Below, in pieces: positions 1 through 64,000 of a stretch of DNA of 64,000 nt. The stretch comes from an uncultured Clostridia bacterium (lineage in GTDB: Bacteria; Bacillota; Clostridia; Lachnospirales; CAMZNU01). Each line of letters starts with the position of its first letter. The first letter of the stretch is position 1. Under the pieces are notes generated by a model. The model searched no databases, was not told where the DNA came from, and saw only the letters and a program-made list of their open reading frames with translations. The stretch is taken from assembly GCA_947313885.1 (NCBI GenBank), contig CAMZNU010000020.1, forward strand, positions 437 through 64,436. Reading direction: 5' to 3'. Position numbers and translations under genes: made by a program.

Positions 1-771
1 TCAATATTGGGGTGGTCTACATCATAGACAAAACCACAATGAGCACGATAGCAAGGTTTTAGTCCCCTTCAATATTGGGGTGGTCTACATCATATTGGGC
101 AAATCGTCCTACACGTGCATGACGGTTTTAGTCCCCTTCAATATTGGGGTGGTCTACATCGTGGCTACAACGCCACATACCAACCGACGTAATGGTTTTA
201 GTCCCCTTCAATATTGGGGTGGTCTACATCTACACAATGAGGGCAAACGATTTTGCAAAGAGTTTTAGTCCCCTTCAATATTGGGGTGGTCTACATCCGA
301 GTCATGCGCACCGATTTCTCCGATGCACCAGTTTTAGTCCCCTTCAATATTGGGGTGGTCTACATCATTTAATAAATATTGATGCACACGGTGATAAAGT
401 TTTAGTCCCCTTCAATATTGGGGTGGTCTACATCCAGGGCGCCATACTGGGCATGGATGAAACAAGAGTTTTAGTCCCCTTCAATATTGGGGTGGTCTAC
501 ATCACTAGCAACGCAACAGCGACTGAAATTAAAGTTTTAGTCCCCTTCAATATTGGGGTGGTCTACATCAATAACAAACATAGAAACAAAAACGACATAG
601 TTTTAGTCCCCTTCAATATTGGGGTGGTCTACATCAGGAGAATAAGCGAAGCCAACGAAGAGTTGGCGTTTTAGTCCCCTTCAATATTGGGGTGGTCTAC
701 ATCAAACTCAAGGAAGGTTTTGTGTCTAAGTTTACGTTTTAGTCCCCTTCAATATTGGGGTGGTCTACATC
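1..771 (-). CRISPR. CRISPR array. The 36-bp repeat gttttagtccccttcaatattggggtggtctacatc (plus-strand reading) has 11 full copies starting at 56, 125, 195, 262, 331, 399, 468, 534, 600, 668 and 736, plus a truncated copy at 1-23. The array continues beyond the left window edge. The 11 spacers are 30-34 nt.
   Basis: I located every repeat by direct reading and all copies looked identical. Spacers are unique. The minus-strand repeat GATGTAGACCACCCCAATATTGAAGGGGACTAAAAC has a CCCC/GGGG stem and an ACUAAAAC 3' end like Cas13a repeats. Orientation was assigned from that match and from the leader and cas genes lying on the 772+ side. Confidence 0.97.
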
Positions 772-1024
772 CGCTAAGATTTGGTAATTTCATGTTTTTG
801 AAATTTATACTGTCATATGTTGTCTACTTCTGTCTAATTTAATATATTATATCATTTTATTTTGTAATAAGCAAACATTTTATTTTATAATTTACTTTAT
901 ATTCCTGCACTTATGCTAATTACCATTCTTATTATTTCTTTTAATAATATAAGCGTAAAAAATATTAATTTAAATATAACTTTAAAAACTTTTATAATGT
1001 TGTTCCCCTCCTTTATGTTTGTAA
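772..1024 (-). promoter_or_regulatory. CRISPR leader: an AT-rich non-coding stretch between the cas2 stop and the first (leader-proximal) repeat.
   Basis: No ORF is present and the region is very AT-rich. It is directly flanked by the cas2 stop (1025) and the repeat ending at 771. The position is what is expected for a leader if the array is transcribed on the minus strand. Confidence 0.7.
846..874 (-). promoter_or_regulatory. Candidate sigma-A type promoter for the pre-crRNA. On the minus strand it has -35 TTGCTT (869-874), a 17-nt spacer, and an extended -10 TGaTATAAT (846-854).
   Basis: The motifs were read directly. They point toward the array, about 75 nt upstream of the first repeat. 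AT-rich DNA produces such matches by chance, so this is tentative. Confidence 0.45.
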
Positions 1025-1351
1025 TTAAAATTCTAATATTTTTATTCTTTTTAACAAAATATTTTCCGCTATATTATATTTACCTTTTATAATATACATT
1101 TTTTCAAAATTTTTATTTGTTAAAATTAATCCTCTTATCTCTCCTTTTCTTGGAGCTAATTTTTTTAAATTACTTATACTTTTTACGCACTGTTCTTTTT
1201 CGTTAAAGCTACAGCAGTATATTGATTGCTGTAGCTGGTAGTATCCATATTTCATTATTTCTTTTCTGAATTTCCTATTTTGTTTAATATCATTTTTCTT
1301 TTTAGACGGTAAGTCATACATTATCATAACTACATATTTTCTACTACTCAT
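1025..1351 (-). CDS. cas2: CRISPR-associated endoribonuclease Cas2
   Basis: The 108-aa ORF has a Cas2-like N-terminus (YVVMIMYDL). It overlaps the cas1 stop by 8 nt and lies next to the leader and array. Confidence 0.85.
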   Translation of the reverse strand: MSSRKYVVMIMYDLPSKKKNDIKQNRKFRKEIMKYGYYQLQQSIYCCSFNEKEQCVKSISNLKKLAPRKGEIRGLILTNKNFEKMYIIKGKYNIAENILLKRIKILEF

Positions 1352-2240
1352 AACTATTCAACTCGTTTTTTATTTTTGGTATTTCACATTGCTCATCACC
1401 ATTTAGAAAATTTATTATACTATCTACATATAATTCTACACTTCGTTTAAAACTTACTTCATTTCCCCCTACTTCTAACGTTTGGGTTACTGTTAATAAT
1501 AAATGTTTTTTAAAATCGGTATCTAATTTTTTATATTTCTCTAATCCTATACATACCCCATAGTCTACAAGTGGTCTATATACTTCTATTATGTCATCGG
1601 CTAAATTGAATTCATTATACATACTTTTATGGCAAATGCCCAAACTTGGATGTAGTCCTTTTCCCACTACTATTGTACATATATATGACCTTAGTAAACT
1701 ATATCCATAATTTAAACTACTATTTATTAAGTTTTTATCTTTTCTATTAAATCCTTTATTAAACATTTTCTCAAAGTACACTTTTGCACTAATTGCCTCT
1801 AACCCATTTACTTCATTATATGTTTCCTTATTTTCCACATCATTTAAATATTTTTCTAATTTATTTCCTTCATCTCTATTCAAGTACGATAAAAGATTTT
1901 TTTGATGCTCTATTTTCTTCTCTATCATTTGCTTCCATAATTTTATTTTTTTATTTTCACTCCAACTTATTTGTTCTTTTAATCTTTCTGATACTTTAAA
2001 GTTGCCAAATAAATCTAATGTTATTATTTTGGGAATATGTTTATTATCGCAAAATATAACTGGGATGTTTTGCTCACCTAAAAATATCAACGTATAAACT
2101 GACACGCTAGTACTCATACTTTCAAATACTACTACCTCTATGTCTCTATGGTTTATATTAACTTTTTCACCTTCCTTTTTTAATATTAATGTGTCATTTC
2201 TACATTCTACTGACTCACAACTATTTATAAATAATATCAT
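1344..2240 (-). CDS. cas1: CRISPR-associated endonuclease Cas1
   Basis: The 298-aa ORF has Cas1-like blocks (NSSLNYGYSLL, GLHPSLGICH, NLADDIIEVYRPLVD). It is translationally coupled to cas2. An SD sequence AAGGAGA lies upstream of the ATG. Confidence 0.9.
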   Translation of the reverse strand: MILFINSCESVECRNDTLILKKEGEKVNINHRDIEVVVFESMSTSVSVYTLIFLGEQNIPVIFCDNKHIPKIITLDLFGNFKVSERLKEQISWSENKKIKLWKQMIEKKIEHQKNLLSYLNRDEGNKLEKYLNDVENKETYNEVNGLEAISAKVYFEKMFNKGFNRKDKNLINSSLNYGYSLLRSYICTIVVGKGLHPSLGICHKSMYNEFNLADDIIEVYRPLVDYGVCIGLEKYKKLDTDFKKHLLLTVTQTLEVGGNEVSFKRSVELYVDSIINFLNGDEQCEIPKIKNELNSYE

Positions 2241-2290
2241 ATTGTCTCCTTTTTTTAATATATCATTATTTATTGTTGCCTTATTTTTAC

Positions 2291-2334
2291 AAAAAAAACC
2301 ATATATACATATTATGTATACATGGTTTTTTTTT
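2291..2334 (-). terminator. Intrinsic terminator between cas13a and cas1. The hairpin is 2299-2308 / 2316-2325 (9 of 10 bp), flanked by an A8 run and a T9 run.
   Basis: The inverted repeat ccatatatac / gtatacatgg was read directly. On the minus-strand RNA the hairpin is followed by a U-run, and it starts right after the cas13a stop codon (2333-2335). Confidence 0.6.
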
Positions 2335-5300
2335 AAAATTTATGTGTTAATAACTTTTTAATGCGTTTAACATTTTCTTCATCGCCTTTTAAAGCTAAAA
2401 CTGATACTTTTTTATTTTCTATATATCCCCAGTTATCTGACTCTCCTTTTATTATTTCATTCTCTTTTATTACTCCGTCATGTCTTTTTCTTAATACGTC
2501 ATAATTTAAATTTACATCTCTTTTAAATGTTTCAAATACACTGTTTTTTATTGCATTGTTATACTTTGTTCTATATTTCATCGCATCTTCTAGTTCTTTT
2601 ACTCTATCTAATACCGATACATCGAATTCACATTTTAAAATATCTAAATGTGCTATTTTATTTCTTACAGCTCCTATTTCAAATTCATAAATATTAAAAA
2701 AGATATTTACTTTATCTCTTTCTATATTTTTATCTATGCTCTTCAAACCTTTTTGTAGTAATCCACTATTTAATTTAGCTCCTATATCTCGTTCTAGCCT
2801 ACTTGCATTAATAAGCATTTTCCACGTAATATCTGATAAATAATTGTTTATTTTCGTTATCCCTTCAAATTCTACTACCCCTTTTATCCTTTTGTATTCT
2901 CTTATTTCATCATAATCTTTTTTAAATTCTCCATACTCATAATCTTTTACTTTTTCATTTTCACTTCTATTTAACACGTTAGTAAATATTTTTCCATTTT
3001 TATTGATTTTATTTTTTATATTCTCTTTATACTCTTTTGTATGCCCTTTTAATTGTTCATTGAAGATTCTTAATGCTGTATCTACTTTATCTAGTTTTTT
3101 CACTATTTCTTTTTCATACTTTCCATTTTCTTTTTCTGTATTACTTTTTATTTTTTTTATTTCATCATATTCTAGATTTTTAAGCTCTTCTTTTAAAAAC
3201 ACATCATATAATTCTTTAAAATTTTTACTTGATATACTTGTTAATACGTTCTTTCTATATATATATTTTTTATCCTTTATATCGCCTTGCCAATATACGT
3301 CTTTGAATTTACCATTAAAATCATTTTCAAGTTCATTTACAAATTCATTATAAGCTTTTATATTTTTCGGTAATTTATCTTCAGTAAGTTTTCCGATTTC
3401 TTTTGTATCCATATCTCTTCTATGTATTTCAGCTCTTACGCTTATTATTTGATCTAATACATTTACTAAATCACTATACTTATCACTTTTTTTATCATTG
3501 TTAAAACTATTTAGCCATACATCTGTTGCAAAAAGTCTATTTCTTATTTTATTTACAACAGTTGGATTTACTAAAAAACAACTTAAAATTACAACTTCTT
3601 CAAATAAATTTGATATTTTTATAGGAGGGAATTCAACTTTATTTATTACAAAGTCTTCTTCTTTATCATCTTTACACCCTTTTAGATTTTCTAAGTCTGA
3701 AAAATCAAATAAACTTTCTTTATATTTATCAATTTTTATATATTTTATATCAATTTTACCATTTTCATCATTTTCAACTTTAACCACCTTATGTTCTAGA
3801 TAGTTTATATAGTTATCTATTATATCATTCTGGAATTTTTTAATCGCTTTTTTATTTCCTTTTGATGCGTTTTTTTGTGCTTTTTTATACTCATCTTCTA
3901 TATTATAGTCTATGTCCTTTCCGTATTTACTTTTTAACGCCTTCTCTTTATACGATTTTAGTTTTATATAAAAGCCAGTTTTTTCGCACATAGTTTCTTT
4001 TAAATACTTTGTTTTATGAAAATATATGATTCCATTTATTGCTTCTTCCTTTTCTTCTTTAGTTAACTCTTCTGATAATAATAATTCTTTTTTTATTCTA
4101 GGTACTAACCTTGAAAACGATGGGAAATATTTTTGTATGTTATCGCTTTCATATTTTAATTCATTTATCAAATCTATGATTCCTTTTTTACCTGTAAATA
4201 TTCCTATTATATTTAAAGTTTTACAAATATCTTTATCTTTTATTTCTAGCTCTTTTATAGTTTTCTCTATTTTACATTTTATCTTAGGTTTACTTTTAGT
4301 TTCTTCCTTGTATTTCTCATGTTTTTCTAGTCTATTATGAATTATATTACCCCTTACTTCTGCAACATTCCCAAAGAATGATTTTATATTTTCCTCACCT
4401 TGAGTATCAGTAAAATTTAGCAATTTTAATATGTCGAACATTTTACTATTATTAACTTCTTCCTCATCTAGTTTAATTTTTGTATCTTTACCTGCTATAA
4501 AATCCCCTCTTTCATCTTTGTCGCTGTTAATGTTATTTAACTCATAATTTAAGTAAGTAAACAATGCCAAAATTTCATGATCTAGTTCTTCCTCTGCGTG
4601 CAGCTTTTGAAATTCTATTGTATTTATGTCAATCTTTTTATCTTCCATATAACTTACTTTACCAAGGTACAATAAATGTTCTAATATGTGTTGTTGTAAT
4701 TTTATATAGCACTTTTCTTTTACTCTTTGCCCTTGTTTTGTATCTGGGTCTAAGTTTATAAATTTTCTTTGGTTTACCATCTTTCCTATTCTATCGTGTA
4801 TATGTCTATATATTGTACGGTATATTATTTTCTCTTCTGAAGAAAACACCTTACATTCAATCACCCCGTCATAATGTTCTTTATATATTTTATATAGTAC
4901 TGTATTTTCTGTTTCTGTATTTTCTGTTTCTGTTTTTTCTGTTTCTGTTTTTTCTGTTTCTGTTTTTTCTTCTTTACTATCTATGCTTTTTTTTAATTTT
5001 CGTGACAATTTTTTAAGTTGAAATTTTTTATACACTTTATCAAACTCTACTTCTAAGTCGTTCATTACATATGGTCTTTTATCTACTATTATTGCCTTTT
5101 TTTGTAATTCTTTTTCATACTTTTTTTCATTTTTAAGAATATCTAATAATTTATTTTTTTCCTTTTCATTTATCCAGTTGACATATTCAAAACCTTCTTT
5201 GCCATCTAAGTATTCATGTGACTTTTTTATTAGATCTTCTCTGTTCTTTTTTAACATCTTTTTCTTGTCATCATTATTTGGATTTGGATATTTTTCCATT

Positions 5301-6751
5301 ATATAGTCAATCGCATTTTTATTTTGGATACTAATTATCCTTTTAAGCTCCTTATTTATATCTTTCTTAACTTTGTTTTTTGACATGCTTTCTATACATT
5401 CATCTGTAAGTTCTTTATCTTCCTTTACTTCTATTTTTTCATTTTTTATAGCTTTTATTTTTTCATTTATATCATCATCTACCCATAATATCCTTTTATC
5501 AAGCTTTTCTTTTTCTTTTTCTTTTTTATTCAACTCTATTGTCTTTTTCTTAATAATTTTATTTATTTCAACTTCAAAATCCTCATCAGGTTTTATTTCT
5601 TTTTCATTTCTACTTGTTCCAAGTTTTAATAGTTTTTTTATTCCTTCGTTTTTACGTTCTTCCTTGGTTTCTCCATCTTTTTTAACTTTTTCTACTTCTT
5701 CTTTTTTATTTGTTTTATATTTTACATGTCTGTCATGTGTAATATATGTTCTTGTTAAGTTCGTCTCATCAGTATCTTTTTTAGGATTTAGCTTCTTAGG
5801 ATTTAGCTTCATTGTTTTTACGTATTCCCTTTTCACTAATTTAAAAGTTTTTAATTCTTCCACTAAAAAAGATATTATATCTTCATCTGTTATTTCAATA
5901 CCATCTGTAATATACCAATTTATTTTTTCGCACATTAGCTTTTTATTGTCAGAGAATTTTTTTTCTTTTGTAGGGTTTGATAAACCTGTATGAAAGTTTA
6001 AAAATTTTATGATTTCTTCTTTATATTTTGTTTTTTCTAGTTTACATTTAATGCATTCTATTTTATTTTTTATTTCTGTTATTTCTCCTTTATCTTCAAA
6101 TAAATCTATCATATCTTTTTTTAAGTTCTTTATGTAGTTTCTATTTAATTTTTGACATTTTTTTAAAATATTGCCCATCGACTCATATAACTGTTCATTT
6201 AAATTTATCATTATCCCATGTATTTCTTTTTTCAATTCAAATTCATCAGAGTCTAGTATTTTGTAGTATACATGTATTTTCTTCCGTATCTTCTTCTTTT
6301 CTATTTTATTGTATTCCTCTTTATTGCTATGAAATATTATATTTTTTCCTTTTATGTTTTTTATTGTTTTTATTTCTTCTTTTATATTTTTTTCACATTT
6401 TCTTTCTTTAACTGTTTTTAATTCATTTAACTTTTCCGTTATTTCCGCTCTAGTTACTTTTGTGTTGTTTTTTTGCCCTAATACTTCTATTCTCTCTATT
6501 TTTTTTATTTTAAATAAAATATTATTTTTATTAAATTTACCATATTTACCATCTAAGGTTTTACCATTATTCTTTCTGTACTTTTCTATTTCTTTTATAA
6601 AATCTTCATCAGATATAGATGATGTGTCACCTGTCATATCTTTTACTATTTCATAGTTTCCATCTTTCTCGTTCCATTTTCTTGCTAATTTTTTTCCTTT
6701 ATAACTTTCGTTATACCAAATATCATATGTAAACAATTTTTTACTCATCAT
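2333..6751 (-). CDS. cas13a: Type VI-A CRISPR effector Cas13a (C2c2), an RNA-guided RNase. It is 1472 aa; the start may be the second ATG at 6748.
   Basis: There are two HEPN R-x4-H motifs: RGNIIH (R800/H805) and RNKIAH (R1363/H1368). Several blocks match what I remember as conserved in Leptotrichia shahii Cas13a: LEHLLYLGK, LHAEEELD, KYFPSFS, ASKGNKKAIKK, LFDFSD, NKIRNRLFATDVWLN, RLERD and KYNN..SVFETFKRDVNLNYD. I recognised no RuvC or HNH blocks. The gene is adjacent to cas1-cas2 and a Cas13a-type repeat array. Confidence 0.93.
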   Translation of the reverse strand: MMSKKLFTYDIWYNESYKGKKLARKWNEKDGNYEIVKDMTGDTSSISDEDFIKEIEKYRKNNGKTLDGKYGKFNKNNILFKIKKIERIEVLGQKNNTKVTRAEITEKLNELKTVKERKCEKNIKEEIKTIKNIKGKNIIFHSNKEEYNKIEKKKIRKKIHVYYKILDSDEFELKKEIHGIMINLNEQLYESMGNILKKCQKLNRNYIKNLKKDMIDLFEDKGEITEIKNKIECIKCKLEKTKYKEEIIKFLNFHTGLSNPTKEKKFSDNKKLMCEKINWYITDGIEITDEDIISFLVEELKTFKLVKREYVKTMKLNPKKLNPKKDTDETNLTRTYITHDRHVKYKTNKKEEVEKVKKDGETKEERKNEGIKKLLKLGTSRNEKEIKPDEDFEVEINKIIKKKTIELNKKEKEKEKLDKRILWVDDDINEKIKAIKNEKIEVKEDKELTDECIESMSKNKVKKDINKELKRIISIQNKNAIDYIMEKYPNPNNDDKKKMLKKNREDLIKKSHEYLDGKEGFEYVNWINEKEKNKLLDILKNEKKYEKELQKKAIIVDKRPYVMNDLEVEFDKVYKKFQLKKLSRKLKKSIDSKEEKTETEKTETEKTETENTETENTVLYKIYKEHYDGVIECKVFSSEEKIIYRTIYRHIHDRIGKMVNQRKFINLDPDTKQGQRVKEKCYIKLQQHILEHLLYLGKVSYMEDKKIDINTIEFQKLHAEEELDHEILALFTYLNYELNNINSDKDERGDFIAGKDTKIKLDEEEVNNSKMFDILKLLNFTDTQGEENIKSFFGNVAEVRGNIIHNRLEKHEKYKEETKSKPKIKCKIEKTIKELEIKDKDICKTLNIIGIFTGKKGIIDLINELKYESDNIQKYFPSFSRLVPRIKKELLLSEELTKEEKEEAINGIIYFHKTKYLKETMCEKTGFYIKLKSYKEKALKSKYGKDIDYNIEDEYKKAQKNASKGNKKAIKKFQNDIIDNYINYLEHKVVKVENDENGKIDIKYIKIDKYKESLFDFSDLENLKGCKDDKEEDFVINKVEFPPIKISNLFEEVVILSCFLVNPTVVNKIRNRLFATDVWLNSFNNDKKSDKYSDLVNVLDQIISVRAEIHRRDMDTKEIGKLTEDKLPKNIKAYNEFVNELENDFNGKFKDVYWQGDIKDKKYIYRKNVLTSISSKNFKELYDVFLKEELKNLEYDEIKKIKSNTEKENGKYEKEIVKKLDKVDTALRIFNEQLKGHTKEYKENIKNKINKNGKIFTNVLNRSENEKVKDYEYGEFKKDYDEIREYKRIKGVVEFEGITKINNYLSDITWKMLINASRLERDIGAKLNSGLLQKGLKSIDKNIERDKVNIFFNIYEFEIGAVRNKIAHLDILKCEFDVSVLDRVKELEDAMKYRTKYNNAIKNSVFETFKRDVNLNYDVLRKRHDGVIKENEIIKGESDNWGYIENKKVSVLALKGDEENVKRIKKLLTHKF
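2648..2665 (-). other. HEPN-2 catalytic motif R-x4-H (RNKIAH; Arg1363, His1368 of Cas13a)
   Basis: The codons were read directly and are in frame. The motif lies 104 residues from the C-terminus, similar to what I recall for other Cas13a proteins. Confidence 0.85.
4337..4354 (-). other. HEPN-1 catalytic motif R-x4-H (RGNIIH; Arg800, His805 of Cas13a)
   Basis: The codons were read directly on the minus strand. They are in frame with the start at 6751. Confidence 0.8.
4901..4975 (-). repeat. In-frame 15-bp tandem repeat inside cas13a, with 4 near-perfect copies plus 1 degenerate copy. It encodes (K/N)TETE repeats.
   Basis: The units tgtattttctgtttc / tgttttttctgtttc were read directly. The protein track shows EEKTETEKTETEKTETENTETEN. 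Confidence 0.9.
5781..5810 (-). repeat. In-frame 15-bp tandem duplication inside cas13a, encoding KLNPK-KLNPK.
   Basis: The unit ttaggatttagcttc occurs twice, read directly. The protein track shows MKLNPKKLNPKK. Confidence 0.85.
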
Positions 6752-7129
6752 TACCCCCTTATAAACAATATTGTTATTTACATGTTATCATCTTTCATCT
6801 TGTCATTCTATTTATTTTTACATTTTTCTACAATTTAGTACAAATTTTTATATCGAACATATGTTATTGTCTTTTATTATATAATCTACAAAACTTTTTG
6901 TTGATTTTTAATAACTTTTATTATATTATAGTAAAGATGATTTTTAGGAGGTGGATACCATGGGTGCATATAAATTTTATTTTTTAAATACTAATACACG
7001 TTTAAAAAGTTTTTTTATTTCAAAAAAGCTATCTTTGTTATTCATTTCTATTTATTCTATTTTTAAAAATAAGGCAACTAATTTTATTAGTCGTCTTATT
7101 TTTTTGTCTATTAGGAGGTTTATAATTTT

Positions 7130-8377
7130 ATGGAAAATTCAAAAAGTGGTAACGTTGATTTAGATTTCTCATTTAGCGAGGTTGATAAAAGTAACAAAAA
7201 AGGTTTTATTACTATGTTTCTTATTATGCTAGGTTTCACTCTATTCTCTGGTAGCATGTTAACAGGTGCTACTCTTGGTAATGGTCTTAACTCTAGAAAT
7301 TTAATTTTAGCTATCGCTATTGGTAATGGGATATTAGCTATTTATTCTGCTCTTCTAGCTTACATAGGTGCTAAAACTTCTCTATCAACTCACCTTTTAT
7401 CAAAATATTCTTTTGGTGAGACTGGTTCTAAGTTTGGTTCTTTACTTCTTACTATCGCACAAATAGGTTGGTTTGGAGTTGGAGTATCTATGTTTTCAAT
7501 TCCTGTTAGCGAATTACTTAACATCAACGTATACATAGTAGCTTATATATCTGGTGCGTTAATGACTTATACCGCTTTTCACGGAATTAAAGCTGTTGCT
7601 ATTCTTAGTTCTGTTGCTGTTCCTTCTATATTAATACTAGGTGGTCTATCTATTATTAAAGCTACTAACGATATAGGCGGGATTAGTGGGCTTATTGAAA
7701 TAGAACCTACTCAAAGTCTTACTTTAGCTACAGCTATTTCTTTATGTGTAGGCTCTTTTATTAGCGGTGGTACATTAACGGCTGATTTTGTTAGGTTTGC
7801 TAAATCTACTAAGTCTGCAATTATAACTACAGTTATTGCTTTTTTCTTTGGTAATTCTATTATGTTTATTTTTGGTGCTATCGGTGGAATGGTTTATGGT
7901 ACTCCTGATGTATCTGATGTTTTAGCTACTCAAGGTTTCCTTTTAATTGGTGTTATAGTCCTTGGGTTTAACGTGTGGACTACTAATGATAACGGTCTAT
8001 ACTCATCTAGCCTTGCATTATCTTCTGTTATAAACATTAAAAAGAAAAAAACCGTTATTATAAACGGAATATTAGGTACTGTGTTTGCAATTTTTATAAA
8101 TAATAATTTTATAGGGTTTCTTTCTATATTAAGTACTACTCTTCCTGGTATCGGTAGTATTATTATCGCTGATTACTACATAGTAAAAAAAAGAAATTAT
8201 TCAACTTTTGAAAATGCTAACTTAGAAAAAATTAATTATATCGCCTTAGCATCTTGGTTAATCGGTTTTGTATTATCTAATTTATTACCTGGAATACCTC
8301 CTCTAAACGGTATTATTGTTACTATAGTAATTTATACCGTTACTATGAAATTTAAATTAAACATTTCGAAAGGATAA
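7130..8377 (+). CDS. codB: Cytosine permease (NCS1 family)
   Basis: This is a 415-aa polytopic membrane protein. An SD sequence AGGAGG lies 11 nt upstream. It sits 3 nt upstream of a cytosine deaminase gene, the classic codBA arrangement. Confidence 0.75.
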   Translation: MENSKSGNVDLDFSFSEVDKSNKKGFITMFLIMLGFTLFSGSMLTGATLGNGLNSRNLILAIAIGNGILAIYSALLAYIGAKTSLSTHLLSKYSFGETGSKFGSLLLTIAQIGWFGVGVSMFSIPVSELLNINVYIVAYISGALMTYTAFHGIKAVAILSSVAVPSILILGGLSIIKATNDIGGISGLIEIEPTQSLTLATAISLCVGSFISGGTLTADFVRFAKSTKSAIITTVIAFFFGNSIMFIFGAIGGMVYGTPDVSDVLATQGFLLIGVIVLGFNVWTTNDNGLYSSSLALSSVINIKKKKTVIINGILGTVFAIFINNNFIGFLSILSTTLPGIGSIIIADYYIVKKRNYSTFENANLEKINYIALASWLIGFVLSNLLPGIPPLNGIIVTIVIYTVTMKFKLNISKG

Positions 8378-8380
8378 TTT

Positions 8381-9640
8381 ATGTTAATTAAAAATGCTAA
8401 ACTTAGAAACCTTAACCACTCTGTCGACATTTTAATAGAAGGTGATGTTATAAAAGAAATTTCACCTTCTATTATTTCTAGCGACTCTAATATAATCAAT
8501 GCTAATAATAATTTAGTATTAGAACCTTTTATAGAACCTCATGTTCATCTTGATACTGCCCTTAGCGCTGGGCAACCACGTTGGAATAAAAGTGGTACTC
8601 TTTTTGAAGGTATTGAATGCTGGAGTGAAAAAAAAGAAACTCTTACTTATGATGATGTTAAAAAAAGAAGTAAAAAAGCTTTGGAATGGCAAATAGCTAA
8701 CGGTATTCAATGGGTACGTACTCATGTTGATATTACTGACCCTACTTTTACCGCTCTAAAAGTTTTATTAGAACTAAAAGAAGAAATGAAGCAATTCGTA
8801 AATATTCAAATAGTAGCATTCCCTCAAGAAGGAATATTATCTTTTCCTAATGGTTTGAAGCTTCTTGAAGATGCTTTAATATTAGGTGCTGACGTCATAG
8901 GTGGTATACCTCATTTTGAATATACTAGAGACCTTGGCGTACAATCTATTAAAGAAATTGTTAAACTCGCAATTAAATACGATAAATTAATTGACGTTCA
9001 TTGTGATGAAATTGATGATGAACAATCTAGATTTTTAGAAGTGTTAGCTACAGAAGCACTTTTTAATAACATAGGTACGAAAGTAACAGCTAGCCACACT
9101 ACTGCTATGGGTTCATATAATGACCCATACACTTACAAACTTTTTAGGCTACTTCGTAAATCAAACATTAATTTCATTTCTAACCCCCTTGTAAATATTC
9201 ACTTAGGTGGTAGATTTGATAGTTATCCTAAACGACGTGGTTTAACTCGCGTTAAAGAACTTGATCAAGATAATATTAATGTATGCTTTGGACACGATGA
9301 TATTTTTGACCCCTGGTATCCTCTTGGTAACGGTAACATGTTGCAAGTTCTTCACATGGGATTACATGTATCTCATATGATGGGTTATGATGATATTTCT
9401 AATTGTCTAGACTTTATTACCTGCAACAGTGCTAAAACTTTACACTTAGGCGATGAATATAAATTGAAAGTTGGCAATAAAGCTAATTTAATTATTCTTA
9501 GTGAACAAAATGATTATGATGCCGTTAAATTACAAGCTTCTGTTTTATTTTCTATAAAAAATGGAGTGGTTATTTCTAAATCAACACCTAAGCAATCTTA
9601 TATATTTACAACTAATAAAAAATTTATTGACTTTAAATAA
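8381..9640 (+). CDS. codA: Cytosine deaminase (amidohydrolase superfamily)
   Basis: The block [30 protein letters not shown] closely resembles the remembered E. coli CodA N-terminal block. HCDE and GHDD metal-ligand motifs are present. Confidence 0.85.
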
Positions 9641-9699
9641 TAGTATTGTTATATTTTTTTATATACATTAATACATATATATTTAAAAAGGAGATTTTT

Positions 9700-10401
9700 A
9701 TGGATTTTAAAAAGTACTCAGACAAAATATTAAAAGGTGGTTTTTCACTTATAATATTTACTATTTTAATTACTAATGCAATAACTTTTGTACTCGGTCG
9801 TGGTTTTCATACTATCGACACTTTAGTTATGACTATTTTATTTTTAACAGCTTATTTATATAGCGAAAAATTATTTATAAATAAAGCTAGTATGGTTCCA
9901 CCATCATTTTTTTACATCTCTATGATTTTTGGATTTTTCTCAACTTTCTTAGGTAGCTATTTAAATTTCTATGAACTTTTTGAATTTTGGGATGATTTAT
10001 TACATTTTATTTCTGGTATATTACTTGGAATACTTTGTATCATTATTATTACATACGTAATTACTAAACGTTTTGGCGTAATTACTAGACCTATTGATAT
10101 TTTAGCTATGGTAGTTTTTGGAGTTCTTATTAGTATTTCTATCGCCGTTTTTTGGGAATTTTATGAATTCGCTTTTGATTATTTATTTGACGGTAATATG
10201 CAACGTAGCATAATCGTAACTGATGTTAATTCCTTTGACTTTACCCCGTACTTAAGACCCTCTGGTAGATTTATGGATCCTGGGCTTCTTGATACTATGG
10301 GTGATTTTTTACAAGCTGTTGCTGGTGCAATATTAGCTGGTGTTTATTGCTATATGCACTTCTCATTAGTCTCATCAACTGTTTCTTATAAAAATAAATA
10401 G
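9700..10401 (+). CDS. Hypothetical integral membrane protein, with the start reassigned to the internal ATG that has an SD sequence.
   Basis: The protein is hydrophobic and multi-TM. AAAGGAG lies 7 nt before the ATG at 9700. The ORF-track start at 9646 has no SD. I did not recognise the family. Confidence 0.55.
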   Translation: MDFKKYSDKILKGGFSLIIFTILITNAITFVLGRGFHTIDTLVMTILFLTAYLYSEKLFINKASMVPPSFFYISMIFGFFSTFLGSYLNFYELFEFWDDLLHFISGILLGILCIIIITYVITKRFGVITRPIDILAMVVFGVLISISIAVFWEFYEFAFDYLFDGNMQRSIIVTDVNSFDFTPYLRPSGRFMDPGLLDTMGDFLQAVAGAILAGVYCYMHFSLVSSTVSYKNK

Positions 10402-10404
10402 TTA

Positions 10405-10444
10405 GCAATAAAAAATGACTCCATTTAGAGTCATTTTTTATTGC
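10405..10444. terminator. Bidirectional intrinsic terminator with a 17-bp perfect stem, between convergent genes.
   Basis: The arms gcaataaaaaatgactc / gagtcattttttattgc were read directly. Confidence 0.8.
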
Positions 10445-10453
10445 TATTTTTTA

Positions 10454-11797
10454 TTATTTACCTAATCCTAATAATCCTGCTTTTGTTATAAAATTCTCTG
10501 GTTTATTGAAATGTGGTAAGAAAAATAAATCTGTTAATGCTAATTTATCTATTGAATAGTGTTCTTGCACTGCCAAACTAAAGAAATGTAATGCTAACGT
10601 TATATCTGTTGTTGATGCCATTTGTGCTCCTAAAATTCTTCTTGAATCTTTATCCCATACTACTTTTAACGTAACTTCATCATTCACTGGCATGAAATCC
10701 GCTTTAATTGTATCTGTTACTTCTACAGAATTTACATTATATCCTAATCTCTTCGCTTCACCTTCTGTTATTCCTGTTGAACATAATGTATCGCCAAATA
10801 TATGTATAGCGTTAGATCCTTGCACTCCTAACATCTCAACATCTGCACCACCTGCATTTAATCCTGCTACTATACCACTTCTTACTGCATTTGTCGCTAG
10901 AGCTATATGTGTGTAATCTTCTACTGCATTGTTATACATCATACCACAATCACCTATTGCATACACATCTTTTACACTAGTTTCAAGTTTTTTATTTGTT
11001 TTAATAGCCCCGTTTCCGTACATTTCTATTTTTCCTTCTAACATATGTGTTCTTGGTTTAAATCCTATACACATAAGTACTAAGTCGGCTTTATAACTAC
11101 CTTTTTCTGTTATTACTGTAGTTACTTTACCATCTTTACCTTTAAATTCTGTTACTCTCTCCCCTATTCTTAAATCAATTCCATTTTCCACTAACTTATC
11201 GTGCATTCTTTTTTGAAACGGCTCGTCATAGTATCTATTTAAAACTTCATAGTCATTTATTAATGTAGTTTTTTTACCTCGCATTTTAAATGCCTCGGCA
11301 AGTTCTACTCCTATATATCCTGCTCCTACTACTACTACATTTTGTATACTTTCATCTTTTATTTTTTCAATAACAGCTTCTGCATTTTGGAATATTTTTG
11401 CATACATTATATTTTCTAAATCATATCCTTTTAATTTTGGTAATATCGGCCATGACCCTATCGCTAAAATTAATTTATCATAACTATCTTCAATATTCTC
11501 ACCTGTTATTACATTTTTTAGAGTTATTTTTTTCTTATCAAAGTCAACTTCCATCATTTCATGATCCATATAAACATTAGCACCTAATTCTTTTAATTCT
11601 TCTGGTGATGAATAAAATAAACCTTCTGATGACGTTATTACATTAGATATCCATAATGCCATACCACATCCTAAAAACGATATATTATTATTTCTATCAT
11701 ATGTCGTAACTTCTGTTGTATCCTTAAAGTTTTGTAAAATTGTTTTTATTGCATATGTTCCTGCATGATTTGCACCTACTACTATTATTTTACTCAT
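10454..11797 (-). CDS. nox: NADH oxidase (Nox/Npr family FAD-dependent pyridine nucleotide-disulfide oxidoreductase)
   Basis: GANHAG and GAGYIG dinucleotide folds are present. The redox-active Cys context SFLGCGMALW is typical of NADH oxidase/peroxidase. Confidence 0.8.
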   Translation of the reverse strand: MSKIIVVGANHAGTYAIKTILQNFKDTTEVTTYDRNNNISFLGCGMALWISNVITSSEGLFYSSPEELKELGANVYMDHEMMEVDFDKKKITLKNVITGENIEDSYDKLILAIGSWPILPKLKGYDLENIMYAKIFQNAEAVIEKIKDESIQNVVVVGAGYIGVELAEAFKMRGKKTTLINDYEVLNRYYDEPFQKRMHDKLVENGIDLRIGERVTEFKGKDGKVTTVITEKGSYKADLVLMCIGFKPRTHMLEGKIEMYGNGAIKTNKKLETSVKDVYAIGDCGMMYNNAVEDYTHIALATNAVRSGIVAGLNAGGADVEMLGVQGSNAIHIFGDTLCSTGITEGEAKRLGYNVNSVEVTDTIKADFMPVNDEVTLKVVWDKDSRRILGAQMASTTDITLALHFFSLAVQEHYSIDKLALTDLFFLPHFNKPENFITKAGLLGLGK

Positions 11798-11972
11798 TAT
11801 TACCTCCTATGCTATATGATTAACTATGTTTATATTTTAACAATTTTTTTATTAATACACTAGTCTTTGTAGCAAAAAATGTAAATTTCATGATAATGAC
11901 TATTGTTTAGATATATGTTTTGTTACTTATTATATTTTTTGATTATTTTATACTAGAAAAATACAACAAAAT

Positions 11973-12022
11973 AAAAGGGATAAAAAAATACTTCTATTAA
12001 GAAGTATTTTTTTATCCCTTTT
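11973..12022 (-). terminator. Intrinsic terminator downstream of alaS, with a 22-bp perfect stem.
   Basis: The arms aaaagggataaaaaaatacttc / gaagtatttttttatccctttt were read directly. Confidence 0.8.
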
Positions 12023-14658
12023 TACTTTAAATCATCTTTTATTATTTCTAAACCTTTTTCTAAAGCCTCATTCTTTTTGTTTAATAAACTTCCGCCACCT
12101 TGTGCCATATTAGGTCGTCCGCCACCTCGACCATCTACAACTTTTGATGCCTCTTTTATAACGTTCCCAGCATGTACTCCTTTTTTAACTAAATCCTCTG
12201 TTACCATGCATAATATATTAACTTTACCTTTATCTTCTGATACGAATAACACTACCGAAGATTTAATTTTATCTTTTATTTTATCCCCTAACTCTTTTAA
12301 TTCATTTATAGTTTTATTTTCTAGCACTTCACTTACTATTTTTACACCGTCTATTTCATTAGCTTTATTTATTAATTCATCTACAATACCCGATGCATTT
12401 TTTGATTTCATTTTTTTAATTTCTTTTTCTAATTCATTATTATTTTCTAGTACGCTTTTTAATTTATTTATTAAGTTGCTTTTATCTGTTTTTAAAATCT
12501 CTCTTACTAATTGTAATTCATCTTCTAAGTTATTAACGTATTGTAACGCTTTGCTTCCTGTTACAGCTTCAATTCTTCTTATACCTGATGAAATACCTGA
12601 TTCACTTATTATTTTAAACGTACCTATACTACTACTGTTTTTTAAATGCGTACCACCGCATAGCTCTATACTATAGTCGCCAACTGATACTACTCTTACA
12701 ACGTCTGAATATTTCTCGCCAAATAATGACATTGCACCCATTTTTTTAGCATCTTCAATATTTTTTTCTACTATGCTAATAGACATAGATTTTAAAATTA
12801 TTTCATTTACTTTTTGTTCTACTAATTTTATTTCCTTACTTGTCATAGGTTCAAAATGATTAAAGTCAAATCTTAGTCTATCTTTTGTAACGTTACTACC
12901 TGCTTGCTCTACATGGTCTCCTAAAACTTCTTTTAAAACTTTATGAAGTATATGTGTCGCCGTATGGTTTCTTGTAACTGATTCTCTTACATCTTCATCT
13001 ACTTCTATTTCTACTTTATCTTTTATATTTAAAGTTCCTTTAACTACTTCGCCTACATGTACAAATTTATCCCCTGCAAATTTTACACAATCTTTAATTT
13101 TAACAGTACATTCATTTGTACATATAATTCCAACATCTCCACATTGTCCACCACTCTCTGCATAAAATGTTGTTCCATCTAAAATTATTGCTACTTCCTC
13201 ACCGTTACATGCATTTTCTACTATTTCACCGTTAACTGTCATAGCTAATATTTTAGATTCGCATTTATTATTTTCATACCCGTCAAATTTTGTACTTATT
13301 AAATTTTTAGCATTGTCAAATCCTGATTTTTCTTTTCCTGTATATGATGTTTCTTTTCTTGCATCTCTTCCACGTTGTTTTTGCTTTTCCATTTCTTCTT
13401 TGAATCCTACTAAATCAATTTTTATCCCTCTATCCTCTAATAACTCTTCCATTACTTCTATAGGAAAACCATAGGTGTCATACATTTTAAATACATCTAC
13501 TCCACTTATTATATTGTCGTTTTCTTCCTTCGCCTTTTTACAAATTTCATTTACTACTTTCATTCCTTGTTCTATAGTTTCATAAAATTTACTTTCTTCT
13601 ACTGTCATTATTTTATTTATGTATTGCTTTTTCTCTTCTAACTCTTCATATGCACCTTTATAAATATTTATTATTTCTTCTACAATTTGCTGAACAAACG
13701 CTTTATTTATATTTAATTTTTTACCATGGGCTATTGCTCTTCTTAATAATTTTCTTAATACATATCCTCGTCCTTCATTAGATGGCATTACTCCATCACT
13801 AACTAAAAACGTACTTGCTTTTACATGGTCGGCTATTATTCTTACTGAAACATCTTTATCTTTATCACTACCATATTCATAATTACCAATTTCACATATT
13901 TTTTTAATTATTTTTTTACTTATGTCTATATCAAATATGTTGTTTTCTCGTTGTAATATAGTGCTTATTCTTTCTAACCCCATGCCTGTATCTACACTTG
14001 GGTTTTCTAATTTCGTCATTTTTCCTTCTGCATCTTTATCAAACTGAATAAATACTAAATTCCAAAATTCTAAATATCTATCACAGTCACACCCAACTCC
14101 ACATGTTTTAGAATCACATCCGTATTCCTCTCCCATATCATAATATAACTCTGTACATGGTCCACACGGTCCTACTCCTATTTCCCAAAAATTATCTTCT
14201 TCTAATCTTGAAATTCTATTTTTAGGTACTCCTATTTTTTTATGCCATATATCATATGTCTCATCGTCTGTTGTATATACTGTTACATACAACTTATCTA
14301 ACGGTAATTTTAATACTTCTGTAACAAACTCCCATGTCCATGGTATTATTTCCTCTTTAAAATAATCTCCAAATGAAAAATTTCCTAACATTTCAAAAAA
14401 TGTACCGTGTCTTGCTGTTTTACCTACGTTTTCTATATCCCCTGTTCTTATACACTTTTGTGCTGTTGTTACCCTTTTTGACGGTGGCTCTTCTATTGCT
14501 AAAAAATAATTTTTCATAGGTGCCATTCCTGCATTTATTAGCAATAAACTTTTATCATTATTTGGTACTAATGAAAAGCTTTTTAATCTTTTATGGTTTT
14601 TTTCTTCAAAAAACTGTAAAAATAATTCTCTTATCTCATTTGCTTTTAAATTTTCCAT
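12022..14658 (-). CDS. alaS: Alanine--tRNA ligase
   Basis: 878 aa with canonical AlaRS blocks (FFEMLGNFSFGDYFK, HTATHILH, CGGTH). Confidence 0.96.
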   Translation of the reverse strand: MENLKANEIRELFLQFFEEKNHKRLKSFSLVPNNDKSLLLINAGMAPMKNYFLAIEEPPSKRVTTAQKCIRTGDIENVGKTARHGTFFEMLGNFSFGDYFKEEIIPWTWEFVTEVLKLPLDKLYVTVYTTDDETYDIWHKKIGVPKNRISRLEEDNFWEIGVGPCGPCTELYYDMGEEYGCDSKTCGVGCDCDRYLEFWNLVFIQFDKDAEGKMTKLENPSVDTGMGLERISTILQRENNIFDIDISKKIIKKICEIGNYEYGSDKDKDVSVRIIADHVKASTFLVSDGVMPSNEGRGYVLRKLLRRAIAHGKKLNINKAFVQQIVEEIINIYKGAYEELEEKKQYINKIMTVEESKFYETIEQGMKVVNEICKKAKEENDNIISGVDVFKMYDTYGFPIEVMEELLEDRGIKIDLVGFKEEMEKQKQRGRDARKETSYTGKEKSGFDNAKNLISTKFDGYENNKCESKILAMTVNGEIVENACNGEEVAIILDGTTFYAESGGQCGDVGIICTNECTVKIKDCVKFAGDKFVHVGEVVKGTLNIKDKVEIEVDEDVRESVTRNHTATHILHKVLKEVLGDHVEQAGSNVTKDRLRFDFNHFEPMTSKEIKLVEQKVNEIILKSMSISIVEKNIEDAKKMGAMSLFGEKYSDVVRVVSVGDYSIELCGGTHLKNSSSIGTFKIISESGISSGIRRIEAVTGSKALQYVNNLEDELQLVREILKTDKSNLINKLKSVLENNNELEKEIKKMKSKNASGIVDELINKANEIDGVKIVSEVLENKTINELKELGDKIKDKIKSSVVLFVSEDKGKVNILCMVTEDLVKKGVHAGNVIKEASKVVDGRGGGRPNMAQGGGSLLNKKNEALEKGLEIIKDDLK

Positions 14659-14675
14659 AAGACTCCTTTATAATT

Positions 14676-16460
14676 TTATTTATCCTCTTCTGTTTTTGTT
14701 ATTTCTATTCCTAATTCTACTAATTGATTTTTCTCCACTTTATTCGGTGCTGATGTAATTAAACATGATGCATCTTTTGTTTTTGGAAATGCTATTACAT
14801 CTCTTATTGATTCCGTATTTGTTAATATCATTATTAATCTATCTAATCCCCATGCCATTCCACCATGTGGTGGCGCTCCATAGCTAAATGCTTCTACAAA
14901 AAATCCAAACTCCTCTTTTATTTCTTCTTCTGTAAATCCTAACGCTTTAAACATCTTCATTTGAACATCTTCATTACTAATTCTTATACTTCCTCCACCT
15001 ACTTCGTATCCATTTACTACTAAATCATATGCTTTTGCTATTGCGTTTTCTTTATCATTTTCTAGTTTTTCTATATGGTCGTCTTTCGGGTGCGTAAACG
15101 GGTGATGTTTTGCATAATATCTATTATCTTCCTCATCAAATTCAAACATTGGAAAGTCCGTTATCCATAAAGCTTTATATTTCTCTCCATTTGCTAAACC
15201 TAATATTTTAGCTACTTCTACTCTTAAATTTCCTAATGCATCAAACACTACATCGTTTTTATCTGCACATAATAAAATTAAATCACCATTTTTAGCATCA
15301 AATGATTTTTTTATTTCTTCTATTTTTTCATTGTCAAAAAACTTACTTATAGTCGTTTTATTTTCACCGTCTTCTGTTATGTTTATCCACGCTAAACCTT
15401 TTGCTCTATAATCTTTAACAAACTTAACTAAAGCATCTATTTTTTTTCTACTAAAATGTTTATTACCATTTTCTATTTTTATCCCTCTTACAGATCCACC
15501 TTCTTTTATAGCATTTTCAAATACTACAAACTCAGAACCTTTAACAACTTCTGTTACATCTACTAATTTCATTCCATAACGTAAATCTGGTTTATCAACC
15601 CCGTATGTCTCCATTGCATCTTTATATGTCATTCTTTGTATTTTATCTTCAAATTCAAAGTTTAATACTTCTTTAAATACTTTTTTTAATAATCTTTCAT
15701 TTACTTCCATTACATCTTCTTCATCTACAAATGACATTTCCATATCTATTTGCGTAAACTCTGGTTGTCTATCCGCTCTTAAATCTTCATCTCTAAAACA
15801 TTTAACTATTTGAAAATATCTATCTATTCCTGATAGCATTAACATTTGTTTAAACAATTGCGGTGACTGTGGTAGTGCATAAAATTCCCCATTACTCACT
15901 CTACTAGGTACTACGTAATCTCTCGCACCTTCTGGTGTACTTTTTGTTAACATCGGTGTTTCTACTTCTGTACATCCCTCTTTTGTTAAAAATTCTCTTA
16001 CTACAGTCATTACTTTATGTCTTGTAAATAATATGTTTTGCATTTTCTCTCTTTTTAAATCAACATATCTATATTTCATTCTTAGTTCTTCATTTACACC
16101 TGTATCCGCCACTTGAAACGGTGGTACTTTTGCCTCTGAAAAAACTTCTAATTCTTTTATTTCTATTTCTATTTCACCTGTTTTCATATCTTTATTTATA
16201 TTTTGAGCATCTCTTTTTACAACTACCCCTTTAATACCTACTACATACTCTCCACGTAAATTTTTAACACTTTCATACAATTCCTTTGCCCCATCATTTT
16301 CATTTACATAACTTTGAATTATTCCCGTTTTATCTCTTAATACTATAAATACCAATTGTCCAAAATCACGTCTTTTATTTACCCATCCCATTAACGTTAC
16401 TTCATCGCCTACTTGATTTACGCCAACTTCTGTACACATATGTGTTCTTTTTAATTTCAT
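14676..16460 (-). CDS. aspS: Aspartate--tRNA ligase
   Basis: 594 aa with class IIb aaRS motifs (FRDEDLRADRQPEFTQID, GGGSIR, GLDRL). Confidence 0.95.
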   Translation of the reverse strand: MKLKRTHMCTEVGVNQVGDEVTLMGWVNKRRDFGQLVFIVLRDKTGIIQSYVNENDGAKELYESVKNLRGEYVVGIKGVVVKRDAQNINKDMKTGEIEIEIKELEVFSEAKVPPFQVADTGVNEELRMKYRYVDLKREKMQNILFTRHKVMTVVREFLTKEGCTEVETPMLTKSTPEGARDYVVPSRVSNGEFYALPQSPQLFKQMLMLSGIDRYFQIVKCFRDEDLRADRQPEFTQIDMEMSFVDEEDVMEVNERLLKKVFKEVLNFEFEDKIQRMTYKDAMETYGVDKPDLRYGMKLVDVTEVVKGSEFVVFENAIKEGGSVRGIKIENGNKHFSRKKIDALVKFVKDYRAKGLAWINITEDGENKTTISKFFDNEKIEEIKKSFDAKNGDLILLCADKNDVVFDALGNLRVEVAKILGLANGEKYKALWITDFPMFEFDEEDNRYYAKHHPFTHPKDDHIEKLENDKENAIAKAYDLVVNGYEVGGGSIRISNEDVQMKMFKALGFTEEEIKEEFGFFVEAFSYGAPPHGGMAWGLDRLIMILTNTESIRDVIAFPKTKDASCLITSAPNKVEKNQLVELGIEITKTEEDK

Positions 16461-16463
16461 TAT

Positions 16464-17720
16464 TTATTCTCCCTTTATTTTCTTTATAAGTGCTTCCGCG
16501 TCGACTAAGCTTATTTCTTCCTCTTTACCTGTATCCATATTTTTTAGTTTTGCTATATTGCTTACAACTTCATTTTCTCCTATTACGATAGAAAATTTTG
16601 CTTTTATTTTGTCCGCAAATTTAAGTTGCTTTTTTATATTTCTATTAGCAATGTCTGTTTCCACTGCAATGCCTTCATTTCTTAATTTAGTTCCTAACTC
16701 AATAGCTTTATATTTTCCCTCATCACCTATAGAACCTATATACACTACATCGCTTTTATTTCTATTTTCTTCATTATCTATTAACAACACCAATCTCTCT
16801 ATTCCTAATCCAAACCCTACAGCTTGTAAGTCAACTCCTGCTAACTCTTTCATTAGGTGGTTATATCTTCCACCTGCACATATCGTTATATTTTTACCGT
16901 TATATTCTGTAGTGAATTCAAATACCGTTTTAGTATAATAATCTAACCCACGAACTAAATTTTTATTTACTACATATTTAATACCTAACTTACTTAAAAT
17001 ATCTTGCAACTTTTTAAAATCATTACTACATTCAACACCTAACTCATCTGTAATTTTAGGGGCATCTTTTAATTCTTCTTGGCAAGTTTCATTTTTACAA
17101 TCAAAAACTCGCATAGGATTTTTAATATATCTTTCCTTACACTCCTCACACAATAATTCAACTTTGTTTTCTAAGTATTTTTGTAACGTGTCGTTAAATT
17201 TACTTCGACATTCCTTATCTCCTAAACTGTTTATTTCCAATGTTATATTTTTTATATCTAAGCTTTTTAAAAATTCATACCCAAATTGTATTACTTCGAC
17301 GTCTCCATATACTGATGGTGTCCCTATATATTCAATGCCTAATTGGTGGAACTGTCTTTGTCTTCCTGATTCTGGTTTTTCATATCTAAAACATGGTGTT
17401 ACATAAAAAAGTTTTTGCGGTAATTCCTTTGTATTCATTTTATTTTCTACAAACGCTCTTGCAACTCCTGCTGTACCTTCTGGTTTTAATGTTAAGCTTC
17501 TTCCTCTTTTATCGTATAACGTATACATTTCTTTTGTCACTATGTCCGAACTCTCCCCTGTAGCTCTTACAAATATTTCTGTATGTTCAAACATCGGCGT
17601 TCTTATTTCTTTTACTCTATACTTATTTGTAATGTCTCTTATTTTAGATTCTATTACGTGCCACACTTCCATTTTTTCACCGTATATATCTACAGTTCCT
17701 CTAGGTGCTTTATTTAACAT
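16464..17720 (-). CDS. hisS: Histidine--tRNA ligase
   Basis: 418 aa with HisRS motifs (RYEKPESGRQRQFHQ, GGRYN, GFGLGIERL). Confidence 0.95.
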   Translation of the reverse strand: MLNKAPRGTVDIYGEKMEVWHVIESKIRDITNKYRVKEIRTPMFEHTEIFVRATGESSDIVTKEMYTLYDKRGRSLTLKPEGTAGVARAFVENKMNTKELPQKLFYVTPCFRYEKPESGRQRQFHQLGIEYIGTPSVYGDVEVIQFGYEFLKSLDIKNITLEINSLGDKECRSKFNDTLQKYLENKVELLCEECKERYIKNPMRVFDCKNETCQEELKDAPKITDELGVECSNDFKKLQDILSKLGIKYVVNKNLVRGLDYYTKTVFEFTTEYNGKNITICAGGRYNHLMKELAGVDLQAVGFGLGIERLVLLIDNEENRNKSDVVYIGSIGDEGKYKAIELGTKLRNEGIAVETDIANRNIKKQLKFADKIKAKFSIVIGENEVVSNIAKLKNMDTGKEEEISLVDAEALIKKIKGE

Positions 17721-19137
17721 TAGACATCTTCCTCTCTACTATCTCATCAAATCTATCAATATATTCCTCTACGCCTTTAAAATTAAAAATACTTTTTATT
17801 TCTTTTTTACCTTTTTTTATTATTTTACTTGTAGCCCCTGCTCCAACTCCTATAATTATTTCATTTTCTTCCATTATATGAATGTTATAGTAGCTATATT
17901 TTTTGTTCTTTCCATAACCGATATTTTCTAAATTCCCTACCATATTTTTTTGTCTGTATAAATAATATGGTTCATAATCCGTTTTTTCTAGTATGTCACT
18001 TACTTTTTTCATCATTTTTTTTACTGTTTCATCTTCTTTTCTACTTATAGTTTCTACACTTTCTTTTAAATGTGAACCTTTTTTTATTGCTAACGTATGA
18101 ACTGTTATATTATCTGGTGACAAATCTATTATTTCATTAATAGTTTTTTCTACATCACATACTTGTTCATCTTCTAGTCCTAATATAATATCTACATTAA
18201 TATTTTCAAATGATATACTTTGTGCTAACTTATAAATTTTTATAAATTCTTCTTTTGTATGTGTTCTACCGATTTTTTTTAATGTTTCATTTTTAAACGT
18301 TTGGGCATTTATTGATATTCTAGTTGTTCCATATTTTTTCATAATATTTAACTTTTCTTCATTAATAGTATCAACACGTCCTGCCTCTATTGTATACTCT
18401 TTTAATTTTTTTACATTAAATTCATTGTCTAAAAATTTTAATAGCATTTCTAATTGTTCTTCATTTAATGACGTTGGTGTACCGCCACCTATATATATTG
18501 ATCTTAAAGTTTTTTTACTTAAAATATTTTTCACTATTTTTATTTCTTCCATTAAATACTCTAAATACTTAACTACTTTATTTTCTCTATCATATTTTTT
18601 ATACATAAAAGCCGTAAAACTACAGTAACTACATCTACTAGGACAAAATGGTATGTTTATATATAAACTATAATATGTCTCATCTTCTTCACTTACTATT
18701 TCTAATTGATTATTTACTGTTTTTAACAACAGATCTATTTTTTCATCTGCTACATAAAATTTCTTGAAATGTTTTTTTACTTCGGCTTTAGATTTACCCA
18801 TTTTTAAAAGTCGCACTACTTCTTTTGTCGGTCTTATACCTGTTAACATTCCCCACTTCGGTTTTATCTCTGTAAAGTTTTCTAATGTCTCATAAATAAC
18901 CTTTTTTATTTCATATTTAATTTCATCATTATTTTTTATTTCTACCTTTTTTTTAAGTTGTTCTTTTCTATATTCGAAAATTTTAACTTCTATATTCCTT
19001 GTACCTACTTTTATTTCAATAGCTATATCATCATTTTCTATTAATTGTATTTTTTCAAACTTAAGATTTTTAAAAAATATTTGGACAACACTTTTTATTT
19101 CATAATCATACTTATCATTCTCTAATAAAAAGTACAT
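17710..19137 (-). CDS. hemZ: Radical SAM coproporphyrinogen-dehydrogenase-like protein (HemZ/HemN family)
   Basis: It has a CxxxCxxC cluster motif (CPSRCSYCSF) and a HemN-like length and architecture. It overlaps the hisS start by 11 nt. Confidence 0.75.
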   Translation of the reverse strand: MYFLLENDKYDYEIKSVVQIFFKNLKFEKIQLIENDDIAIEIKVGTRNIEVKIFEYRKEQLKKKVEIKNNDEIKYEIKKVIYETLENFTEIKPKWGMLTGIRPTKEVVRLLKMGKSKAEVKKHFKKFYVADEKIDLLLKTVNNQLEIVSEEDETYYSLYINIPFCPSRCSYCSFTAFMYKKYDRENKVVKYLEYLMEEIKIVKNILSKKTLRSIYIGGGTPTSLNEEQLEMLLKFLDNEFNVKKLKEYTIEAGRVDTINEEKLNIMKKYGTTRISINAQTFKNETLKKIGRTHTKEEFIKIYKLAQSISFENINVDIILGLEDEQVCDVEKTINEIIDLSPDNITVHTLAIKKGSHLKESVETISRKEDETVKKMMKKVSDILEKTDYEPYYLYRQKNMVGNLENIGYGKNKKYSYYNIHIMEENEIIIGVGAGATSKIIKKGKKEIKSIFNFKGVEEYIDRFDEIVERKMSNVK

Positions 19138-19794
19138 TTATTTCACCAACGCTAATGCATTTAAATTATTTTGTTTCTCATAACCTATAGTTGTGCTAAA
19201 CATATGCCCTGGATACACTTTTATATTGTCATCTAATTTAAATATTTTAATAATACTTCTTTTTAAATCACCTTCATTACTTGTTGGTAGATCGCTTCTA
19301 CCAATATTACCTTTAAATAATGTATCTCCTGTAAATAAAATTTTATTTTCTTCATCTAAATAACATGCACAACCTTTTGTATGTCCTGGTGTAAATATTG
19401 TTTTTATTTTAAAGCCTTTGAACTCTATTACTTCATCATCTTTTAATAAAACGCTTGGTGTTATTTGCACACTACTAACACCTTTATCACCTCGTACTCC
19501 TGATAAATTTATATCTGGATTTTCTAATACAAACTTTTCTTCCTTATGAGCATATATTTTAGCTTTTGTAAATTCCTTAACTTCCTTTACTGCTAATATG
19601 TGATCATAATGCCCGTGTGTTAAAAATATACCTTTTATATTTAATTGTTTTTCTTTTATAAATTCTATTATTCTACTTCCGTAATCCCCTGGATCTATTA
19701 TTATTCCTTCTTTACTTTCTTCGTTAAAATATATATATACATTTTCTGTAGTGTGTCTAATTTCTATTTTCTTTAACTTCATTTTTTCTCCCAC
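19138..19794 (-). CDS. MBL-fold metallo-hydrolase, paralogue 2
   Basis: It has the THGHYDH motif and the TPGHT and GD..F blocks. Confidence 0.8.
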   Translation of the reverse strand: MGEKMKLKKIEIRHTTENVYIYFNEESKEGIIIDPGDYGSRIIEFIKEKQLNIKGIFLTHGHYDHILAVKEVKEFTKAKIYAHKEEKFVLENPDINLSGVRGDKGVSSVQITPSVLLKDDEVIEFKGFKIKTIFTPGHTKGCACYLDEENKILFTGDTLFKGNIGRSDLPTSNEGDLKRSIIKIFKLDDNIKVYPGHMFSTTIGYEKQNNLNALALVK

Positions 19795-20433
19795 TTATTG
19801 TTTCAATGCTAATACTGCTTTATTGTTAGCTTTTTCATTCCCTATAGTTGTATCACTCATATGCCCAGGAAATACTTTTACCTCATCTTCTAATTTAAAT
19901 AATTTTTCGAATATGCTATGTCCTAAATCTTTTGCATTTCCTGTTGGAAAATCCGTTCTTCCATGAGTTAATCTAAATAATGTGTCACCTGTAAACATTA
20001 CTTCGTTACTTTCGTCTAAATAACACACTCCACCTTTTGTATGTCCTGGCGTAAATATCGTTTTCATTTTAAAACTTTTAAAACCTATTATATCTCCGTC
20101 TTCTAAAAAAACATCTGCTTCTACTATTATTCCCCTGTTACCCATTTCTGCTGAAAAATTATACTTCGGATCTTCTAGAATACTTTGTTCCTCTTTATGC
20201 GCATATACTTTACATTTCGTAAACTCTTTTATTTTTTCAACTCCCATTATGTGATCAAAGTGTCCATGAGTTAAAAGTATTCCTTGTATGTCTAGATTTT
20301 CTTCTTTTATGAAATTTATTATATCTTCTTCTGCACCACCTGGATCTACCACTATTCCAACTTTTGTAGTTTCATCAAAATATACATATACATTTTCTGT
20401 AGTTTCTTTAACTATTATTCTTTTTACTAACAT
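19795..20433 (-). CDS. MBL-fold metallo-hydrolase, paralogue 1
   Basis: It has the THGHFDH motif. It is collinear with the neighbouring paralogue, at roughly half identity by eye. Confidence 0.8.
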   Translation of the reverse strand: MLVKRIIVKETTENVYVYFDETTKVGIVVDPGGAEEDIINFIKEENLDIQGILLTHGHFDHIMGVEKIKEFTKCKVYAHKEEQSILEDPKYNFSAEMGNRGIIVEADVFLEDGDIIGFKSFKMKTIFTPGHTKGGVCYLDESNEVMFTGDTLFRLTHGRTDFPTGNAKDLGHSIFEKLFKLEDEVKVFPGHMSDTTIGNEKANNKAVLALKQ

Positions 20434-20442
20434 TTTTACCTC

Positions 20443-20898
20443 CTACAGTATTTTATCACTATCTAATATAATTGTTATTGGTCCATCATTTATTAAACTT
20501 ACCTGCATATCCCCTTGAAACACACCTTTTTGCACTTTACTTTGTTCATAATCTTTTTTTAACATTTCAATGAATTTATTAAACATTTCTAACGCCTCGT
20601 CTATACCCGCCGATTCTGTAAAACTTGGTCTGAATCCTTTTCTTACATCTCCGTACAATGTAAAATTTGGCACAACTAATATTTCTTTTTCTAAATCTTT
20701 CGCCGATAAATTCATTTTATTATTTTCATCTTCAAATATTCTAAGCCCTATTATTTTTTTAACCATATACTTAAAATCTTCTTCACCATCTGTTTTCTTA
20801 AATCCCAATAAAATAACTAATCCACTATCAATAGAACTTACTATTTTATTGTCAATTTTTACATCACTTTGTAACACTCTTTGCACTACAGCTCTCAT
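20443..20898 (-). CDS. dtd: D-aminoacyl-tRNA deacylase
   Basis: 151 aa with an MRAVVQRV N-terminus and an NDGPIT motif. Confidence 0.9.
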   Translation of the reverse strand: MRAVVQRVLQSDVKIDNKIVSSIDSGLVILLGFKKTDGEEDFKYMVKKIIGLRIFEDENNKMNLSAKDLEKEILVVPNFTLYGDVRKGFRPSFTESAGIDEALEMFNKFIEMLKKDYEQSKVQKGVFQGDMQVSLINDGPITIILDSDKIL

Positions 20899-20901
20899 TT
20901 T

Positions 20902-23094
20902 CTATTTCACCCTCTCTATTTCATAAACATCTTTTATACTTCTTAATTTATTTACTATTATTTCTGCATCGCTACTTGAACTTACTTCTACTTCACATCT
21001 TATTATCGCCTTTTCATCGATTACTTTAGTACTTAAGCCACATACTTTTATTTTTTCTGTTGATAATAAATTAGTAATATCCATTAACAATCCATGTCTA
21101 TCAAAAGCTGTAATTTGTATAGTTATATTAAAGTGCTGTGCTACACTACCTACATCTGCCCACTTTGCTCCTTGTAACCTTCTTTTATTCACTTCATCTA
21201 ACGTTATTATATTTTTACAACTTTTTTTGTGTAGCGAGTACCCTTTTCCTATGGTTACATAGGCAACTATTTCATCTCCTAAAATCGGGTTACAACATTT
21301 AGCATAGTTCACTTCTGTTAATCCTAGCCCATCTATATTTACTAATAAATTACCTTTACTATCTTTTTGCTCTACTTTTGGCTTGCTTAATCTTTCTAAC
21401 ATCTCTGCTTCTTTTTCGCTATCTGTTCGCTTTTCACATTCTACTATTAATCTATTTATTATTTGTCCTTCTTTTATTCCTGCATAACCTACTGTTGAAT
21501 ATAAACTATTTACATCTTTTAAATCATATCTTTTTAAAATTAGTTCTATTCTTTCTTCTGACAATAAATCTTGTAGCTTATAACCTTTCTTTTTACTTTC
21601 ACGTTCTAATAAAGCTTTACCATGTAATATATTTTCTTCTTTATTTGACGTCTTAAACCAATGTTTTATTTTACTTTTTGCATTTGATGTTTTTGCTACT
21701 TTTAACCAATCTCTACTTGGGCTTGATGTTTTTGAAGTTATTATTTCTACCCTTTCACTATTTTTTAACGTATAATCAAAAGTTACTATTCTTCCATCAA
21801 CTTTTGCACCTACCGCTCTATGTCCTACATCTGTATGAATATAATATGCAAAATCTAACGGTGTTGCGCCACGTGGTAACTCTTTTAAATCGCCACTCGG
21901 CGTAAAGCAATATACTCGTTCATTAAATAAATCTAAATCTACTTTCATAGTATCTAAATATTCATCGTTATCTTCTACTTCATTTTGCATTGCTAACATT
22001 TCATCTATCCACGCTAATTTTAAATCTTTACCATTAACTTTTTCATTTTTACCTTCTTTATATTTCCAATGTGCCGCTATACCATTTTCCGCTATCTTGT
22101 GCATTTTATACGTTCTTATTTGCATTTCAAAAGGCTGTGCCCCTGGTCCTAACAATGTATTGTGTATAGATTGATACATGTTCCCTTTTGGTACTGCTAT
22201 ATAATCTTTAAACCTTCCTATTAATGGCTTGTACATTTCATGCATTTTACCTAACGCACTATAACAATCACCTACATCATTTACTAATATTCTAACCGCT
22301 CTTAAATCATATATTTGTTCTATGTTTTTATTTTTATTAATCATTTTTTTATAAACGCTATATTTATGCTTAACGCGACTTTCTAACATACATTCTATAT
22401 TAGATTTTTTCAAATTTTCTTTTATACTATTATGAAGTTCTTCTATATAATCTTTATTTTCTGTTTCTTTTTCATTTAACAGTTCTGTGATTTTTTTATA
22501 TTCTTCTTCATATAAATACTTAAAAGCCAAATCTTCTAATTCATATCTTAATTTTGATATACCTAACCTATGTGCTAGTGGTGCATATACATCTAATGTT
22601 TCTTCTGACTTTTCAATTTGTTTATGACGTGGCATATGTTGTAACGTTCTCATATTGTGTAATCTATCCGCTATTTTAATTAATACTACTCTCGCATCCA
22701 TTGACATAGCTAAAAACAACTTTCTATAATTTTCTGCTTGTTCTTCTTTTTTTGAAATATATTGTAACTCTACTAGTTTCGTTACACCTTCTACCATTTC
22801 TGCTACGTCTTTATTAAACATTCTTTCTATTTCTTCATAGGTATATTTCGTATCTTCTATAACATCGTGTAGTAGCCCTGCAATAATTGTATCTATATCT
22901 ACTTCCATATCTGATAATATTATTGCAACTTCTATTGGATGTATTATATACGGCTCACCTGATTTTCTAAATTGTCCTTCATGCGCTTCTACGGCTAATT
23001 TATAAGCTTTTTCTATTGGCTCTAAATTTTCGTCACTTCTTACTTTTTTTAAACTCTCTACTAATCTTCCGTATATTTCCTCATGTATTTCCAT
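20902..23094 (-). CDS. relA: Bifunctional (p)ppGpp synthetase/hydrolase
   Basis: 730 aa with an HD hydrolase block (LLHDVIEDT), a RelA/SpoT synthetase region, and TGS and C-terminal ACT-like regions. Confidence 0.95.
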   Translation of the reverse strand: MEIHEEIYGRLVESLKKVRSDENLEPIEKAYKLAVEAHEGQFRKSGEPYIIHPIEVAIILSDMEVDIDTIIAGLLHDVIEDTKYTYEEIERMFNKDVAEMVEGVTKLVELQYISKKEEQAENYRKLFLAMSMDARVVLIKIADRLHNMRTLQHMPRHKQIEKSEETLDVYAPLAHRLGISKLRYELEDLAFKYLYEEEYKKITELLNEKETENKDYIEELHNSIKENLKKSNIECMLESRVKHKYSVYKKMINKNKNIEQIYDLRAVRILVNDVGDCYSALGKMHEMYKPLIGRFKDYIAVPKGNMYQSIHNTLLGPGAQPFEMQIRTYKMHKIAENGIAAHWKYKEGKNEKVNGKDLKLAWIDEMLAMQNEVEDNDEYLDTMKVDLDLFNERVYCFTPSGDLKELPRGATPLDFAYYIHTDVGHRAVGAKVDGRIVTFDYTLKNSERVEIITSKTSSPSRDWLKVAKTSNAKSKIKHWFKTSNKEENILHGKALLERESKKKGYKLQDLLSEERIELILKRYDLKDVNSLYSTVGYAGIKEGQIINRLIVECEKRTDSEKEAEMLERLSKPKVEQKDSKGNLLVNIDGLGLTEVNYAKCCNPILGDEIVAYVTIGKGYSLHKKSCKNIITLDEVNKRRLQGAKWADVGSVAQHFNITIQITAFDRHGLLMDITNLLSTEKIKVCGLSTKVIDEKAIIRCEVEVSSSSDAEIIVNKLRSIKDVYEIERVK

Positions 23095-23200
23095 ATTGCA
23101 CCTCCAACATCATAATATATAATTATAAAATTTTTATACTATAAAATCAAGTGTATAGGTGACTATATTAAATCTACTACTAAGTATTTTTTAATTCCTT

Positions 23201-23284
23201 TTCTTTATTTATTTTTATTTATTCTTTATTTATTTTTATTTGTTCTTTATTTATTTTTATTTGTTCTTTATTTATTTTTATTTA
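23201..23284. repeat. Four tandem copies of a 21-bp T-tract unit (ttctttatttatttttattt[g/a]), upstream of relA.
   Basis: Read directly; the copies start at 23201, 23222, 23243 and 23264. Confidence 0.85.
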
Positions 23285-23324
23285 TTTTTTATTAAAATTT
23301 CTTATAACTTTTAATTCATTGCAT

Positions 23325-23362
23325 AAAAATAACACGATATATAAACTTATCGTGTTATTTTT
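23325..23362 (-). terminator. Intrinsic terminator after the RND efflux operon, with a 15-bp stem.
   Basis: The arms aaaaataacacgata / tatcgtgttattttt were read directly. Confidence 0.75.
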
Positions 23363-23626
23363 TCTTAACTATTATTTTTTTCGATCTTCTCTTTTAAAAT
23401 TTTAAGTCAAGCCATTCTATGAGAACACGTCATTTCTAATTCAAAATATTTATTATCTCTTTGTTTAACTTCAAAGCAAATATTAATTTTTTCTGATTGT
23501 ATTAGAATATCTTCCATTTTTTTCACTTCTAATATATTTTTTTATCACCGTCGCATAAATATATTGACTCCGCATATTTAATATATTATTTTCTTATTTG
23601 ATTTAAGTGCGTCCTAGAATTTTATT

Positions 23627-26600
23627 TTATATACCTCTTCTCTTTTTATATAAATCGTCCATACTTAAATATATCGTCGGTATTAAAACTAACGTTACTA
23701 CTGTTGAAAATGTTAATCCTAATATAACTGTTAGTGCTATATTTTTCATAGCTTCTGACCCTTCTTGTGTACTTAATAACATTGGTAATAATCCTAACAC
23801 CGTTGTTAACGTAGACATTAATATAGGTCTAAACCTTACTTCTCCTGCTTTTAACAATCCGTCATAGGCATTGTAACCTCTTTCTCTTATTAATAAATTT
23901 GTATAATCTATTAACACTATAGCATTATTAATAACTATCCCTGTTAACATTATAAAACCTACAAAGGTTGTTATATTTATTTGCTCACCTATTAAAAATA
24001 TTCCAAATATCGCCGTCGCTATAGCTACTGGTATTGAAAACATTACTATAAACGGATATTTTAAAGATTCAAAATTCCCCGCCATTACCATATAAACTAA
24101 TGCTATCGCCGCCAATACAGCTAAAAATAATTGTTTAAATGCATCTATCATCTCTTTTGATGTACCTGCATTCTCCCATGAATATCCTGATGGCATAGAA
24201 TAGTTTTCTAATTTTCTCGTCATTTCCTTTACTATAGTCCCTGTATCATTACTTCCCAATCCTATATTTATTTCCACATATCTTTCTTGGTCTTTTCTCG
24301 ATATAGATACTGGTGTGCTTTCTATAGTTATTTCCCCTATTTCTGATAAAGGTACTGACGCCCCTCTAAATGTTGGGATTAATATATTACCTAAATCATC
24401 TATATATTTAATACTCTCTTCATCTCTCCTAATTACAATATCAATTTCACTACCTTCTTCTTTATATATAGTAGCTTTTGTTCCCGATATTGCTGTTCTT
24501 AACGTATCTCCTAGTATACTCATATTTATTCCATACATTCTTCCTTTATCTTCATCTACTTTAATTTTTATTTGTCTAGATTGTTGTTGGATATTACTTG
24601 TTACCTCTCCAACTCCTTCTATTTCATTAGCAAACTTTATAATATCATTTACTATTTCATTAATTACTGCAACATCCAATCCTTTAACTATTATCGTCGC
24701 TCCTGATTCTCCTAATCCTCCAATTGAACCACCTGATGAACTAGCCTTTAAATCAACTCCCGCTATATCATTAAAACCTTCTTCGATTTCCTTCGCTATT
24801 TCTACACTTCTTTTATCCCTTTCATTTATCCCCACTAACCTTATAAAAAAATCTAAACTCGTCGTGTCGCCCATTCTAACCACTGATGCTACCGATTCTA
24901 CATAATCTTTATCTTTTATTAAATTTTCCAATTGCTCATTTACTTCTTCGGCCCTAACATATGGCGTACCATCTGGAAACTTGCTTGTAATAAATACTAC
25001 GCCCTCATCTATTTCTGGGAAAAATCCCGTTCCCGTTAATAGCACCGTTAAACCCGTTAACATTATAAAAATTATTGTCACTAAATACGTTCTTTTTCTT
25101 TTAACTAAAGATTTATTTAGGATTGCTAAATATTTTGTTTTTAATTTCTCAAATCCTATATTGAATTTTTGTACAACTCCTATTCTTTCTTCATTTATAC
25201 CATTTTTAAATAATATAGCTGATAGCATCGGCACAAAAGTTATAGCCACTATTAAAGATGATAATAACGAAAATGTAATCGTAAATGATAACGCCATAAA
25301 TAAATCTGATACTACACTTGTCGTAAATGTTATTGGTAAAAATACTACAACTGTCGTTAATGTTGATGCTATAATCGATAATGCTACTTCTTTTGTTCCT
25401 TCTATCGACGCTATTTTTGATTCTAGTCCTTCTTCTACTTTCCTATATATACTCTCTATTACCACAATAGAGTTATCAACTAACATCCCAATCCCTAATG
25501 TTAGTCCTCCTAACGATATTATATTTATAGTTACGTCGTTATAATACATAAATATAAACGTCGCCATCACAGATATTGGCATTGCTAAACCTATTATTAA
25601 CGTCGTCTTACCATCTCCTAAAAACATATATATTACAAACATAGCTATTAACATCCCTATTAATGCCGTTATTCCCACTCCACTTATCGCTTCTTGTATA
25701 AATTCCCCCGTATCTACAATACTTGTTATTTCTAACTCATCATTTAACTTTCTTATTTTTTTCATTTCTTTTATAACACTCTTTGATACGTCCACTGTAT
25801 TTGCTGTAGATTGTTTTGTTATCACTAGTATTATTCCATTTTTATGGTTTGTATATGTTTTACTTGTTTGTTTTTTATATTTTTTTTCAACGTTAGCAAT
25901 GTCGGATACTCTTATTTCACCGCCCAGCGGTGTTCTCAATCTTATGTTTTCTATAGCTTCTATACTTTTTATACCGCCATCCACTTTTATCGTTAAATTA
26001 TTCTCTCCATCTTTCACACTCCCTATAGGCATTACTATATTACCCATAGCTATAGCATTTCTTAAATCACTTTCTAATACTCCATACCCTCTCATCTTAT
26101 CTTCTTTTATCTCTATTACTATCTCTTCTTCTTGTCCACCTCTTACAGATACATTTGCTACACCTGATATTTTTGTTATCATTGGTACTATTTCTTCTTC
26201 TACTATTATCTCTAAATTTTCTAAACTTTTATTATCACTTGTTATTCCATATATAACTTCTTCTAATTTTGATAAATCAAATTTGCTTACCATAGGCTTT
26301 GTTGCACCATCTGGCAATCTATTGTTTATTATATCTACTTTCTCCCTTACGTTTAACGCCGCTACGTCTATATCAATATCATTTTCAAAATTTATTATTA
26401 TATTTGATCTCTCATTTCCTGATGTAGATTGAATACTTTTAACTCCCTCTACTGTAGATAATATATTTTCTAAGGGAATAGTTATTAAATTTTCCATCTC
26501 TTCTGAACCCGCACCTGCATAACTAGTATGCACAGATAATATCGGTATATTTACATTTGGCATCATATCCATATTTATATTTATTACAGATATTATCCCT

Positions 26601-26671
26601 ACAAATACCGTTATTAATATTCCCATCAATACCGCTACTGGTCTATTTACACATAGTTTTATAAAACTCAT
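23627..26671 (-). CDS. RND family efflux transporter permease (AcrB/AcrD/AcrF type)
   Basis: 1014 aa with a 12-TM RND architecture and two large extracytoplasmic loops. The N-terminus is typical (FIKLCVNRPVAVLM). Confidence 0.9.
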   Translation of the reverse strand: MSFIKLCVNRPVAVLMGILITVFVGIISVININMDMMPNVNIPILSVHTSYAGAGSEEMENLITIPLENILSTVEGVKSIQSTSGNERSNIIINFENDIDIDVAALNVREKVDIINNRLPDGATKPMVSKFDLSKLEEVIYGITSDNKSLENLEIIVEEEIVPMITKISGVANVSVRGGQEEEIVIEIKEDKMRGYGVLESDLRNAIAMGNIVMPIGSVKDGENNLTIKVDGGIKSIEAIENIRLRTPLGGEIRVSDIANVEKKYKKQTSKTYTNHKNGIILVITKQSTANTVDVSKSVIKEMKKIRKLNDELEITSIVDTGEFIQEAISGVGITALIGMLIAMFVIYMFLGDGKTTLIIGLAMPISVMATFIFMYYNDVTINIISLGGLTLGIGMLVDNSIVVIESIYRKVEEGLESKIASIEGTKEVALSIIASTLTTVVVFLPITFTTSVVSDLFMALSFTITFSLLSSLIVAITFVPMLSAILFKNGINEERIGVVQKFNIGFEKLKTKYLAILNKSLVKRKRTYLVTIIFIMLTGLTVLLTGTGFFPEIDEGVVFITSKFPDGTPYVRAEEVNEQLENLIKDKDYVESVASVVRMGDTTSLDFFIRLVGINERDKRSVEIAKEIEEGFNDIAGVDLKASSSGGSIGGLGESGATIIVKGLDVAVINEIVNDIIKFANEIEGVGEVTSNIQQQSRQIKIKVDEDKGRMYGINMSILGDTLRTAISGTKATIYKEEGSEIDIVIRRDEESIKYIDDLGNILIPTFRGASVPLSEIGEITIESTPVSISRKDQERYVEINIGLGSNDTGTIVKEMTRKLENYSMPSGYSWENAGTSKEMIDAFKQLFLAVLAAIALVYMVMAGNFESLKYPFIVMFSIPVAIATAIFGIFLIGEQINITTFVGFIMLTGIVINNAIVLIDYTNLLIRERGYNAYDGLLKAGEVRFRPILMSTLTTVLGLLPMLLSTQEGSEAMKNIALTVILGLTFSTVVTLVLIPTIYLSMDDLYKKRRGI

Positions 26672-26681
26672 TATTATTCAC

Positions 26682-27533
26682 CTATTCCTCTTCTATTTCA
26701 TTTATAACATTTATATATTCTTTATCTTCTACGTAGTTATGTCCTAAATATATTAACCTATCTTCTACCTCTAAACCTTCTATTATCTCAACATCTTTAC
26801 CTACTCTTAATCCTACAGTTACTACTTTTTTCTTTGCCTTACCCTCTTCCTCTATAAATACATATTTTTCATCTTCCCTTGTTAATACAGTATTCGACGG
26901 CACCGCTATAACTTCTTCCGCCCTATCTACTACAAACTCAACGCTTCCAAACATCCCTACCTTTATTTCGTGGTTTTTATTTTCTACCTTTATTTCCACT
27001 TCATACATATTTAAATGATTTCCTACTGGACTTATTGTTTTAATTTTACCTTTTTTATTTTTATCGCCTATCTTAACGTCTACTTCATCTTCCTTATTTA
27101 TTTTATCTATAAAACTTTCCGTAACATTCACTTTTAATACTATATCGTCTACATCCATAATTATCATCGGTGGTATTGTACTCGTTATAATACTATCCAC
27201 TTTTACATTTTTATTGCTCACTATACCGTCTACTTTTGATAATATATCTTTCTCTTCACCTGTTTGAAAGTTTTTTATTCGAAATAACTTCTCATCTTCC
27301 TCTACATCGTCTCCTATTTCTACATATACATCTGTTACTTTACTATTCATACCGTCTACTATGTATGATGTTTCTATCGCCTCTGTTACTCCTTGATAAC
27401 TTACTTTTTTCTCTAAAGTAACTTCCTCTAATTTAACCGTTTTAACCGCTCTTATTACATCTTCTTCTACACTTTTTACCCCGCAACTTACAAGAATTAC
27501 ACTTGTTGCCATTAGTAATATTATTTTTTTCAT
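26682..27533 (-). CDS. Efflux RND periplasmic adaptor (HlyD/MFP-like) lipoprotein
   Basis: It has a signal peptide with a lipobox (LVSCG) and a beta-barrel/lipoyl-like repeat pattern. It lies directly upstream of the RND pump gene. Confidence 0.7.
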   Translation of the reverse strand: MKKIILLMATSVILVSCGVKSVEEDVIRAVKTVKLEEVTLEKKVSYQGVTEAIETSYIVDGMNSKVTDVYVEIGDDVEEDEKLFRIKNFQTGEEKDILSKVDGIVSNKNVKVDSIITSTIPPMIIMDVDDIVLKVNVTESFIDKINKEDEVDVKIGDKNKKGKIKTISPVGNHLNMYEVEIKVENKNHEIKVGMFGSVEFVVDRAEEVIAVPSNTVLTREDEKYVFIEEEGKAKKKVVTVGLRVGKDVEIIEGLEVEDRLIYLGHNYVEDKEYINVINEIEEE

Positions 27534-27593
27534 ATCGCATTCTCCTATTATTTCACATTATAAACTTTTATTTTCTCTTTATATCTTATTACT

Positions 27594-30500
27594 CTATATC
27601 GTGCATACTGATTTATTGATTTTTAAAAAATGTATTATACATTGTTTAACTTTCTTATCTGTTGTGTTTTCAAGCACTTCTTTATATATATCTAATTGCA
27701 CCTTATATTGCTTTATTAAATTATCCATATTTTCATCTGTTACATAATCTGACTTATAATCAACTATTACTATTTCGTCTTCTTCTACAAAGTAACAATC
27801 TATTATGCCGTTTAATAATATTTTTTCATCGTCCTCTACCTCCCCATAATAATCTTTTGCTAATAATTCTAATACAAAATGTTTTTCCTCCTCTACTTCT
27901 TTACTATTTAACATCCTTGTATACAAATCACTTTTTATAAAATTATAAAATATTTTTTTGTCCACAGTTTTTATCTCTTCTTCTTTTATTATTTTTTTAT
28001 TTATTAAATCTTCAATTAATTTATCTACATCACATTCCATAAACCTTTTTTCATTACTAATCCACTCTATAACTTTATGGATTATAACTCCTTTGTTCAT
28101 AGCTGTTATTTTGTTTTCAAAAGTTGCATATATTTCATCTACTTTGTACTTTTCTTCTTCTTCTTTTAACACAATTTTTTTTATATCTCTTATCGATATT
28201 TTAGATGGTAATTTTACACTTCCTTCATATTTATAGTTAAATGCCAAGTATTCTTCTATATTATTAATCCCTTCTTCTGTTATACCTGTTTTTAATACCT
28301 CTCCTAACTTATCTGTTAACCCCTCTTTTTCCTCCTCGACTTTCCTTTTATCTTTTTCAATACTTTCTATTATTTCTACTTTCATTTTTAAATCAAAATT
28401 TTCAATATACTCATTTGTATTTTCATATCCATATCCCTCTATTCCAATTTGCTCCATAACCTTTTTATTTCTCATAATACTTGGCATTATCATCTCGTAA
28501 AAACTTTTTGCCCTTTCTAACAAATATGTACTATGTTCTATATTCTCGTTTCCTATCTCTAGTTCATATTTTTCTATATCTTTTTGAAAATCTTTTGTTA
28601 TACTCGTAATTATTAATTTCTCTTCCGCTCTCGTTAGTGCTACATATAACACTCTTATCTCTTCCTCTATTCTTTCTTTTTTTACAAAGGATTTACTTAA
28701 ATTTCTTGCTAGTGTTTCCGTCTCTACTCTATACTCTAAATCTACCGCTTTACTACTAATGCCTAATTTATTATGCACTATAAAGTTTTGCCTCTCATCC
28801 ATCATGTTAAATTGACTATTAGATAGCGCCAAAATTACTATCGGAAATTCTAGCCCCTTACTTTGATGTATCGTTAAAAATCTAATAACATTATCATTCT
28901 CGACATTTGTAGATGATCCACTTATCTCTATTTTATTTTTATTTAATTTACTTATATACGACACGAAATTAAATAATGATGTATAATTTGTTTTCTCGTA
29001 TTCTGACGCCTTTTCTATTAACATTTTTATATTACTTAGCCTATTTTTTTCGTTTGGTAACGTACCTATAAACAAATTATAATTTGTTACATTAACTATT
29101 TCTGTTATTAATTCACTTATTACCATCTTCCTTTTCATCGCCGTGAACATTTCTAAATCTTCTAAAAATTGTTCAATCTTACTTTTTAATAACTCATTTA
29201 CACATGCATTGCACAAACAATAATACATATCTATACCATATTTATGACTTTTTATTTCTATTAATTCATCACTAGTAAATCCATAAAGCGGTGATTTTAA
29301 CACGGCTATTAACCCTATATCCTGCATAGGATTATCTATTATCTGTAAATAATTTAATAGCACTTGGATTTCTACAGATTCAAAAAAATTACCTGTTCCT
29401 GTACCACTATAAGGAATTCCCTCTTCCTTAAAAATTTTCATTATACTATTTATATGGGTTCTACTTTTCGTTAATATAACAATATCTTTATACTGTGCTT
29501 TCCTATACCCCTCTTCATCTTTAACGTATAAAGTTTTATCACCGCTAACCATCTCTTTAATTTTATTACATATTATTATGCCTTCTATCTCTTCCTTAAC
29601 CCTCTCTTCATCACCTATTGTTTCTAAATCACCTACTACTACTTCTATATCTTTGCTGACATTTTTATCCGTCGACGGATAATTATCAATGTTACCTTTA
29701 ATTAATTCATTTACCCCTCTATATGTAACTCCTCCTAACTCCTCTTTCATTATCTGGTTAAATATAAAATTTATTCCTTCTAGTACGACTTCCCTACTTC
29801 TAAAGTTTTCAGCCAAATCTATTCGTATTTCATCAGCTTCATCCTCTTTTTTATACTTATTAAACTTCTCAACAAATAATTTTGGATTAGCACCTCTAAA
29901 TCCATATATGCTCTGCTTAACATCTCCTACTATAAACCTGTTTTTTATCCCTTCATTTTCTTTGCTTATACCTAAAAATATCAATTCTTGTATCTCGTTA
30001 CAATCTTGATATTCATCTATTAATATTTTTTCATATTTATTTTGTATATCTTTAGCAATTGGTTTATATATAGGATTATTTATAGTTGTACCCTCTTCAT
30101 ATAGCAAGTTTATCGTAAACTGTTCCAAATCATCGTAATCTAAAACATTTAATTTTTTCTTTTCTATTAAATATCTACTGTTAAAACTTTTTACTATGTT
30201 ATGTAATACATCAAAATGTTTACCTAATTTATTAAAGTCATTTACATAAGTTTCAATAGTTCCAAAAAAATAGTTTTCCTTTAATCCCTCTATTATTTTT
30301 TTACTCTTATCTCTATATATCTTGTATTTATCTTTATCATACTCATCTATTTCATCACTTTTTTTAATACTTTTTAAACGTCCAAATTGTATACTCTCTA
30401 TCATGTTTTGTAGTTCTAAATACGTAATATCATCTTCATTCATTAAATAATGTAATTTTTCCATCTTACTTTTTTCTATTAAGCTACTTTCAATATACGG

Positions 30501-31373
30501 TTCTAGCCCATTACACTGTTCACTTATTTTTACGTACTCTCTAGCAAACCCTACAGCATATCCTATCTCTTTTTTCACTTCTTCTTTTATACCTTTTATC
30601 CATTTAGAACTATCTATATTTTCTGTTGTAATACCTTTATACGATTCTACTTTTTCTTCTAACCACAACATAGGAAATGGATTATTGTTCGCTTTAATAA
30701 AAATACCTAATACTAACTCTTGTAACTTATTATCAAATATTTTGTCCCCATATATTTCTATTAAATCAACAAAGTCTTTCCCGTCTATTTTTTTTAAATC
30801 TTCTATTCTTTCCAGATCTTCTACATTGTTTGCATACTTACAATACAAATCATTAAATAATTCTACTATTATCTCTTTTTTTAATAAACTATTTTCCTTG
30901 TCATCTATAATTCTAAAATTTGGATCAACGTCACATTCTGTAAAATATTCTTTTATTAACTTCCTACAAAAACTATGTATTGTACTTATATTCGCAATTT
31001 CTACTAAGTACTCTTGTTCTAATAAATATTCTATATTTTCTCCAACTTCAATTTTCTCTTTAATTTTTTCTTTAATTCTTTTTTTAATTCGAATTTTCAT
31101 TTCTCTAGCTGATAGTTCTGTAAATGTTACGACTACTAACTTATCTATACTTATTTTATCTTCTATCATTAACTTTATTATTCTTTCTACTAATACATAT
31201 GTTTTTCCTGACCCTGCTGATGCCGATACTAATACATTTTTATCACGTACATCTATAGCTTCTTTTTGTTCCTTTGTGTATTTATTTTCACTTGTCGAAT
31301 TTTCTTTTTTCTCTCTACTATCCTTATCTTCTTTTTCTACAGCACCATCGTACTCTTTAGTATGTTTATCCAT
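27594..31373 (-). CDS. addA: ATP-dependent helicase/nuclease AddA-like protein (UvrD-type helicase with a C-terminal PD-(D/E)xK nuclease)
   Basis: A Walker A motif lies in TKEQKEAIDVRDKNVLVSASAGSGKT. The protein has UvrD helicase length. The C-terminal RecB-type nuclease motif is GIIDCYF...IVDYKSD. Confidence 0.8.
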   Translation of the reverse strand: MDKHTKEYDGAVEKEDKDSREKKENSTSENKYTKEQKEAIDVRDKNVLVSASAGSGKTYVLVERIIKLMIEDKISIDKLVVVTFTELSAREMKIRIKKRIKEKIKEKIEVGENIEYLLEQEYLVEIANISTIHSFCRKLIKEYFTECDVDPNFRIIDDKENSLLKKEIIVELFNDLYCKYANNVEDLERIEDLKKIDGKDFVDLIEIYGDKIFDNKLQELVLGIFIKANNNPFPMLWLEEKVESYKGITTENIDSSKWIKGIKEEVKKEIGYAVGFAREYVKISEQCNGLEPYIESSLIEKSKMEKLHYLMNEDDITYLELQNMIESIQFGRLKSIKKSDEIDEYDKDKYKIYRDKSKKIIEGLKENYFFGTIETYVNDFNKLGKHFDVLHNIVKSFNSRYLIEKKKLNVLDYDDLEQFTINLLYEEGTTINNPIYKPIAKDIQNKYEKILIDEYQDCNEIQELIFLGISKENEGIKNRFIVGDVKQSIYGFRGANPKLFVEKFNKYKKEDEADEIRIDLAENFRSREVVLEGINFIFNQIMKEELGGVTYRGVNELIKGNIDNYPSTDKNVSKDIEVVVGDLETIGDEERVKEEIEGIIICNKIKEMVSGDKTLYVKDEEGYRKAQYKDIVILTKSRTHINSIMKIFKEEGIPYSGTGTGNFFESVEIQVLLNYLQIIDNPMQDIGLIAVLKSPLYGFTSDELIEIKSHKYGIDMYYCLCNACVNELLKSKIEQFLEDLEMFTAMKRKMVISELITEIVNVTNYNLFIGTLPNEKNRLSNIKMLIEKASEYEKTNYTSLFNFVSYISKLNKNKIEISGSSTNVENDNVIRFLTIHQSKGLEFPIVILALSNSQFNMMDERQNFIVHNKLGISSKAVDLEYRVETETLARNLSKSFVKKERIEEEIRVLYVALTRAEEKLIITSITKDFQKDIEKYELEIGNENIEHSTYLLERAKSFYEMIMPSIMRNKKVMEQIGIEGYGYENTNEYIENFDLKMKVEIIESIEKDKRKVEEEKEGLTDKLGEVLKTGITEEGINNIEEYLAFNYKYEGSVKLPSKISIRDIKKIVLKEEEEKYKVDEIYATFENKITAMNKGVIIHKVIEWISNEKRFMECDVDKLIEDLINKKIIKEEEIKTVDKKIFYNFIKSDLYTRMLNSKEVEEEKHFVLELLAKDYYGEVEDDEKILLNGIIDCYFVEEDEIVIVDYKSDYVTDENMDNLIKQYKVQLDIYKEVLENTTDKKVKQCIIHFLKINKSVCTI

Positions 31374-31393
31374 TTTATAACCTTCCCTATTTT

Positions 31394-31431
31394 AAAAAAG
31401 CTATACATATTAAAATACGTATAGCTTTTTA
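31394..31431 (-). terminator. Hairpin terminator downstream of yajC
   Basis: The stem agctatac / gtatagct has flanking A and T runs; read directly. Confidence 0.6.
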
Positions 31432-31439
31432 TTATTTTG

Positions 31440-31850
31440 CTACTTTGTTATTACTTTAAATACTTCTCTTTTACTTACTGGTATGTTTATCCCTTTGTTA
31501 GTTCCGAATTCTACTATCACTCTTTCTTCTTCAACTGACACAACTTTTCCGAAAAATCCACTACTAGTATAGATTTCATCGCCTGATGCTATTTCATCTT
31601 GCATTTTTTGCACAATAGCTTTTTTCTTTTTCTGTGATCTTGACATTAAAATATACGCTACTGCAAATAGTGCATACATCCCTATTATCATTGGCATATT
31701 AAGACCACCTAAACTGTTTGGTTGTGCTGTGGCTACTGGGTTTACTTCTACTGTACTTATTGCAGTGTTTTTATCAACTTTTTTATCTGATTTTGATTCT
31801 GCATTTATTATACCGTCACCTGTTGCATACAATGTTTTATTTTTTATCAT
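31440..31850 (-). CDS. yajC: Preprotein translocase subunit YajC, with an N-terminal extension; the start is uncertain.
   Basis: It has a single TM segment followed by the YajC-like block RSQKKKKAIVQKMQDEIASGDEIYTSSGFFGKV. It sits downstream of tgt, as in many bacteria. Confidence 0.75.
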   Translation of the reverse strand: MIKNKTLYATGDGIINAESKSDKKVDKNTAISTVEVNPVATAQPNSLGGLNMPMIIGMYALFAVAYILMSRSQKKKKAIVQKMQDEIASGDEIYTSSGFFGKVVSVEEERVIVEFGTNKGINIPVSKREVFKVITK

Positions 31851-32043
31851 TTTAATTTTCTCCCTTTTTCTTTACCATGTAAAGGTATTATTAACCTTTA
31901 TATATAATTTTTCTTTAGACTAATCTATCTAAGTTATTAATTACTTTACTCATTTATTTTTATATTAAATAAAATATAACTTTCTACAATTATATAAATT
32001 TACTTTTAACTTGTCAACTTATATGCCTTTTATCAATATGTAA

Positions 32044-33174
32044 TTAATTTTTTTGCGAATATTCTTCTATTCTTTTATTTTTAAATTCTTTATATTCCCC
32101 TCTTTCTATAGCCGTTCTTATGTCTTCCATTAAATTATTATAAAAATATAAGTTATGAAGTACACATAAACGCATCGCTAACATTTCTTTTGCTTTAAAT
32201 AAATGTCTTATATATGCTCTTGAATATTTTTTACAAACAGGACATTCGCAATTGTCATCTATTGGTCTTTCATCTAATTGGTATTTTAAATTATTTAAAT
32301 TTAATTTTCCTATTGATGTGAACACTTGACCATGTCGCCCATTTCTCGCTGGCAACACACAGTCAAAAAAATCTACTCCTCTATCAACAGCTTCTAATAT
32401 ATTTATAGGTGTCCCAACTCCCATTAAATATGTTGGTTTTTCTCGTGGTAAGTGTGGCACTACATCATCTAATACTTTATACATTTCCTCATGTGTCTCT
32501 CCTACTGCTAATCCTCCTATAGCATATCCGTCTAAATTTAATTTTGATATTTCTTTTGCATGTTCTATTCTTATATCCGAAAATACCCCGCCTTGATTTA
32601 TACCAAACAACATCTGGTTTTTATTTATCGTATGTTTTTTTTTATTTAATATTTCGATTTCTTTTATGCATCGGTGTAACCATCTTGTCGTTCTATCTAC
32701 TGATGGTTGTATATATTCTCTGTCTGCTTTCGCCGGCGGACATTCATCAAATGCCATCGCTATTGTTGAGCCTATGTTCGATTGTATTTGCATACTCTCC
32801 TCTGGCCCCATAAATATTTTCCTTCCATCTATATGTGATCTGAATTCTACACCCTTTTCTGTTATTTTCCTTAACCCTGTTAAAGAAAATACTTGAAATC
32901 CACCTGAATCTGTTAATATCGGTTTGTCCCATACCATAAATTTATGCAACCCGCCCATTTTTTTTATAATATCATCTCCTGGTCTTAAATGTAGGTGATA
33001 TGTATTTGATAATTCAACTTGGCATTTTATTTCCTCTAAATCTTCTGTTGAAACCGCACCTTTAATAACTCCTATCGTACCAACATTCATAAACACAGGC
33101 GTTTGTATTATTCCATGCACTGTATGAAATTCACCTCTTTTTGCTAACCCATCTTCTTTTAATAGTTTGTACAT
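32044..33174 (-). CDS. tgt: Queuine tRNA-ribosyltransferase
   Basis: It has the DSGGFQ motif and the zinc site CECPVCKKYSRAYIRHL. Confidence 0.95.
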   Translation of the reverse strand: MYKLLKEDGLAKRGEFHTVHGIIQTPVFMNVGTIGVIKGAVSTEDLEEIKCQVELSNTYHLHLRPGDDIIKKMGGLHKFMVWDKPILTDSGGFQVFSLTGLRKITEKGVEFRSHIDGRKIFMGPEESMQIQSNIGSTIAMAFDECPPAKADREYIQPSVDRTTRWLHRCIKEIEILNKKKHTINKNQMLFGINQGGVFSDIRIEHAKEISKLNLDGYAIGGLAVGETHEEMYKVLDDVVPHLPREKPTYLMGVGTPINILEAVDRGVDFFDCVLPARNGRHGQVFTSIGKLNLNNLKYQLDERPIDDNCECPVCKKYSRAYIRHLFKAKEMLAMRLCVLHNLYFYNNLMEDIRTAIERGEYKEFKNKRIEEYSQKN

Positions 33175-33272
33175 TATTATCTCCTATATGTATATTTGTG
33201 TTTGTCCTTTTTTTTCTATACTATTATAGTATATATTTATTCAAAAATACATTTAAAAATTATGGAGGCAAT

Positions 33273-34424
33273 ATGACTAACAATATAAAATTAATAGCTA
33301 CTACTACTTTTGGTCTAGAAGCTATTGCAAAACGCGAACTATTAAACCTTGGATTCGATAATCTCAAAGTTAGTGACGGTCGTGTTGACTTTACTGGTAC
33401 TTTTGAATCTATTCCCCTTGCTAATATTTGGCTACGTACTGCTGATAGAATATTACTAAATGTCGGCGAATTCGAAGCTTTAACTTTTGATTCTCTCTTT
33501 GAATCTACTAAGGCTTTACCATGGGCTGATTTGATTCCTGAAAAAGGCAACTTTATCATAAACGGTAAATCTGTAAAATCTACTTTATTTAGTATTTCTG
33601 ATTGTCAATCAATCGTTGAAAAAGCTATCGTAGAAAAACTTAAATTAACTTACAATGTTACTTGGTTTGAAAAATCTGGACCAACTTATAAAATTTTAGT
33701 ATCAATATTAAAAGATAGGGTTACATTAAGTATTGACACCTCTGGTGTTGGACTCCATAAACGTGGATATCGTGAAGCTACTGTTACTGCACCTCTTAAA
33801 GAAACTTTAGCTTCCGCTTTAATAGATCTTAGTTATTGGAACAAAGACCGCGTACTTATGGATCCTGTTTGTGGATCTGGAACTATACTTATTGAAGCGG
33901 CTATGATCGCTCGTAATATAGCACCTGGACTTAATAGAACTTTTGTATCTGAGCAATGGGATTTTATCCCTGATGAGCTTTGGAAAAAAGTTCGTAAAAA
34001 TGCATACTCTGTTATTAATCATGATTTGGAATTGAAAATGATTGGTTCTGATTTTGATGAAGAAAATATTAACATAGCTAAAAATAATGCTTATAAAGCT
34101 GGCGTTGATGATTGTATAGAATTTAAAGTTATGGATTTTAAAGATGTAACCTTAAATGACAAATACGGTGTTATTATTTGTAACCCACCTTATGGCGAGC
34201 GAATTGGTTCTTTAGTTGAAGTTGAAAATTTATACAGAGACATGGGGCATCTTCTACAAACTGATAGCACTTGGTCTTTTTATGTCATTACTTCACACGA
34301 AGAGTTTGAAAAACTTTACAGAAAAAAAGCCAATAAAAAAAGAAAACTATTTAACGGTATGATTAAAACGGATTACTACCAATATTTCGGTGATAGACCT
34401 CCAAAAAATTATTTCGATAAATAA
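33273..34424 (+). CDS. THUMP-domain class I SAM-dependent RNA methyltransferase, with the start reassigned to Met45 of the track ORF.
   Basis: An SD sequence GGAGG precedes the ATG at 33273. The SAM motif DPVCGSGT and the catalytic NPPYG are present. The region upstream in the track ORF is hydrophobic junk that overlaps tgt. Confidence 0.85.
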   Translation: MTNNIKLIATTTFGLEAIAKRELLNLGFDNLKVSDGRVDFTGTFESIPLANIWLRTADRILLNVGEFEALTFDSLFESTKALPWADLIPEKGNFIINGKSVKSTLFSISDCQSIVEKAIVEKLKLTYNVTWFEKSGPTYKILVSILKDRVTLSIDTSGVGLHKRGYREATVTAPLKETLASALIDLSYWNKDRVLMDPVCGSGTILIEAAMIARNIAPGLNRTFVSEQWDFIPDELWKKVRKNAYSVINHDLELKMIGSDFDEENINIAKNNAYKAGVDDCIEFKVMDFKDVTLNDKYGVIICNPPYGERIGSLVEVENLYRDMGHLLQTDSTWSFYVITSHEEFEKLYRKKANKKRKLFNGMIKTDYYQYFGDRPPKNYFDK

Positions 34425-34487
34425 AAATTTTATATGCTTGTAAAAAAATATGTTTTACTATATAATTAAGTAAAAAAAGGAGGGTTT

Positions 34488-35045
34488 TTGGTGGCTAAAG
34501 CAAAATTAACAAGTATTACTTCACAATTTTCTGAAGTTGAATACAAATTACTTATATTATATCTTGTCAATCAAATGGAAATTCCTATGCCCTCTAATAA
34601 AATAGAGCAATTCATTTTAGAATCTAATTATATGGATATATACACTCTTAGAAACTGCCTTTCTGATTTACTTGATATTAATTTTCTCGAAAAAGAAAAA
34701 ACTACAGATAGCAACATATCTAGATATACAACATCTTTAGAAGGTTCTGAAAATTTGGAAATGCTTCAAACTAGACTTCCTGCTGTTGTTAGAAATAAAA
34801 TTAAAAAATACATCGATGAAAACCGTCAAGAAGTTAAACGCGAATTAGACGTATCTGCTAATATTTTAGGGTTTCCTGGTGATTACATAGTTAAATGTAG
34901 TGCATACGATGACACACAAATGCTTATTGAATTAAATTTATCAGTAGTTACTTATGAAGAAGCTTACAACATAAAAAAAAATTGGGCCGATAAAGTTGCT
35001 AGTATTTACTCAACTGTTATCAATGAAATGACGCAAGATAAATAA
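34488..35045 (+). CDS. DUF4364-like hypothetical protein. The start is TTG at 34488 or GTG at 34491.
   Basis: A strong SD sequence AAAGGAGGG lies upstream. The family assignment is from memory of Clostridial DUF4364 proteins and is uncertain. Confidence 0.55.
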   Translation: MVAKAKLTSITSQFSEVEYKLLILYLVNQMEIPMPSNKIEQFILESNYMDIYTLRNCLSDLLDINFLEKEKTTDSNISRYTTSLEGSENLEMLQTRLPAVVRNKIKKYIDENRQEVKRELDVSANILGFPGDYIVKCSAYDDTQMLIELNLSVVTYEEAYNIKKNWADKVASIYSTVINEMTQDK

Positions 35046-35054
35046 AATAATTTC

Positions 35055-35090
35055 AAACAAAAATAACACCATTTGGTGTTCTTTTTGTTT
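35055..35090 (+). terminator. Intrinsic terminator after the DUF4364 gene
   Basis: The stem aaacaaaaataacacc / ggtgttctttttgttt has one mismatch; read directly. Confidence 0.7.
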
Positions 35091-35279
35091 GATTATCTTT
35101 ATTAGTTCGTGTATTTGAAGTTACTTTTAAAATCTCGCTATTTTGATCTCTTTATTTAAATTTTATTTTGTTTTTTCATCACTTTTTTCTTTTACTTTGT
35201 AATTATATTTTTGTCAATTTTCTTGCATTTTTCTACTTTTACATTTATAATAACTTTATTATATAAAATGGAGGTAATT

Positions 35280-36611
35280 ATGAAAATAGCTACATTTAAA
35301 CGTGGTGTTCACCCAAAAGATAGTAAGCTTACTGCTTATAATACTATCAAAGATGTTTTACCAAATTTAACTTGCGTTTTAAAATACCCTTTACAGCAAC
35401 ATATAGGTGCACCTTGTAAGCCTCTTGTCGTTGTTGGCGATCGTGTTTTGAAAGGTCAAAAAATCGCTGAAGGTCAAGGGTTTGTTACAACTTCTATACA
35501 CTCTAGTGTATCTGGCGAAGTAACAAAAATTAGCGAAATAATTAATGCAACAGGTGATATTTCTAAAGCAATTTTTATTCAAAATGACAACTTGGAAGAA
35601 ACTGTACCAAATTTTGGCGATAAACGTGATTATTTATCTTTATCTCGTGATGAAATTTTAGCCATCGTTAAAGATTCAGGAATTGTAGGACTTGGCGGTG
35701 CTGGGTTCCCTACACATGTTAAACTAAATCCACCTAAAGATAAAACAATCACTAACATTATTATTAACGGTGCTGAGTGTGAGCCATATTTAACTACAGA
35801 TCACAGAGTTATGTTAGAAAATACCGATAGACTTATAGAATCTATTAAACTTCTTATGCACCTATTCCCAAATGCTAAATGTTCTTTAGGAATAGAAATT
35901 AATAAATTAGATGCTATTAGAAAAATCGAGTCTTTATCTAGTGATATTGAAAATTTTGAAGTTGTTGGTCTTATTCCGAAATACCCACAAGGTGCTGAAA
36001 AACAACTCATATTAGCCATAACTGATAAAGAAGTGCCGTCTGGATCTCTTCCTCACGATATCGGTTGTCTTGTTATTAACGTTGATACCATTTTAGCTGT
36101 TCAAAATGCCGTTTGTAATAACGTTCCTTTAATAGAAAGGATTTTAACTCTTACTGGCGATTGTATTGTTAACCCTGGAAACTATCGTGTTCGTATAGGT
36201 TCTAGCGCTAAAAATATTGTAGAAAGTATCGGCGGTCTTAAAGAAGAACCTTTTAAAGTTATTGCTGGTGGTCCTATGATGGGTAAAGCTATCCATGAAC
36301 TTCAAGTTCCACTTTCTAAAACTACTTCTTCTTTCATTTTCTTAACTGAAAAATCTGGGAAACTCCCTACTGAAAGAAATTGTATCCGTTGTGGTAAATG
36401 CGTTGACTTTTGTCCTGCTGGTCTTTTACCTGTAGAACTTAACCGCATTGTCCTTGACAATAATTTAAATGAATTTGTTCAAAGTGACGGCGTAGATTGT
36501 ATTGAGTGTGGTTCGTGTTCTTATATATGTCCTTCTAAACGACATTTAGCTCAATCAATCAGAGCTTTTAGACGTACAGCACTTTCTAAAAAACTTAGAA
36601 AAGAGAGGTAA
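35280..36611 (+). CDS. rnfC: Rnf electron transport complex subunit C
   Basis: An SD sequence GGAGG precedes the ATG at 35280. It has a GGAGFPT block and two CxxCxxCxxxCP ferredoxin motifs, and it is first in the rnfCDGEAB order. Confidence 0.9.
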   Translation: MKIATFKRGVHPKDSKLTAYNTIKDVLPNLTCVLKYPLQQHIGAPCKPLVVVGDRVLKGQKIAEGQGFVTTSIHSSVSGEVTKISEIINATGDISKAIFIQNDNLEETVPNFGDKRDYLSLSRDEILAIVKDSGIVGLGGAGFPTHVKLNPPKDKTITNIIINGAECEPYLTTDHRVMLENTDRLIESIKLLMHLFPNAKCSLGIEINKLDAIRKIESLSSDIENFEVVGLIPKYPQGAEKQLILAITDKEVPSGSLPHDIGCLVINVDTILAVQNAVCNNVPLIERILTLTGDCIVNPGNYRVRIGSSAKNIVESIGGLKEEPFKVIAGGPMMGKAIHELQVPLSKTTSSFIFLTEKSGKLPTERNCIRCGKCVDFCPAGLLPVELNRIVLDNNLNEFVQSDGVDCIECGSCSYICPSKRHLAQSIRAFRRTALSKKLRKER

Positions 36612-36616
36612 ATAAA

Positions 36617-37585
36617 TTGAATAATATTAAAATTTCTATTTCATCAACACCGCATATTCGTGCTAAACACACGATCAATAGTATTATGCTTGATGTTCTT
36701 ATAGCACTTATACCTGCTACGTTAGCTGGTATTTACTTTTTTGGTGCTAATGCTTTACTTAGAATTATAATTTCTATAGCCTCGGCTATGGGATTTGAAT
36801 ACCTTTTTCAAAAAGGTACTAAACAACCTATTACTTTAAATGATTATAGTGCAATTTTAACAGGGCTTCTTTTAGCTCTTAACTTGTCTTCTACTGTTCC
36901 TCTTTGGGTTCCTGTAGTTGGTAATCTTTTCGCTATAATTATAGTTAAGCAACTTTTTGGTGGACTTGGTCAAAATTTCATGAACCCTGCTCTTGCAGCT
37001 CGTGTTTTCTTAACAATTTCATATGCCGCCGTTGCTAACAATTATTTACCAGCTGATTCAGCTGTTGATGTATTAACTTATGCAACTCCTTTATCAGCTA
37101 TAAAATTTAATGATTTTGTACCCTCTTTTGCCGATTATAAAGATGTGTTTTGGGGTAATGTCGGCGGTAGCGTTGGCGAAACTTCGGCTTTTGCCATTAT
37201 TATTGGTGGTCTTTATCTCATTAGAAAAAAAATTATTGATTGGAAAATACCTGTCATAATTATTGTTTCTGTTTTATTTTTCAGCTTTTTATTCAAAAGA
37301 AATGACCTTGGTTTTCACCCAATATATGAAGCTTTAAGTGGTGGTTTACTATTAGGTGCTTTTTTTATGGCAACTGATTATTCATCATCTCCTATCACTC
37401 CTCTTGGAAATATTATTTTCGCGGTTTGTATAGGGCTTATGATTTCTATTATACGTGCTTTTGGTAGCTACCCGGAAGGTGTTGCCTATGCAATATTATT
37501 TATGAATCTTTGGGTTCCTATTTTAGACCGTTACACTAAACCACGTGTCTTTGGTACTACTAGAGGAGGTAAATCAATTGAATAA
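36617..37585 (+). CDS. rnfD: Rnf complex subunit D
   Basis: This is a polytopic membrane protein of the NqrB/RnfD type. It has the FMN-attachment region FFMATDYSSSP and a TTG start with an SD sequence. Confidence 0.9.
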   Translation: MNNIKISISSTPHIRAKHTINSIMLDVLIALIPATLAGIYFFGANALLRIIISIASAMGFEYLFQKGTKQPITLNDYSAILTGLLLALNLSSTVPLWVPVVGNLFAIIIVKQLFGGLGQNFMNPALAARVFLTISYAAVANNYLPADSAVDVLTYATPLSAIKFNDFVPSFADYKDVFWGNVGGSVGETSAFAIIIGGLYLIRKKIIDWKIPVIIIVSVLFFSFLFKRNDLGFHPIYEALSGGLLLGAFFMATDYSSSPITPLGNIIFAVCIGLMISIIRAFGSYPEGVAYAILFMNLWVPILDRYTKPRVFGTTRGGKSIE

Positions 37586-38192
37586 CATTATTAAAAATGC
37601 TTCTGTATTATTTATAATTTCACTTGTCGCAGGTCTTAGCCTTGCTCTTGTGTTTACTATTACAGAAGAACCTATAAAAGAACAAAATATTAAAATTCAA
37701 AACGAATCTATGCGTACTCTTATAAGAGATGCTGATAATTTTAAACTTGATGAATCTTATACTTTACCAAATGACATAAAAGCTGTATTCACAGCTTTTA
37801 GTGGCGACTCTATTATTGGATATGTAGTTAGTTCATCTTCTATGGGCTATGGCGGTCCTGTTGATGTTTTCACAGCTTTCGATACAAATGCCAATATTAT
37901 TAATATCGATATCGTTGGGCATGCTGAAACTCCAGGACTTGGCGCTCTTGCCGATGGTGATGATTTTAAAAATAACTTTAAAGGTCTTACGGCTCCCCTT
38001 TCTGTTGTAAAAGGTCTTCCTTCTACAGATACAGAAATTGAAGCTATTACTAGCTCAACTATTACTACTAAAGCCGTTGTTGATGCCGTTAATTTATCTT
38101 CGGATTTTATTAACTCATATTTAGCTTCTGTTGTTTCTAATAGTTTTGATTCATTAACAAAAATAATTATTAAGGAGGTTTCTAATGGCTAA
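37578..38192 (+). CDS. rnfG: Rnf complex subunit G, with the start reassigned to the TTG that has an SD sequence.
   Basis: GAGGAGG lies 8 nt upstream of the TTG at 37578. It has an N-terminal TM anchor and an FMN-binding domain with the flavinylation-like motif AITSSTITT. Confidence 0.85.
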   Translation: MNNIIKNASVLFIISLVAGLSLALVFTITEEPIKEQNIKIQNESMRTLIRDADNFKLDESYTLPNDIKAVFTAFSGDSIIGYVVSSSSMGYGGPVDVFTAFDTNANIINIDIVGHAETPGLGALADGDDFKNNFKGLTAPLSVVKGLPSTDTEIEAITSSTITTKAVVDAVNLSSDFINSYLASVVSNSFDSLTKIIIKEVSNG

Positions 38193-38787
38193 ATTTAATA
38201 AATACAAAGAATATTTTTCTCAAGCCTTAATTAGCAACAACCCCGTTTTCTTTCAAGCCCTTGGAATGTGCCCAACTCTTGGTGTTACTTCTACAGCTAT
38301 TAACGGGTTTGGTATGGGTATGGCTACGGCTACTGTTTTAGTTGCCTCTAATTTCTTCATATCTTTAATTAGAAAAATAGTTCCCGCTGAAGTTCGTATA
38401 CCGTCTTTCATTGTCGTTATTGCAACTTTTGTTACTATTATTCAATTCATTTTAAAAGCTTATGTACCATCTTTAGATGCTTCGCTCGGTCTTTTTATAC
38501 CGTTAATTGTTGTTAACTGTTTAATTCTTGCTCGTGCTGAATCTTTTGCATCAAAAAATAATCCTATTGATTCTCTTTTTGATGGGCTTGCTATGGGGCT
38601 TGGATTTACTTTCGCCCTTACTGTATTAGGTGCTATTCGTGAACTTCTTGGCTCTGGTACTTTATTTAATATGCAAGTTTTACCTGAACTATTTCCTAAC
38701 ACTATTATGATGATTTTACCACCTGGTGCTTTCTTAACACTTGGTTTCATATTAGCTTTTATTAATTATAAAAGGAGGGATAAGTAA
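38185..38787 (+). CDS. rnfE: Rnf complex subunit E
   Basis: 200-aa membrane protein of the RnfE/NqrD type (NPVFFQALGMCP). Confidence 0.9.
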   Translation: MAKFNKYKEYFSQALISNNPVFFQALGMCPTLGVTSTAINGFGMGMATATVLVASNFFISLIRKIVPAEVRIPSFIVVIATFVTIIQFILKAYVPSLDASLGLFIPLIVVNCLILARAESFASKNNPIDSLFDGLAMGLGFTFALTVLGAIRELLGSGTLFNMQVLPELFPNTIMMILPPGAFLTLGFILAFINYKRRDK

Positions 38788-39362
38788 TGGACTTACTACT
38801 TATATTTTTAGGTGCTGCATTTGTAAATAACTTTGTTTTAACTAGGTTCTTAGGTATTTGTCCTTTCCTTGGCGTTTCTAAAAAAATTGAAACGGCTTTT
38901 GGTATGGGAATAGCTGTTACTTTTGTAATGGTTCTTGCCTCGGCTACTACGTTTCTTGTTTACGAATTTTTACTCGTTCCACTTAAAATAGAATTTTTAT
39001 ATAATATAGCTTTCATTTTAATAATCGCTTCTCTTGTTCAACTTGTTGAAATGTTTATTAAAAAAAGTAGCCCTACTTTATATCAAGCACTTGGTGTTTT
39101 CTTACCTTTAATAACTACTAACTGTGCCGTTCTTGGTGTTACTGTTATTAATAAAGATGCTAACTACAACTTAATCCAATCTGTTATTAGCTCTCTAGGT
39201 GCGGCTTTTGGTTTCACTCTTGCCATCGTTCTTTTCGCTGGTATCCGTGAAAAAGTAGATAAAAACAATGTTCCTGTATATTTTAAAGGTTTACCAATAT
39301 CTTTAATCGCCGCTGGTTTAATGTCTATAGTTTTCTTAGGCTTTTCTGGCTTAATCAAATAG
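38787..39362 (+). CDS. rnfA: Rnf complex subunit A
   Basis: 191-aa membrane protein of the RnfA/NqrE type (NNFVLTRFLGICPFLGVS). Confidence 0.9.
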   Translation: MDLLLIFLGAAFVNNFVLTRFLGICPFLGVSKKIETAFGMGIAVTFVMVLASATTFLVYEFLLVPLKIEFLYNIAFILIIASLVQLVEMFIKKSSPTLYQALGVFLPLITTNCAVLGVTVINKDANYNLIQSVISSLGAAFGFTLAIVLFAGIREKVDKNNVPVYFKGLPISLIAAGLMSIVFLGFSGLIK

Positions 39363-39373
39363 GAGGTATTTAA

Positions 39374-40354
39374 GTGATAACTATTAATTCTGTTTTAGTA
39401 ATCGGCGGATTAGGTTTAATATTTGGTATTATACTTTCTTACGCTGGTAAAAAACTAAAAGTTGAAGTCAACCCTAAAATCGAAAGTGTTCGTGATGCTC
39501 TACCTGGTGCTAATTGTGGTGGATGCGGATATACAGGGTGTGACCCTTTTGCTGAAGCTGTAGTAAATAATGAGGCTAAACCTTCTGGTTGCCCTGTTGG
39601 TGGAGATTCTACAACTGAGGCCATATGTAATATATTAGGTATTGAACCTACAACTGAAGCTCCTAAAACTGCTTTTGTTAAATGTAATGGTAACTGTAAC
39701 GTTGCACCTAATAAGTACGATTATTATGGTATCGATGATTGTAATATTGCGGCTCAATTAGCTGGTGATACACCAAAAATTTGTAAACACGGTTGTATGG
39801 GACTCGGTAGCTGTGTTAAAGCTTGTGAATTTGATGCTATCGATATTGTTGATGGTGTTGCTATTATCAATAAAGAGAAATGTGTAGCTTGTGGTGCATG
39901 TACCGTTGTGTGTCCTAAATTACTTATCGATATAGTGCCTGCTCTTAGCACTATACATGTAACTTGCAATTCAACTGACAAAGGTGCTACTGTTAAAAAA
40001 AGTTGTGAAGTTGGTTGTATTGGTTGTAAATTATGCGTTAAATCTTGTAATTTTGACGCTATAAATGTTACTAAATTTTTGGCTACCATTGATTATGATA
40101 AATGTAAATTATGTACACTTTGTGTTAAAAAATGCCCAACTGGTGCAATTATACATCAAAAAAAATTAAAGGTAGAAGTTGACGAAAAACCTAAAGCTGT
40201 TAAAAAAGCTAAGGTTGATAAAGAGCTTGCCTCTGATGAAAAACCTAAAGCTGTTAAAAAAACTAAGGTTGTTAAAGAGCTTGTCTCTGATGAAAAACCT
40301 AAAGCTGTTAAAAAAGCTAAGGTTGATAAAGAGCTTGATAGTACTTCTAAATAA
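39374..40354 (+). CDS. rnfB: Rnf complex subunit B, with a repetitive Lys-rich C-terminal tail.
   Basis: It has an N-terminal TM segment, a 4Fe-4S region (CGGCGYTGC) and several CxxCxxCxxxCP ferredoxin motifs. It is the last gene of the rnf cluster and has a GTG start with an SD sequence. Confidence 0.85.
   Translation: MITINSVLVIGGLGLIFGIILSYAGKKLKVEVNPKIESVRDALPGANCGGCGYTGCDPFAEAVVNNEAKPSGCPVGGDSTTEAICNILGIEPTTEAPKTAFVKCNGNCNVAPNKYDYYGIDDCNIAAQLAGDTPKICKHGCMGLGSCVKACEFDAIDIVDGVAIINKEKCVACGACTVVCPKLLIDIVPALSTIHVTCNSTDKGATVKKSCEVGCIGCKLCVKSCNFDAINVTKFLATIDYDKCKLCTLCVKKCPTGAIIHQKKLKVEVDEKPKAVKKAKVDKELASDEKPKAVKKTKVVKELVSDEKPKAVKKAKVDKELDSTSK
40181..40342 (+). repeat. Three in-frame tandem 54-bp repeats encoding DEKPKAVKK(A/T)KV(D/V)KEL(A/V/D)S at the RnfB C-terminus.
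   Basis: Read directly; the units are 40181-40234, 40235-40288 and 40289-40342. Confidence 0.9.
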
Positions 40355-40415
40355 AGTAACCAATCTACCAAAAGTCATGAAGATGGTAAGTAGGTAGAGT
40401 TAAAAAAAATAAATC

Positions 40416-40451
40416 AAAAAAAGATGGAAACATTAGTTTCCATCTTTTTTT
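40416..40451 (+). terminator. Intrinsic terminator after rnfB
   Basis: The stem agatggaaac / gtttccatct is followed by a T-run; read directly. Confidence 0.8.
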
Positions 40452-40640
40452 GGGGTTATTTTTTTGTTCTTAAGTATCTTCCAAATTCTTTTGTCATAAA
40501 TTTTTTAAATTTATTTTTTGTTGTATCTATATATACTCAAATATTTTAACTTATTTTACAACATCTAATGCAATCTAATATATTTCAAAAAATATTATCT
40601 TTATATTATCAACTTACAGCTATAATAATATATTTACACA

Positions 40641-40665
40641 AAAAAAATCGGCTAAGCCGATTTTT
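40641..40665 (-). terminator. Short intrinsic terminator after spoVT
   Basis: The sequence aaaaatcggc taa gccgattttt was read directly. Confidence 0.6.
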
Positions 40666-41206
40666 AATTATTTGATTGTTTTTCAAAAAATAATCCTACC
40701 GTTTCAATAATTTTTTCATCTGTTTCCTTTATTTTATTATTTTCACAAAAAATAACTATTCCGCCAATATTATCTCCATTAGCATTTATTGGTCTAATTA
40801 AATAATACTTAGGGCTAAATGAACTTTCTAAATCTTTAAAAAATTCTACTTCTTTTGTATATTCTCCTTTTGTTTTTTTTCTTTCATTTAATACGTCTTC
40901 TAACTCTGTTGTTATTAACTTATCTTTTATTTCTTTTGAACCTATTCCTGATACAGCTATTACTCTATCTCTATCAACTATACATGCCGTATGTCCTAAT
41001 ATTTCTGTTAAACTTTCACATATTCCTATAGCATAATCGCTTATTTCTCCCATTGGTGAAAACTTTTTTAAAATAACTTCACTTTTATTATTTGTAAATA
41101 TTTCTAAAAGCTCACCTTCTCGTATTCGTAACGTACGACGCATTTCCTTGGGAATTACTATCCTGCCCAAATCATCTATTCTTCTTACAATTCCTGTTGC
41201 CTTCAA
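40664..41206 (-). CDS. spoVT: Stage V sporulation protein T (AbrB-type DNA-binding domain plus a GAF-like domain)
   Basis: The N-terminus MKATGIVRRIDDLGRIVIPKEMRRTLRIREGE is almost identical to the remembered B. subtilis SpoVT. The 180-aa length fits. Confidence 0.85.
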   Translation of the reverse strand: MKATGIVRRIDDLGRIVIPKEMRRTLRIREGELLEIFTNNKSEVILKKFSPMGEISDYAIGICESLTEILGHTACIVDRDRVIAVSGIGSKEIKDKLITTELEDVLNERKKTKGEYTKEVEFFKDLESSFSPKYYLIRPINANGDNIGGIVIFCENNKIKETDEKIIETVGLFFEKQSNN

Positions 41207-41322
41207 ATTTATACCTCCTACTTTTATATACCTATTTTATTCTTTTATAGTATTAAGTATTTTTTTTCCTTTTATACCTATTCAACAAAAAAACTACTAT
41301 GAAATTAATCATAGTAGTTTTT

Positions 41323-42693
41323 TTAAAATTCTAAGTTATTTACCGTTCTTGCAAATGGTATAACATCTCTTATATTCGTCATTCCCGTTAAGTACATTAT
41401 GCATCTCTCAAATCCTAATCCGAATCCTCCATGTTTTACTGTACCATATTTTCTAAGTTCTAAATACCACCAATACTCTTCCTTATCTAATCCTGCTTCG
41501 TCCATTCTTCTTTCTAATATATCTAATCTTTCTTCCCTAGCACTACCACCTATTAACTCTCCAATTCCTGGTACTAATAAGTCTGATGCCGAAACTGTTT
41601 TGCCATCATCATTTAATCTCATATAAAATGATTTTATTTCTTTTGGATAATCTGTTACAAATACAGGTTTTTTAAAATACTCTTCTGCTAAATATCTTTC
41701 ATGCTCTGTTTGTAAGTCGCATCCCCAACTTACTTTATTTTCAAATCTATCATTTAATTTTTCTAATATTTCTACAGCTTCTGTATACGTTATTTTTCCA
41801 AATTCATTATTAACTACATTATTTAATCTTTCTAATAATCCCGTATCTACAAATTTGTTCAAAAACTTTAACTCTTCTTCTGCTTTTTCTAATACGTAGC
41901 TTATTACGAACTTTAGCATGTCCTCTGCTACTCCCGTAACATCATCTAAATTAGCAAAACATATTTCTGGCTCAACCATCCAAAATTCTGCCGCATGTCT
42001 CGTAGTATTAGAGTTCTCCGCTCTAAACGTAGGACCAAATGTATATACATTTTTAAATGCTGTTGCAAAAGTTTCTGCTGATAACTGTCCACTTACCGTT
42101 AATCCCGCAAATTTTCCAAAAAAATCTTCTTTTACATCACTTTTACCTTCTGGTAACGTCGTTACTCTAAACATCTCACCAGCACCTTCACAGTCGCTTC
42201 CTGTTAATATTGGCGTATGTACATTTACATAATCTCTCTCATTAAAAAATTTATGAAATGCATAACTCGCTAATGATCTAATTCTAAATACTGCACTATA
42301 CGCATTTGTTCTTGCTCTTAAGTGTGATATCGTTCTTAAATATTCAAATGTATGTCTTTTCTTTTGTAACGGGTAATCACTATGTGATGCACCTTCTACT
42401 TTTATTGCTGTAGCTTGTACTTCAAAGTTTTGCTCTTTACCTTCACTCTCTACTAATATACCAACTACACTTAAACACGCTCCTACATTTTGCTTTATTA
42501 TTTCTTCATAATTTTCTAACTCATTATTTACTACTATTTGTACACCTTTAAAAAATGTACCGTCATTTAAGTCTATAAATGCTAAGCTTTTATTACTTCT
42601 TATAGTTCTTGCCCATCCACCTATTTCAATTTCCTTATTTAATAAACTTTTGTACCCGTCTTCTTTATATAATTTTAATATATCTTTTTTCAT
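41323..42693 (-). CDS. asnS: Asparagine--tRNA ligase
   Basis: 456 aa. It has a class IIb OB-fold N-terminus ([21 protein letters not shown]), [21 protein letters not shown] and GFGLGFER. Confidence 0.9.
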
Positions 42694-42828
42694 GTTATTA
42701 CCCCTTTCTATTAGATTAAATAAATTATATAACTTTATATTTACTTATTCAAGGGTTTTAGCTCACTTTTACATTTTTTCAAAAAAATAAAGCCTACTGT
42801 TTAGGCTTTATTTTTTATCTCTTCCTTT

Positions 42829-43617
42829 TTATTTAACAGGTGGTGCAAAAACATCCATAGGGAATTCTATTCCATCAAAAAATTCACATGGTGTTACTCC
42901 TGTACATTCACAATTTTTTGGCTCACACATACCTCTAGATTCTACTTGCATATCTACTAATCTACATACTTTTATTACTGTAAATAATCCTATTGTTACT
43001 AATACCGCATTTGCTTCTGGTGGATAATCCTCTGGGCTACTTTCATTTCCACATCCACATTTTTTTACTTTTGCAAAATGTAGTTTAGCTTCTAGCGATA
43101 CCGCCTTACCTTCTACTATTACAAATGGATCCGCTTCTAAAACATTTCCTAAACTTTGTGTTAACAAATCCGATGCTATTACTATATCTGTTCCTTCTGA
43201 ACCAAATAAACATACTTTTTTATTGTAAATGCTGTTTGCTTTTACTGTCCCTATTATTGAACCATTTGATTCTCTAAATGTTAACGTATACACAAACACG
43301 TATCTTATACTTATATCCCAATATCCTTTTTTAAACGGACTTGGCTCTTTCCCAACTATCATTATTTTCTTAGTTCTTAATTTATCTATAGACACTGTTG
43401 CCGCATTTGATGGTGGATCTATTATTTCACCTTTTATTATTTCTTCATCACCTAAAGTTGTATTTTCCGCCGCTCTTGCTGGACCTAAAACATCCGTTCT
43501 GCAACAATCTTGCACTTTACAAGAATCATATATTTTTAGTGCCACTATGCAATTCTCATCCATTATCTTGTTATCTATTTCATTCTTATAGCTATTTTCA
43601 AATTCAAATGTACCCAT
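42829..43617 (-). CDS. Cysteine-rich hypothetical protein (262 aa, 13 Cys clustered at both ends)
   Basis: A strong SD sequence (AGGAGGA) precedes the ATG and the composition looks coding. I did not recognise the family. Confidence 0.6.
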   Translation of the reverse strand: MGTFEFENSYKNEIDNKIMDENCIVALKIYDSCKVQDCCRTDVLGPARAAENTTLGDEEIIKGEIIDPPSNAATVSIDKLRTKKIMIVGKEPSPFKKGYWDISIRYVFVYTLTFRESNGSIIGTVKANSIYNKKVCLFGSEGTDIVIASDLLTQSLGNVLEADPFVIVEGKAVSLEAKLHFAKVKKCGCGNESSPEDYPPEANAVLVTIGLFTVIKVCRLVDMQVESRGMCEPKNCECTGVTPCEFFDGIEFPMDVFAPPVK

Positions 43618-44321
43618 TTTTTATATCCTCCTACTAAACTTTATTATATTTCATTGTATGATGTTTATGTAATATTGTGACTTTTCTAAATTAAAAAAGA
43701 TGAGGATAGTTATTTGAAATAATAAAAGTAACTATTCAAAACCATAGTTTTAAACATATTGTTTATTTGCTTTTTTGAACAATCAAAAATTCTATCATAG
43801 TATTTAATAATTAGAGTAAACTGATCGTTTATTTTAAAGTTTTTTAATCAAAGAAAATATAACTATCTTTATTTTTAAAAAATCAATAGAATTATGCGTA
43901 AGTGCAATATTTTATATCCAATAAATATAAGTATATTACTAAACCACAAATAAACAAGCTTATGCATTAAAAAGAAAATTCAATTACTAAATGTAACTTA
44001 CTTAACCTAATTGCATATTCATTTACTATCAAAAAAATATAATTTTAGCCTATGAACTATGATAAATACTATAAAAGATTATGAATATAAAATTTTAATT
44101 AAACCTAATTGCTTTATTTCTTAAAATAAAACTTTCATTACACAGCCATAAATTCCAAAACCTACTTGTATCAATGTCTACATCAGATGAGAAAATTACT
44201 GGAATAATGCTACAATGAACCTTTTTTGATCACATAAAAAGTTTAGTACATTGTTAGAAGTTAAAACAGCCATAGATAATTTATTATTATTAAAATAATC
44301 ACAAGTATATATGCTTTAAAA

Positions 44322-44354
44322 AAGATGATTCCTGTACAATACAGAAATCATCTT
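44322..44354 (-). terminator. Intrinsic terminator downstream of the pnp / Fur-family unit
   Basis: The stem aagatgatt / aatcatctt has A and T flanks; read directly. Confidence 0.6.
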
Positions 44355-44424
44355 TTACTTTATACTATTTAAATGCTTTTTTCTAATTCTAAAGCATAGG
44401 TTACAGTTTTATTTTGACCGTTTT

Positions 44425-44844
44425 TTACCAACAATTTTTACAAATTCCCCTTAATATTATTTCTTCTTTTTCAATTTTATAGTCATCACATTTTTCGGCT
44501 TTCTTTAATATCTTTCCTATATTAATATTACCACTACTATCTTTAACGGATTTGCATACATTACATATTAAATGAATATGGTCACTAGTGTCTGCATCAA
44601 ATCTTTTAAAATTATTTTCTATATATATCTCCTTTATTACACCTATCTCTACCATCGACTTTAAATTTCTATATACTGTAGATACACTTATTTTTGGATA
44701 GTCTACTTTAATATTTTTATATATAGTTTCAGCTGTTGGATGTTCTTTAGTGCTACATATATAATTATACATAGCTACTCTTTTTGGTGTTACCTTTAAT
44801 CCACCTTCCCTAAGTTGTTCCTCTATACATTTAATTCTACTCAC
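44425..44844 (-). CDS. Fur family transcriptional regulator. Fur, PerR and Zur cannot be told apart here.
   Basis: 139 aa with a winged-helix N-terminus, and HxH and CxxC...CxxC metal sites (HIHLICNVC, CKNC). Confidence 0.8.
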   Translation of the reverse strand: MSRIKCIEEQLREGGLKVTPKRVAMYNYICSTKEHPTAETIYKNIKVDYPKISVSTVYRNLKSMVEIGVIKEIYIENNFKRFDADTSDHIHLICNVCKSVKDSSGNINIGKILKKAEKCDDYKIEKEEIILRGICKNCW

Positions 44845-44860
44845 CTCTTTTTACTAATAT

Positions 44861-46966
44861 TTATTGTTTAGGTACTACTCTTGTTAAGCTTATTTTGCCT
44901 TGCTTATCTATGGCTGTTACTATTACTTTTATAGCTTCTCCTTCACTTACTACATCTTCCACTTTTTCCACTCTTTTAGTATCTAATTTAGAAATATGCA
45001 CTAATCCCTCTTTACCTGGTAACACTCTTACAAATGCACCAAAGTTCATTATTTTAGTTACTACTCCATCATATTCTTTATTTATTTCTACATCTGCTGT
45101 TATTTCTAATACCATTGCTTTTGCTTTTTTAACAGCTTCTCTATTTGCATCACATATAAATACATTTCCATCATCGTCTGTATCTATTTTTGACACTCCT
45201 GATTCTTCTAATATCTTCTTAATAGTTTTACCTTTTGGTCCTATTAAATCAGCTATTTTTTCAACTTTAATTTTTACTAACTCTATTTGTGGTGCATATT
45301 CTGATATGTCTTCCCTTGGTTTATCTATACATTTTAACATTACTTCTTCTAATATAAATTTTCTTGCCTCTTTAGTTTGCGCTAATGATGCTTTTATTAT
45401 TTCATTTGATAAACCTTTTATTTTCATATCCATTTGGATCGCTGTTATACCTTTACTAGTACCTGCTACTTTAAAATCCATATCTCCAAAGAAATCTTCT
45501 AGCCCTTGTATATCTGTTAATAAAACAAAATCATCTTCTGTCTCACCTGTTACTAATCCTACTGATATCCCTGCTACTGGTCTCGTAATAGGTACTCCTG
45601 CCGCCATTAATGCTAACGTACTACCGCATACACTAGCTTGTGATGTTGAACCGTTTGAACTTAATATTTCTGAAACTGTTCTTATTGCATATGGGAAATC
45701 TTCTTCACTTGGTAACACTGGTAACAATGCTCTTTCTGCTAATGCACCGTGTCCTATTTCTCTTCTTCCTGTTCCTCTTGATGGTCGCGCCTCACCTACT
45801 GAATATGCTGGGAAATTATAATGATGCATATATCTTTTTGTCTCTACCGATGTATCTAACCCATCTACTCTTTGTACTTCACTCATAGCTCCTAACGTCG
45901 CTATGTTTAATACTTTTGTTTGCCCTCTACTAAATATTGCCGAACCATGAGTTCGCGGTAATATATCTATAGTTGATGTTAATTCTCTAAGCTCATCTAA
46001 TTTTCTACCGTCGGGTCTTTTATGATCTTTATATATCATTTTTCTTACTGTTTCTTTTTCAAATTTATACATGGCGTCATTTATTTTATTTGTAACTTCA
46101 CTAATTTCATCTTCTTCTACGCCATTTAGCATTTTTTCTAAAACTTTTTCTTTTAGTACAGAAAGGTTTTCATCTCTAATTTGTTTAAAATCTGTAAATA
46201 CTGCTTCTTCCATTCCTTCTGGTGTTATTATTTCTACTACCTCGTTGAATATTTCTTCATCTACGGTATGTACTTCATAGCTATGTTTTTCCTTACCATT
46301 TTCTTTAACTATTAAATCTATAAACTCAACTATTTTTTTATTTTCTTCATGGGCTAACATAATTCCTTCATACATAATTTCTTCTGATATTTCATTTGCC
46401 CCTGCTTCTATCATCATTACTTTTTCTGATGTTGAACTTACACTAAGCGCTAAGTCACTTTTTTCTCGTTGCTCTGCTGTAGGATTTATTACTAATTCCC
46501 CATCTACATATCCAACTTGCACAGAACCTGTAGGACCATTAAATGGAATGTCTGATACTGCTAATACTATCGATGCTCCTACCATTGCTGTAACTTCTGG
46601 GCTACAATCTTGTTCTACACATAATACTGTATTTACTAAACATACATCATTTCTATAATCTTTTGGAAATAATGGTCTAAGTGGTCTATCTATTACTCTT
46701 GATGTTAATACTGAATTTTCTGCTGGTCTTCCTTCTCTCTTTAAAAAACCTCCTGGTATTTTACCTACTGAATACATTTTCTCTTCATAATCAATACTAA
46801 GTGGAAAAAAATCAATTCCTTCACGTGGTTTTTCCGATGCTGTTACTGTTGTTAACACTGTCGTGTCACCATATTTTATTAATGCTGACCCATTTGCTAA
46901 TTCTGCAATTCCTAACTCAACTGATAAAGTCCTACCTGCAATTTCCATAGAATATACTTTTTGCAT
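44861..46966 (-). CDS. pnp: Polyribonucleotide nucleotidyltransferase (PNPase)
   Basis: 701 aa with two RNase PH domains, a KH domain and a C-terminal S1 domain (GVVTKIMNFGAFV). Confidence 0.96.
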   Translation of the reverse strand: MQKVYSMEIAGRTLSVELGIAELANGSALIKYGDTTVLTTVTASEKPREGIDFFPLSIDYEEKMYSVGKIPGGFLKREGRPAENSVLTSRVIDRPLRPLFPKDYRNDVCLVNTVLCVEQDCSPEVTAMVGASIVLAVSDIPFNGPTGSVQVGYVDGELVINPTAEQREKSDLALSVSSTSEKVMMIEAGANEISEEIMYEGIMLAHEENKKIVEFIDLIVKENGKEKHSYEVHTVDEEIFNEVVEIITPEGMEEAVFTDFKQIRDENLSVLKEKVLEKMLNGVEEDEISEVTNKINDAMYKFEKETVRKMIYKDHKRPDGRKLDELRELTSTIDILPRTHGSAIFSRGQTKVLNIATLGAMSEVQRVDGLDTSVETKRYMHHYNFPAYSVGEARPSRGTGRREIGHGALAERALLPVLPSEEDFPYAIRTVSEILSSNGSTSQASVCGSTLALMAAGVPITRPVAGISVGLVTGETEDDFVLLTDIQGLEDFFGDMDFKVAGTSKGITAIQMDMKIKGLSNEIIKASLAQTKEARKFILEEVMLKCIDKPREDISEYAPQIELVKIKVEKIADLIGPKGKTIKKILEESGVSKIDTDDDGNVFICDANREAVKKAKAMVLEITADVEINKEYDGVVTKIMNFGAFVRVLPGKEGLVHISKLDTKRVEKVEDVVSEGEAIKVIVTAIDKQGKISLTRVVPKQ

Positions 46967-47036
46967 TTGTTATTCCCCTCTCTGTTTCATCTATTTTATA
47001 TATAATATTTTTTGGTTTTATTTTTTAAAAAAAGCT

Positions 47037-47072
47037 TCTTCTATAAAAGAAGAAGCTTTTTTGTATTCTGCT
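47037..47072 (-). terminator. rpsO terminator, which is also the pnp leader hairpin
   Basis: The stem aaaaaagcttcttc / gaagaagctttttt was read directly, between rpsO and pnp. Confidence 0.8.
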
Positions 47073-47075
47073 TGC

Positions 47076-47333
47076 TTATTTTCTTAATCCTAATTCTTCA
47101 AGGATTTCACGGTATTTAACTATATCTTTGTTCATAACATATTTTAATAACCCTTTTCTTTGACCAACCATTTTTAATAAACCACGTCTTGAATGGTGAT
47201 CTTTTTTATTGATTTTTAAATGCTCTGTTAAATGGTTAATTCTTTCTGTTAATAACGCTATTTGAACTTCTGGTGAACCTGTGTCTGTTGCATTTCTTCC
47301 GTATTTTGCTACTACTTCTTTTTTTGTTAACAT
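47076..47333 (-). CDS. rpsO: 30S ribosomal protein S15
   Basis: 85 aa with an S15 signature ([32 protein letters not shown]). Confidence 0.96.
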
Positions 47334-47430
47334 AATTAAATGTCCTCCTATAATTTTAAAATATACACCCCATACACCACGTAACAGTTGGAGTATCTAA
47401 TTACCTCGCGCAGGATATGTAACCTCATAC
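47334..47430 (-). promoter_or_regulatory. rpsO 5' leader, a possible S15 autoregulatory structure.
   Basis: The stretch is locally GC-richer and structured-looking (cctcgcgcagg, ccccatacaccacg) and lies immediately upstream of the rpsO SD. Autogenous S15 control is known in several phyla. I did not verify a fold. Confidence 0.3.
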
Positions 47431-47477
47431 TATCATAATAAAATACTTTTGTACAACATTTTTAAAACAATTTTGTT

Positions 47478-48278
47478 TTAAAATACAAAAAATCTTTGTA
47501 TAAACATTTGATCCATTAAAACTAACGTTCCTATTACAAACACATAATAAGAAAATATTTTTAAACTATAATTTTTAATTACATATAACATAATATTTAT
47601 AGCTAAGTATCCTGATAACATAGAACTTGCAAATCCGAACATTAACACAGAATTACTTACCCCTATTTCGTAATTACTAGACATAACCATTTTTAAAACT
47701 TGTAATACTAACGCACCACCAATAGCTGGTATAGATAATAAAAATGAATATTTAGCTGCTGTTTCTTTATTTATCCCCGCAAATAATGCCCCTGCTATTG
47801 TAGAACCTGATCTTGACACTGCTGGTAAAATCGCTAACCCTTGCATACTCCCAACTAATAACGCATCTTTATATGTTATATCTTTTTCTTTTTTCTTTTT
47901 AGACTGAGACGTCTTATCTGCATACATTAATACGAATCCCGTAAATAAAAATCCGAAACCTATATATTTACCTGTCTCAAATAATTGTTCTATATTATCA
48001 CTAAACAATAACCCAACTATTACAGCTGGTATAGTTCCTACTATTAATAAGTATGTCATTTTTTGATTCGGCTTTTTTAAAATTTCTATAATATCTTTTC
48101 TATATACTATTAAAACTGGTATTAATGTTCCTATGTGCAATATTATATCGAAAAAAATTGTAACTTCCGAAACTCCTAACACTTTTTGGAATAAAACTAA
48201 ATGCCCCGAACTACTTATTGGTAAAAATTCCGCTATCCCCTGTACTATTCCTAATATTACTGCCTGTAAAATTGTCAT
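47478..48278 (-). CDS. uppP: Undecaprenyl-diphosphate phosphatase
   Basis: 266-aa membrane protein of the BacA/UppP type (GIAEFLPISSSGHL, SRSGSTI). Confidence 0.9.
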   Translation of the reverse strand: MTILQAVILGIVQGIAEFLPISSSGHLVLFQKVLGVSEVTIFFDIILHIGTLIPVLIVYRKDIIEILKKPNQKMTYLLIVGTIPAVIVGLLFSDNIEQLFETGKYIGFGFLFTGFVLMYADKTSQSKKKKEKDITYKDALLVGSMQGLAILPAVSRSGSTIAGALFAGINKETAAKYSFLLSIPAIGGALVLQVLKMVMSSNYEIGVSNSVLMFGFASSMLSGYLAINIMLYVIKNYSLKIFSYYVFVIGTLVLMDQMFIQRFFVF

Positions 48279-48450
48279 TTTTTATCCTCATTCCTTTAAT
48301 TATTATGAATTTTATAATAACATACTTAAATATATGTTGCAATTTTCATTAACTATGTTATTATAAAAAGTAATCTAATTATAAAATATGAAAAATATTA
48401 TGTAATTATACTGTAAATTTATTAACTTAAGATAATCGAAGGGAAATTTC

Positions 48451-50124
48451 ATGGAATTAAAAAAATTTGAAGATTTAAACATTAGTAGTGAAGTAAAAAG
48501 AGCAATAAGAGATTTAGGATTTGAAAACGCAACTCCTATTCAATCACAATCAATTGATTTGATATTAGACGGAAAAGATATTTTTGGTCAATCACAAACA
48601 GGTACTGGTAAAACAGGAGCTTTTGCTATACCTTGTATAGAAAAAATTGATGGTAGTAACAAAAACTTACAAGCAATTGTATTATGTCCAACTCGTGAAC
48701 TTGCAATGCAAGTTAGCGAAGAATTTAGAAAGTTTTTAAAATACAAAAAAGATGTAAAAGTATTACCAGTCTATGGAGGTCAACAAATTGATCGACAAAT
48801 TACAGCACTTCGTAAAGGTGTACAAATAGTTGTAGGTACTCCTGGACGTGTTATGGATCATATGAGAAGAAAAACTATTAAATTTAGCGACCTTAAAATG
48901 GTTATTCTTGATGAAGCTGATGAAATGCTTAACATGGGCTTTAGAGAAGATATTGAAAGTATATTAGAAAAAACTAACCAAGATAGACAAACTATTCTAT
49001 TCTCTGCAACGTTACCTAAAGCTATATTAAAAATTATTAATACTTTTCAAAATGACCCAGAACATATAAAAATACAGAAAAAAGAAATTACTGTTACTAA
49101 TATAGAACAAAAATATATGGTCGTTCCAGAAAGAAGTAAGTTTGAAGCACTTTGTAGAGTCATTGATGTGCAAAACCCAAATCTTGCTATAGTTTTTTGT
49201 AATACTAAACGTCGTGTTGATGATGTAGTTGAAAAATTACAAAAACGTGGATATTTTGCCGCTGGTCTTCACGGAGATTTAAAACAACTTCAAAGAGACG
49301 TTGTAATGAAAAAATTTAGAACACGAACTTTAAGGGTTCTTGTTGCTACTGATGTAGCCGCTCGTGGTATTGATGTTGACGACGTTGAACTTGTTTTAAA
49401 CTTTGATTTACCTCAAGAAGCTGAATATTATGTTCACAGAATCGGTAGAACTGGTCGTGCTGGTAAAAAAGGTTTCTCTGTTTCTTTAGTTACTTCTAGA
49501 GAAATTAGACGTCTTAAAGAAATTATTAGCTATACAAAATCTGTTATTAATGAAGATAAACCACCATCAATAACAGATATTGAAAAAGCTAAATCAGAAC
49601 AATATTTCGCAAGTATTAAAAAAGTTATGGAAAAAGATAACTTAGAAAAGTATAAACAACTTATTTATAACTATGTTGGCGAAGGATACGAACTTATTGA
49701 TATCGCTTCTGCAATTCTAAAATTACAATTACACAATGATGCTATTGAAGATGTTGATTTTAATGAACGTCGTCGTGGTCGTGATAATAACCGTGGTTCT
49801 AATAATAATGGCGGTGGACGTCGTGGTAACAACGGTGGTAAAACTAGCGGTAAAGGTAGCGGTAACTTAGATGGTAAAAGTAGTACTCGTTTATTTTTTA
49901 ACGTAGGTAAAAAAGACCGTATTAGCCCTAAAGATTTAGTTGGTGCTATCGCTAATGAATCAGGAATTTCTAGTAACAATATCGGTTCTATTGACATTTT
50001 TAACGAATTTAGTTTTGTTGATGTTAGTAAAAACTTTGCCGATACTGTTCTTAGTAAAGTTAATGGTAAAAAATTACGTGGTAAATCTATATCTGTAGAA
50101 AAAGCTAAAAAAAATAAAAGATAA
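48451..50124 (+). CDS. DEAD-box ATP-dependent RNA helicase with an RGG/N-rich linker and a DbpA-like C-terminal RNA-binding domain
   Basis: It has a Q motif, AQSQTGTGKT, DEAD, SAT and HRIGRTGR. The C-terminal block is FFNVGKKDRISPKDLVGAI. Confidence 0.92.
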   Translation: MELKKFEDLNISSEVKRAIRDLGFENATPIQSQSIDLILDGKDIFGQSQTGTGKTGAFAIPCIEKIDGSNKNLQAIVLCPTRELAMQVSEEFRKFLKYKKDVKVLPVYGGQQIDRQITALRKGVQIVVGTPGRVMDHMRRKTIKFSDLKMVILDEADEMLNMGFREDIESILEKTNQDRQTILFSATLPKAILKIINTFQNDPEHIKIQKKEITVTNIEQKYMVVPERSKFEALCRVIDVQNPNLAIVFCNTKRRVDDVVEKLQKRGYFAAGLHGDLKQLQRDVVMKKFRTRTLRVLVATDVAARGIDVDDVELVLNFDLPQEAEYYVHRIGRTGRAGKKGFSVSLVTSREIRRLKEIISYTKSVINEDKPPSITDIEKAKSEQYFASIKKVMEKDNLEKYKQLIYNYVGEGYELIDIASAILKLQLHNDAIEDVDFNERRRGRDNNRGSNNNGGGRRGNNGGKTSGKGSGNLDGKSSTRLFFNVGKKDRISPKDLVGAIANESGISSNNIGSIDIFNEFSFVDVSKNFADTVLSKVNGKKLRGKSISVEKAKKNKR

Positions 50125-50126
50125 TA

Positions 50127-50182
50127 AAGATAAGCAACAAAAAAGAACTCTCTTTGAGAGTTCTTTTTTGTTGCTTATCTTT
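50127..50182. terminator. Long hairpin terminator between the convergent helicase and glycerate kinase genes
   Basis: The stem of about 25 bp is aaagataagcaacaaaaaagaactct / agagttcttttttgttgcttatcttt; read directly. Confidence 0.8.
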
Positions 50183-50273
50183 ATAGTTCTCCTTGGTTGT
50201 GCCATTTTTGGTTTACTTTATTTTAACTTATCTTTACTATCAATGACAATTTTATGACGTTCTAGTTTTTTTG

Positions 50274-51404
50274 TTACTTTATTTTTAATAATTTTATTAT
50301 TTCTTTTGTCGTTTTAGTTAAGTTATCTTCTCCACTTAATAGCAAATTATCTAGAGTATCTAGTTTTTTAATAATTGGAAACATTATATCTATATTGTGA
50401 TTAAACATCTCCTCGTACCCATCTCCTAAACTACCACTAATACATATTACTTTTTTATTATATTTTTTTGCCACTTTAGCAACGCCAAATGCTGTTTTAC
50501 CATGTATCGTTTGCCCATCTGTTTGCCCTTCTCCTGTAATAACTATATTACTGTTTTTAATTTTATTTTCAAGGTCGGTAATTTTTATAACTATATCAAC
50601 TCCTGGTTTTAATTCACCATTTATAAAAGCTAAACAACCACCGCCTAAACCACCTGCCGCACCTGCACCTTTTATGTTTTCTATATCTTTATTTAAATAC
50701 TCCTTAATTTTTTTTGCTAAATGTTTTAAATTGTTATCTAGTTTTTTTACATCTTCATCTGTTGCACCTTTTTGTCTTCCAAATATTTCTGATGCACCAT
50801 ATTTTCCTGTAAAAGGATTGTCAACATCACAAGCTATTGTTATTTTAATATCTTTTATTCTTTTATCTAACCCATCCATATCAATTGAATCTATTTTATC
50901 CAATTGTCCACCACATGGTTTTATTTGTTCTTTATTTTTATCTAAAAATTTAACTCCTAAAGCATTAGCCATACCAACTCCACCATCGTTAGTTGCACTT
51001 CCACCTATAGCTAAAATAATATTTTTTACTCCTTGATCCATTGCTGATAAAATTAATTGTCCTGTTCCATACGTAGTAGTTAACATTGGATTACGGTCTT
51101 TTATATCTACTAATGTTAAGCCTGATACTTCTGCCATTTCTATAATCGCCGTTTCTCCATCACCTAATATTCCATAACTTCCTTTTACTTCATTAAATAA
51201 TGGTCCTGTAACAGTTTCATATATTCTTCTACCATCTGTTCCATCTACTAATGCTTCTACTGTACCTTCACCACCATCTGCCATAGGTACTTTTATACTT
51301 TCTATATTTTTGTCTATTTCATTAATTCCCTTTTCAACGGCACTGCAGGCTTTTATTGCTGTCATTGATTCCTTAAAAGAATCCATCGCTATACATATTT
51401 TCAT
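50274..51404 (-). CDS. Glycerate kinase
   Basis: 376 aa of the GlxK/GarK family (MKICIAMDSFKES, PMADGGEGT, TGEGQTDGQT). Confidence 0.85.
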   Translation of the reverse strand: MKICIAMDSFKESMTAIKACSAVEKGINEIDKNIESIKVPMADGGEGTVEALVDGTDGRRIYETVTGPLFNEVKGSYGILGDGETAIIEMAEVSGLTLVDIKDRNPMLTTTYGTGQLILSAMDQGVKNIILAIGGSATNDGGVGMANALGVKFLDKNKEQIKPCGGQLDKIDSIDMDGLDKRIKDIKITIACDVDNPFTGKYGASEIFGRQKGATDEDVKKLDNNLKHLAKKIKEYLNKDIENIKGAGAAGGLGGGCLAFINGELKPGVDIVIKITDLENKIKNSNIVITGEGQTDGQTIHGKTAFGVAKVAKKYNKKVICISGSLGDGYEEMFNHNIDIMFPIIKKLDTLDNLLLSGEDNLTKTTKEIIKLLKIK

Positions 51405-51413
51405 TTTTACTCC

Positions 51414-52667
51414 TTATCCTAATATTATTCCATAAAGTACAGACGCTACTACAGCTATACTAAACCCTACTATGCTTTCAAATACTAATAATTTTAATCT
51501 TTCTTGCGTTTTCATATTTACAGAACCACCTGTTGAATGGAAAAAACTACCGTGTGGCATATGATCAAACACTGTAGCCCCTGCATGAATCATTACTGCT
51601 CCTGCTATTGGTGCTACTCCTAATTCTAATAATGTTGGTGCAAATACACTACTCGCAACAGTTGTACCTGCTGTTGTTGATGCTACTGCTAACGACATCA
51701 ATGCCCCACTTACTGGTGCTAATAAAAATGATGGTAATTCTGTTTGCGTTATACTATTAATTATAACGTCTTTTAATTGTGAGTTAGCTATTACTCCTGC
51801 TAACGTCCCTGTACCTATTAACATTATTGCTACTCCACTCATTTTACTTAACCCAAGTGTTGCATATTCATTTATTTTTTTTATATCATTCATAGCTATT
51901 ACACCTACTATACCACCCATCGGTAATGCTATTAATGGATCTATATTGATTCCTAGTATTGGTCTTAGTGACAATAATATAATTGCTGTTATTGGTGCTG
52001 ACATAGCCGCCCAAAATTTTGGCAATTTTTTATTTCTATTTTCAATACTCTCGCTTAATTCTATTTTACTTCCTTTACTAACTAGTTTTTTAGCAACTAT
52101 ATATGTAACTATTAATCCTGCGATAGCTGGTATAATACCACCTACTATTACTGATGTTAATGGAATGTCAAATGCCTCTGATGCTGCTATAGCATTTGGG
52201 TTTGGTGACATTACGTTACCTGCTTTTCCCCCACCTATCATAGCTATTAATATTGACATTCTAGATAAATTTGTTTTTGTTGCTATTGTTATAGCTATTG
52301 GTGCTACCGTTATAACGGCAACATCTATAAATACTCCTACTGACGTTAATACTAATGTAGCTATAGATAACGCTAATAATGAACGGGTTTCACCTATTTT
52401 TTTGACTAAAGTTTCCGCTATTATTTCTGCTCCACCACTACCAATTAATACTCCTGATAATATCCCTGCTGATAATATTCTAATTATTGCTGATGACATA
52501 TTTTTTGTTCCATTTACCATAAGTGTAGTTGCCTCTACTAAAGATGCTCCACCTACTAACGCCCCTATTAATGCCCCTATCATCATTCCGTACACTGGCG
52601 GTACTTTTTTTAATATTAATACTATTGCTATTGCTAATCCTATTACTGCTCCATATGCTGTTATCAT
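51414..52667 (-). CDS. GntP family permease (probable glycerate or sugar-acid transporter)
   Basis: It is a 417-aa polytopic membrane protein, placed between the glycerate kinase and a CdaR-type regulator. Confidence 0.75.
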   Translation of the reverse strand: MITAYGAVIGLAIAIVLILKKVPPVYGMMIGALIGALVGGASLVEATTLMVNGTKNMSSAIIRILSAGILSGVLIGSGGAEIIAETLVKKIGETRSLLALSIATLVLTSVGVFIDVAVITVAPIAITIATKTNLSRMSILIAMIGGGKAGNVMSPNPNAIAASEAFDIPLTSVIVGGIIPAIAGLIVTYIVAKKLVSKGSKIELSESIENRNKKLPKFWAAMSAPITAIILLSLRPILGINIDPLIALPMGGIVGVIAMNDIKKINEYATLGLSKMSGVAIMLIGTGTLAGVIANSQLKDVIINSITQTELPSFLLAPVSGALMSLAVASTTAGTTVASSVFAPTLLELGVAPIAGAVMIHAGATVFDHMPHGSFFHSTGGSVNMKTQERLKLLVFESIVGFSIAVVASVLYGIILG

Positions 52668-52751
52668 TTTAACCTCCTAATATAATAATTTTATCTACAC
52701 TATAATATTATATTAATTATTTGTATTAAAATATTGTCAAAATGTATATTT

Positions 52752-53858
52752 TTACATCTCTTTATTAGGCATTTGCATATTTTTTGAATGCAATTGTCTT
52801 GCCATCATTAATATAGATAAACTTTTAATATTTTTAGGATGGTATTTAGTTATTTCATATATTTTATTTAATCTATAATCTAATGTGTTTCTATGTATAT
52901 CTAACTGTTGTGCTGTAACTGATGATTTACAATCATTATGATAAAATTTTATTAATGTATTTTCAAGCTCATTACTTTTATCTCTATTTAAAAAACCATT
53001 CCATGTTTCTATTACTTTCTTCTTTAATTTAGAATCTCTTATATCCCATATTAACATTTCATAAATATAGTCACTTGCTAACATCACGGCATTCGTATCT
53101 TTTATTTCTCTTAACTTACATATTGATTTATAGGAATTGTAAACACTATTTTCCCCTTCATATATATTCCCTATATAAATTCTATATTTGTATAAACTTT
53201 GTATTTTTTTTATAGTTTCCAAAATTTTATTTTCAATTTTATCTATTTTATTATCTGATAAAATAAATACTACTTCTGATCCATTTAATCTTATACATGT
53301 ATTTATTTCACTCATGTTTTTTAACTTATCTATTTCTCTATCGTTTATCAACTCACCATCTCGTATTTCCATAACACCTACTGCACTAAATCTTTTTTCC
53401 AATATTTTTAATGTATAGTTAGGCGGAATATTAACATTCTTATTTAACAATAAATTAATTATTAACTTCTCTTTAAACTCTTTTTGTAGTGATACCTCTT
53501 CTAAAATACGCCTGTCCTCTATATATATTTCTGCCATAATTTTTATTAATTTTATATGTTTCTCTACTAACTTATTATTTCCTGTTATCCCTATTACTCC
53601 TACTATTTCGTCGCGGTTTTTTATTACTACGTTTATACCCTCTTCTGTGTTATTTAAAAATTTTATTGACTTCTCGTCTGCAATAAATTCACTTCCCCTA
53701 GTAATCGCTATTAATGCTCCTTCATGTAATGTACCTATTCTTTTTTTATTCCCTGATGCTATAATTACACCTGTAGAATCCATTATGTTTATATTGTGGT
53801 CTATACCTTTCATTACGTTCTCAACTATGCTTTTTGCAACCCTTTTATCTAATTCCAA
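52752..53858 (-). CDS. CdaR/PucR family sugar-diacid regulator
   Basis: It has an N-terminal diacid-recognition-like domain and a C-terminal PucR-type HTH (TAQQLDIHRNTLDYRLNKI). Confidence 0.8.
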   Translation of the reverse strand: MELDKRVAKSIVENVMKGIDHNINIMDSTGVIIASGNKKRIGTLHEGALIAITRGSEFIADEKSIKFLNNTEEGINVVIKNRDEIVGVIGITGNNKLVEKHIKLIKIMAEIYIEDRRILEEVSLQKEFKEKLIINLLLNKNVNIPPNYTLKILEKRFSAVGVMEIRDGELINDREIDKLKNMSEINTCIRLNGSEVVFILSDNKIDKIENKILETIKKIQSLYKYRIYIGNIYEGENSVYNSYKSICKLREIKDTNAVMLASDYIYEMLIWDIRDSKLKKKVIETWNGFLNRDKSNELENTLIKFYHNDCKSSVTAQQLDIHRNTLDYRLNKIYEITKYHPKNIKSLSILMMARQLHSKNMQMPNKEM

Positions 53859-54016
53859 AATTTTCGCCCCTTTATAGTCTTTATTTTTCTTTATTGTATC
53901 ATTTATACGTTTATTTTTAAATATTTGTGTATTGGTAAAAACTTAAGGTGAAATTTTAATTGATGTAATATTTTTTTAATGTAAAACTGTTTTTATAAAA
54001 TATCTACTTTTTTATA

Positions 54017-54053
54017 CAAAAATAACGTAACAGTATGCGTTACGTTATTTCAT
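54017..54053 (-). terminator. Intrinsic terminator with an 11-bp stem
   Basis: The stem aataacgtaac / gttacgttatt was read directly. Confidence 0.65.
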
Positions 54054-54122
54054 TTAACTTATTTAATTTACTTACTTTATTTTAGTTTAGTTTTAGCTTA
54101 ATAATAACTTTTAATAACTTAA

Positions 54123-54857
54123 TTATTTATGCAAAGAGAACCATATACCGCCTGTTCCGTCATAATTACCGCCATATTGCATTTTAGGATTTTTATCATT
54201 TTTATCAACTAAGTATGCTATATATCCTTCTGTTTCTCCATCTTCGTATAATTCTGAACTAAGTTTATCACTCAATACTGGTGATTTAAAATCTATTTTT
54301 ACATTATCTGTTGTAAAAGCTTTGAAATCATAGCTATTTACAGAAACTTTTTTATCATCTTTAACATTATTTACTTTTATCTTTACTTTTACAAGCAAAT
54401 ATTCCTCATTGTCTTCTGGTTCATTATTAAATATATTTGCATCGGCTACTATTTTATTTGCCTTATCTCCCCTAATAATATCTAACGTTGTTACATGTGC
54501 ATCATATTTCTCACGTATACTTTCTACGGTCACTGACTGCTTTACCCCAATTGGGGCTGGGTTTCTTCTACTATAAGATTTCGTAACTTCTTCTTTAACC
54601 TCTCTCTTTTCTTCTATACTAGCTGTTCTTGTATTTTCGTCCCAACCAACTTCTTTTCCTAACATTTCTGAAATACTTCTTAATGGTACATATGTTGTAC
54701 CATCGTATAATATGTTGTCTGCTGTTACAAGTTCACCTTCTACTTTAATTGTTATAGAATTTTTAACGACATTTATCGTTTCCTGAATTCCACTTGCAAA
54801 TATTGTTGCCGATGAGAGGGTGGCTATTATTACTGTTAATCCTAAAATTTTTTTCAT
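54123..54857 (-). CDS. Secreted protein with a copper-amine-oxidase N-terminal-like (stalk) domain and a DUF4352-like C-terminal domain. The start is reassigned to Met9.
   Basis: An SD sequence AAAGGAGA precedes the ATG at 54857, and a signal peptide is present. DGTTYVPLRSISEMLGKEVGWD is typical of the Clostridial CuAO-N domain. Confidence 0.7.
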   Translation of the reverse strand: MKKILGLTVIIATLSSATIFASGIQETINVVKNSITIKVEGELVTADNILYDGTTYVPLRSISEMLGKEVGWDENTRTASIEEKREVKEEVTKSYSRRNPAPIGVKQSVTVESIREKYDAHVTTLDIIRGDKANKIVADANIFNNEPEDNEEYLLVKVKIKVNNVKDDKKVSVNSYDFKAFTTDNVKIDFKSPVLSDKLSSELYEDGETEGYIAYLVDKNDKNPKMQYGGNYDGTGGIWFSLHK

Positions 54858-54964
54858 TATTAATTCTCCTTTGTTATTCAACTTATAAATAAGTTAAGTA
54901 ATATTTTACAATTTAATACTATTATATATATATACTAGTGTCAACACTTCTTGAAAACCTTTGT

Positions 54965-54998
54965 AAAAAAGCCCAAACTTTAAAAGTTTGGGCTTTTT
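54965..54998 (-). terminator. Intrinsic terminator after glpF
   Basis: The stem aaaaagcccaaact / agtttgggcttttt was read directly. Confidence 0.8.
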
Positions 54999-55139
54999 AT
55001 CTTATTTCAGTATGAATAGATTATAATTTCTCTGCATCAATATAAATTTACATTACACTTTGGATAGATTTAAATATAATTTATTATTACATTTCTGTTC
55101 TAATTTTTCAACTGTTATTTTTTTCCTACTCTTAATTTA

Positions 55140-55850
55140 CTACATACTAAATAAATATGTTGCTAACAAACTTCCTGTAGCTCCTCCTAATATTGGTCCT
55201 AATACAGGTATCCACGAATAGCTCCAATCTGAATCTCTTTTATTTTTAATTGGTAATATGTAATGAGCAAATCTTGGTCCTAAATCTCTAGCTGGATTTA
55301 TTGCATATCCTGTTGTTCCACCTAATGATATACCTATTGCTAATATTAATGCTCCTACTGCTATAGTATCTATTCCGTTTGTAAGTCCTGCTTTTCCTAT
55401 GCCGATTATTATAAATAATAACATAAATGTCCCTATAAACTCTGATATGAAATTAAATTTATAATCTCTTATTGTTGGTGCTGTACAAAATACTCCTAAC
55501 TTAGCATTTTTATCTTCCGTCTCATCAAAGTGATTTTTATATTGTAAATATACTAAACACGCCCCTAAAAACGCCCCTAAAAATTCACTTGCTATATATC
55601 CTGGTACTAGTGACCAACTAAATTCTCCTGCTATTGCTAATGCTATCGTTAGTGCTGGGTTCATATGCGCCCCACTTATAGCACCAAATATAACCGCTGG
55701 TAAGTATACACCTAACGCCCAACCAAATGTTATAAATAATATTCCTCCATTATTACCGCCTGTTTTCTTTAAAACTACATTAGCTACTACTCCATCACCT
55801 AACAATATTAAAAACATCGTTGCAAATATTTCAGCTACATAAACTGACAT
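55140..55850 (-). CDS. glpF: Glycerol uptake facilitator (MIP/aquaporin family). The start is probably Met8 of the track ORF, which runs to 55871.
   Basis: It has two NPA boxes (HMNPALT, INPARD). A G-rich SD-like sequence lies before Met8. Confidence 0.9.
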   Translation of the reverse strand: MSVYVAEIFATMFLILLGDGVVANVVLKKTGGNNGGILFITFGWALGVYLPAVIFGAISGAHMNPALTIALAIAGEFSWSLVPGYIASEFLGAFLGACLVYLQYKNHFDETEDKNAKLGVFCTAPTIRDYKFNFISEFIGTFMLLFIIIGIGKAGLTNGIDTIAVGALILAIGISLGGTTGYAINPARDLGPRFAHYILPIKNKRDSDWSYSWIPVLGPILGGATGSLLATYLFSM

Positions 55851-55892
55851 ATTATTTCCCCCCGCTTCCATAATATAAAAAAATATAAAAAA

Positions 55893-57380
55893 TTATTTAG
55901 TAACTGTTTTACTTACTGCTTTTTTCCAACCTTCACAATATTTATCAACTGTTTCTTTATTTAAATTCGGCATAAATGTTTTATCAATAGTAGTCGTTTT
56001 TATTATTTCGTTTTTATCTTTCCAAAATCCTACTGCTATACCTGCTAAGTACGCTGCTCCTAATGCTGTCGTCTCTGTATTTTTTGGTCTTGTTACTTCC
56101 TTATCTAATATATCTGATTGGAATTGCATTAACATATTATTATTACTAGCTCCACCATCAACTTTTAATCTCGATATACTATATCCTACATCTTCTTGCA
56201 TTGCATCAATTAATTCTTTTGATTGATATGCTATAGATTCTAAGCTAGCTCTTATTATGTGGTTTCTATTACTATCTCTTGTTAGTCCCGTTATCGTACC
56301 TCTTGCATACATGTCCCAGTGTGGTGCTCCTAATCCCGTAAAGGCTGGTACTACATATACACCACCGTTATCTTTAACTTTTTTTGCAAAATATTCTGAA
56401 TCACTTGCTTCTCTTATTAACCCTAATTGATCTCGTACCCACTGAATTACTGCACCACCTACAAAAACTGATCCTTCTAGTGCATATTCAACTTTACCAT
56501 CTATACCTACTGCTATAGTTGTAAGTAATCCATTTTTACTTAAAAACATTTCATCACCTGTATTCATAAGTAAAAAACATCCTGTTCCATAAGTATTTTT
56601 AACGTCACCTTTTTCAAAACACCCTTGCCCAAATAATGCTGATTGCTGATCTCCTATGGCACTTGCTATAGGTATTTTTACCGATGACATTCCACCTAAG
56701 TCTGCATACCCATATTTTTCTGAACTGTTTTTTACTGTTGGTAACATGCTTTTTGGAATATCTAAATATTCTAAAATTTTATCATCCCATTTTAAGTTTT
56801 TTATATCATACAGCATTGTTCTTGATGCATTCGTATAATCTGTTATATGTACATTACCTTGTGTTAATTTCCAAATTAACCAACTATCTACCGTTCCAAA
56901 TAATAACTCACCTTTTTTAGCCCTATCTCTAGCACCTTCTACATTATCTAATATCCATTTAACTTTTGTTCCCGAAAAATATGCATCTACTACTAATCCT
57001 GTTGTACTTTTTATATGTTCCTCTAAACCATCTTCTTTTATTTGATCGCAAATATTTGCCGTACGTCTACATTGCCACACTATAGCATTGTATACTGGTA
57101 TTCCTGTTTTTTTATCCCATACTATTGTTGTTTCTCTTTGGTTTGTTATACCTATACTTGCTATTTCATCACCTTTTACATTACATTTTGCTAACACTTC
57201 TTGTAATACACTATACTGTGATGACCATATTTCCATAGGGTCATGTTCTACCCACCCATCTTTTGGAAATATTTGTGTGAACTCTTTTTGTGCTATACCT
57301 ACTACTTCTTGATCTTTATTAAATAACATAGCTCTTGAACTTGTTGTACCTTGGTCTAACGCTAAAATATACTTCTTCAT
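55893..57380 (-). CDS. glpK: Glycerol kinase, with the start at Met8 of the track ORF.
   Basis: It begins [16 protein letters not shown]. An SD sequence GGAGGGG lies 6 nt upstream, and FGGY kinase blocks are present. Confidence 0.95.
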
Positions 57381-57420
57381 AGTATTCCCCTCCATATACA
57401 CAATAATTATCTATTTTATA

Positions 57421-57972
57421 TTAGTTCATTAGTTCACTATTTGATGTAGATATAAAACTTGCACCACTTTCAAAAGTTTTTTTTACTTCCTCTTTAGTGC
57501 TTATTAATCCCCCTGCTATTATCGGTTTTCCTATTATTTCTTTTATTTCTTTTATCGTTTTATAAATAGTTCCTGGTAAAATCTCCACTGCGTCAAACGT
57601 ACCCTTCTTTTTACACAACGTTATTATACTTTCTTTTGACATACTATCTATAACAAAGGTTCTTAACACTGTATATAGTCCCATTGTCTGCCCTTTTGCT
57701 AATAATTTTTTACGTGTACTTATAATTCCTTTAAACTCCGTCTTCTCTTCTATAAACTCTACACTTGCATCTTCTTTTGATAATCCTTCTATCAAATCTA
57801 TATGTACTATCCCTATTTTACCGCTACCTTTTATTTTTTTACTAATTTCCTCTACAGTTAATACACTTCCATATAATACAAATATTATTTCTACCTTACT
57901 TTTTAATACGTCTTCTAATTCTTTATCATTTTTCACCGCTAATATTACTTTCTCTTCTATATTAGTTAACAT
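57421..57972 (-). CDS. glpP: Glycerol-3-phosphate responsive antiterminator GlpP, with the start at Met28 of the track ORF.
   Basis: Its size is right for GlpP (about 183 aa). An SD sequence AGAGGGAGA precedes the ATG at 57972. It sits inside the glp operon. Confidence 0.75.
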   Translation of the reverse strand: MLTNIEEKVILAVKNDKELEDVLKSKVEIIFVLYGSVLTVEEISKKIKGSGKIGIVHIDLIEGLSKEDASVEFIEEKTEFKGIISTRKKLLAKGQTMGLYTVLRTFVIDSMSKESIITLCKKKGTFDAVEILPGTIYKTIKEIKEIIGKPIIAGGLISTKEEVKKTFESGASFISTSNSELMN

Positions 57973-57983
57973 CGTATCTCCCT

Positions 57984-58325
57984 CTACATATCTCTTGTAA
58001 CTACTACATCTACTCCCGTCCCTAATATATTTTCTATTACTACCGTCCCACATTTTATAGGTGATTTCACTTTGATTTTTTTCATCTCTTCAATAATCTT
58101 AAAGTTTAATCCCTTTTCCACTGCCTCTAATGTCTTAACTGGTATTTTTTTAAATTGTCCACCTTTTATATCTATAGTAGATGTTATTACCCTTATAGGA
58201 GTTACAACTTCTGCTAATCCATATATTTCACCTCTTTTACAGCTATTACCTTCTACTTTTTTTTCCTCTATCTCTACTTTCATATGACACCCTTTAGGGC
58301 ATACTGTACATATCACTTTTTCCAT
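57984..58325 (-). CDS. DUF1667 domain protein
   Basis: The Cys motif CTVCPKGC...NSCKRG is typical of the small subunit that accompanies Clostridial GlpA-like oxidoreductases. Confidence 0.7.
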   Translation of the reverse strand: MEKVICTVCPKGCHMKVEIEEKKVEGNSCKRGEIYGLAEVVTPIRVITSTIDIKGGQFKKIPVKTLEAVEKGLNFKIIEEMKKIKVKSPIKCGTVVIENILGTGVDVVVTRDM

Positions 58326-58326
58326 C

Positions 58327-59598
58327 TTATACCTCCATATCTGTTACTTTTATTTCTATTTCTTCATTGCATTGCTCTAGCATATCTTTTGTTAATATTA
58401 TTTTTTCCATTTCTGCTGGTAACATATGATCTCTATTATATTCTTTTATTTTTTTACCATTACTCTCTATTACTATTTTTACATTTTCATATATTTTATT
58501 TACTCTAAACATTACCCCTACTATTTTCTCTACTTTATCTACATTTATTTTCTGTGGCACTGTATACGTTAGCCCAACACCATTTTTTAATATAATTTCT
58601 TTTTTGCCTACTTCTTTTTTATCTACACCTAAATATTTTGCTACACTTCTGCCCGCCTCTTTTGCCTCCGTACTAACAAAATCTACTAAATCATGAACGT
58701 GTAACGCATTTCCACATGAAAATATCCCTTCTACACTAGTCTCCATACTTTCATTAACTACTACCCCTTTTGTTCTATTATCAAAATCTATATCCATATC
58801 ATTTATTAAATCGTTTTCTGGTATTAATCCTACTGATAATAACAACGTATCTACATCAAATTCTTTTTCCGTACCTTCTATAGGCTTTTTATTTTCATCT
58901 ACTTTACTTATTATTACTTTTTCTAATCTATTATCACCTATTATATTAGTAACTGTATGGCTTAAATAAAGTGGTATGTCGTAATCATCTAAACATTGTA
59001 CTATATTTCTCGTTAAACCATTTGAATGTTCCATAAGCTCAACTACTCCTAGCACTTCTGTACCTTCTAAGCTTAATCTCCTCGCCATAATTAACCCAAT
59101 ATCACCAGAACCCAATATTAACGCCTTATTACCAACTTTCTCACCTAACATATTTACATATTTTTGTGCCGTTCCTGCTGTTAATACTCCTGCTGGTCTG
59201 CTTCCTGGTATACTTATCGCTCCTCTTGTTCGTTCTCTACAACCCATAGCTAAAATTATACTTCTACCTTTTATTACTTTATATCCATCTTCACTATTTA
59301 ATATGTGTACGTTTTTTTCATCATCTATTTTCATTACCATCGTATTTAGTTTTATTTCTATATCTGTCTCTTTTATCATATCTATATACTTTTGTGCATA
59401 TTCTGGTCCTGTTAATTCTTCTTTAAACGTATGTAATCCAAAGCCGTTATGTATACATTGGTTTAATATACCTCCAACTTCTACATCTCTTTCTATTATT
59501 AAAACTTTATTTACACCTTCTTCAAAGGCACTTAATCCACTTGCTAAACCCGCTGGTCCTCCACCTATTACTATTAAATCATATGTCATTTTTTTCAC
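58327..59598 (-). CDS. NAD(P)/FAD-dependent oxidoreductase (pyridine nucleotide-disulfide type)
   Basis: It has GGGPAG and GSGDIG dinucleotide-binding motifs. Confidence 0.75.
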   Translation of the reverse strand: MKKMTYDLIVIGGGPAGLASGLSAFEEGVNKVLIIERDVEVGGILNQCIHNGFGLHTFKEELTGPEYAQKYIDMIKETDIEIKLNTMVMKIDDEKNVHILNSEDGYKVIKGRSIILAMGCRERTRGAISIPGSRPAGVLTAGTAQKYVNMLGEKVGNKALILGSGDIGLIMARRLSLEGTEVLGVVELMEHSNGLTRNIVQCLDDYDIPLYLSHTVTNIIGDNRLEKVIISKVDENKKPIEGTEKEFDVDTLLLSVGLIPENDLINDMDIDFDNRTKGVVVNESMETSVEGIFSCGNALHVHDLVDFVSTEAKEAGRSVAKYLGVDKKEVGKKEIILKNGVGLTYTVPQKINVDKVEKIVGVMFRVNKIYENVKIVIESNGKKIKEYNRDHMLPAEMEKIILTKDMLEQCNEEIEIKVTDMEV

Positions 59599-59604
59599 CT
59601 CTCT

Positions 59605-61014
59605 CTACACTAATATATTTGAGCCATTATTATCTAATACCACTTCTTTTGAACTTAATCCTTTTTCATTTTTTAACAACTCTAATACTCTCGTTTGACA
59701 AAAACCACCTTGACATCTACCCGCTCCTGCACGGCATCGTCTTTTAACTCCTTCTATTGTAACTGCTCCTAACGGGCGTCTTATACTTTCTAATATTTCA
59801 CCTTCTGTTATACCTTCACATCTGCAAACAATTTGACCATATGATTTATCTTTTTCTATTAACTCGTTTTTTTCTTCTATACTTAGTTCATGAAAATATG
59901 TTTGCTCTCTTTTGTTTATAAAATCTTTTTTAATTTTACATCCCATTTTTTCTACTACCCATTCTCTTACCATATTACTTATTGCTGGTGATGCTGTTAA
60001 TCCTGGTGATGCTATTCCTACCACGTTATAAAAACTTTCTATTTTTTTATTTTCACCTATTATAAATTCATTCGTTCCAACTTTCGCTCTAACCCCTGCA
60101 AAATTTCTTATATTATTTCTAAAATCTAATTTATCTACTGTTTCTAATGCTTTTTTTGATATGTCTTCTAATCCATCTTTACTTACTGTCCTATCTTCAC
60201 CATTTTCTACAAAATTATTATTAGGTCCAACTATTATATTTCCATGTACCGTAGGTGTTATTAATACTCCTTTTCCATGTTTAGACGGACATTTAAATAT
60301 TGTACTAGTTACTAAATTTTCCTTATCTAATAAATAGTACTCTCCTTTATATCCTTTTATGTCAAACTCTTCTTCGCATATAAGTTCACTTGTTTTTTGT
60401 CCTTCTATACCACTTGCATTTATTACTATTTTACTTTTTATTTTGTCGCCGTTTTCACTCTCAACTGTAAATACATCGCCATCTTTATTTATTTCTTTTA
60501 CACAAAAATTGTTTTTAAATTGCACCCCGTTAACAATTGCATTTTCACATAGTGCAATTGTTAACTCATATACTCCTACTATTCCTGATGATGGCACAAA
60601 AAGAGCACTAACTATTCCCGCTGTTAAGTTAGGCTCTTTTTTATACACTTCTTCACTATTTATTATTCTCGCACCTTTTACTCCGTTTTTAATACTTCTA
60701 TTTAATAATTCATTTAATGTTTTTTTATCATCATCATTAAAGCCAACTACTAAAGCACCATTTCTCTTAAATGGCACACTTAAATCTTTACATAGTTCTT
60801 CAAACATTTCATTACCCTCTACATTTAATTTTGCAACTAATGTATTACTCTCTGGGTCATGTCCGCCATGAACTATTGCAGAATTTGCTTTTGATGCACC
60901 TTTACATACATCATTTTCTTTATCTACTATCGTTATTTTTAAATCATATTTACTAAGTTCTCTCGCTATATTACTACCTATTATTCCTGATCCTATTACT
61001 ATTACATCTCTCAT
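59605..61014 (-). CDS. FAD-dependent glycerol-3-phosphate dehydrogenase/oxidase-like protein with a BFD-like [2Fe-2S] domain
   Basis: The N-terminus VIGSGIIGS is a FAD fold. A CRCEGITEGE...RRCRAGAGRCQGGFC cluster is present. It is the first gene of the glycerol operon. Confidence 0.75.
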   Translation of the reverse strand: MRDVIVIGSGIIGSNIARELSKYDLKITIVDKENDVCKGASKANSAIVHGGHDPESNTLVAKLNVEGNEMFEELCKDLSVPFKRNGALVVGFNDDDKKTLNELLNRSIKNGVKGARIINSEEVYKKEPNLTAGIVSALFVPSSGIVGVYELTIALCENAIVNGVQFKNNFCVKEINKDGDVFTVESENGDKIKSKIVINASGIEGQKTSELICEEEFDIKGYKGEYYLLDKENLVTSTIFKCPSKHGKGVLITPTVHGNIIVGPNNNFVENGEDRTVSKDGLEDISKKALETVDKLDFRNNIRNFAGVRAKVGTNEFIIGENKKIESFYNVVGIASPGLTASPAISNMVREWVVEKMGCKIKKDFINKREQTYFHELSIEEKNELIEKDKSYGQIVCRCEGITEGEILESIRRPLGAVTIEGVKRRCRAGAGRCQGGFCQTRVLELLKNEKGLSSKEVVLDNNGSNILV

Positions 61015-61030
61015 TTTATCCTCCTTTTAA

Positions 61031-61100
61031 TTTAAGACTAAGTATTTTTGCATATCAAAAAAACAAAACTGATGCAATTTGTTTTCTCTTAGTCTCTTAA
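61031..61100 (-). promoter_or_regulatory. Candidate leader terminator/antiterminator in the 5' UTR of the glycerol operon
   Basis: The outer pairing is agactaag (61035-61042) with cttagtct (61088-61095). It encloses a weak A/U-rich hairpin followed by a U-run on the minus-strand RNA. A GlpP antiterminator gene is in the operon. Confidence 0.35.
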
Positions 61101-61550
61101 CAAATTTAAAGAAGTTTCTAATAATATATTACTATATAACTTGTTTGAATTCAATTTTTGTTGTATAAATATATATATTTTGTATGTTTCTTTATATTTA
61201 GTTGTATTTCTTGTATATGTTTTATAGTTATATTTTAATTATCATAGATATTTACTTATATTGTTTTCTTATATTGTTTTCTTATATTATATATATTTAT
61301 ATTTTCACAATATAATAATTCGATAAATAACATTTCTATATCGTACATTAGTACTATTTTTCATTATCATCTACACATTCTAAAAAATATCATTACAAAT
61401 AATTATATAATAAATAATTTTTAACTTAATATATTTTAGATGTATAATTTTATTTAATGCACAAAAAAACCTATAACTTTGCACACTTTTTTACTGTGTC
61501 TAGTTTATAGGTTTTTATATGTTAAATCATACTACTTTTAAACATCATTT

Positions 61551-62651
61551 TTATTTACTTACCATTTCTACATATAAATCTACATTCATACCTGTGCCTA
61601 TTGGTAAATCATATACTATAACTTTTTCTACTTCTTCTTTTTTTAAATCCCACACTACTATTTCGGATTCACTTCTATCAAAATTTCTTTGATTTATCAG
61701 GTACATCTTGTCACCTTCTATTACACTATCTAGATAAAATGAATCTTTTTTTATACTGTCACCTTCTATTTTACTTTCCCCAACTACTTCACCATCTTTG
61801 TCTATCTTTAAAATTGTTTCATATGACGTTACACAATAAATAATATCATTGTACTCTTGCATATTCATAATATACGCATAGTTCCTGTTTTCTTCTTTAA
61901 GAAGAGTTTCTGATAAGTCAATATATTCAACATTTTTATTTTTTATATCATACATTGCCATTAGCAAATCACTATGCAAAGAAGTTCCCATATATATTTT
62001 ATCATCACTTATTAGCATATTTGTAATGTACACGTCAGTTTCTATAATATCCTCTATTTCAAGGGTATCAACATTTATTTTGTATATTGATGAATATTTT
62101 CCTTCTCCTCCGTCAATATACATATAATTCTCATTAAACGTATCAAACTCACCCCATACATGATCTTTCGGTAACTCTACACTTTTAACAGGTGTATTAC
62201 CTTTTTCTAAGTCGAATACTTCTAGCCTATCGTTATTGCCTCTCATACTTACACGAGAGTAAATTTTATCTTTATATACTCCTACACCCTTTATATATGG
62301 TTCTTCTACTTCACTTCGTAATACGACGTTGTTTTTTTTGTCATCAAAATCTAATACCTTTACCCCTTCCTTTCCAAATCCTCCAAGTGCTCTATATCCT
62401 CCATATACATAAGCGTTTTTGTATTTAGCTGTTTCTGTAATTGCATCCATATTAATTTTCTCTTTATTAATTATATTACCATCAATATCTATCGTATACT
62501 GAACGCTTTTCATACTAACTATCGACGGATAGTGTGTAAAATGTACTTTGAAAACAGGCTCTTTTTCTTCACTAACTTCTAACGTTTTTTCACTACTACA
62601 ACTAGCTAGTATTAGTGATAGCCATATTACTATAAATATTTTCTTTTTCAT
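61551..62651 (-). CDS. Hypothetical lipoprotein
   Basis: It has a signal peptide with a lipobox (LILASCSS). The 366-aa protein looks beta-rich. I did not recognise the family. Confidence 0.6.
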   Translation of the reverse strand: MKKKIFIVIWLSLILASCSSEKTLEVSEEKEPVFKVHFTHYPSIVSMKSVQYTIDIDGNIINKEKINMDAITETAKYKNAYVYGGYRALGGFGKEGVKVLDFDDKKNNVVLRSEVEEPYIKGVGVYKDKIYSRVSMRGNNDRLEVFDLEKGNTPVKSVELPKDHVWGEFDTFNENYMYIDGGEGKYSSIYKINVDTLEIEDIIETDVYITNMLISDDKIYMGTSLHSDLLMAMYDIKNKNVEYIDLSETLLKEENRNYAYIMNMQEYNDIIYCVTSYETILKIDKDGEVVGESKIEGDSIKKDSFYLDSVIEGDKMYLINQRNFDRSESEIVVWDLKKEEVEKVIVYDLPIGTGMNVDLYVEMVSK

Positions 62652-62662
62652 AATTCTCCTTT

Positions 62663-63148
62663 TTATATGCTAGTAGTATCTCCATCCTTTCTTATGTCAG
62701 TTGGGGTTACTACGTATCCTCCATTTCTATCTAAATCATACCCCATTATTTTCCACGCTTTCCAAACAAGTTGTGAACAGTAGAATTGATCCGTTCTATT
62801 TTTATTATAAAAATCAGAGCTATATGGTTTTCCTTCCTGTCTCATTGCATATCTAAGCGCAGCTTCACCTTTATTTTTACTAGTTCCTTTTACCGCGTAT
62901 TCATTCCGACCATATGATTTTATCCACATACCCATGCTAATTTTACTAACACCGTCTCTTGGAACGCTGTGAATAACATAATCATCATCCATTACTATCC
63001 CCGCATGACCTACAAAAAAATTTGTAGGTCCTTTTCTTCCTATCAAAATATTACCTGCTCTTCCAGCCTCATTAATCGTGACTCTTCTTAATCTATTATT
63101 ATTTTCATTTGTTTTATATACTTCTTCACCTAACTCCATATTAGCCAT
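62663..63148 (-). CDS. YiiX/YaeF-like permuted papain-fold (NlpC/P60 superfamily) hydrolase domain protein. It may be the 3' part of a disrupted longer gene.
   Basis: His comes before Cys in GHAGIVMDD ... FYCSQLVWKAW, the permuted NlpC/P60 arrangement. The frame stays open for 48 codons upstream of the ATG. Confidence 0.6.
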   Translation of the reverse strand: MANMELGEEVYKTNENNNRLRRVTINEAGRAGNILIGRKGPTNFFVGHAGIVMDDDYVIHSVPRDGVSKISMGMWIKSYGRNEYAVKGTSKNKGEAALRYAMRQEGKPYSSDFYNKNRTDQFYCSQLVWKAWKIMGYDLDRNGGYVVTPTDIRKDGDTTSI

Positions 63149-63295
63149 TACCTTGTCGTCTTCGCTAGCGTTCGCTTCTTCTTCTTCTTGTCTATCTGTA
63201 TGTGCTGCTGATATTAACCTATCTAACTTTATACCTTCTTCTCTATCTTTTACTAGCTCGTCTATAATATCTTCTGTTAGAGTATTTCGTATTTA

Positions 63296-63758
63296 TTCTA
63301 TACTTAATGATACGTCTTCGATTGCTTGTTTTTTTATTTCTTCCGCTATTTCATTTTGTCTCTCTTTTTTTGCTTTTAATTCTCTTATTTCTTTTGTTTC
63401 TTTTGTTTCTTTTACTAATTCTACTTCTACTTCTTTCTCTGCTTCTAATTCAACTTTTAATTCTTCTAATTCACTTATAAATTCAACAGCTCTTTCATCT
63501 GTAACTTCTACTATTTCTATATGTTCTGGTATTTCTTCTACAGATACGGCTTTTATTTCTAGAGTATTTTCTGGTTCTTCTTTTAGATTGTTAAATATTT
63601 TTGTGCTTTCTTCTTTTGTTAATGTTTCTACGGTTAGTCCTTCTGGTAGGTTTGCAACTTCTACAATTTCAATTCTATTCTCCTCTTCTTTTGCAAATAC
63701 AGATACGTTCCCTCCTAGTACTCCTATTAATATTATTGGTACTAAACTTCGTATTCAT
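63296..63758 (-). pseudogene. 5' portion of an apparently disrupted secreted-protein gene. The SD+ATG is out of frame with a 154-codon open frame that encodes a signal-peptide-like segment plus a Glu/Lys-rich region. That frame ends at an in-frame TAA (63293-63295) and then continues into the YiiX-like ORF.
   Basis: GGAGGGG followed by ATG at 63758 opens only a 27-codon frame. The +1 frame reads LVPIILIGVLGGNVSVFA-KEEE... for 154 codons with no ATG, GTG or TTG. I counted the TAA codon by codon and it is in frame with 62663-63148. The ORF track lists no minus-strand ORF here. Confidence 0.5.
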
Positions 63759-63860
63759 TTTTACCCCTCCATATATATTAATTATACAATAATTGATATA
63801 TATATATTAATGTTATTCTAACATATATTTGTAAATACTTACACAATTTTCTATTTTCGT

Positions 63861-63896
63861 AAAAAAAAAGATTAGCTTTTGCTAATCTTTTTTTAC
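63861..63896 (-). terminator. Intrinsic terminator
   Basis: The stem gattagc / gctaatc has long A and T flanks; read directly. Confidence 0.65.
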
Positions 63897-63910
63897 TATA
63901 CTTTATATTT

Positions 63911-64000
63911 TTAAACTACTTCTTTTTTAACACTCTTTTTAGAAAAATCAACTTCAACTAAAATTACCGCTACTAATATTAGTCCTCCTCCTACTATCAT
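63911..64000 (-). CDS. 3' end of a gene that starts beyond the right window edge. The last 29 codons encode a hydrophobic segment plus a basic tail.
   Basis: The frame is open from the window edge to the TAA at 63911-63913, and a terminator follows. The product cannot be identified. Confidence 0.3.
   Translation of the reverse strand: MIVGGGLILVAVILVEVDFSKKSVKKEVV

Follow-up and report, generated by a model that had tools for sequence, protein, structure and literature searches.

The first 6751 positions of the 64-kb stretch of DNA analysed here (the window) hold a CRISPR-Cas locus in which ORF calls and a repeat search give the minus-strand order cas13a, cas1, cas2, leader and array. The effector gene cas13a (1472 aa; 6751..2333, minus strand) is an uninterrupted ORF with homology to LshCas13a, and is followed on the same strand by cas1 (298 aa; 2240..1344), cas2 (108 aa; 1351..1025), an AT-rich leader (253 bp, 20% GC; 772..1024) that separates cas2 from the first repeat, and a CRISPR array of 11 full repeats, one partial repeat and 11 spacers (1..771). 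An initial annotation, made from the DNA alone, had described the same ORF, cas genes, leader and array, and all were found where it had placed them. The leader is presumed to serve as both array promoter and spacer-integration site, and the divergent intergenic region between cas13a (minus) and codB (plus), at 6752..7129, is the presumed promoter of the cas operon; a promoter scan returned 55 sites against 46 expected and is not discriminating in such AT-rich DNA. The locus is flanked by codB (7130-8377, plus strand) and codA (8381-9640). The codBA neighbourhood given in the initial annotation therefore stands, and the absence of mobile-element genes that it reported holds for the codBA flank only, the other flank lying outside the window.

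The 11 perfect 36-bp repeats (plus strand GTTTTAGTCCCCTTCAATATTGGGGTGGTCTACATC) start at 56, 125, 195, 262, 331, 399, 468, 534, 600, 668 and 736; a 23-bp partial repeat at 1-23 is cut by the window edge, and the distal end of the array is outside the window. At up to three mismatches there are 11 repeat matches against 0 expected from 100 shuffles, with no further copy elsewhere in the 64 kb and none upstream of the operon. The 11 spacers are 30-34 nt long and all different, so that our recount reproduces the earlier figures of at least 11 identical repeats with unique 30-34-nt spacers. In crRNA sense, which is the minus strand, the repeat is GATGTAGACCACCCCAATATTGAAGGGGACTAAAAC. We oriented the array in this way because its handle matches the Lsh 5' handle, and because its orientation to the cas genes is that seen in two uncharacterised long Cas13a loci, from Fusobacterium sp. 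PH5-44 (L001) and an uncultured Leptotrichia MAG (L002). Minus-strand transcription, as proposed in the initial annotation, agrees with repeat type, repeat orientation and gene order, and expression from that strand is accordingly a prediction from these features.

The window handle, CCACCCCAATATTGAAGGGGACTAAAAC, is identical at 27 of 28 positions to the published 28-nt Lsh handle, CCACCCCAATATCGAAGGGGACTAAAAC (PMC6315463); the sole difference is one loop base, which bears out the likeness to the Lsh repeat core, differing in the loop only, that the initial annotation had stated. A CCCC/GGGG stem is predicted in the repeat, which reads ...GAAGGGG-AC-UAAAAC with the stem and the AC bulge intact, the bulge being common to the window and Lsh handles. 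This dinucleotide bulge is AC in U-cleaving Cas13a and AA in A-cleaving systems (PMC8209922), and the handles of the U-cleaving LbuCas13a and LwaCas13a are of the same AC-bulge type as that of the window. The bulge thus predicts cleavage at U, as in enzymes of the Lsh/Lbu/Lwa type.

Both adaptation proteins exceed curated cutoffs: Cas1 matches TIGR03639 at 241.7 bits (cutoff 120), and Cas2 matches TIGR01573 at 61.2 bits (cutoff 24.5), PF09827 at 47.6 bits and PADLOC Cas2_II at 89.8 bits. Cas1 aligns with S. pyogenes Cas1 (PDB 4zkj, E=2.9e-34), with conservation of the aligned Glu, His and Glu that we take to be the Cas1 catalytic residues, and by sequence cas1 is assigned to the type-II-like (NMENI) clade. 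The closest Cas1 (51% identity) adjoins another long Cas13a, on Logan contig SRR23346875_3830 (L005). An adaptation module is hence present, as annotated, and its Cas1 active site is predicted to be intact.

The 1472-aa protein matches PDB LshCas13a (5wtj/7dmq) over its full length: four collinear stretches span query residues 7-1457 (phmmer E=3.5e-69, 237 bits), which confirms its similarity to known Cas13a. The profile-HMM search that the initial annotation had proposed turned out otherwise: the NCBIfam equivalog NF038188 (cas13A_C2c2), whose cutoff is 150 bits, scored 22.7 bits and matched the C-terminus only, while Pfam returned no family at E<=0.01. As controls, the Leptotrichia MAG protein scored 428 bits with NF038188 but other members of the clade only 37-93 bits. 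Because other members of the clade score low as well, we attribute the miss to limited coverage of this clade by the model and not to non-membership. No DNA-nuclease domain such as RuvC or HNH was found, the sole PADLOC and NCBIfam matches being to Cas13a, in agreement with the earlier reading that the protein has no RuvC-like or HNH-like blocks. Among 1.84 billion representative proteins there are 27 relatives, of which the best are 35-37% identical and none is close enough for a test of purifying selection; at 1472 aa the window protein is the largest of the family, the other relatives listed having at most 1420 aa. On sequence grounds, cas13a is a deeply divergent member of a long, Lsh-like Cas13a clade.

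Structure prediction points the same way. An AF2 model of residues 611-1472 (pLDDT 75.5, pTM 0.77) was compared with the PDB using Foldseek, and its top 19 matches are all Cas13a, led by 7dmq and 5wtk (TM 0.67 and 0.74); for a model of residues 1-1200, the match was to the Lsh RNP 5wtk (E=4.9e-21, TM 0.50). LshCas13a therefore came first for both predicted halves (TM 0.50-0.74). The models indicate a bilobed Cas13a fold, with a REC lobe of NTD and Helical-1 and a NUC lobe of HEPN1, Helical-2, linker and HEPN2, in the domain order of LshCas13a (PDB 5WTJ, 5WTK, 7DMQ). LshCas13a, the best structural match, also shares the two HEPN motifs and the R/K pair of Helical-1, although it is only ~26-28% identical to the window protein in structural alignments and its deposited chains have 1391-1397 residues against 1472 aa. 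LbuCas13a (5xwy/5xwp) has the same fold (E~1e-10 to 1e-11, TM 0.52-0.56), but LbuCas13a and LwaCas13a are short, at ~1150 aa (~300 aa less), and have ~16% identity to the window protein in structural alignment.

The two R-x4-H motifs named in the initial annotation were recovered on the minus strand, RGNIIH in the central HEPN1 (R800 to H805; 4337..4354) and RNKIAH in the C-terminal HEPN2 (R1363 to H1368; 2648..2665). R800, H805, R1363, N1364 and H1368 are invariant in alignments of 17, 20 and 5 sequences, including the protein that passes the curated model, and R1363 aligns with Lsh R1278 (in the Lsh 1273-1366 stretch of the LshCas13a alignment). The Helical-1 motif R654-I-G-K657 (4781..4792, minus strand) is invariant across the family, with R654 and K657 unchanged in the 17- and 5-sequence alignments. 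Counted along the LshCas13a alignment, these two residues correspond by position to Lsh R438 and K441, to which Liu et al. are said to have assigned pre-crRNA processing in 2017. The basic residues that autonomous processing would call for are thus apparently present.

The three long Cas13a loci mentioned above, all uncharacterised, provide the closest comparison. Each has the operon cas13a, cas1, cas2, array seen in the window, together with the invariant residues, a Cas13a that is 30-33% identical, and a repeat in matching orientation that is identical at 32-34 of 36 positions (34 of 36 in the Leptotrichia MAG, an Lsh-like locus in which cas1-cas2 likewise lie beside the effector with the array downstream). 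Cas1 and Cas2 of the window are 37-41% identical to those of the Fusobacterium and Leptotrichia loci, which share 54% identity with one another, while the Logan and window Cas1 proteins share 51%. There are also differences: the Fusobacterium operon lies between arrays and the window has no upstream array, and the window leader is 253 bp long compared with ~70-140 bp in the Fusobacterium and Leptotrichia loci. The hosts seem to differ as well: Lsh belongs to a fusobacterium, whereas the window seems to come from an undersampled, Clostridia-like lineage of spore formers.

Since collinear LshCas13a homology, a fold search led by Lsh, invariant residues, repeat identity and a shared operon order all agree, as do the catalytic motifs and the repeat orientation, we conclude that window 1-6751 is very probably a class 2 type VI-A locus, encoding a divergent Cas13a ortholog with an insertion, that would target RNA by analogy with its characterised relatives. 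The family is already described, and the initial annotation was right not to claim a new class of system: what we have is an ortholog of the well-characterised Cas13a, well known in kind and new as a very distant member with an unusual extra segment of ~215 aa. Neither this segment nor the low identity to any relative (<=35-37%) was mentioned in the initial annotation.

The insertion occupies residues ~348-612 (net ~215 aa; 4916..5710, minus strand) at the junction of NTD and Helical-1, where query residues 376-610 stand against Lsh residues 372-394 and ~215 extra residues are present for the ~23 of Lsh. Blocks 348-410, 417-424, 439-562 and 594-612 are missing from the aligned relatives, and the segment from H342 to Y627 measures 284 aa here, compared with 59-77 aa in 16 relatives and ~91 aa in the Logan protein; none of the three long Cas13a loci has the large insertion. 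At its C-terminal edge is an in-frame 15-bp tandem repeat (4900..4970, minus strand; 4.7 copies, 98% match) encoding (TETEK)n, which aligns to a single 'TEKTDT' in the Logan protein. The GC content of the insertion is that of the remaining cas13a gene, 52% of its residues are charged, and it is predicted, at low confidence (pLDDT 27-57), to be helical; no Pfam domain and no internal duplication was found within it. According to the domain layout the insertion sits in the REC lobe, which is the binding site of the crRNA handle (PMC8209922).

Such a position suggests that the insertion might be a working module, for instance one with a role in gating crRNA loading or activation, in partner binding or in protein localisation; this would then be a new Cas13a variant. 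The segment is unique relative to the 16 aligned relatives and the Logan protein, it keeps the reading frame and has an ameliorated composition, its stretches that are not of low complexity are predicted as long helices, and the protein that carries it is larger than any other relative listed. Nevertheless, we think this unlikely, given the low pLDDT and the want of a recognisable domain; moreover, its charged composition, its K/E runs and its expanding TETEK microsatellite are what neutral surface expansions in AT-rich genomes typically look like, and no sister lineage keeps the insertion, hence there is no sign of selection. Most likely, the insertion is a tolerated surface elaboration and not a new activity.

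Spacer GC is 42%, compared with 29-30% for the host and 23-29% for the spacers of the three related loci. On their target-sense strand the spacers are skewed towards A over T (9 of 11 positive, sign-flip p=0.004, from 11 spacers only), and spacers of the Fusobacterium and Leptotrichia loci trend in the same direction (9/12, p=0.088). Because coding strands skew likewise, the bias would fit spacers that target transcripts in antisense; unlike host coding strands, the spacers have G and C in about equal amounts. Searches of the window, phages, plasmids and IMG/VR produced no protospacer for any of the 11 spacers.

The lack of a spacer with a known target, the extreme divergence (with failure of the curated Cas13a model) and a large insertion within the crRNA-binding lobe, which on a low-confidence model could impair function, would also suit a decaying or inactive relic, in which Cas13a has been disabled by insertion or divergence and the array is a fossil. 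We regard this as very unlikely: the 4.4-kb ORF is uninterrupted at 29% GC, where stop codons arise easily, the catalytic and processing residues are all invariant, the Cas1 active site is intact and the 11 repeats are perfectly identical. Furthermore, the repeat is kept at 34 of 36 positions despite ~33% protein identity, and therefore argues for continued constraint on the protein-RNA interaction. The identical repeats, unique spacers and uninterrupted ORF make the locus apparently intact; the earlier statements that it is intact and can still acquire spacers go further, drawing on the same repeats and ORF and on the Cas1 active site, and we retain them as probable interpretations. That the effector belongs to a different type VI subtype (Cas13b, c, d or later), or is a non-CRISPR HEPN protein beside an array, is scarcely credible and effectively refuted by the LshCas13a homology and fold searches, since R-x4-H motifs, although common to many HEPN families, occur here with collinear full-length homology that includes NTD and Helical-1, a VI-A-type repeat whose crRNA has a 5' handle, and relatives that are all long Cas13a adjoining cas1-cas2 and like repeats.

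Type VI-D was rejected individually. Cas13d effectors are ~930 aa in length and their repeats have a 30-nt handle; the window protein has 1472 aa with Lsh-homologous NTD and Helical-1, and its Foldseek matches to Cas13d are weak (E~1e-4, TM only ~0.3). Cas13d lacks the Helical-1 domain of Cas13a (PMC8209922).

As a type VI-A system, and by analogy throughout with characterised Cas13a, the array would be transcribed from the leader and the pre-crRNA cut by Cas13a itself, through Helical-1 residues R654 and K657, into crRNAs with a repeat-derived 5' handle and a spacer. Pairing of the spacer with a complementary transcript would bring R800/H805 and R1363/H1368 of the HEPN motifs together as an active RNase, which may then cleave target and bystander RNA, with a preference for U predicted from the AC bulge of the handle. 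Cas1-Cas2 would insert new spacers at the leader end. On this basis we infer that the locus is expressed and active, prefers U and continues to acquire spacers.

Biologically, the locus is unremarkable as a type VI-A defence system. A bolder scenario, in which an Lsh-type VI-A module moved into a spore-forming, Clostridia-like lineage, targets GC-rich (~42%) mobile-element transcripts and has a functional insertion, is in our view improbable; were the insertion a functional add-on that alters crRNA loading, activation or regulation, this would be a structurally new Cas13a variant, possibly with different activation. The locus also exposes an annotation gap: with scores of 22-93 bits where the cutoff is 150, neither this protein nor most of its clade is recognised by the curated Cas13a HMM, and genome annotations will therefore probably list such loci as 'hypothetical protein'. 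Cas13a underlies tools for RNA detection and RNA knockdown, and its natural diversity feeds better enzymes. The REC-lobe insertion marks a site that tolerates large additions and may help in engineering fusions, and an ortholog this distant from every relative, with a handle almost unchanged, is a natural experiment in protein change around a fixed guide scaffold.

The type VI-A locus is encoded throughout on the minus strand, where a cas13a ORF of 1472 aa (6751..2333) is followed by cas1 (298 aa, 2240..1344), cas2 (108 aa, 1351..1025), a 253-bp leader of 20% GC between cas2 and the first repeat, and an array with 11 perfect copies of a 36-bp repeat (56-771). The 11 spacers between repeats are all distinct and 30-34 nt long, and an extra repeat copy at 1-23 is interrupted by the start of the window. 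At a tolerance of three mismatches, the repeat core has 11 matches where shuffled sequence is expected to give none, and the rest of the window contains no further copy. The initial annotation had placed all of these elements correctly, namely the ORFs, the 11 repeats with their cut copy, the leader and the protein motifs; both of its R-x4-H motifs are present, RGNIIH at R800 and RNKIAH at R1363. Two plus-strand ORFs (80..268 and 144..674) traverse the repeats and are artefacts of the periodic array rather than genes. Scans for promoters and terminators gave no signal above background in the AT-rich DNA of the window, where an Rfam scan at the gathering threshold returned no matches and a tRNA search found none.

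Judged by sequence and fold, comparison with solved structures is decisive in identifying the large protein as Cas13a, despite a near-miss by curated profiles. Pfam returned no match, the NCBIfam Cas13a equivalog (NF038188) reached only 22.7 bits at the C-terminus against a cutoff of 150, and PADLOC scored no higher than 49 bits. Direct comparison with Leptotrichia shahii (Lsh) Cas13a (5wtj, 5wtk, 7dmq) gave E=3.5e-69 over four collinear stretches, in which query residues 7-375, 611-1215, 1122-1336 and 1358-1457 correspond to Lsh 5-371, 395-1005, 1016-1211 and 1273-1366; the assignment fell short on the NF038188 profile and held on the direct match. Structure prediction agreed, both models placing LshCas13a in first rank. 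The AlphaFold model built for residues 611-1472 (pLDDT 75.5, pTM 0.77) matched 7dmq (E=4e-26, TM 0.67) and 5wtk (TM 0.74), followed by Lbu, Lse, Rca and Lba Cas13a, and a model of residues 1-1200 retrieved the Lsh RNP 5wtk (E=4.9e-21). A DNA-targeting effector is rejected by the fold and domain evidence, as is Cas13d or another subtype, Cas13d matching the 611-1472 model only at E~1e-4 and TM~0.3.

Relatives were sought by exhaustive HMMER search of 1.84 billion representatives (E<=1e-3) using residues 611-1472, because a full-length query against a 5.8-billion-protein database was dominated by low-complexity K/E words and recovered a single relative besides the query. The search yielded 27 proteins, of which the full-length members are mostly 1250-1420 aa, with some shorter proteins and fragments, and the top non-self relative shares 37% identity. 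Among 17 aligned sequences, no other member exceeds 35% identity to the window protein, which stands alone on a long branch. Residues R800, H805, R1363, N1364 and H1368 are invariant across the family alignments, as are R654 and K657 within a 'GRIEKI'-like motif of Helical-1; by position these last two equal Lsh R438 and K441, which we take to be the pre-crRNA-processing residues. Alignments built from truncated queries were mis-registered across an insertion in the window protein and were left out of the analysis.

This insertion was overlooked by the initial annotation, which had the identity of the protein right. Between the invariant H342 at the end of the NTD and Y627 in Helical-1, 284 residues intervene in the window protein, compared with 59-77 in 16 of 16 aligned relatives and approximately 91 in the locus on Logan contig SRR23346875_3830 (L005). 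Query residues 376-610 stand against Lsh 372-394, and the blocks missing from relatives are 348-410, 417-424, 439-562 and 594-612. The insertion has the GC content of the remaining cas13a gene, 52% of its residues are charged, and it is predicted to form long helices (pLDDT 27-57); it contains no Pfam domain, and comparisons with itself and with the rest of the window revealed neither internal duplication nor similar sequence. At its C-terminal edge lies an in-frame 15-bp tandem repeat encoding (TETEK)n (4900-4970, 4.7 copies, 98% match), which aligns with a lone 'TEKTDT' in L005, indicating that part of the expansion reflects recent replication slippage. A second in-frame 15-bp repeat, encoding (KLNPK) twice (5781-5810, 100% match), lies inside cas13a, and tract lengths in this gene could vary between strains through slippage. 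The insertion falls in the REC lobe, where the crRNA handle is bound in a cleft between NTD and Helical-1 (PMC8209922), and might on that account be read as a functional module; with no recognizable domain and low-confidence helices, we consider this improbable. Most likely, the insertion is a tolerated surface elaboration.

The adaptation genes claimed for this locus both exceed curated cutoffs. TIGR03639 (cutoff 120) identifies the 298-aa protein, at 241.7 bits, as a type-II-like Cas1, and TIGR01573 (cutoff 24.5) identifies the 108-aa protein, at 61.2 bits, as Cas2. Cas1 matches that of S. pyogenes (4zkj) at E=2.9e-34 and keeps the acidic/His/acidic catalytic positions; its nearest relative found anywhere, from L005, is 51% identical. 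Scanning genomes with a 5-sequence alignment produced two loci, and scanning metagenomes with the window protein found no relative. The order cas13a, cas1, cas2, array recurs in L005 and in loci from Fusobacterium sp. PH5-44 (L001) and an uncultured Leptotrichia MAG (L002), and in all three the repeats are oriented as the genes. Cas13a, Cas1 and Cas2 of the window are 30-41% identical to their counterparts in L001 and L002, which are themselves 39-54% identical to one another; together with the 51% of the closest Cas1, this indicates that the whole module is a deep branch. L001 carries two arrays of the same repeat, upstream of cas13a (4954-5330) and downstream of cas2 (11173-11409), whereas the window has the downstream array only. 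At L007 (192-4906), a DUF1706 gene takes the place of cas1 after the gene for P0002, a Cas13a relative of 1355 aa, so an adjacent adaptation module is not kept by every member of the clade.

In contrast to these divergent proteins, the repeat is nearly constant, being 32-34/36 identical among the window, L001, L002 and L005. A single loop base separates the 28-nt handle of the window, ending ...GACUAAAAC, from the published Lsh handle, which bears out the initial annotation in placing the difference from the Lsh repeat core in the loop alone. The window handle contains the 'AC' bulge that is diagnostic of U-cleaving Cas13a, 'AA' marking A-cleaving systems (PMC8209922). Searching metagenomes for the exact repeat variant gave a sole match, at the degenerating end of another Lsh-like array (contig ODTK01000351.1, 1-215), where successive repeats drift to …CAACATCGAAGGGG…, then …CAATATTGAAGGGG…, then a truncated terminal repeat; hence, repeat degeneration in other arrays also produces the loop variant of the window.

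No protospacer was found for the whole array in the GenBank phage collection or in PLSDB plasmids (one 28-nt chance match), nor for 22-nt cores of 8 of the 11 spacers in IMG/VR, and the spacers share no run longer than 12 nt with the rest of the window. Mean GC of the spacers (24-735) is 42.3%, against 30.3 +/- 8.9% for 32-mers of host genes (resampling p~1e-5), an enrichment absent from L001 and L002, whose spacers have 23-29% GC like their hosts. Read in the sense of the target RNA, 9 of 11 spacers contain more A than T (mean skew +0.36, exact sign-flip p=0.004), and spacers of L001 and L002 together lean the same way (9/12, p=0.088). Since host coding strands are themselves skewed towards A over T (+0.16), this is expected if the crRNAs that are kept pair antisense with transcripts, to which the skew points suggestively only.

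The visible flank comprises housekeeping genes (codB, codA, NADH oxidase, alaS, aspS, hisS, hemZ, relA/spoT, an RND pump, addA, tgt, rnf, asnS, pnp and cshA), so that a core-genome setting beside codBA and free of mobile-element genes holds for this flank, the other lying outside the window. AlaS (12022-14658, minus) is at most 67% identical to any database protein, its best named matches being Clostridia (Defluviitalea, Caloramator, Lachnospirales; 53-56%), and a SpoVT-like protein (40664-41206, minus) combines an AbrB/MazE N-terminal domain with SpoVT_C. From these two proteins, the host is probably an undersampled spore-forming lineage of Bacillota rather than a fusobacterium, even though the Lsh-like clade in which its Cas13a falls is best known from Fusobacteriota. 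A 251-aa ORF just downstream of codA (9646-10401, plus) has no Pfam or NCBIfam match and a 262-aa ORF (42829-43617, minus) none in Pfam; nothing ties either to the CRISPR locus. Between hemZ and a D-Tyr-tRNA deacylase gene sits a tandem pair of paralogs with the metallo-beta-lactamase fold (218 and 212 aa; 19138-20433, minus).

By analogy with characterised Cas13a, the leader would drive transcription of a minus-strand pre-crRNA that Cas13a alone would cut into handle-plus-spacer crRNAs; pairing with target RNA would then switch on the composite HEPN site for cleavage in cis and of collateral RNA, probably at U, and Cas1-Cas2 would insert new spacers at the leader end. An uninterrupted 4.4-kb ORF in a 29% GC genome, invariant catalytic residues, identical repeats and a conserved handle argue that the system is functional. 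The evidence supports a very divergent new member of the well-known type VI-A kind, as initially proposed in place of a new system class, and its Cas13a has one unusual architectural feature, the insertion. Among the control proteins scored against NF038188 (L001:5705-9820, L002:9908-14050, P0002, P0003 and P0007), only the Lsh-like L002 protein passes, with 428 bits, and the other clade members reach 37-93 bits, under the 150-bit cutoff; the profile therefore under-covers the clade. Long Cas13a proteins of this clade that fall below the cutoff are probably left unnamed by automated annotation, and the window locus exposes a practical blind spot in the annotation of Cas13a.
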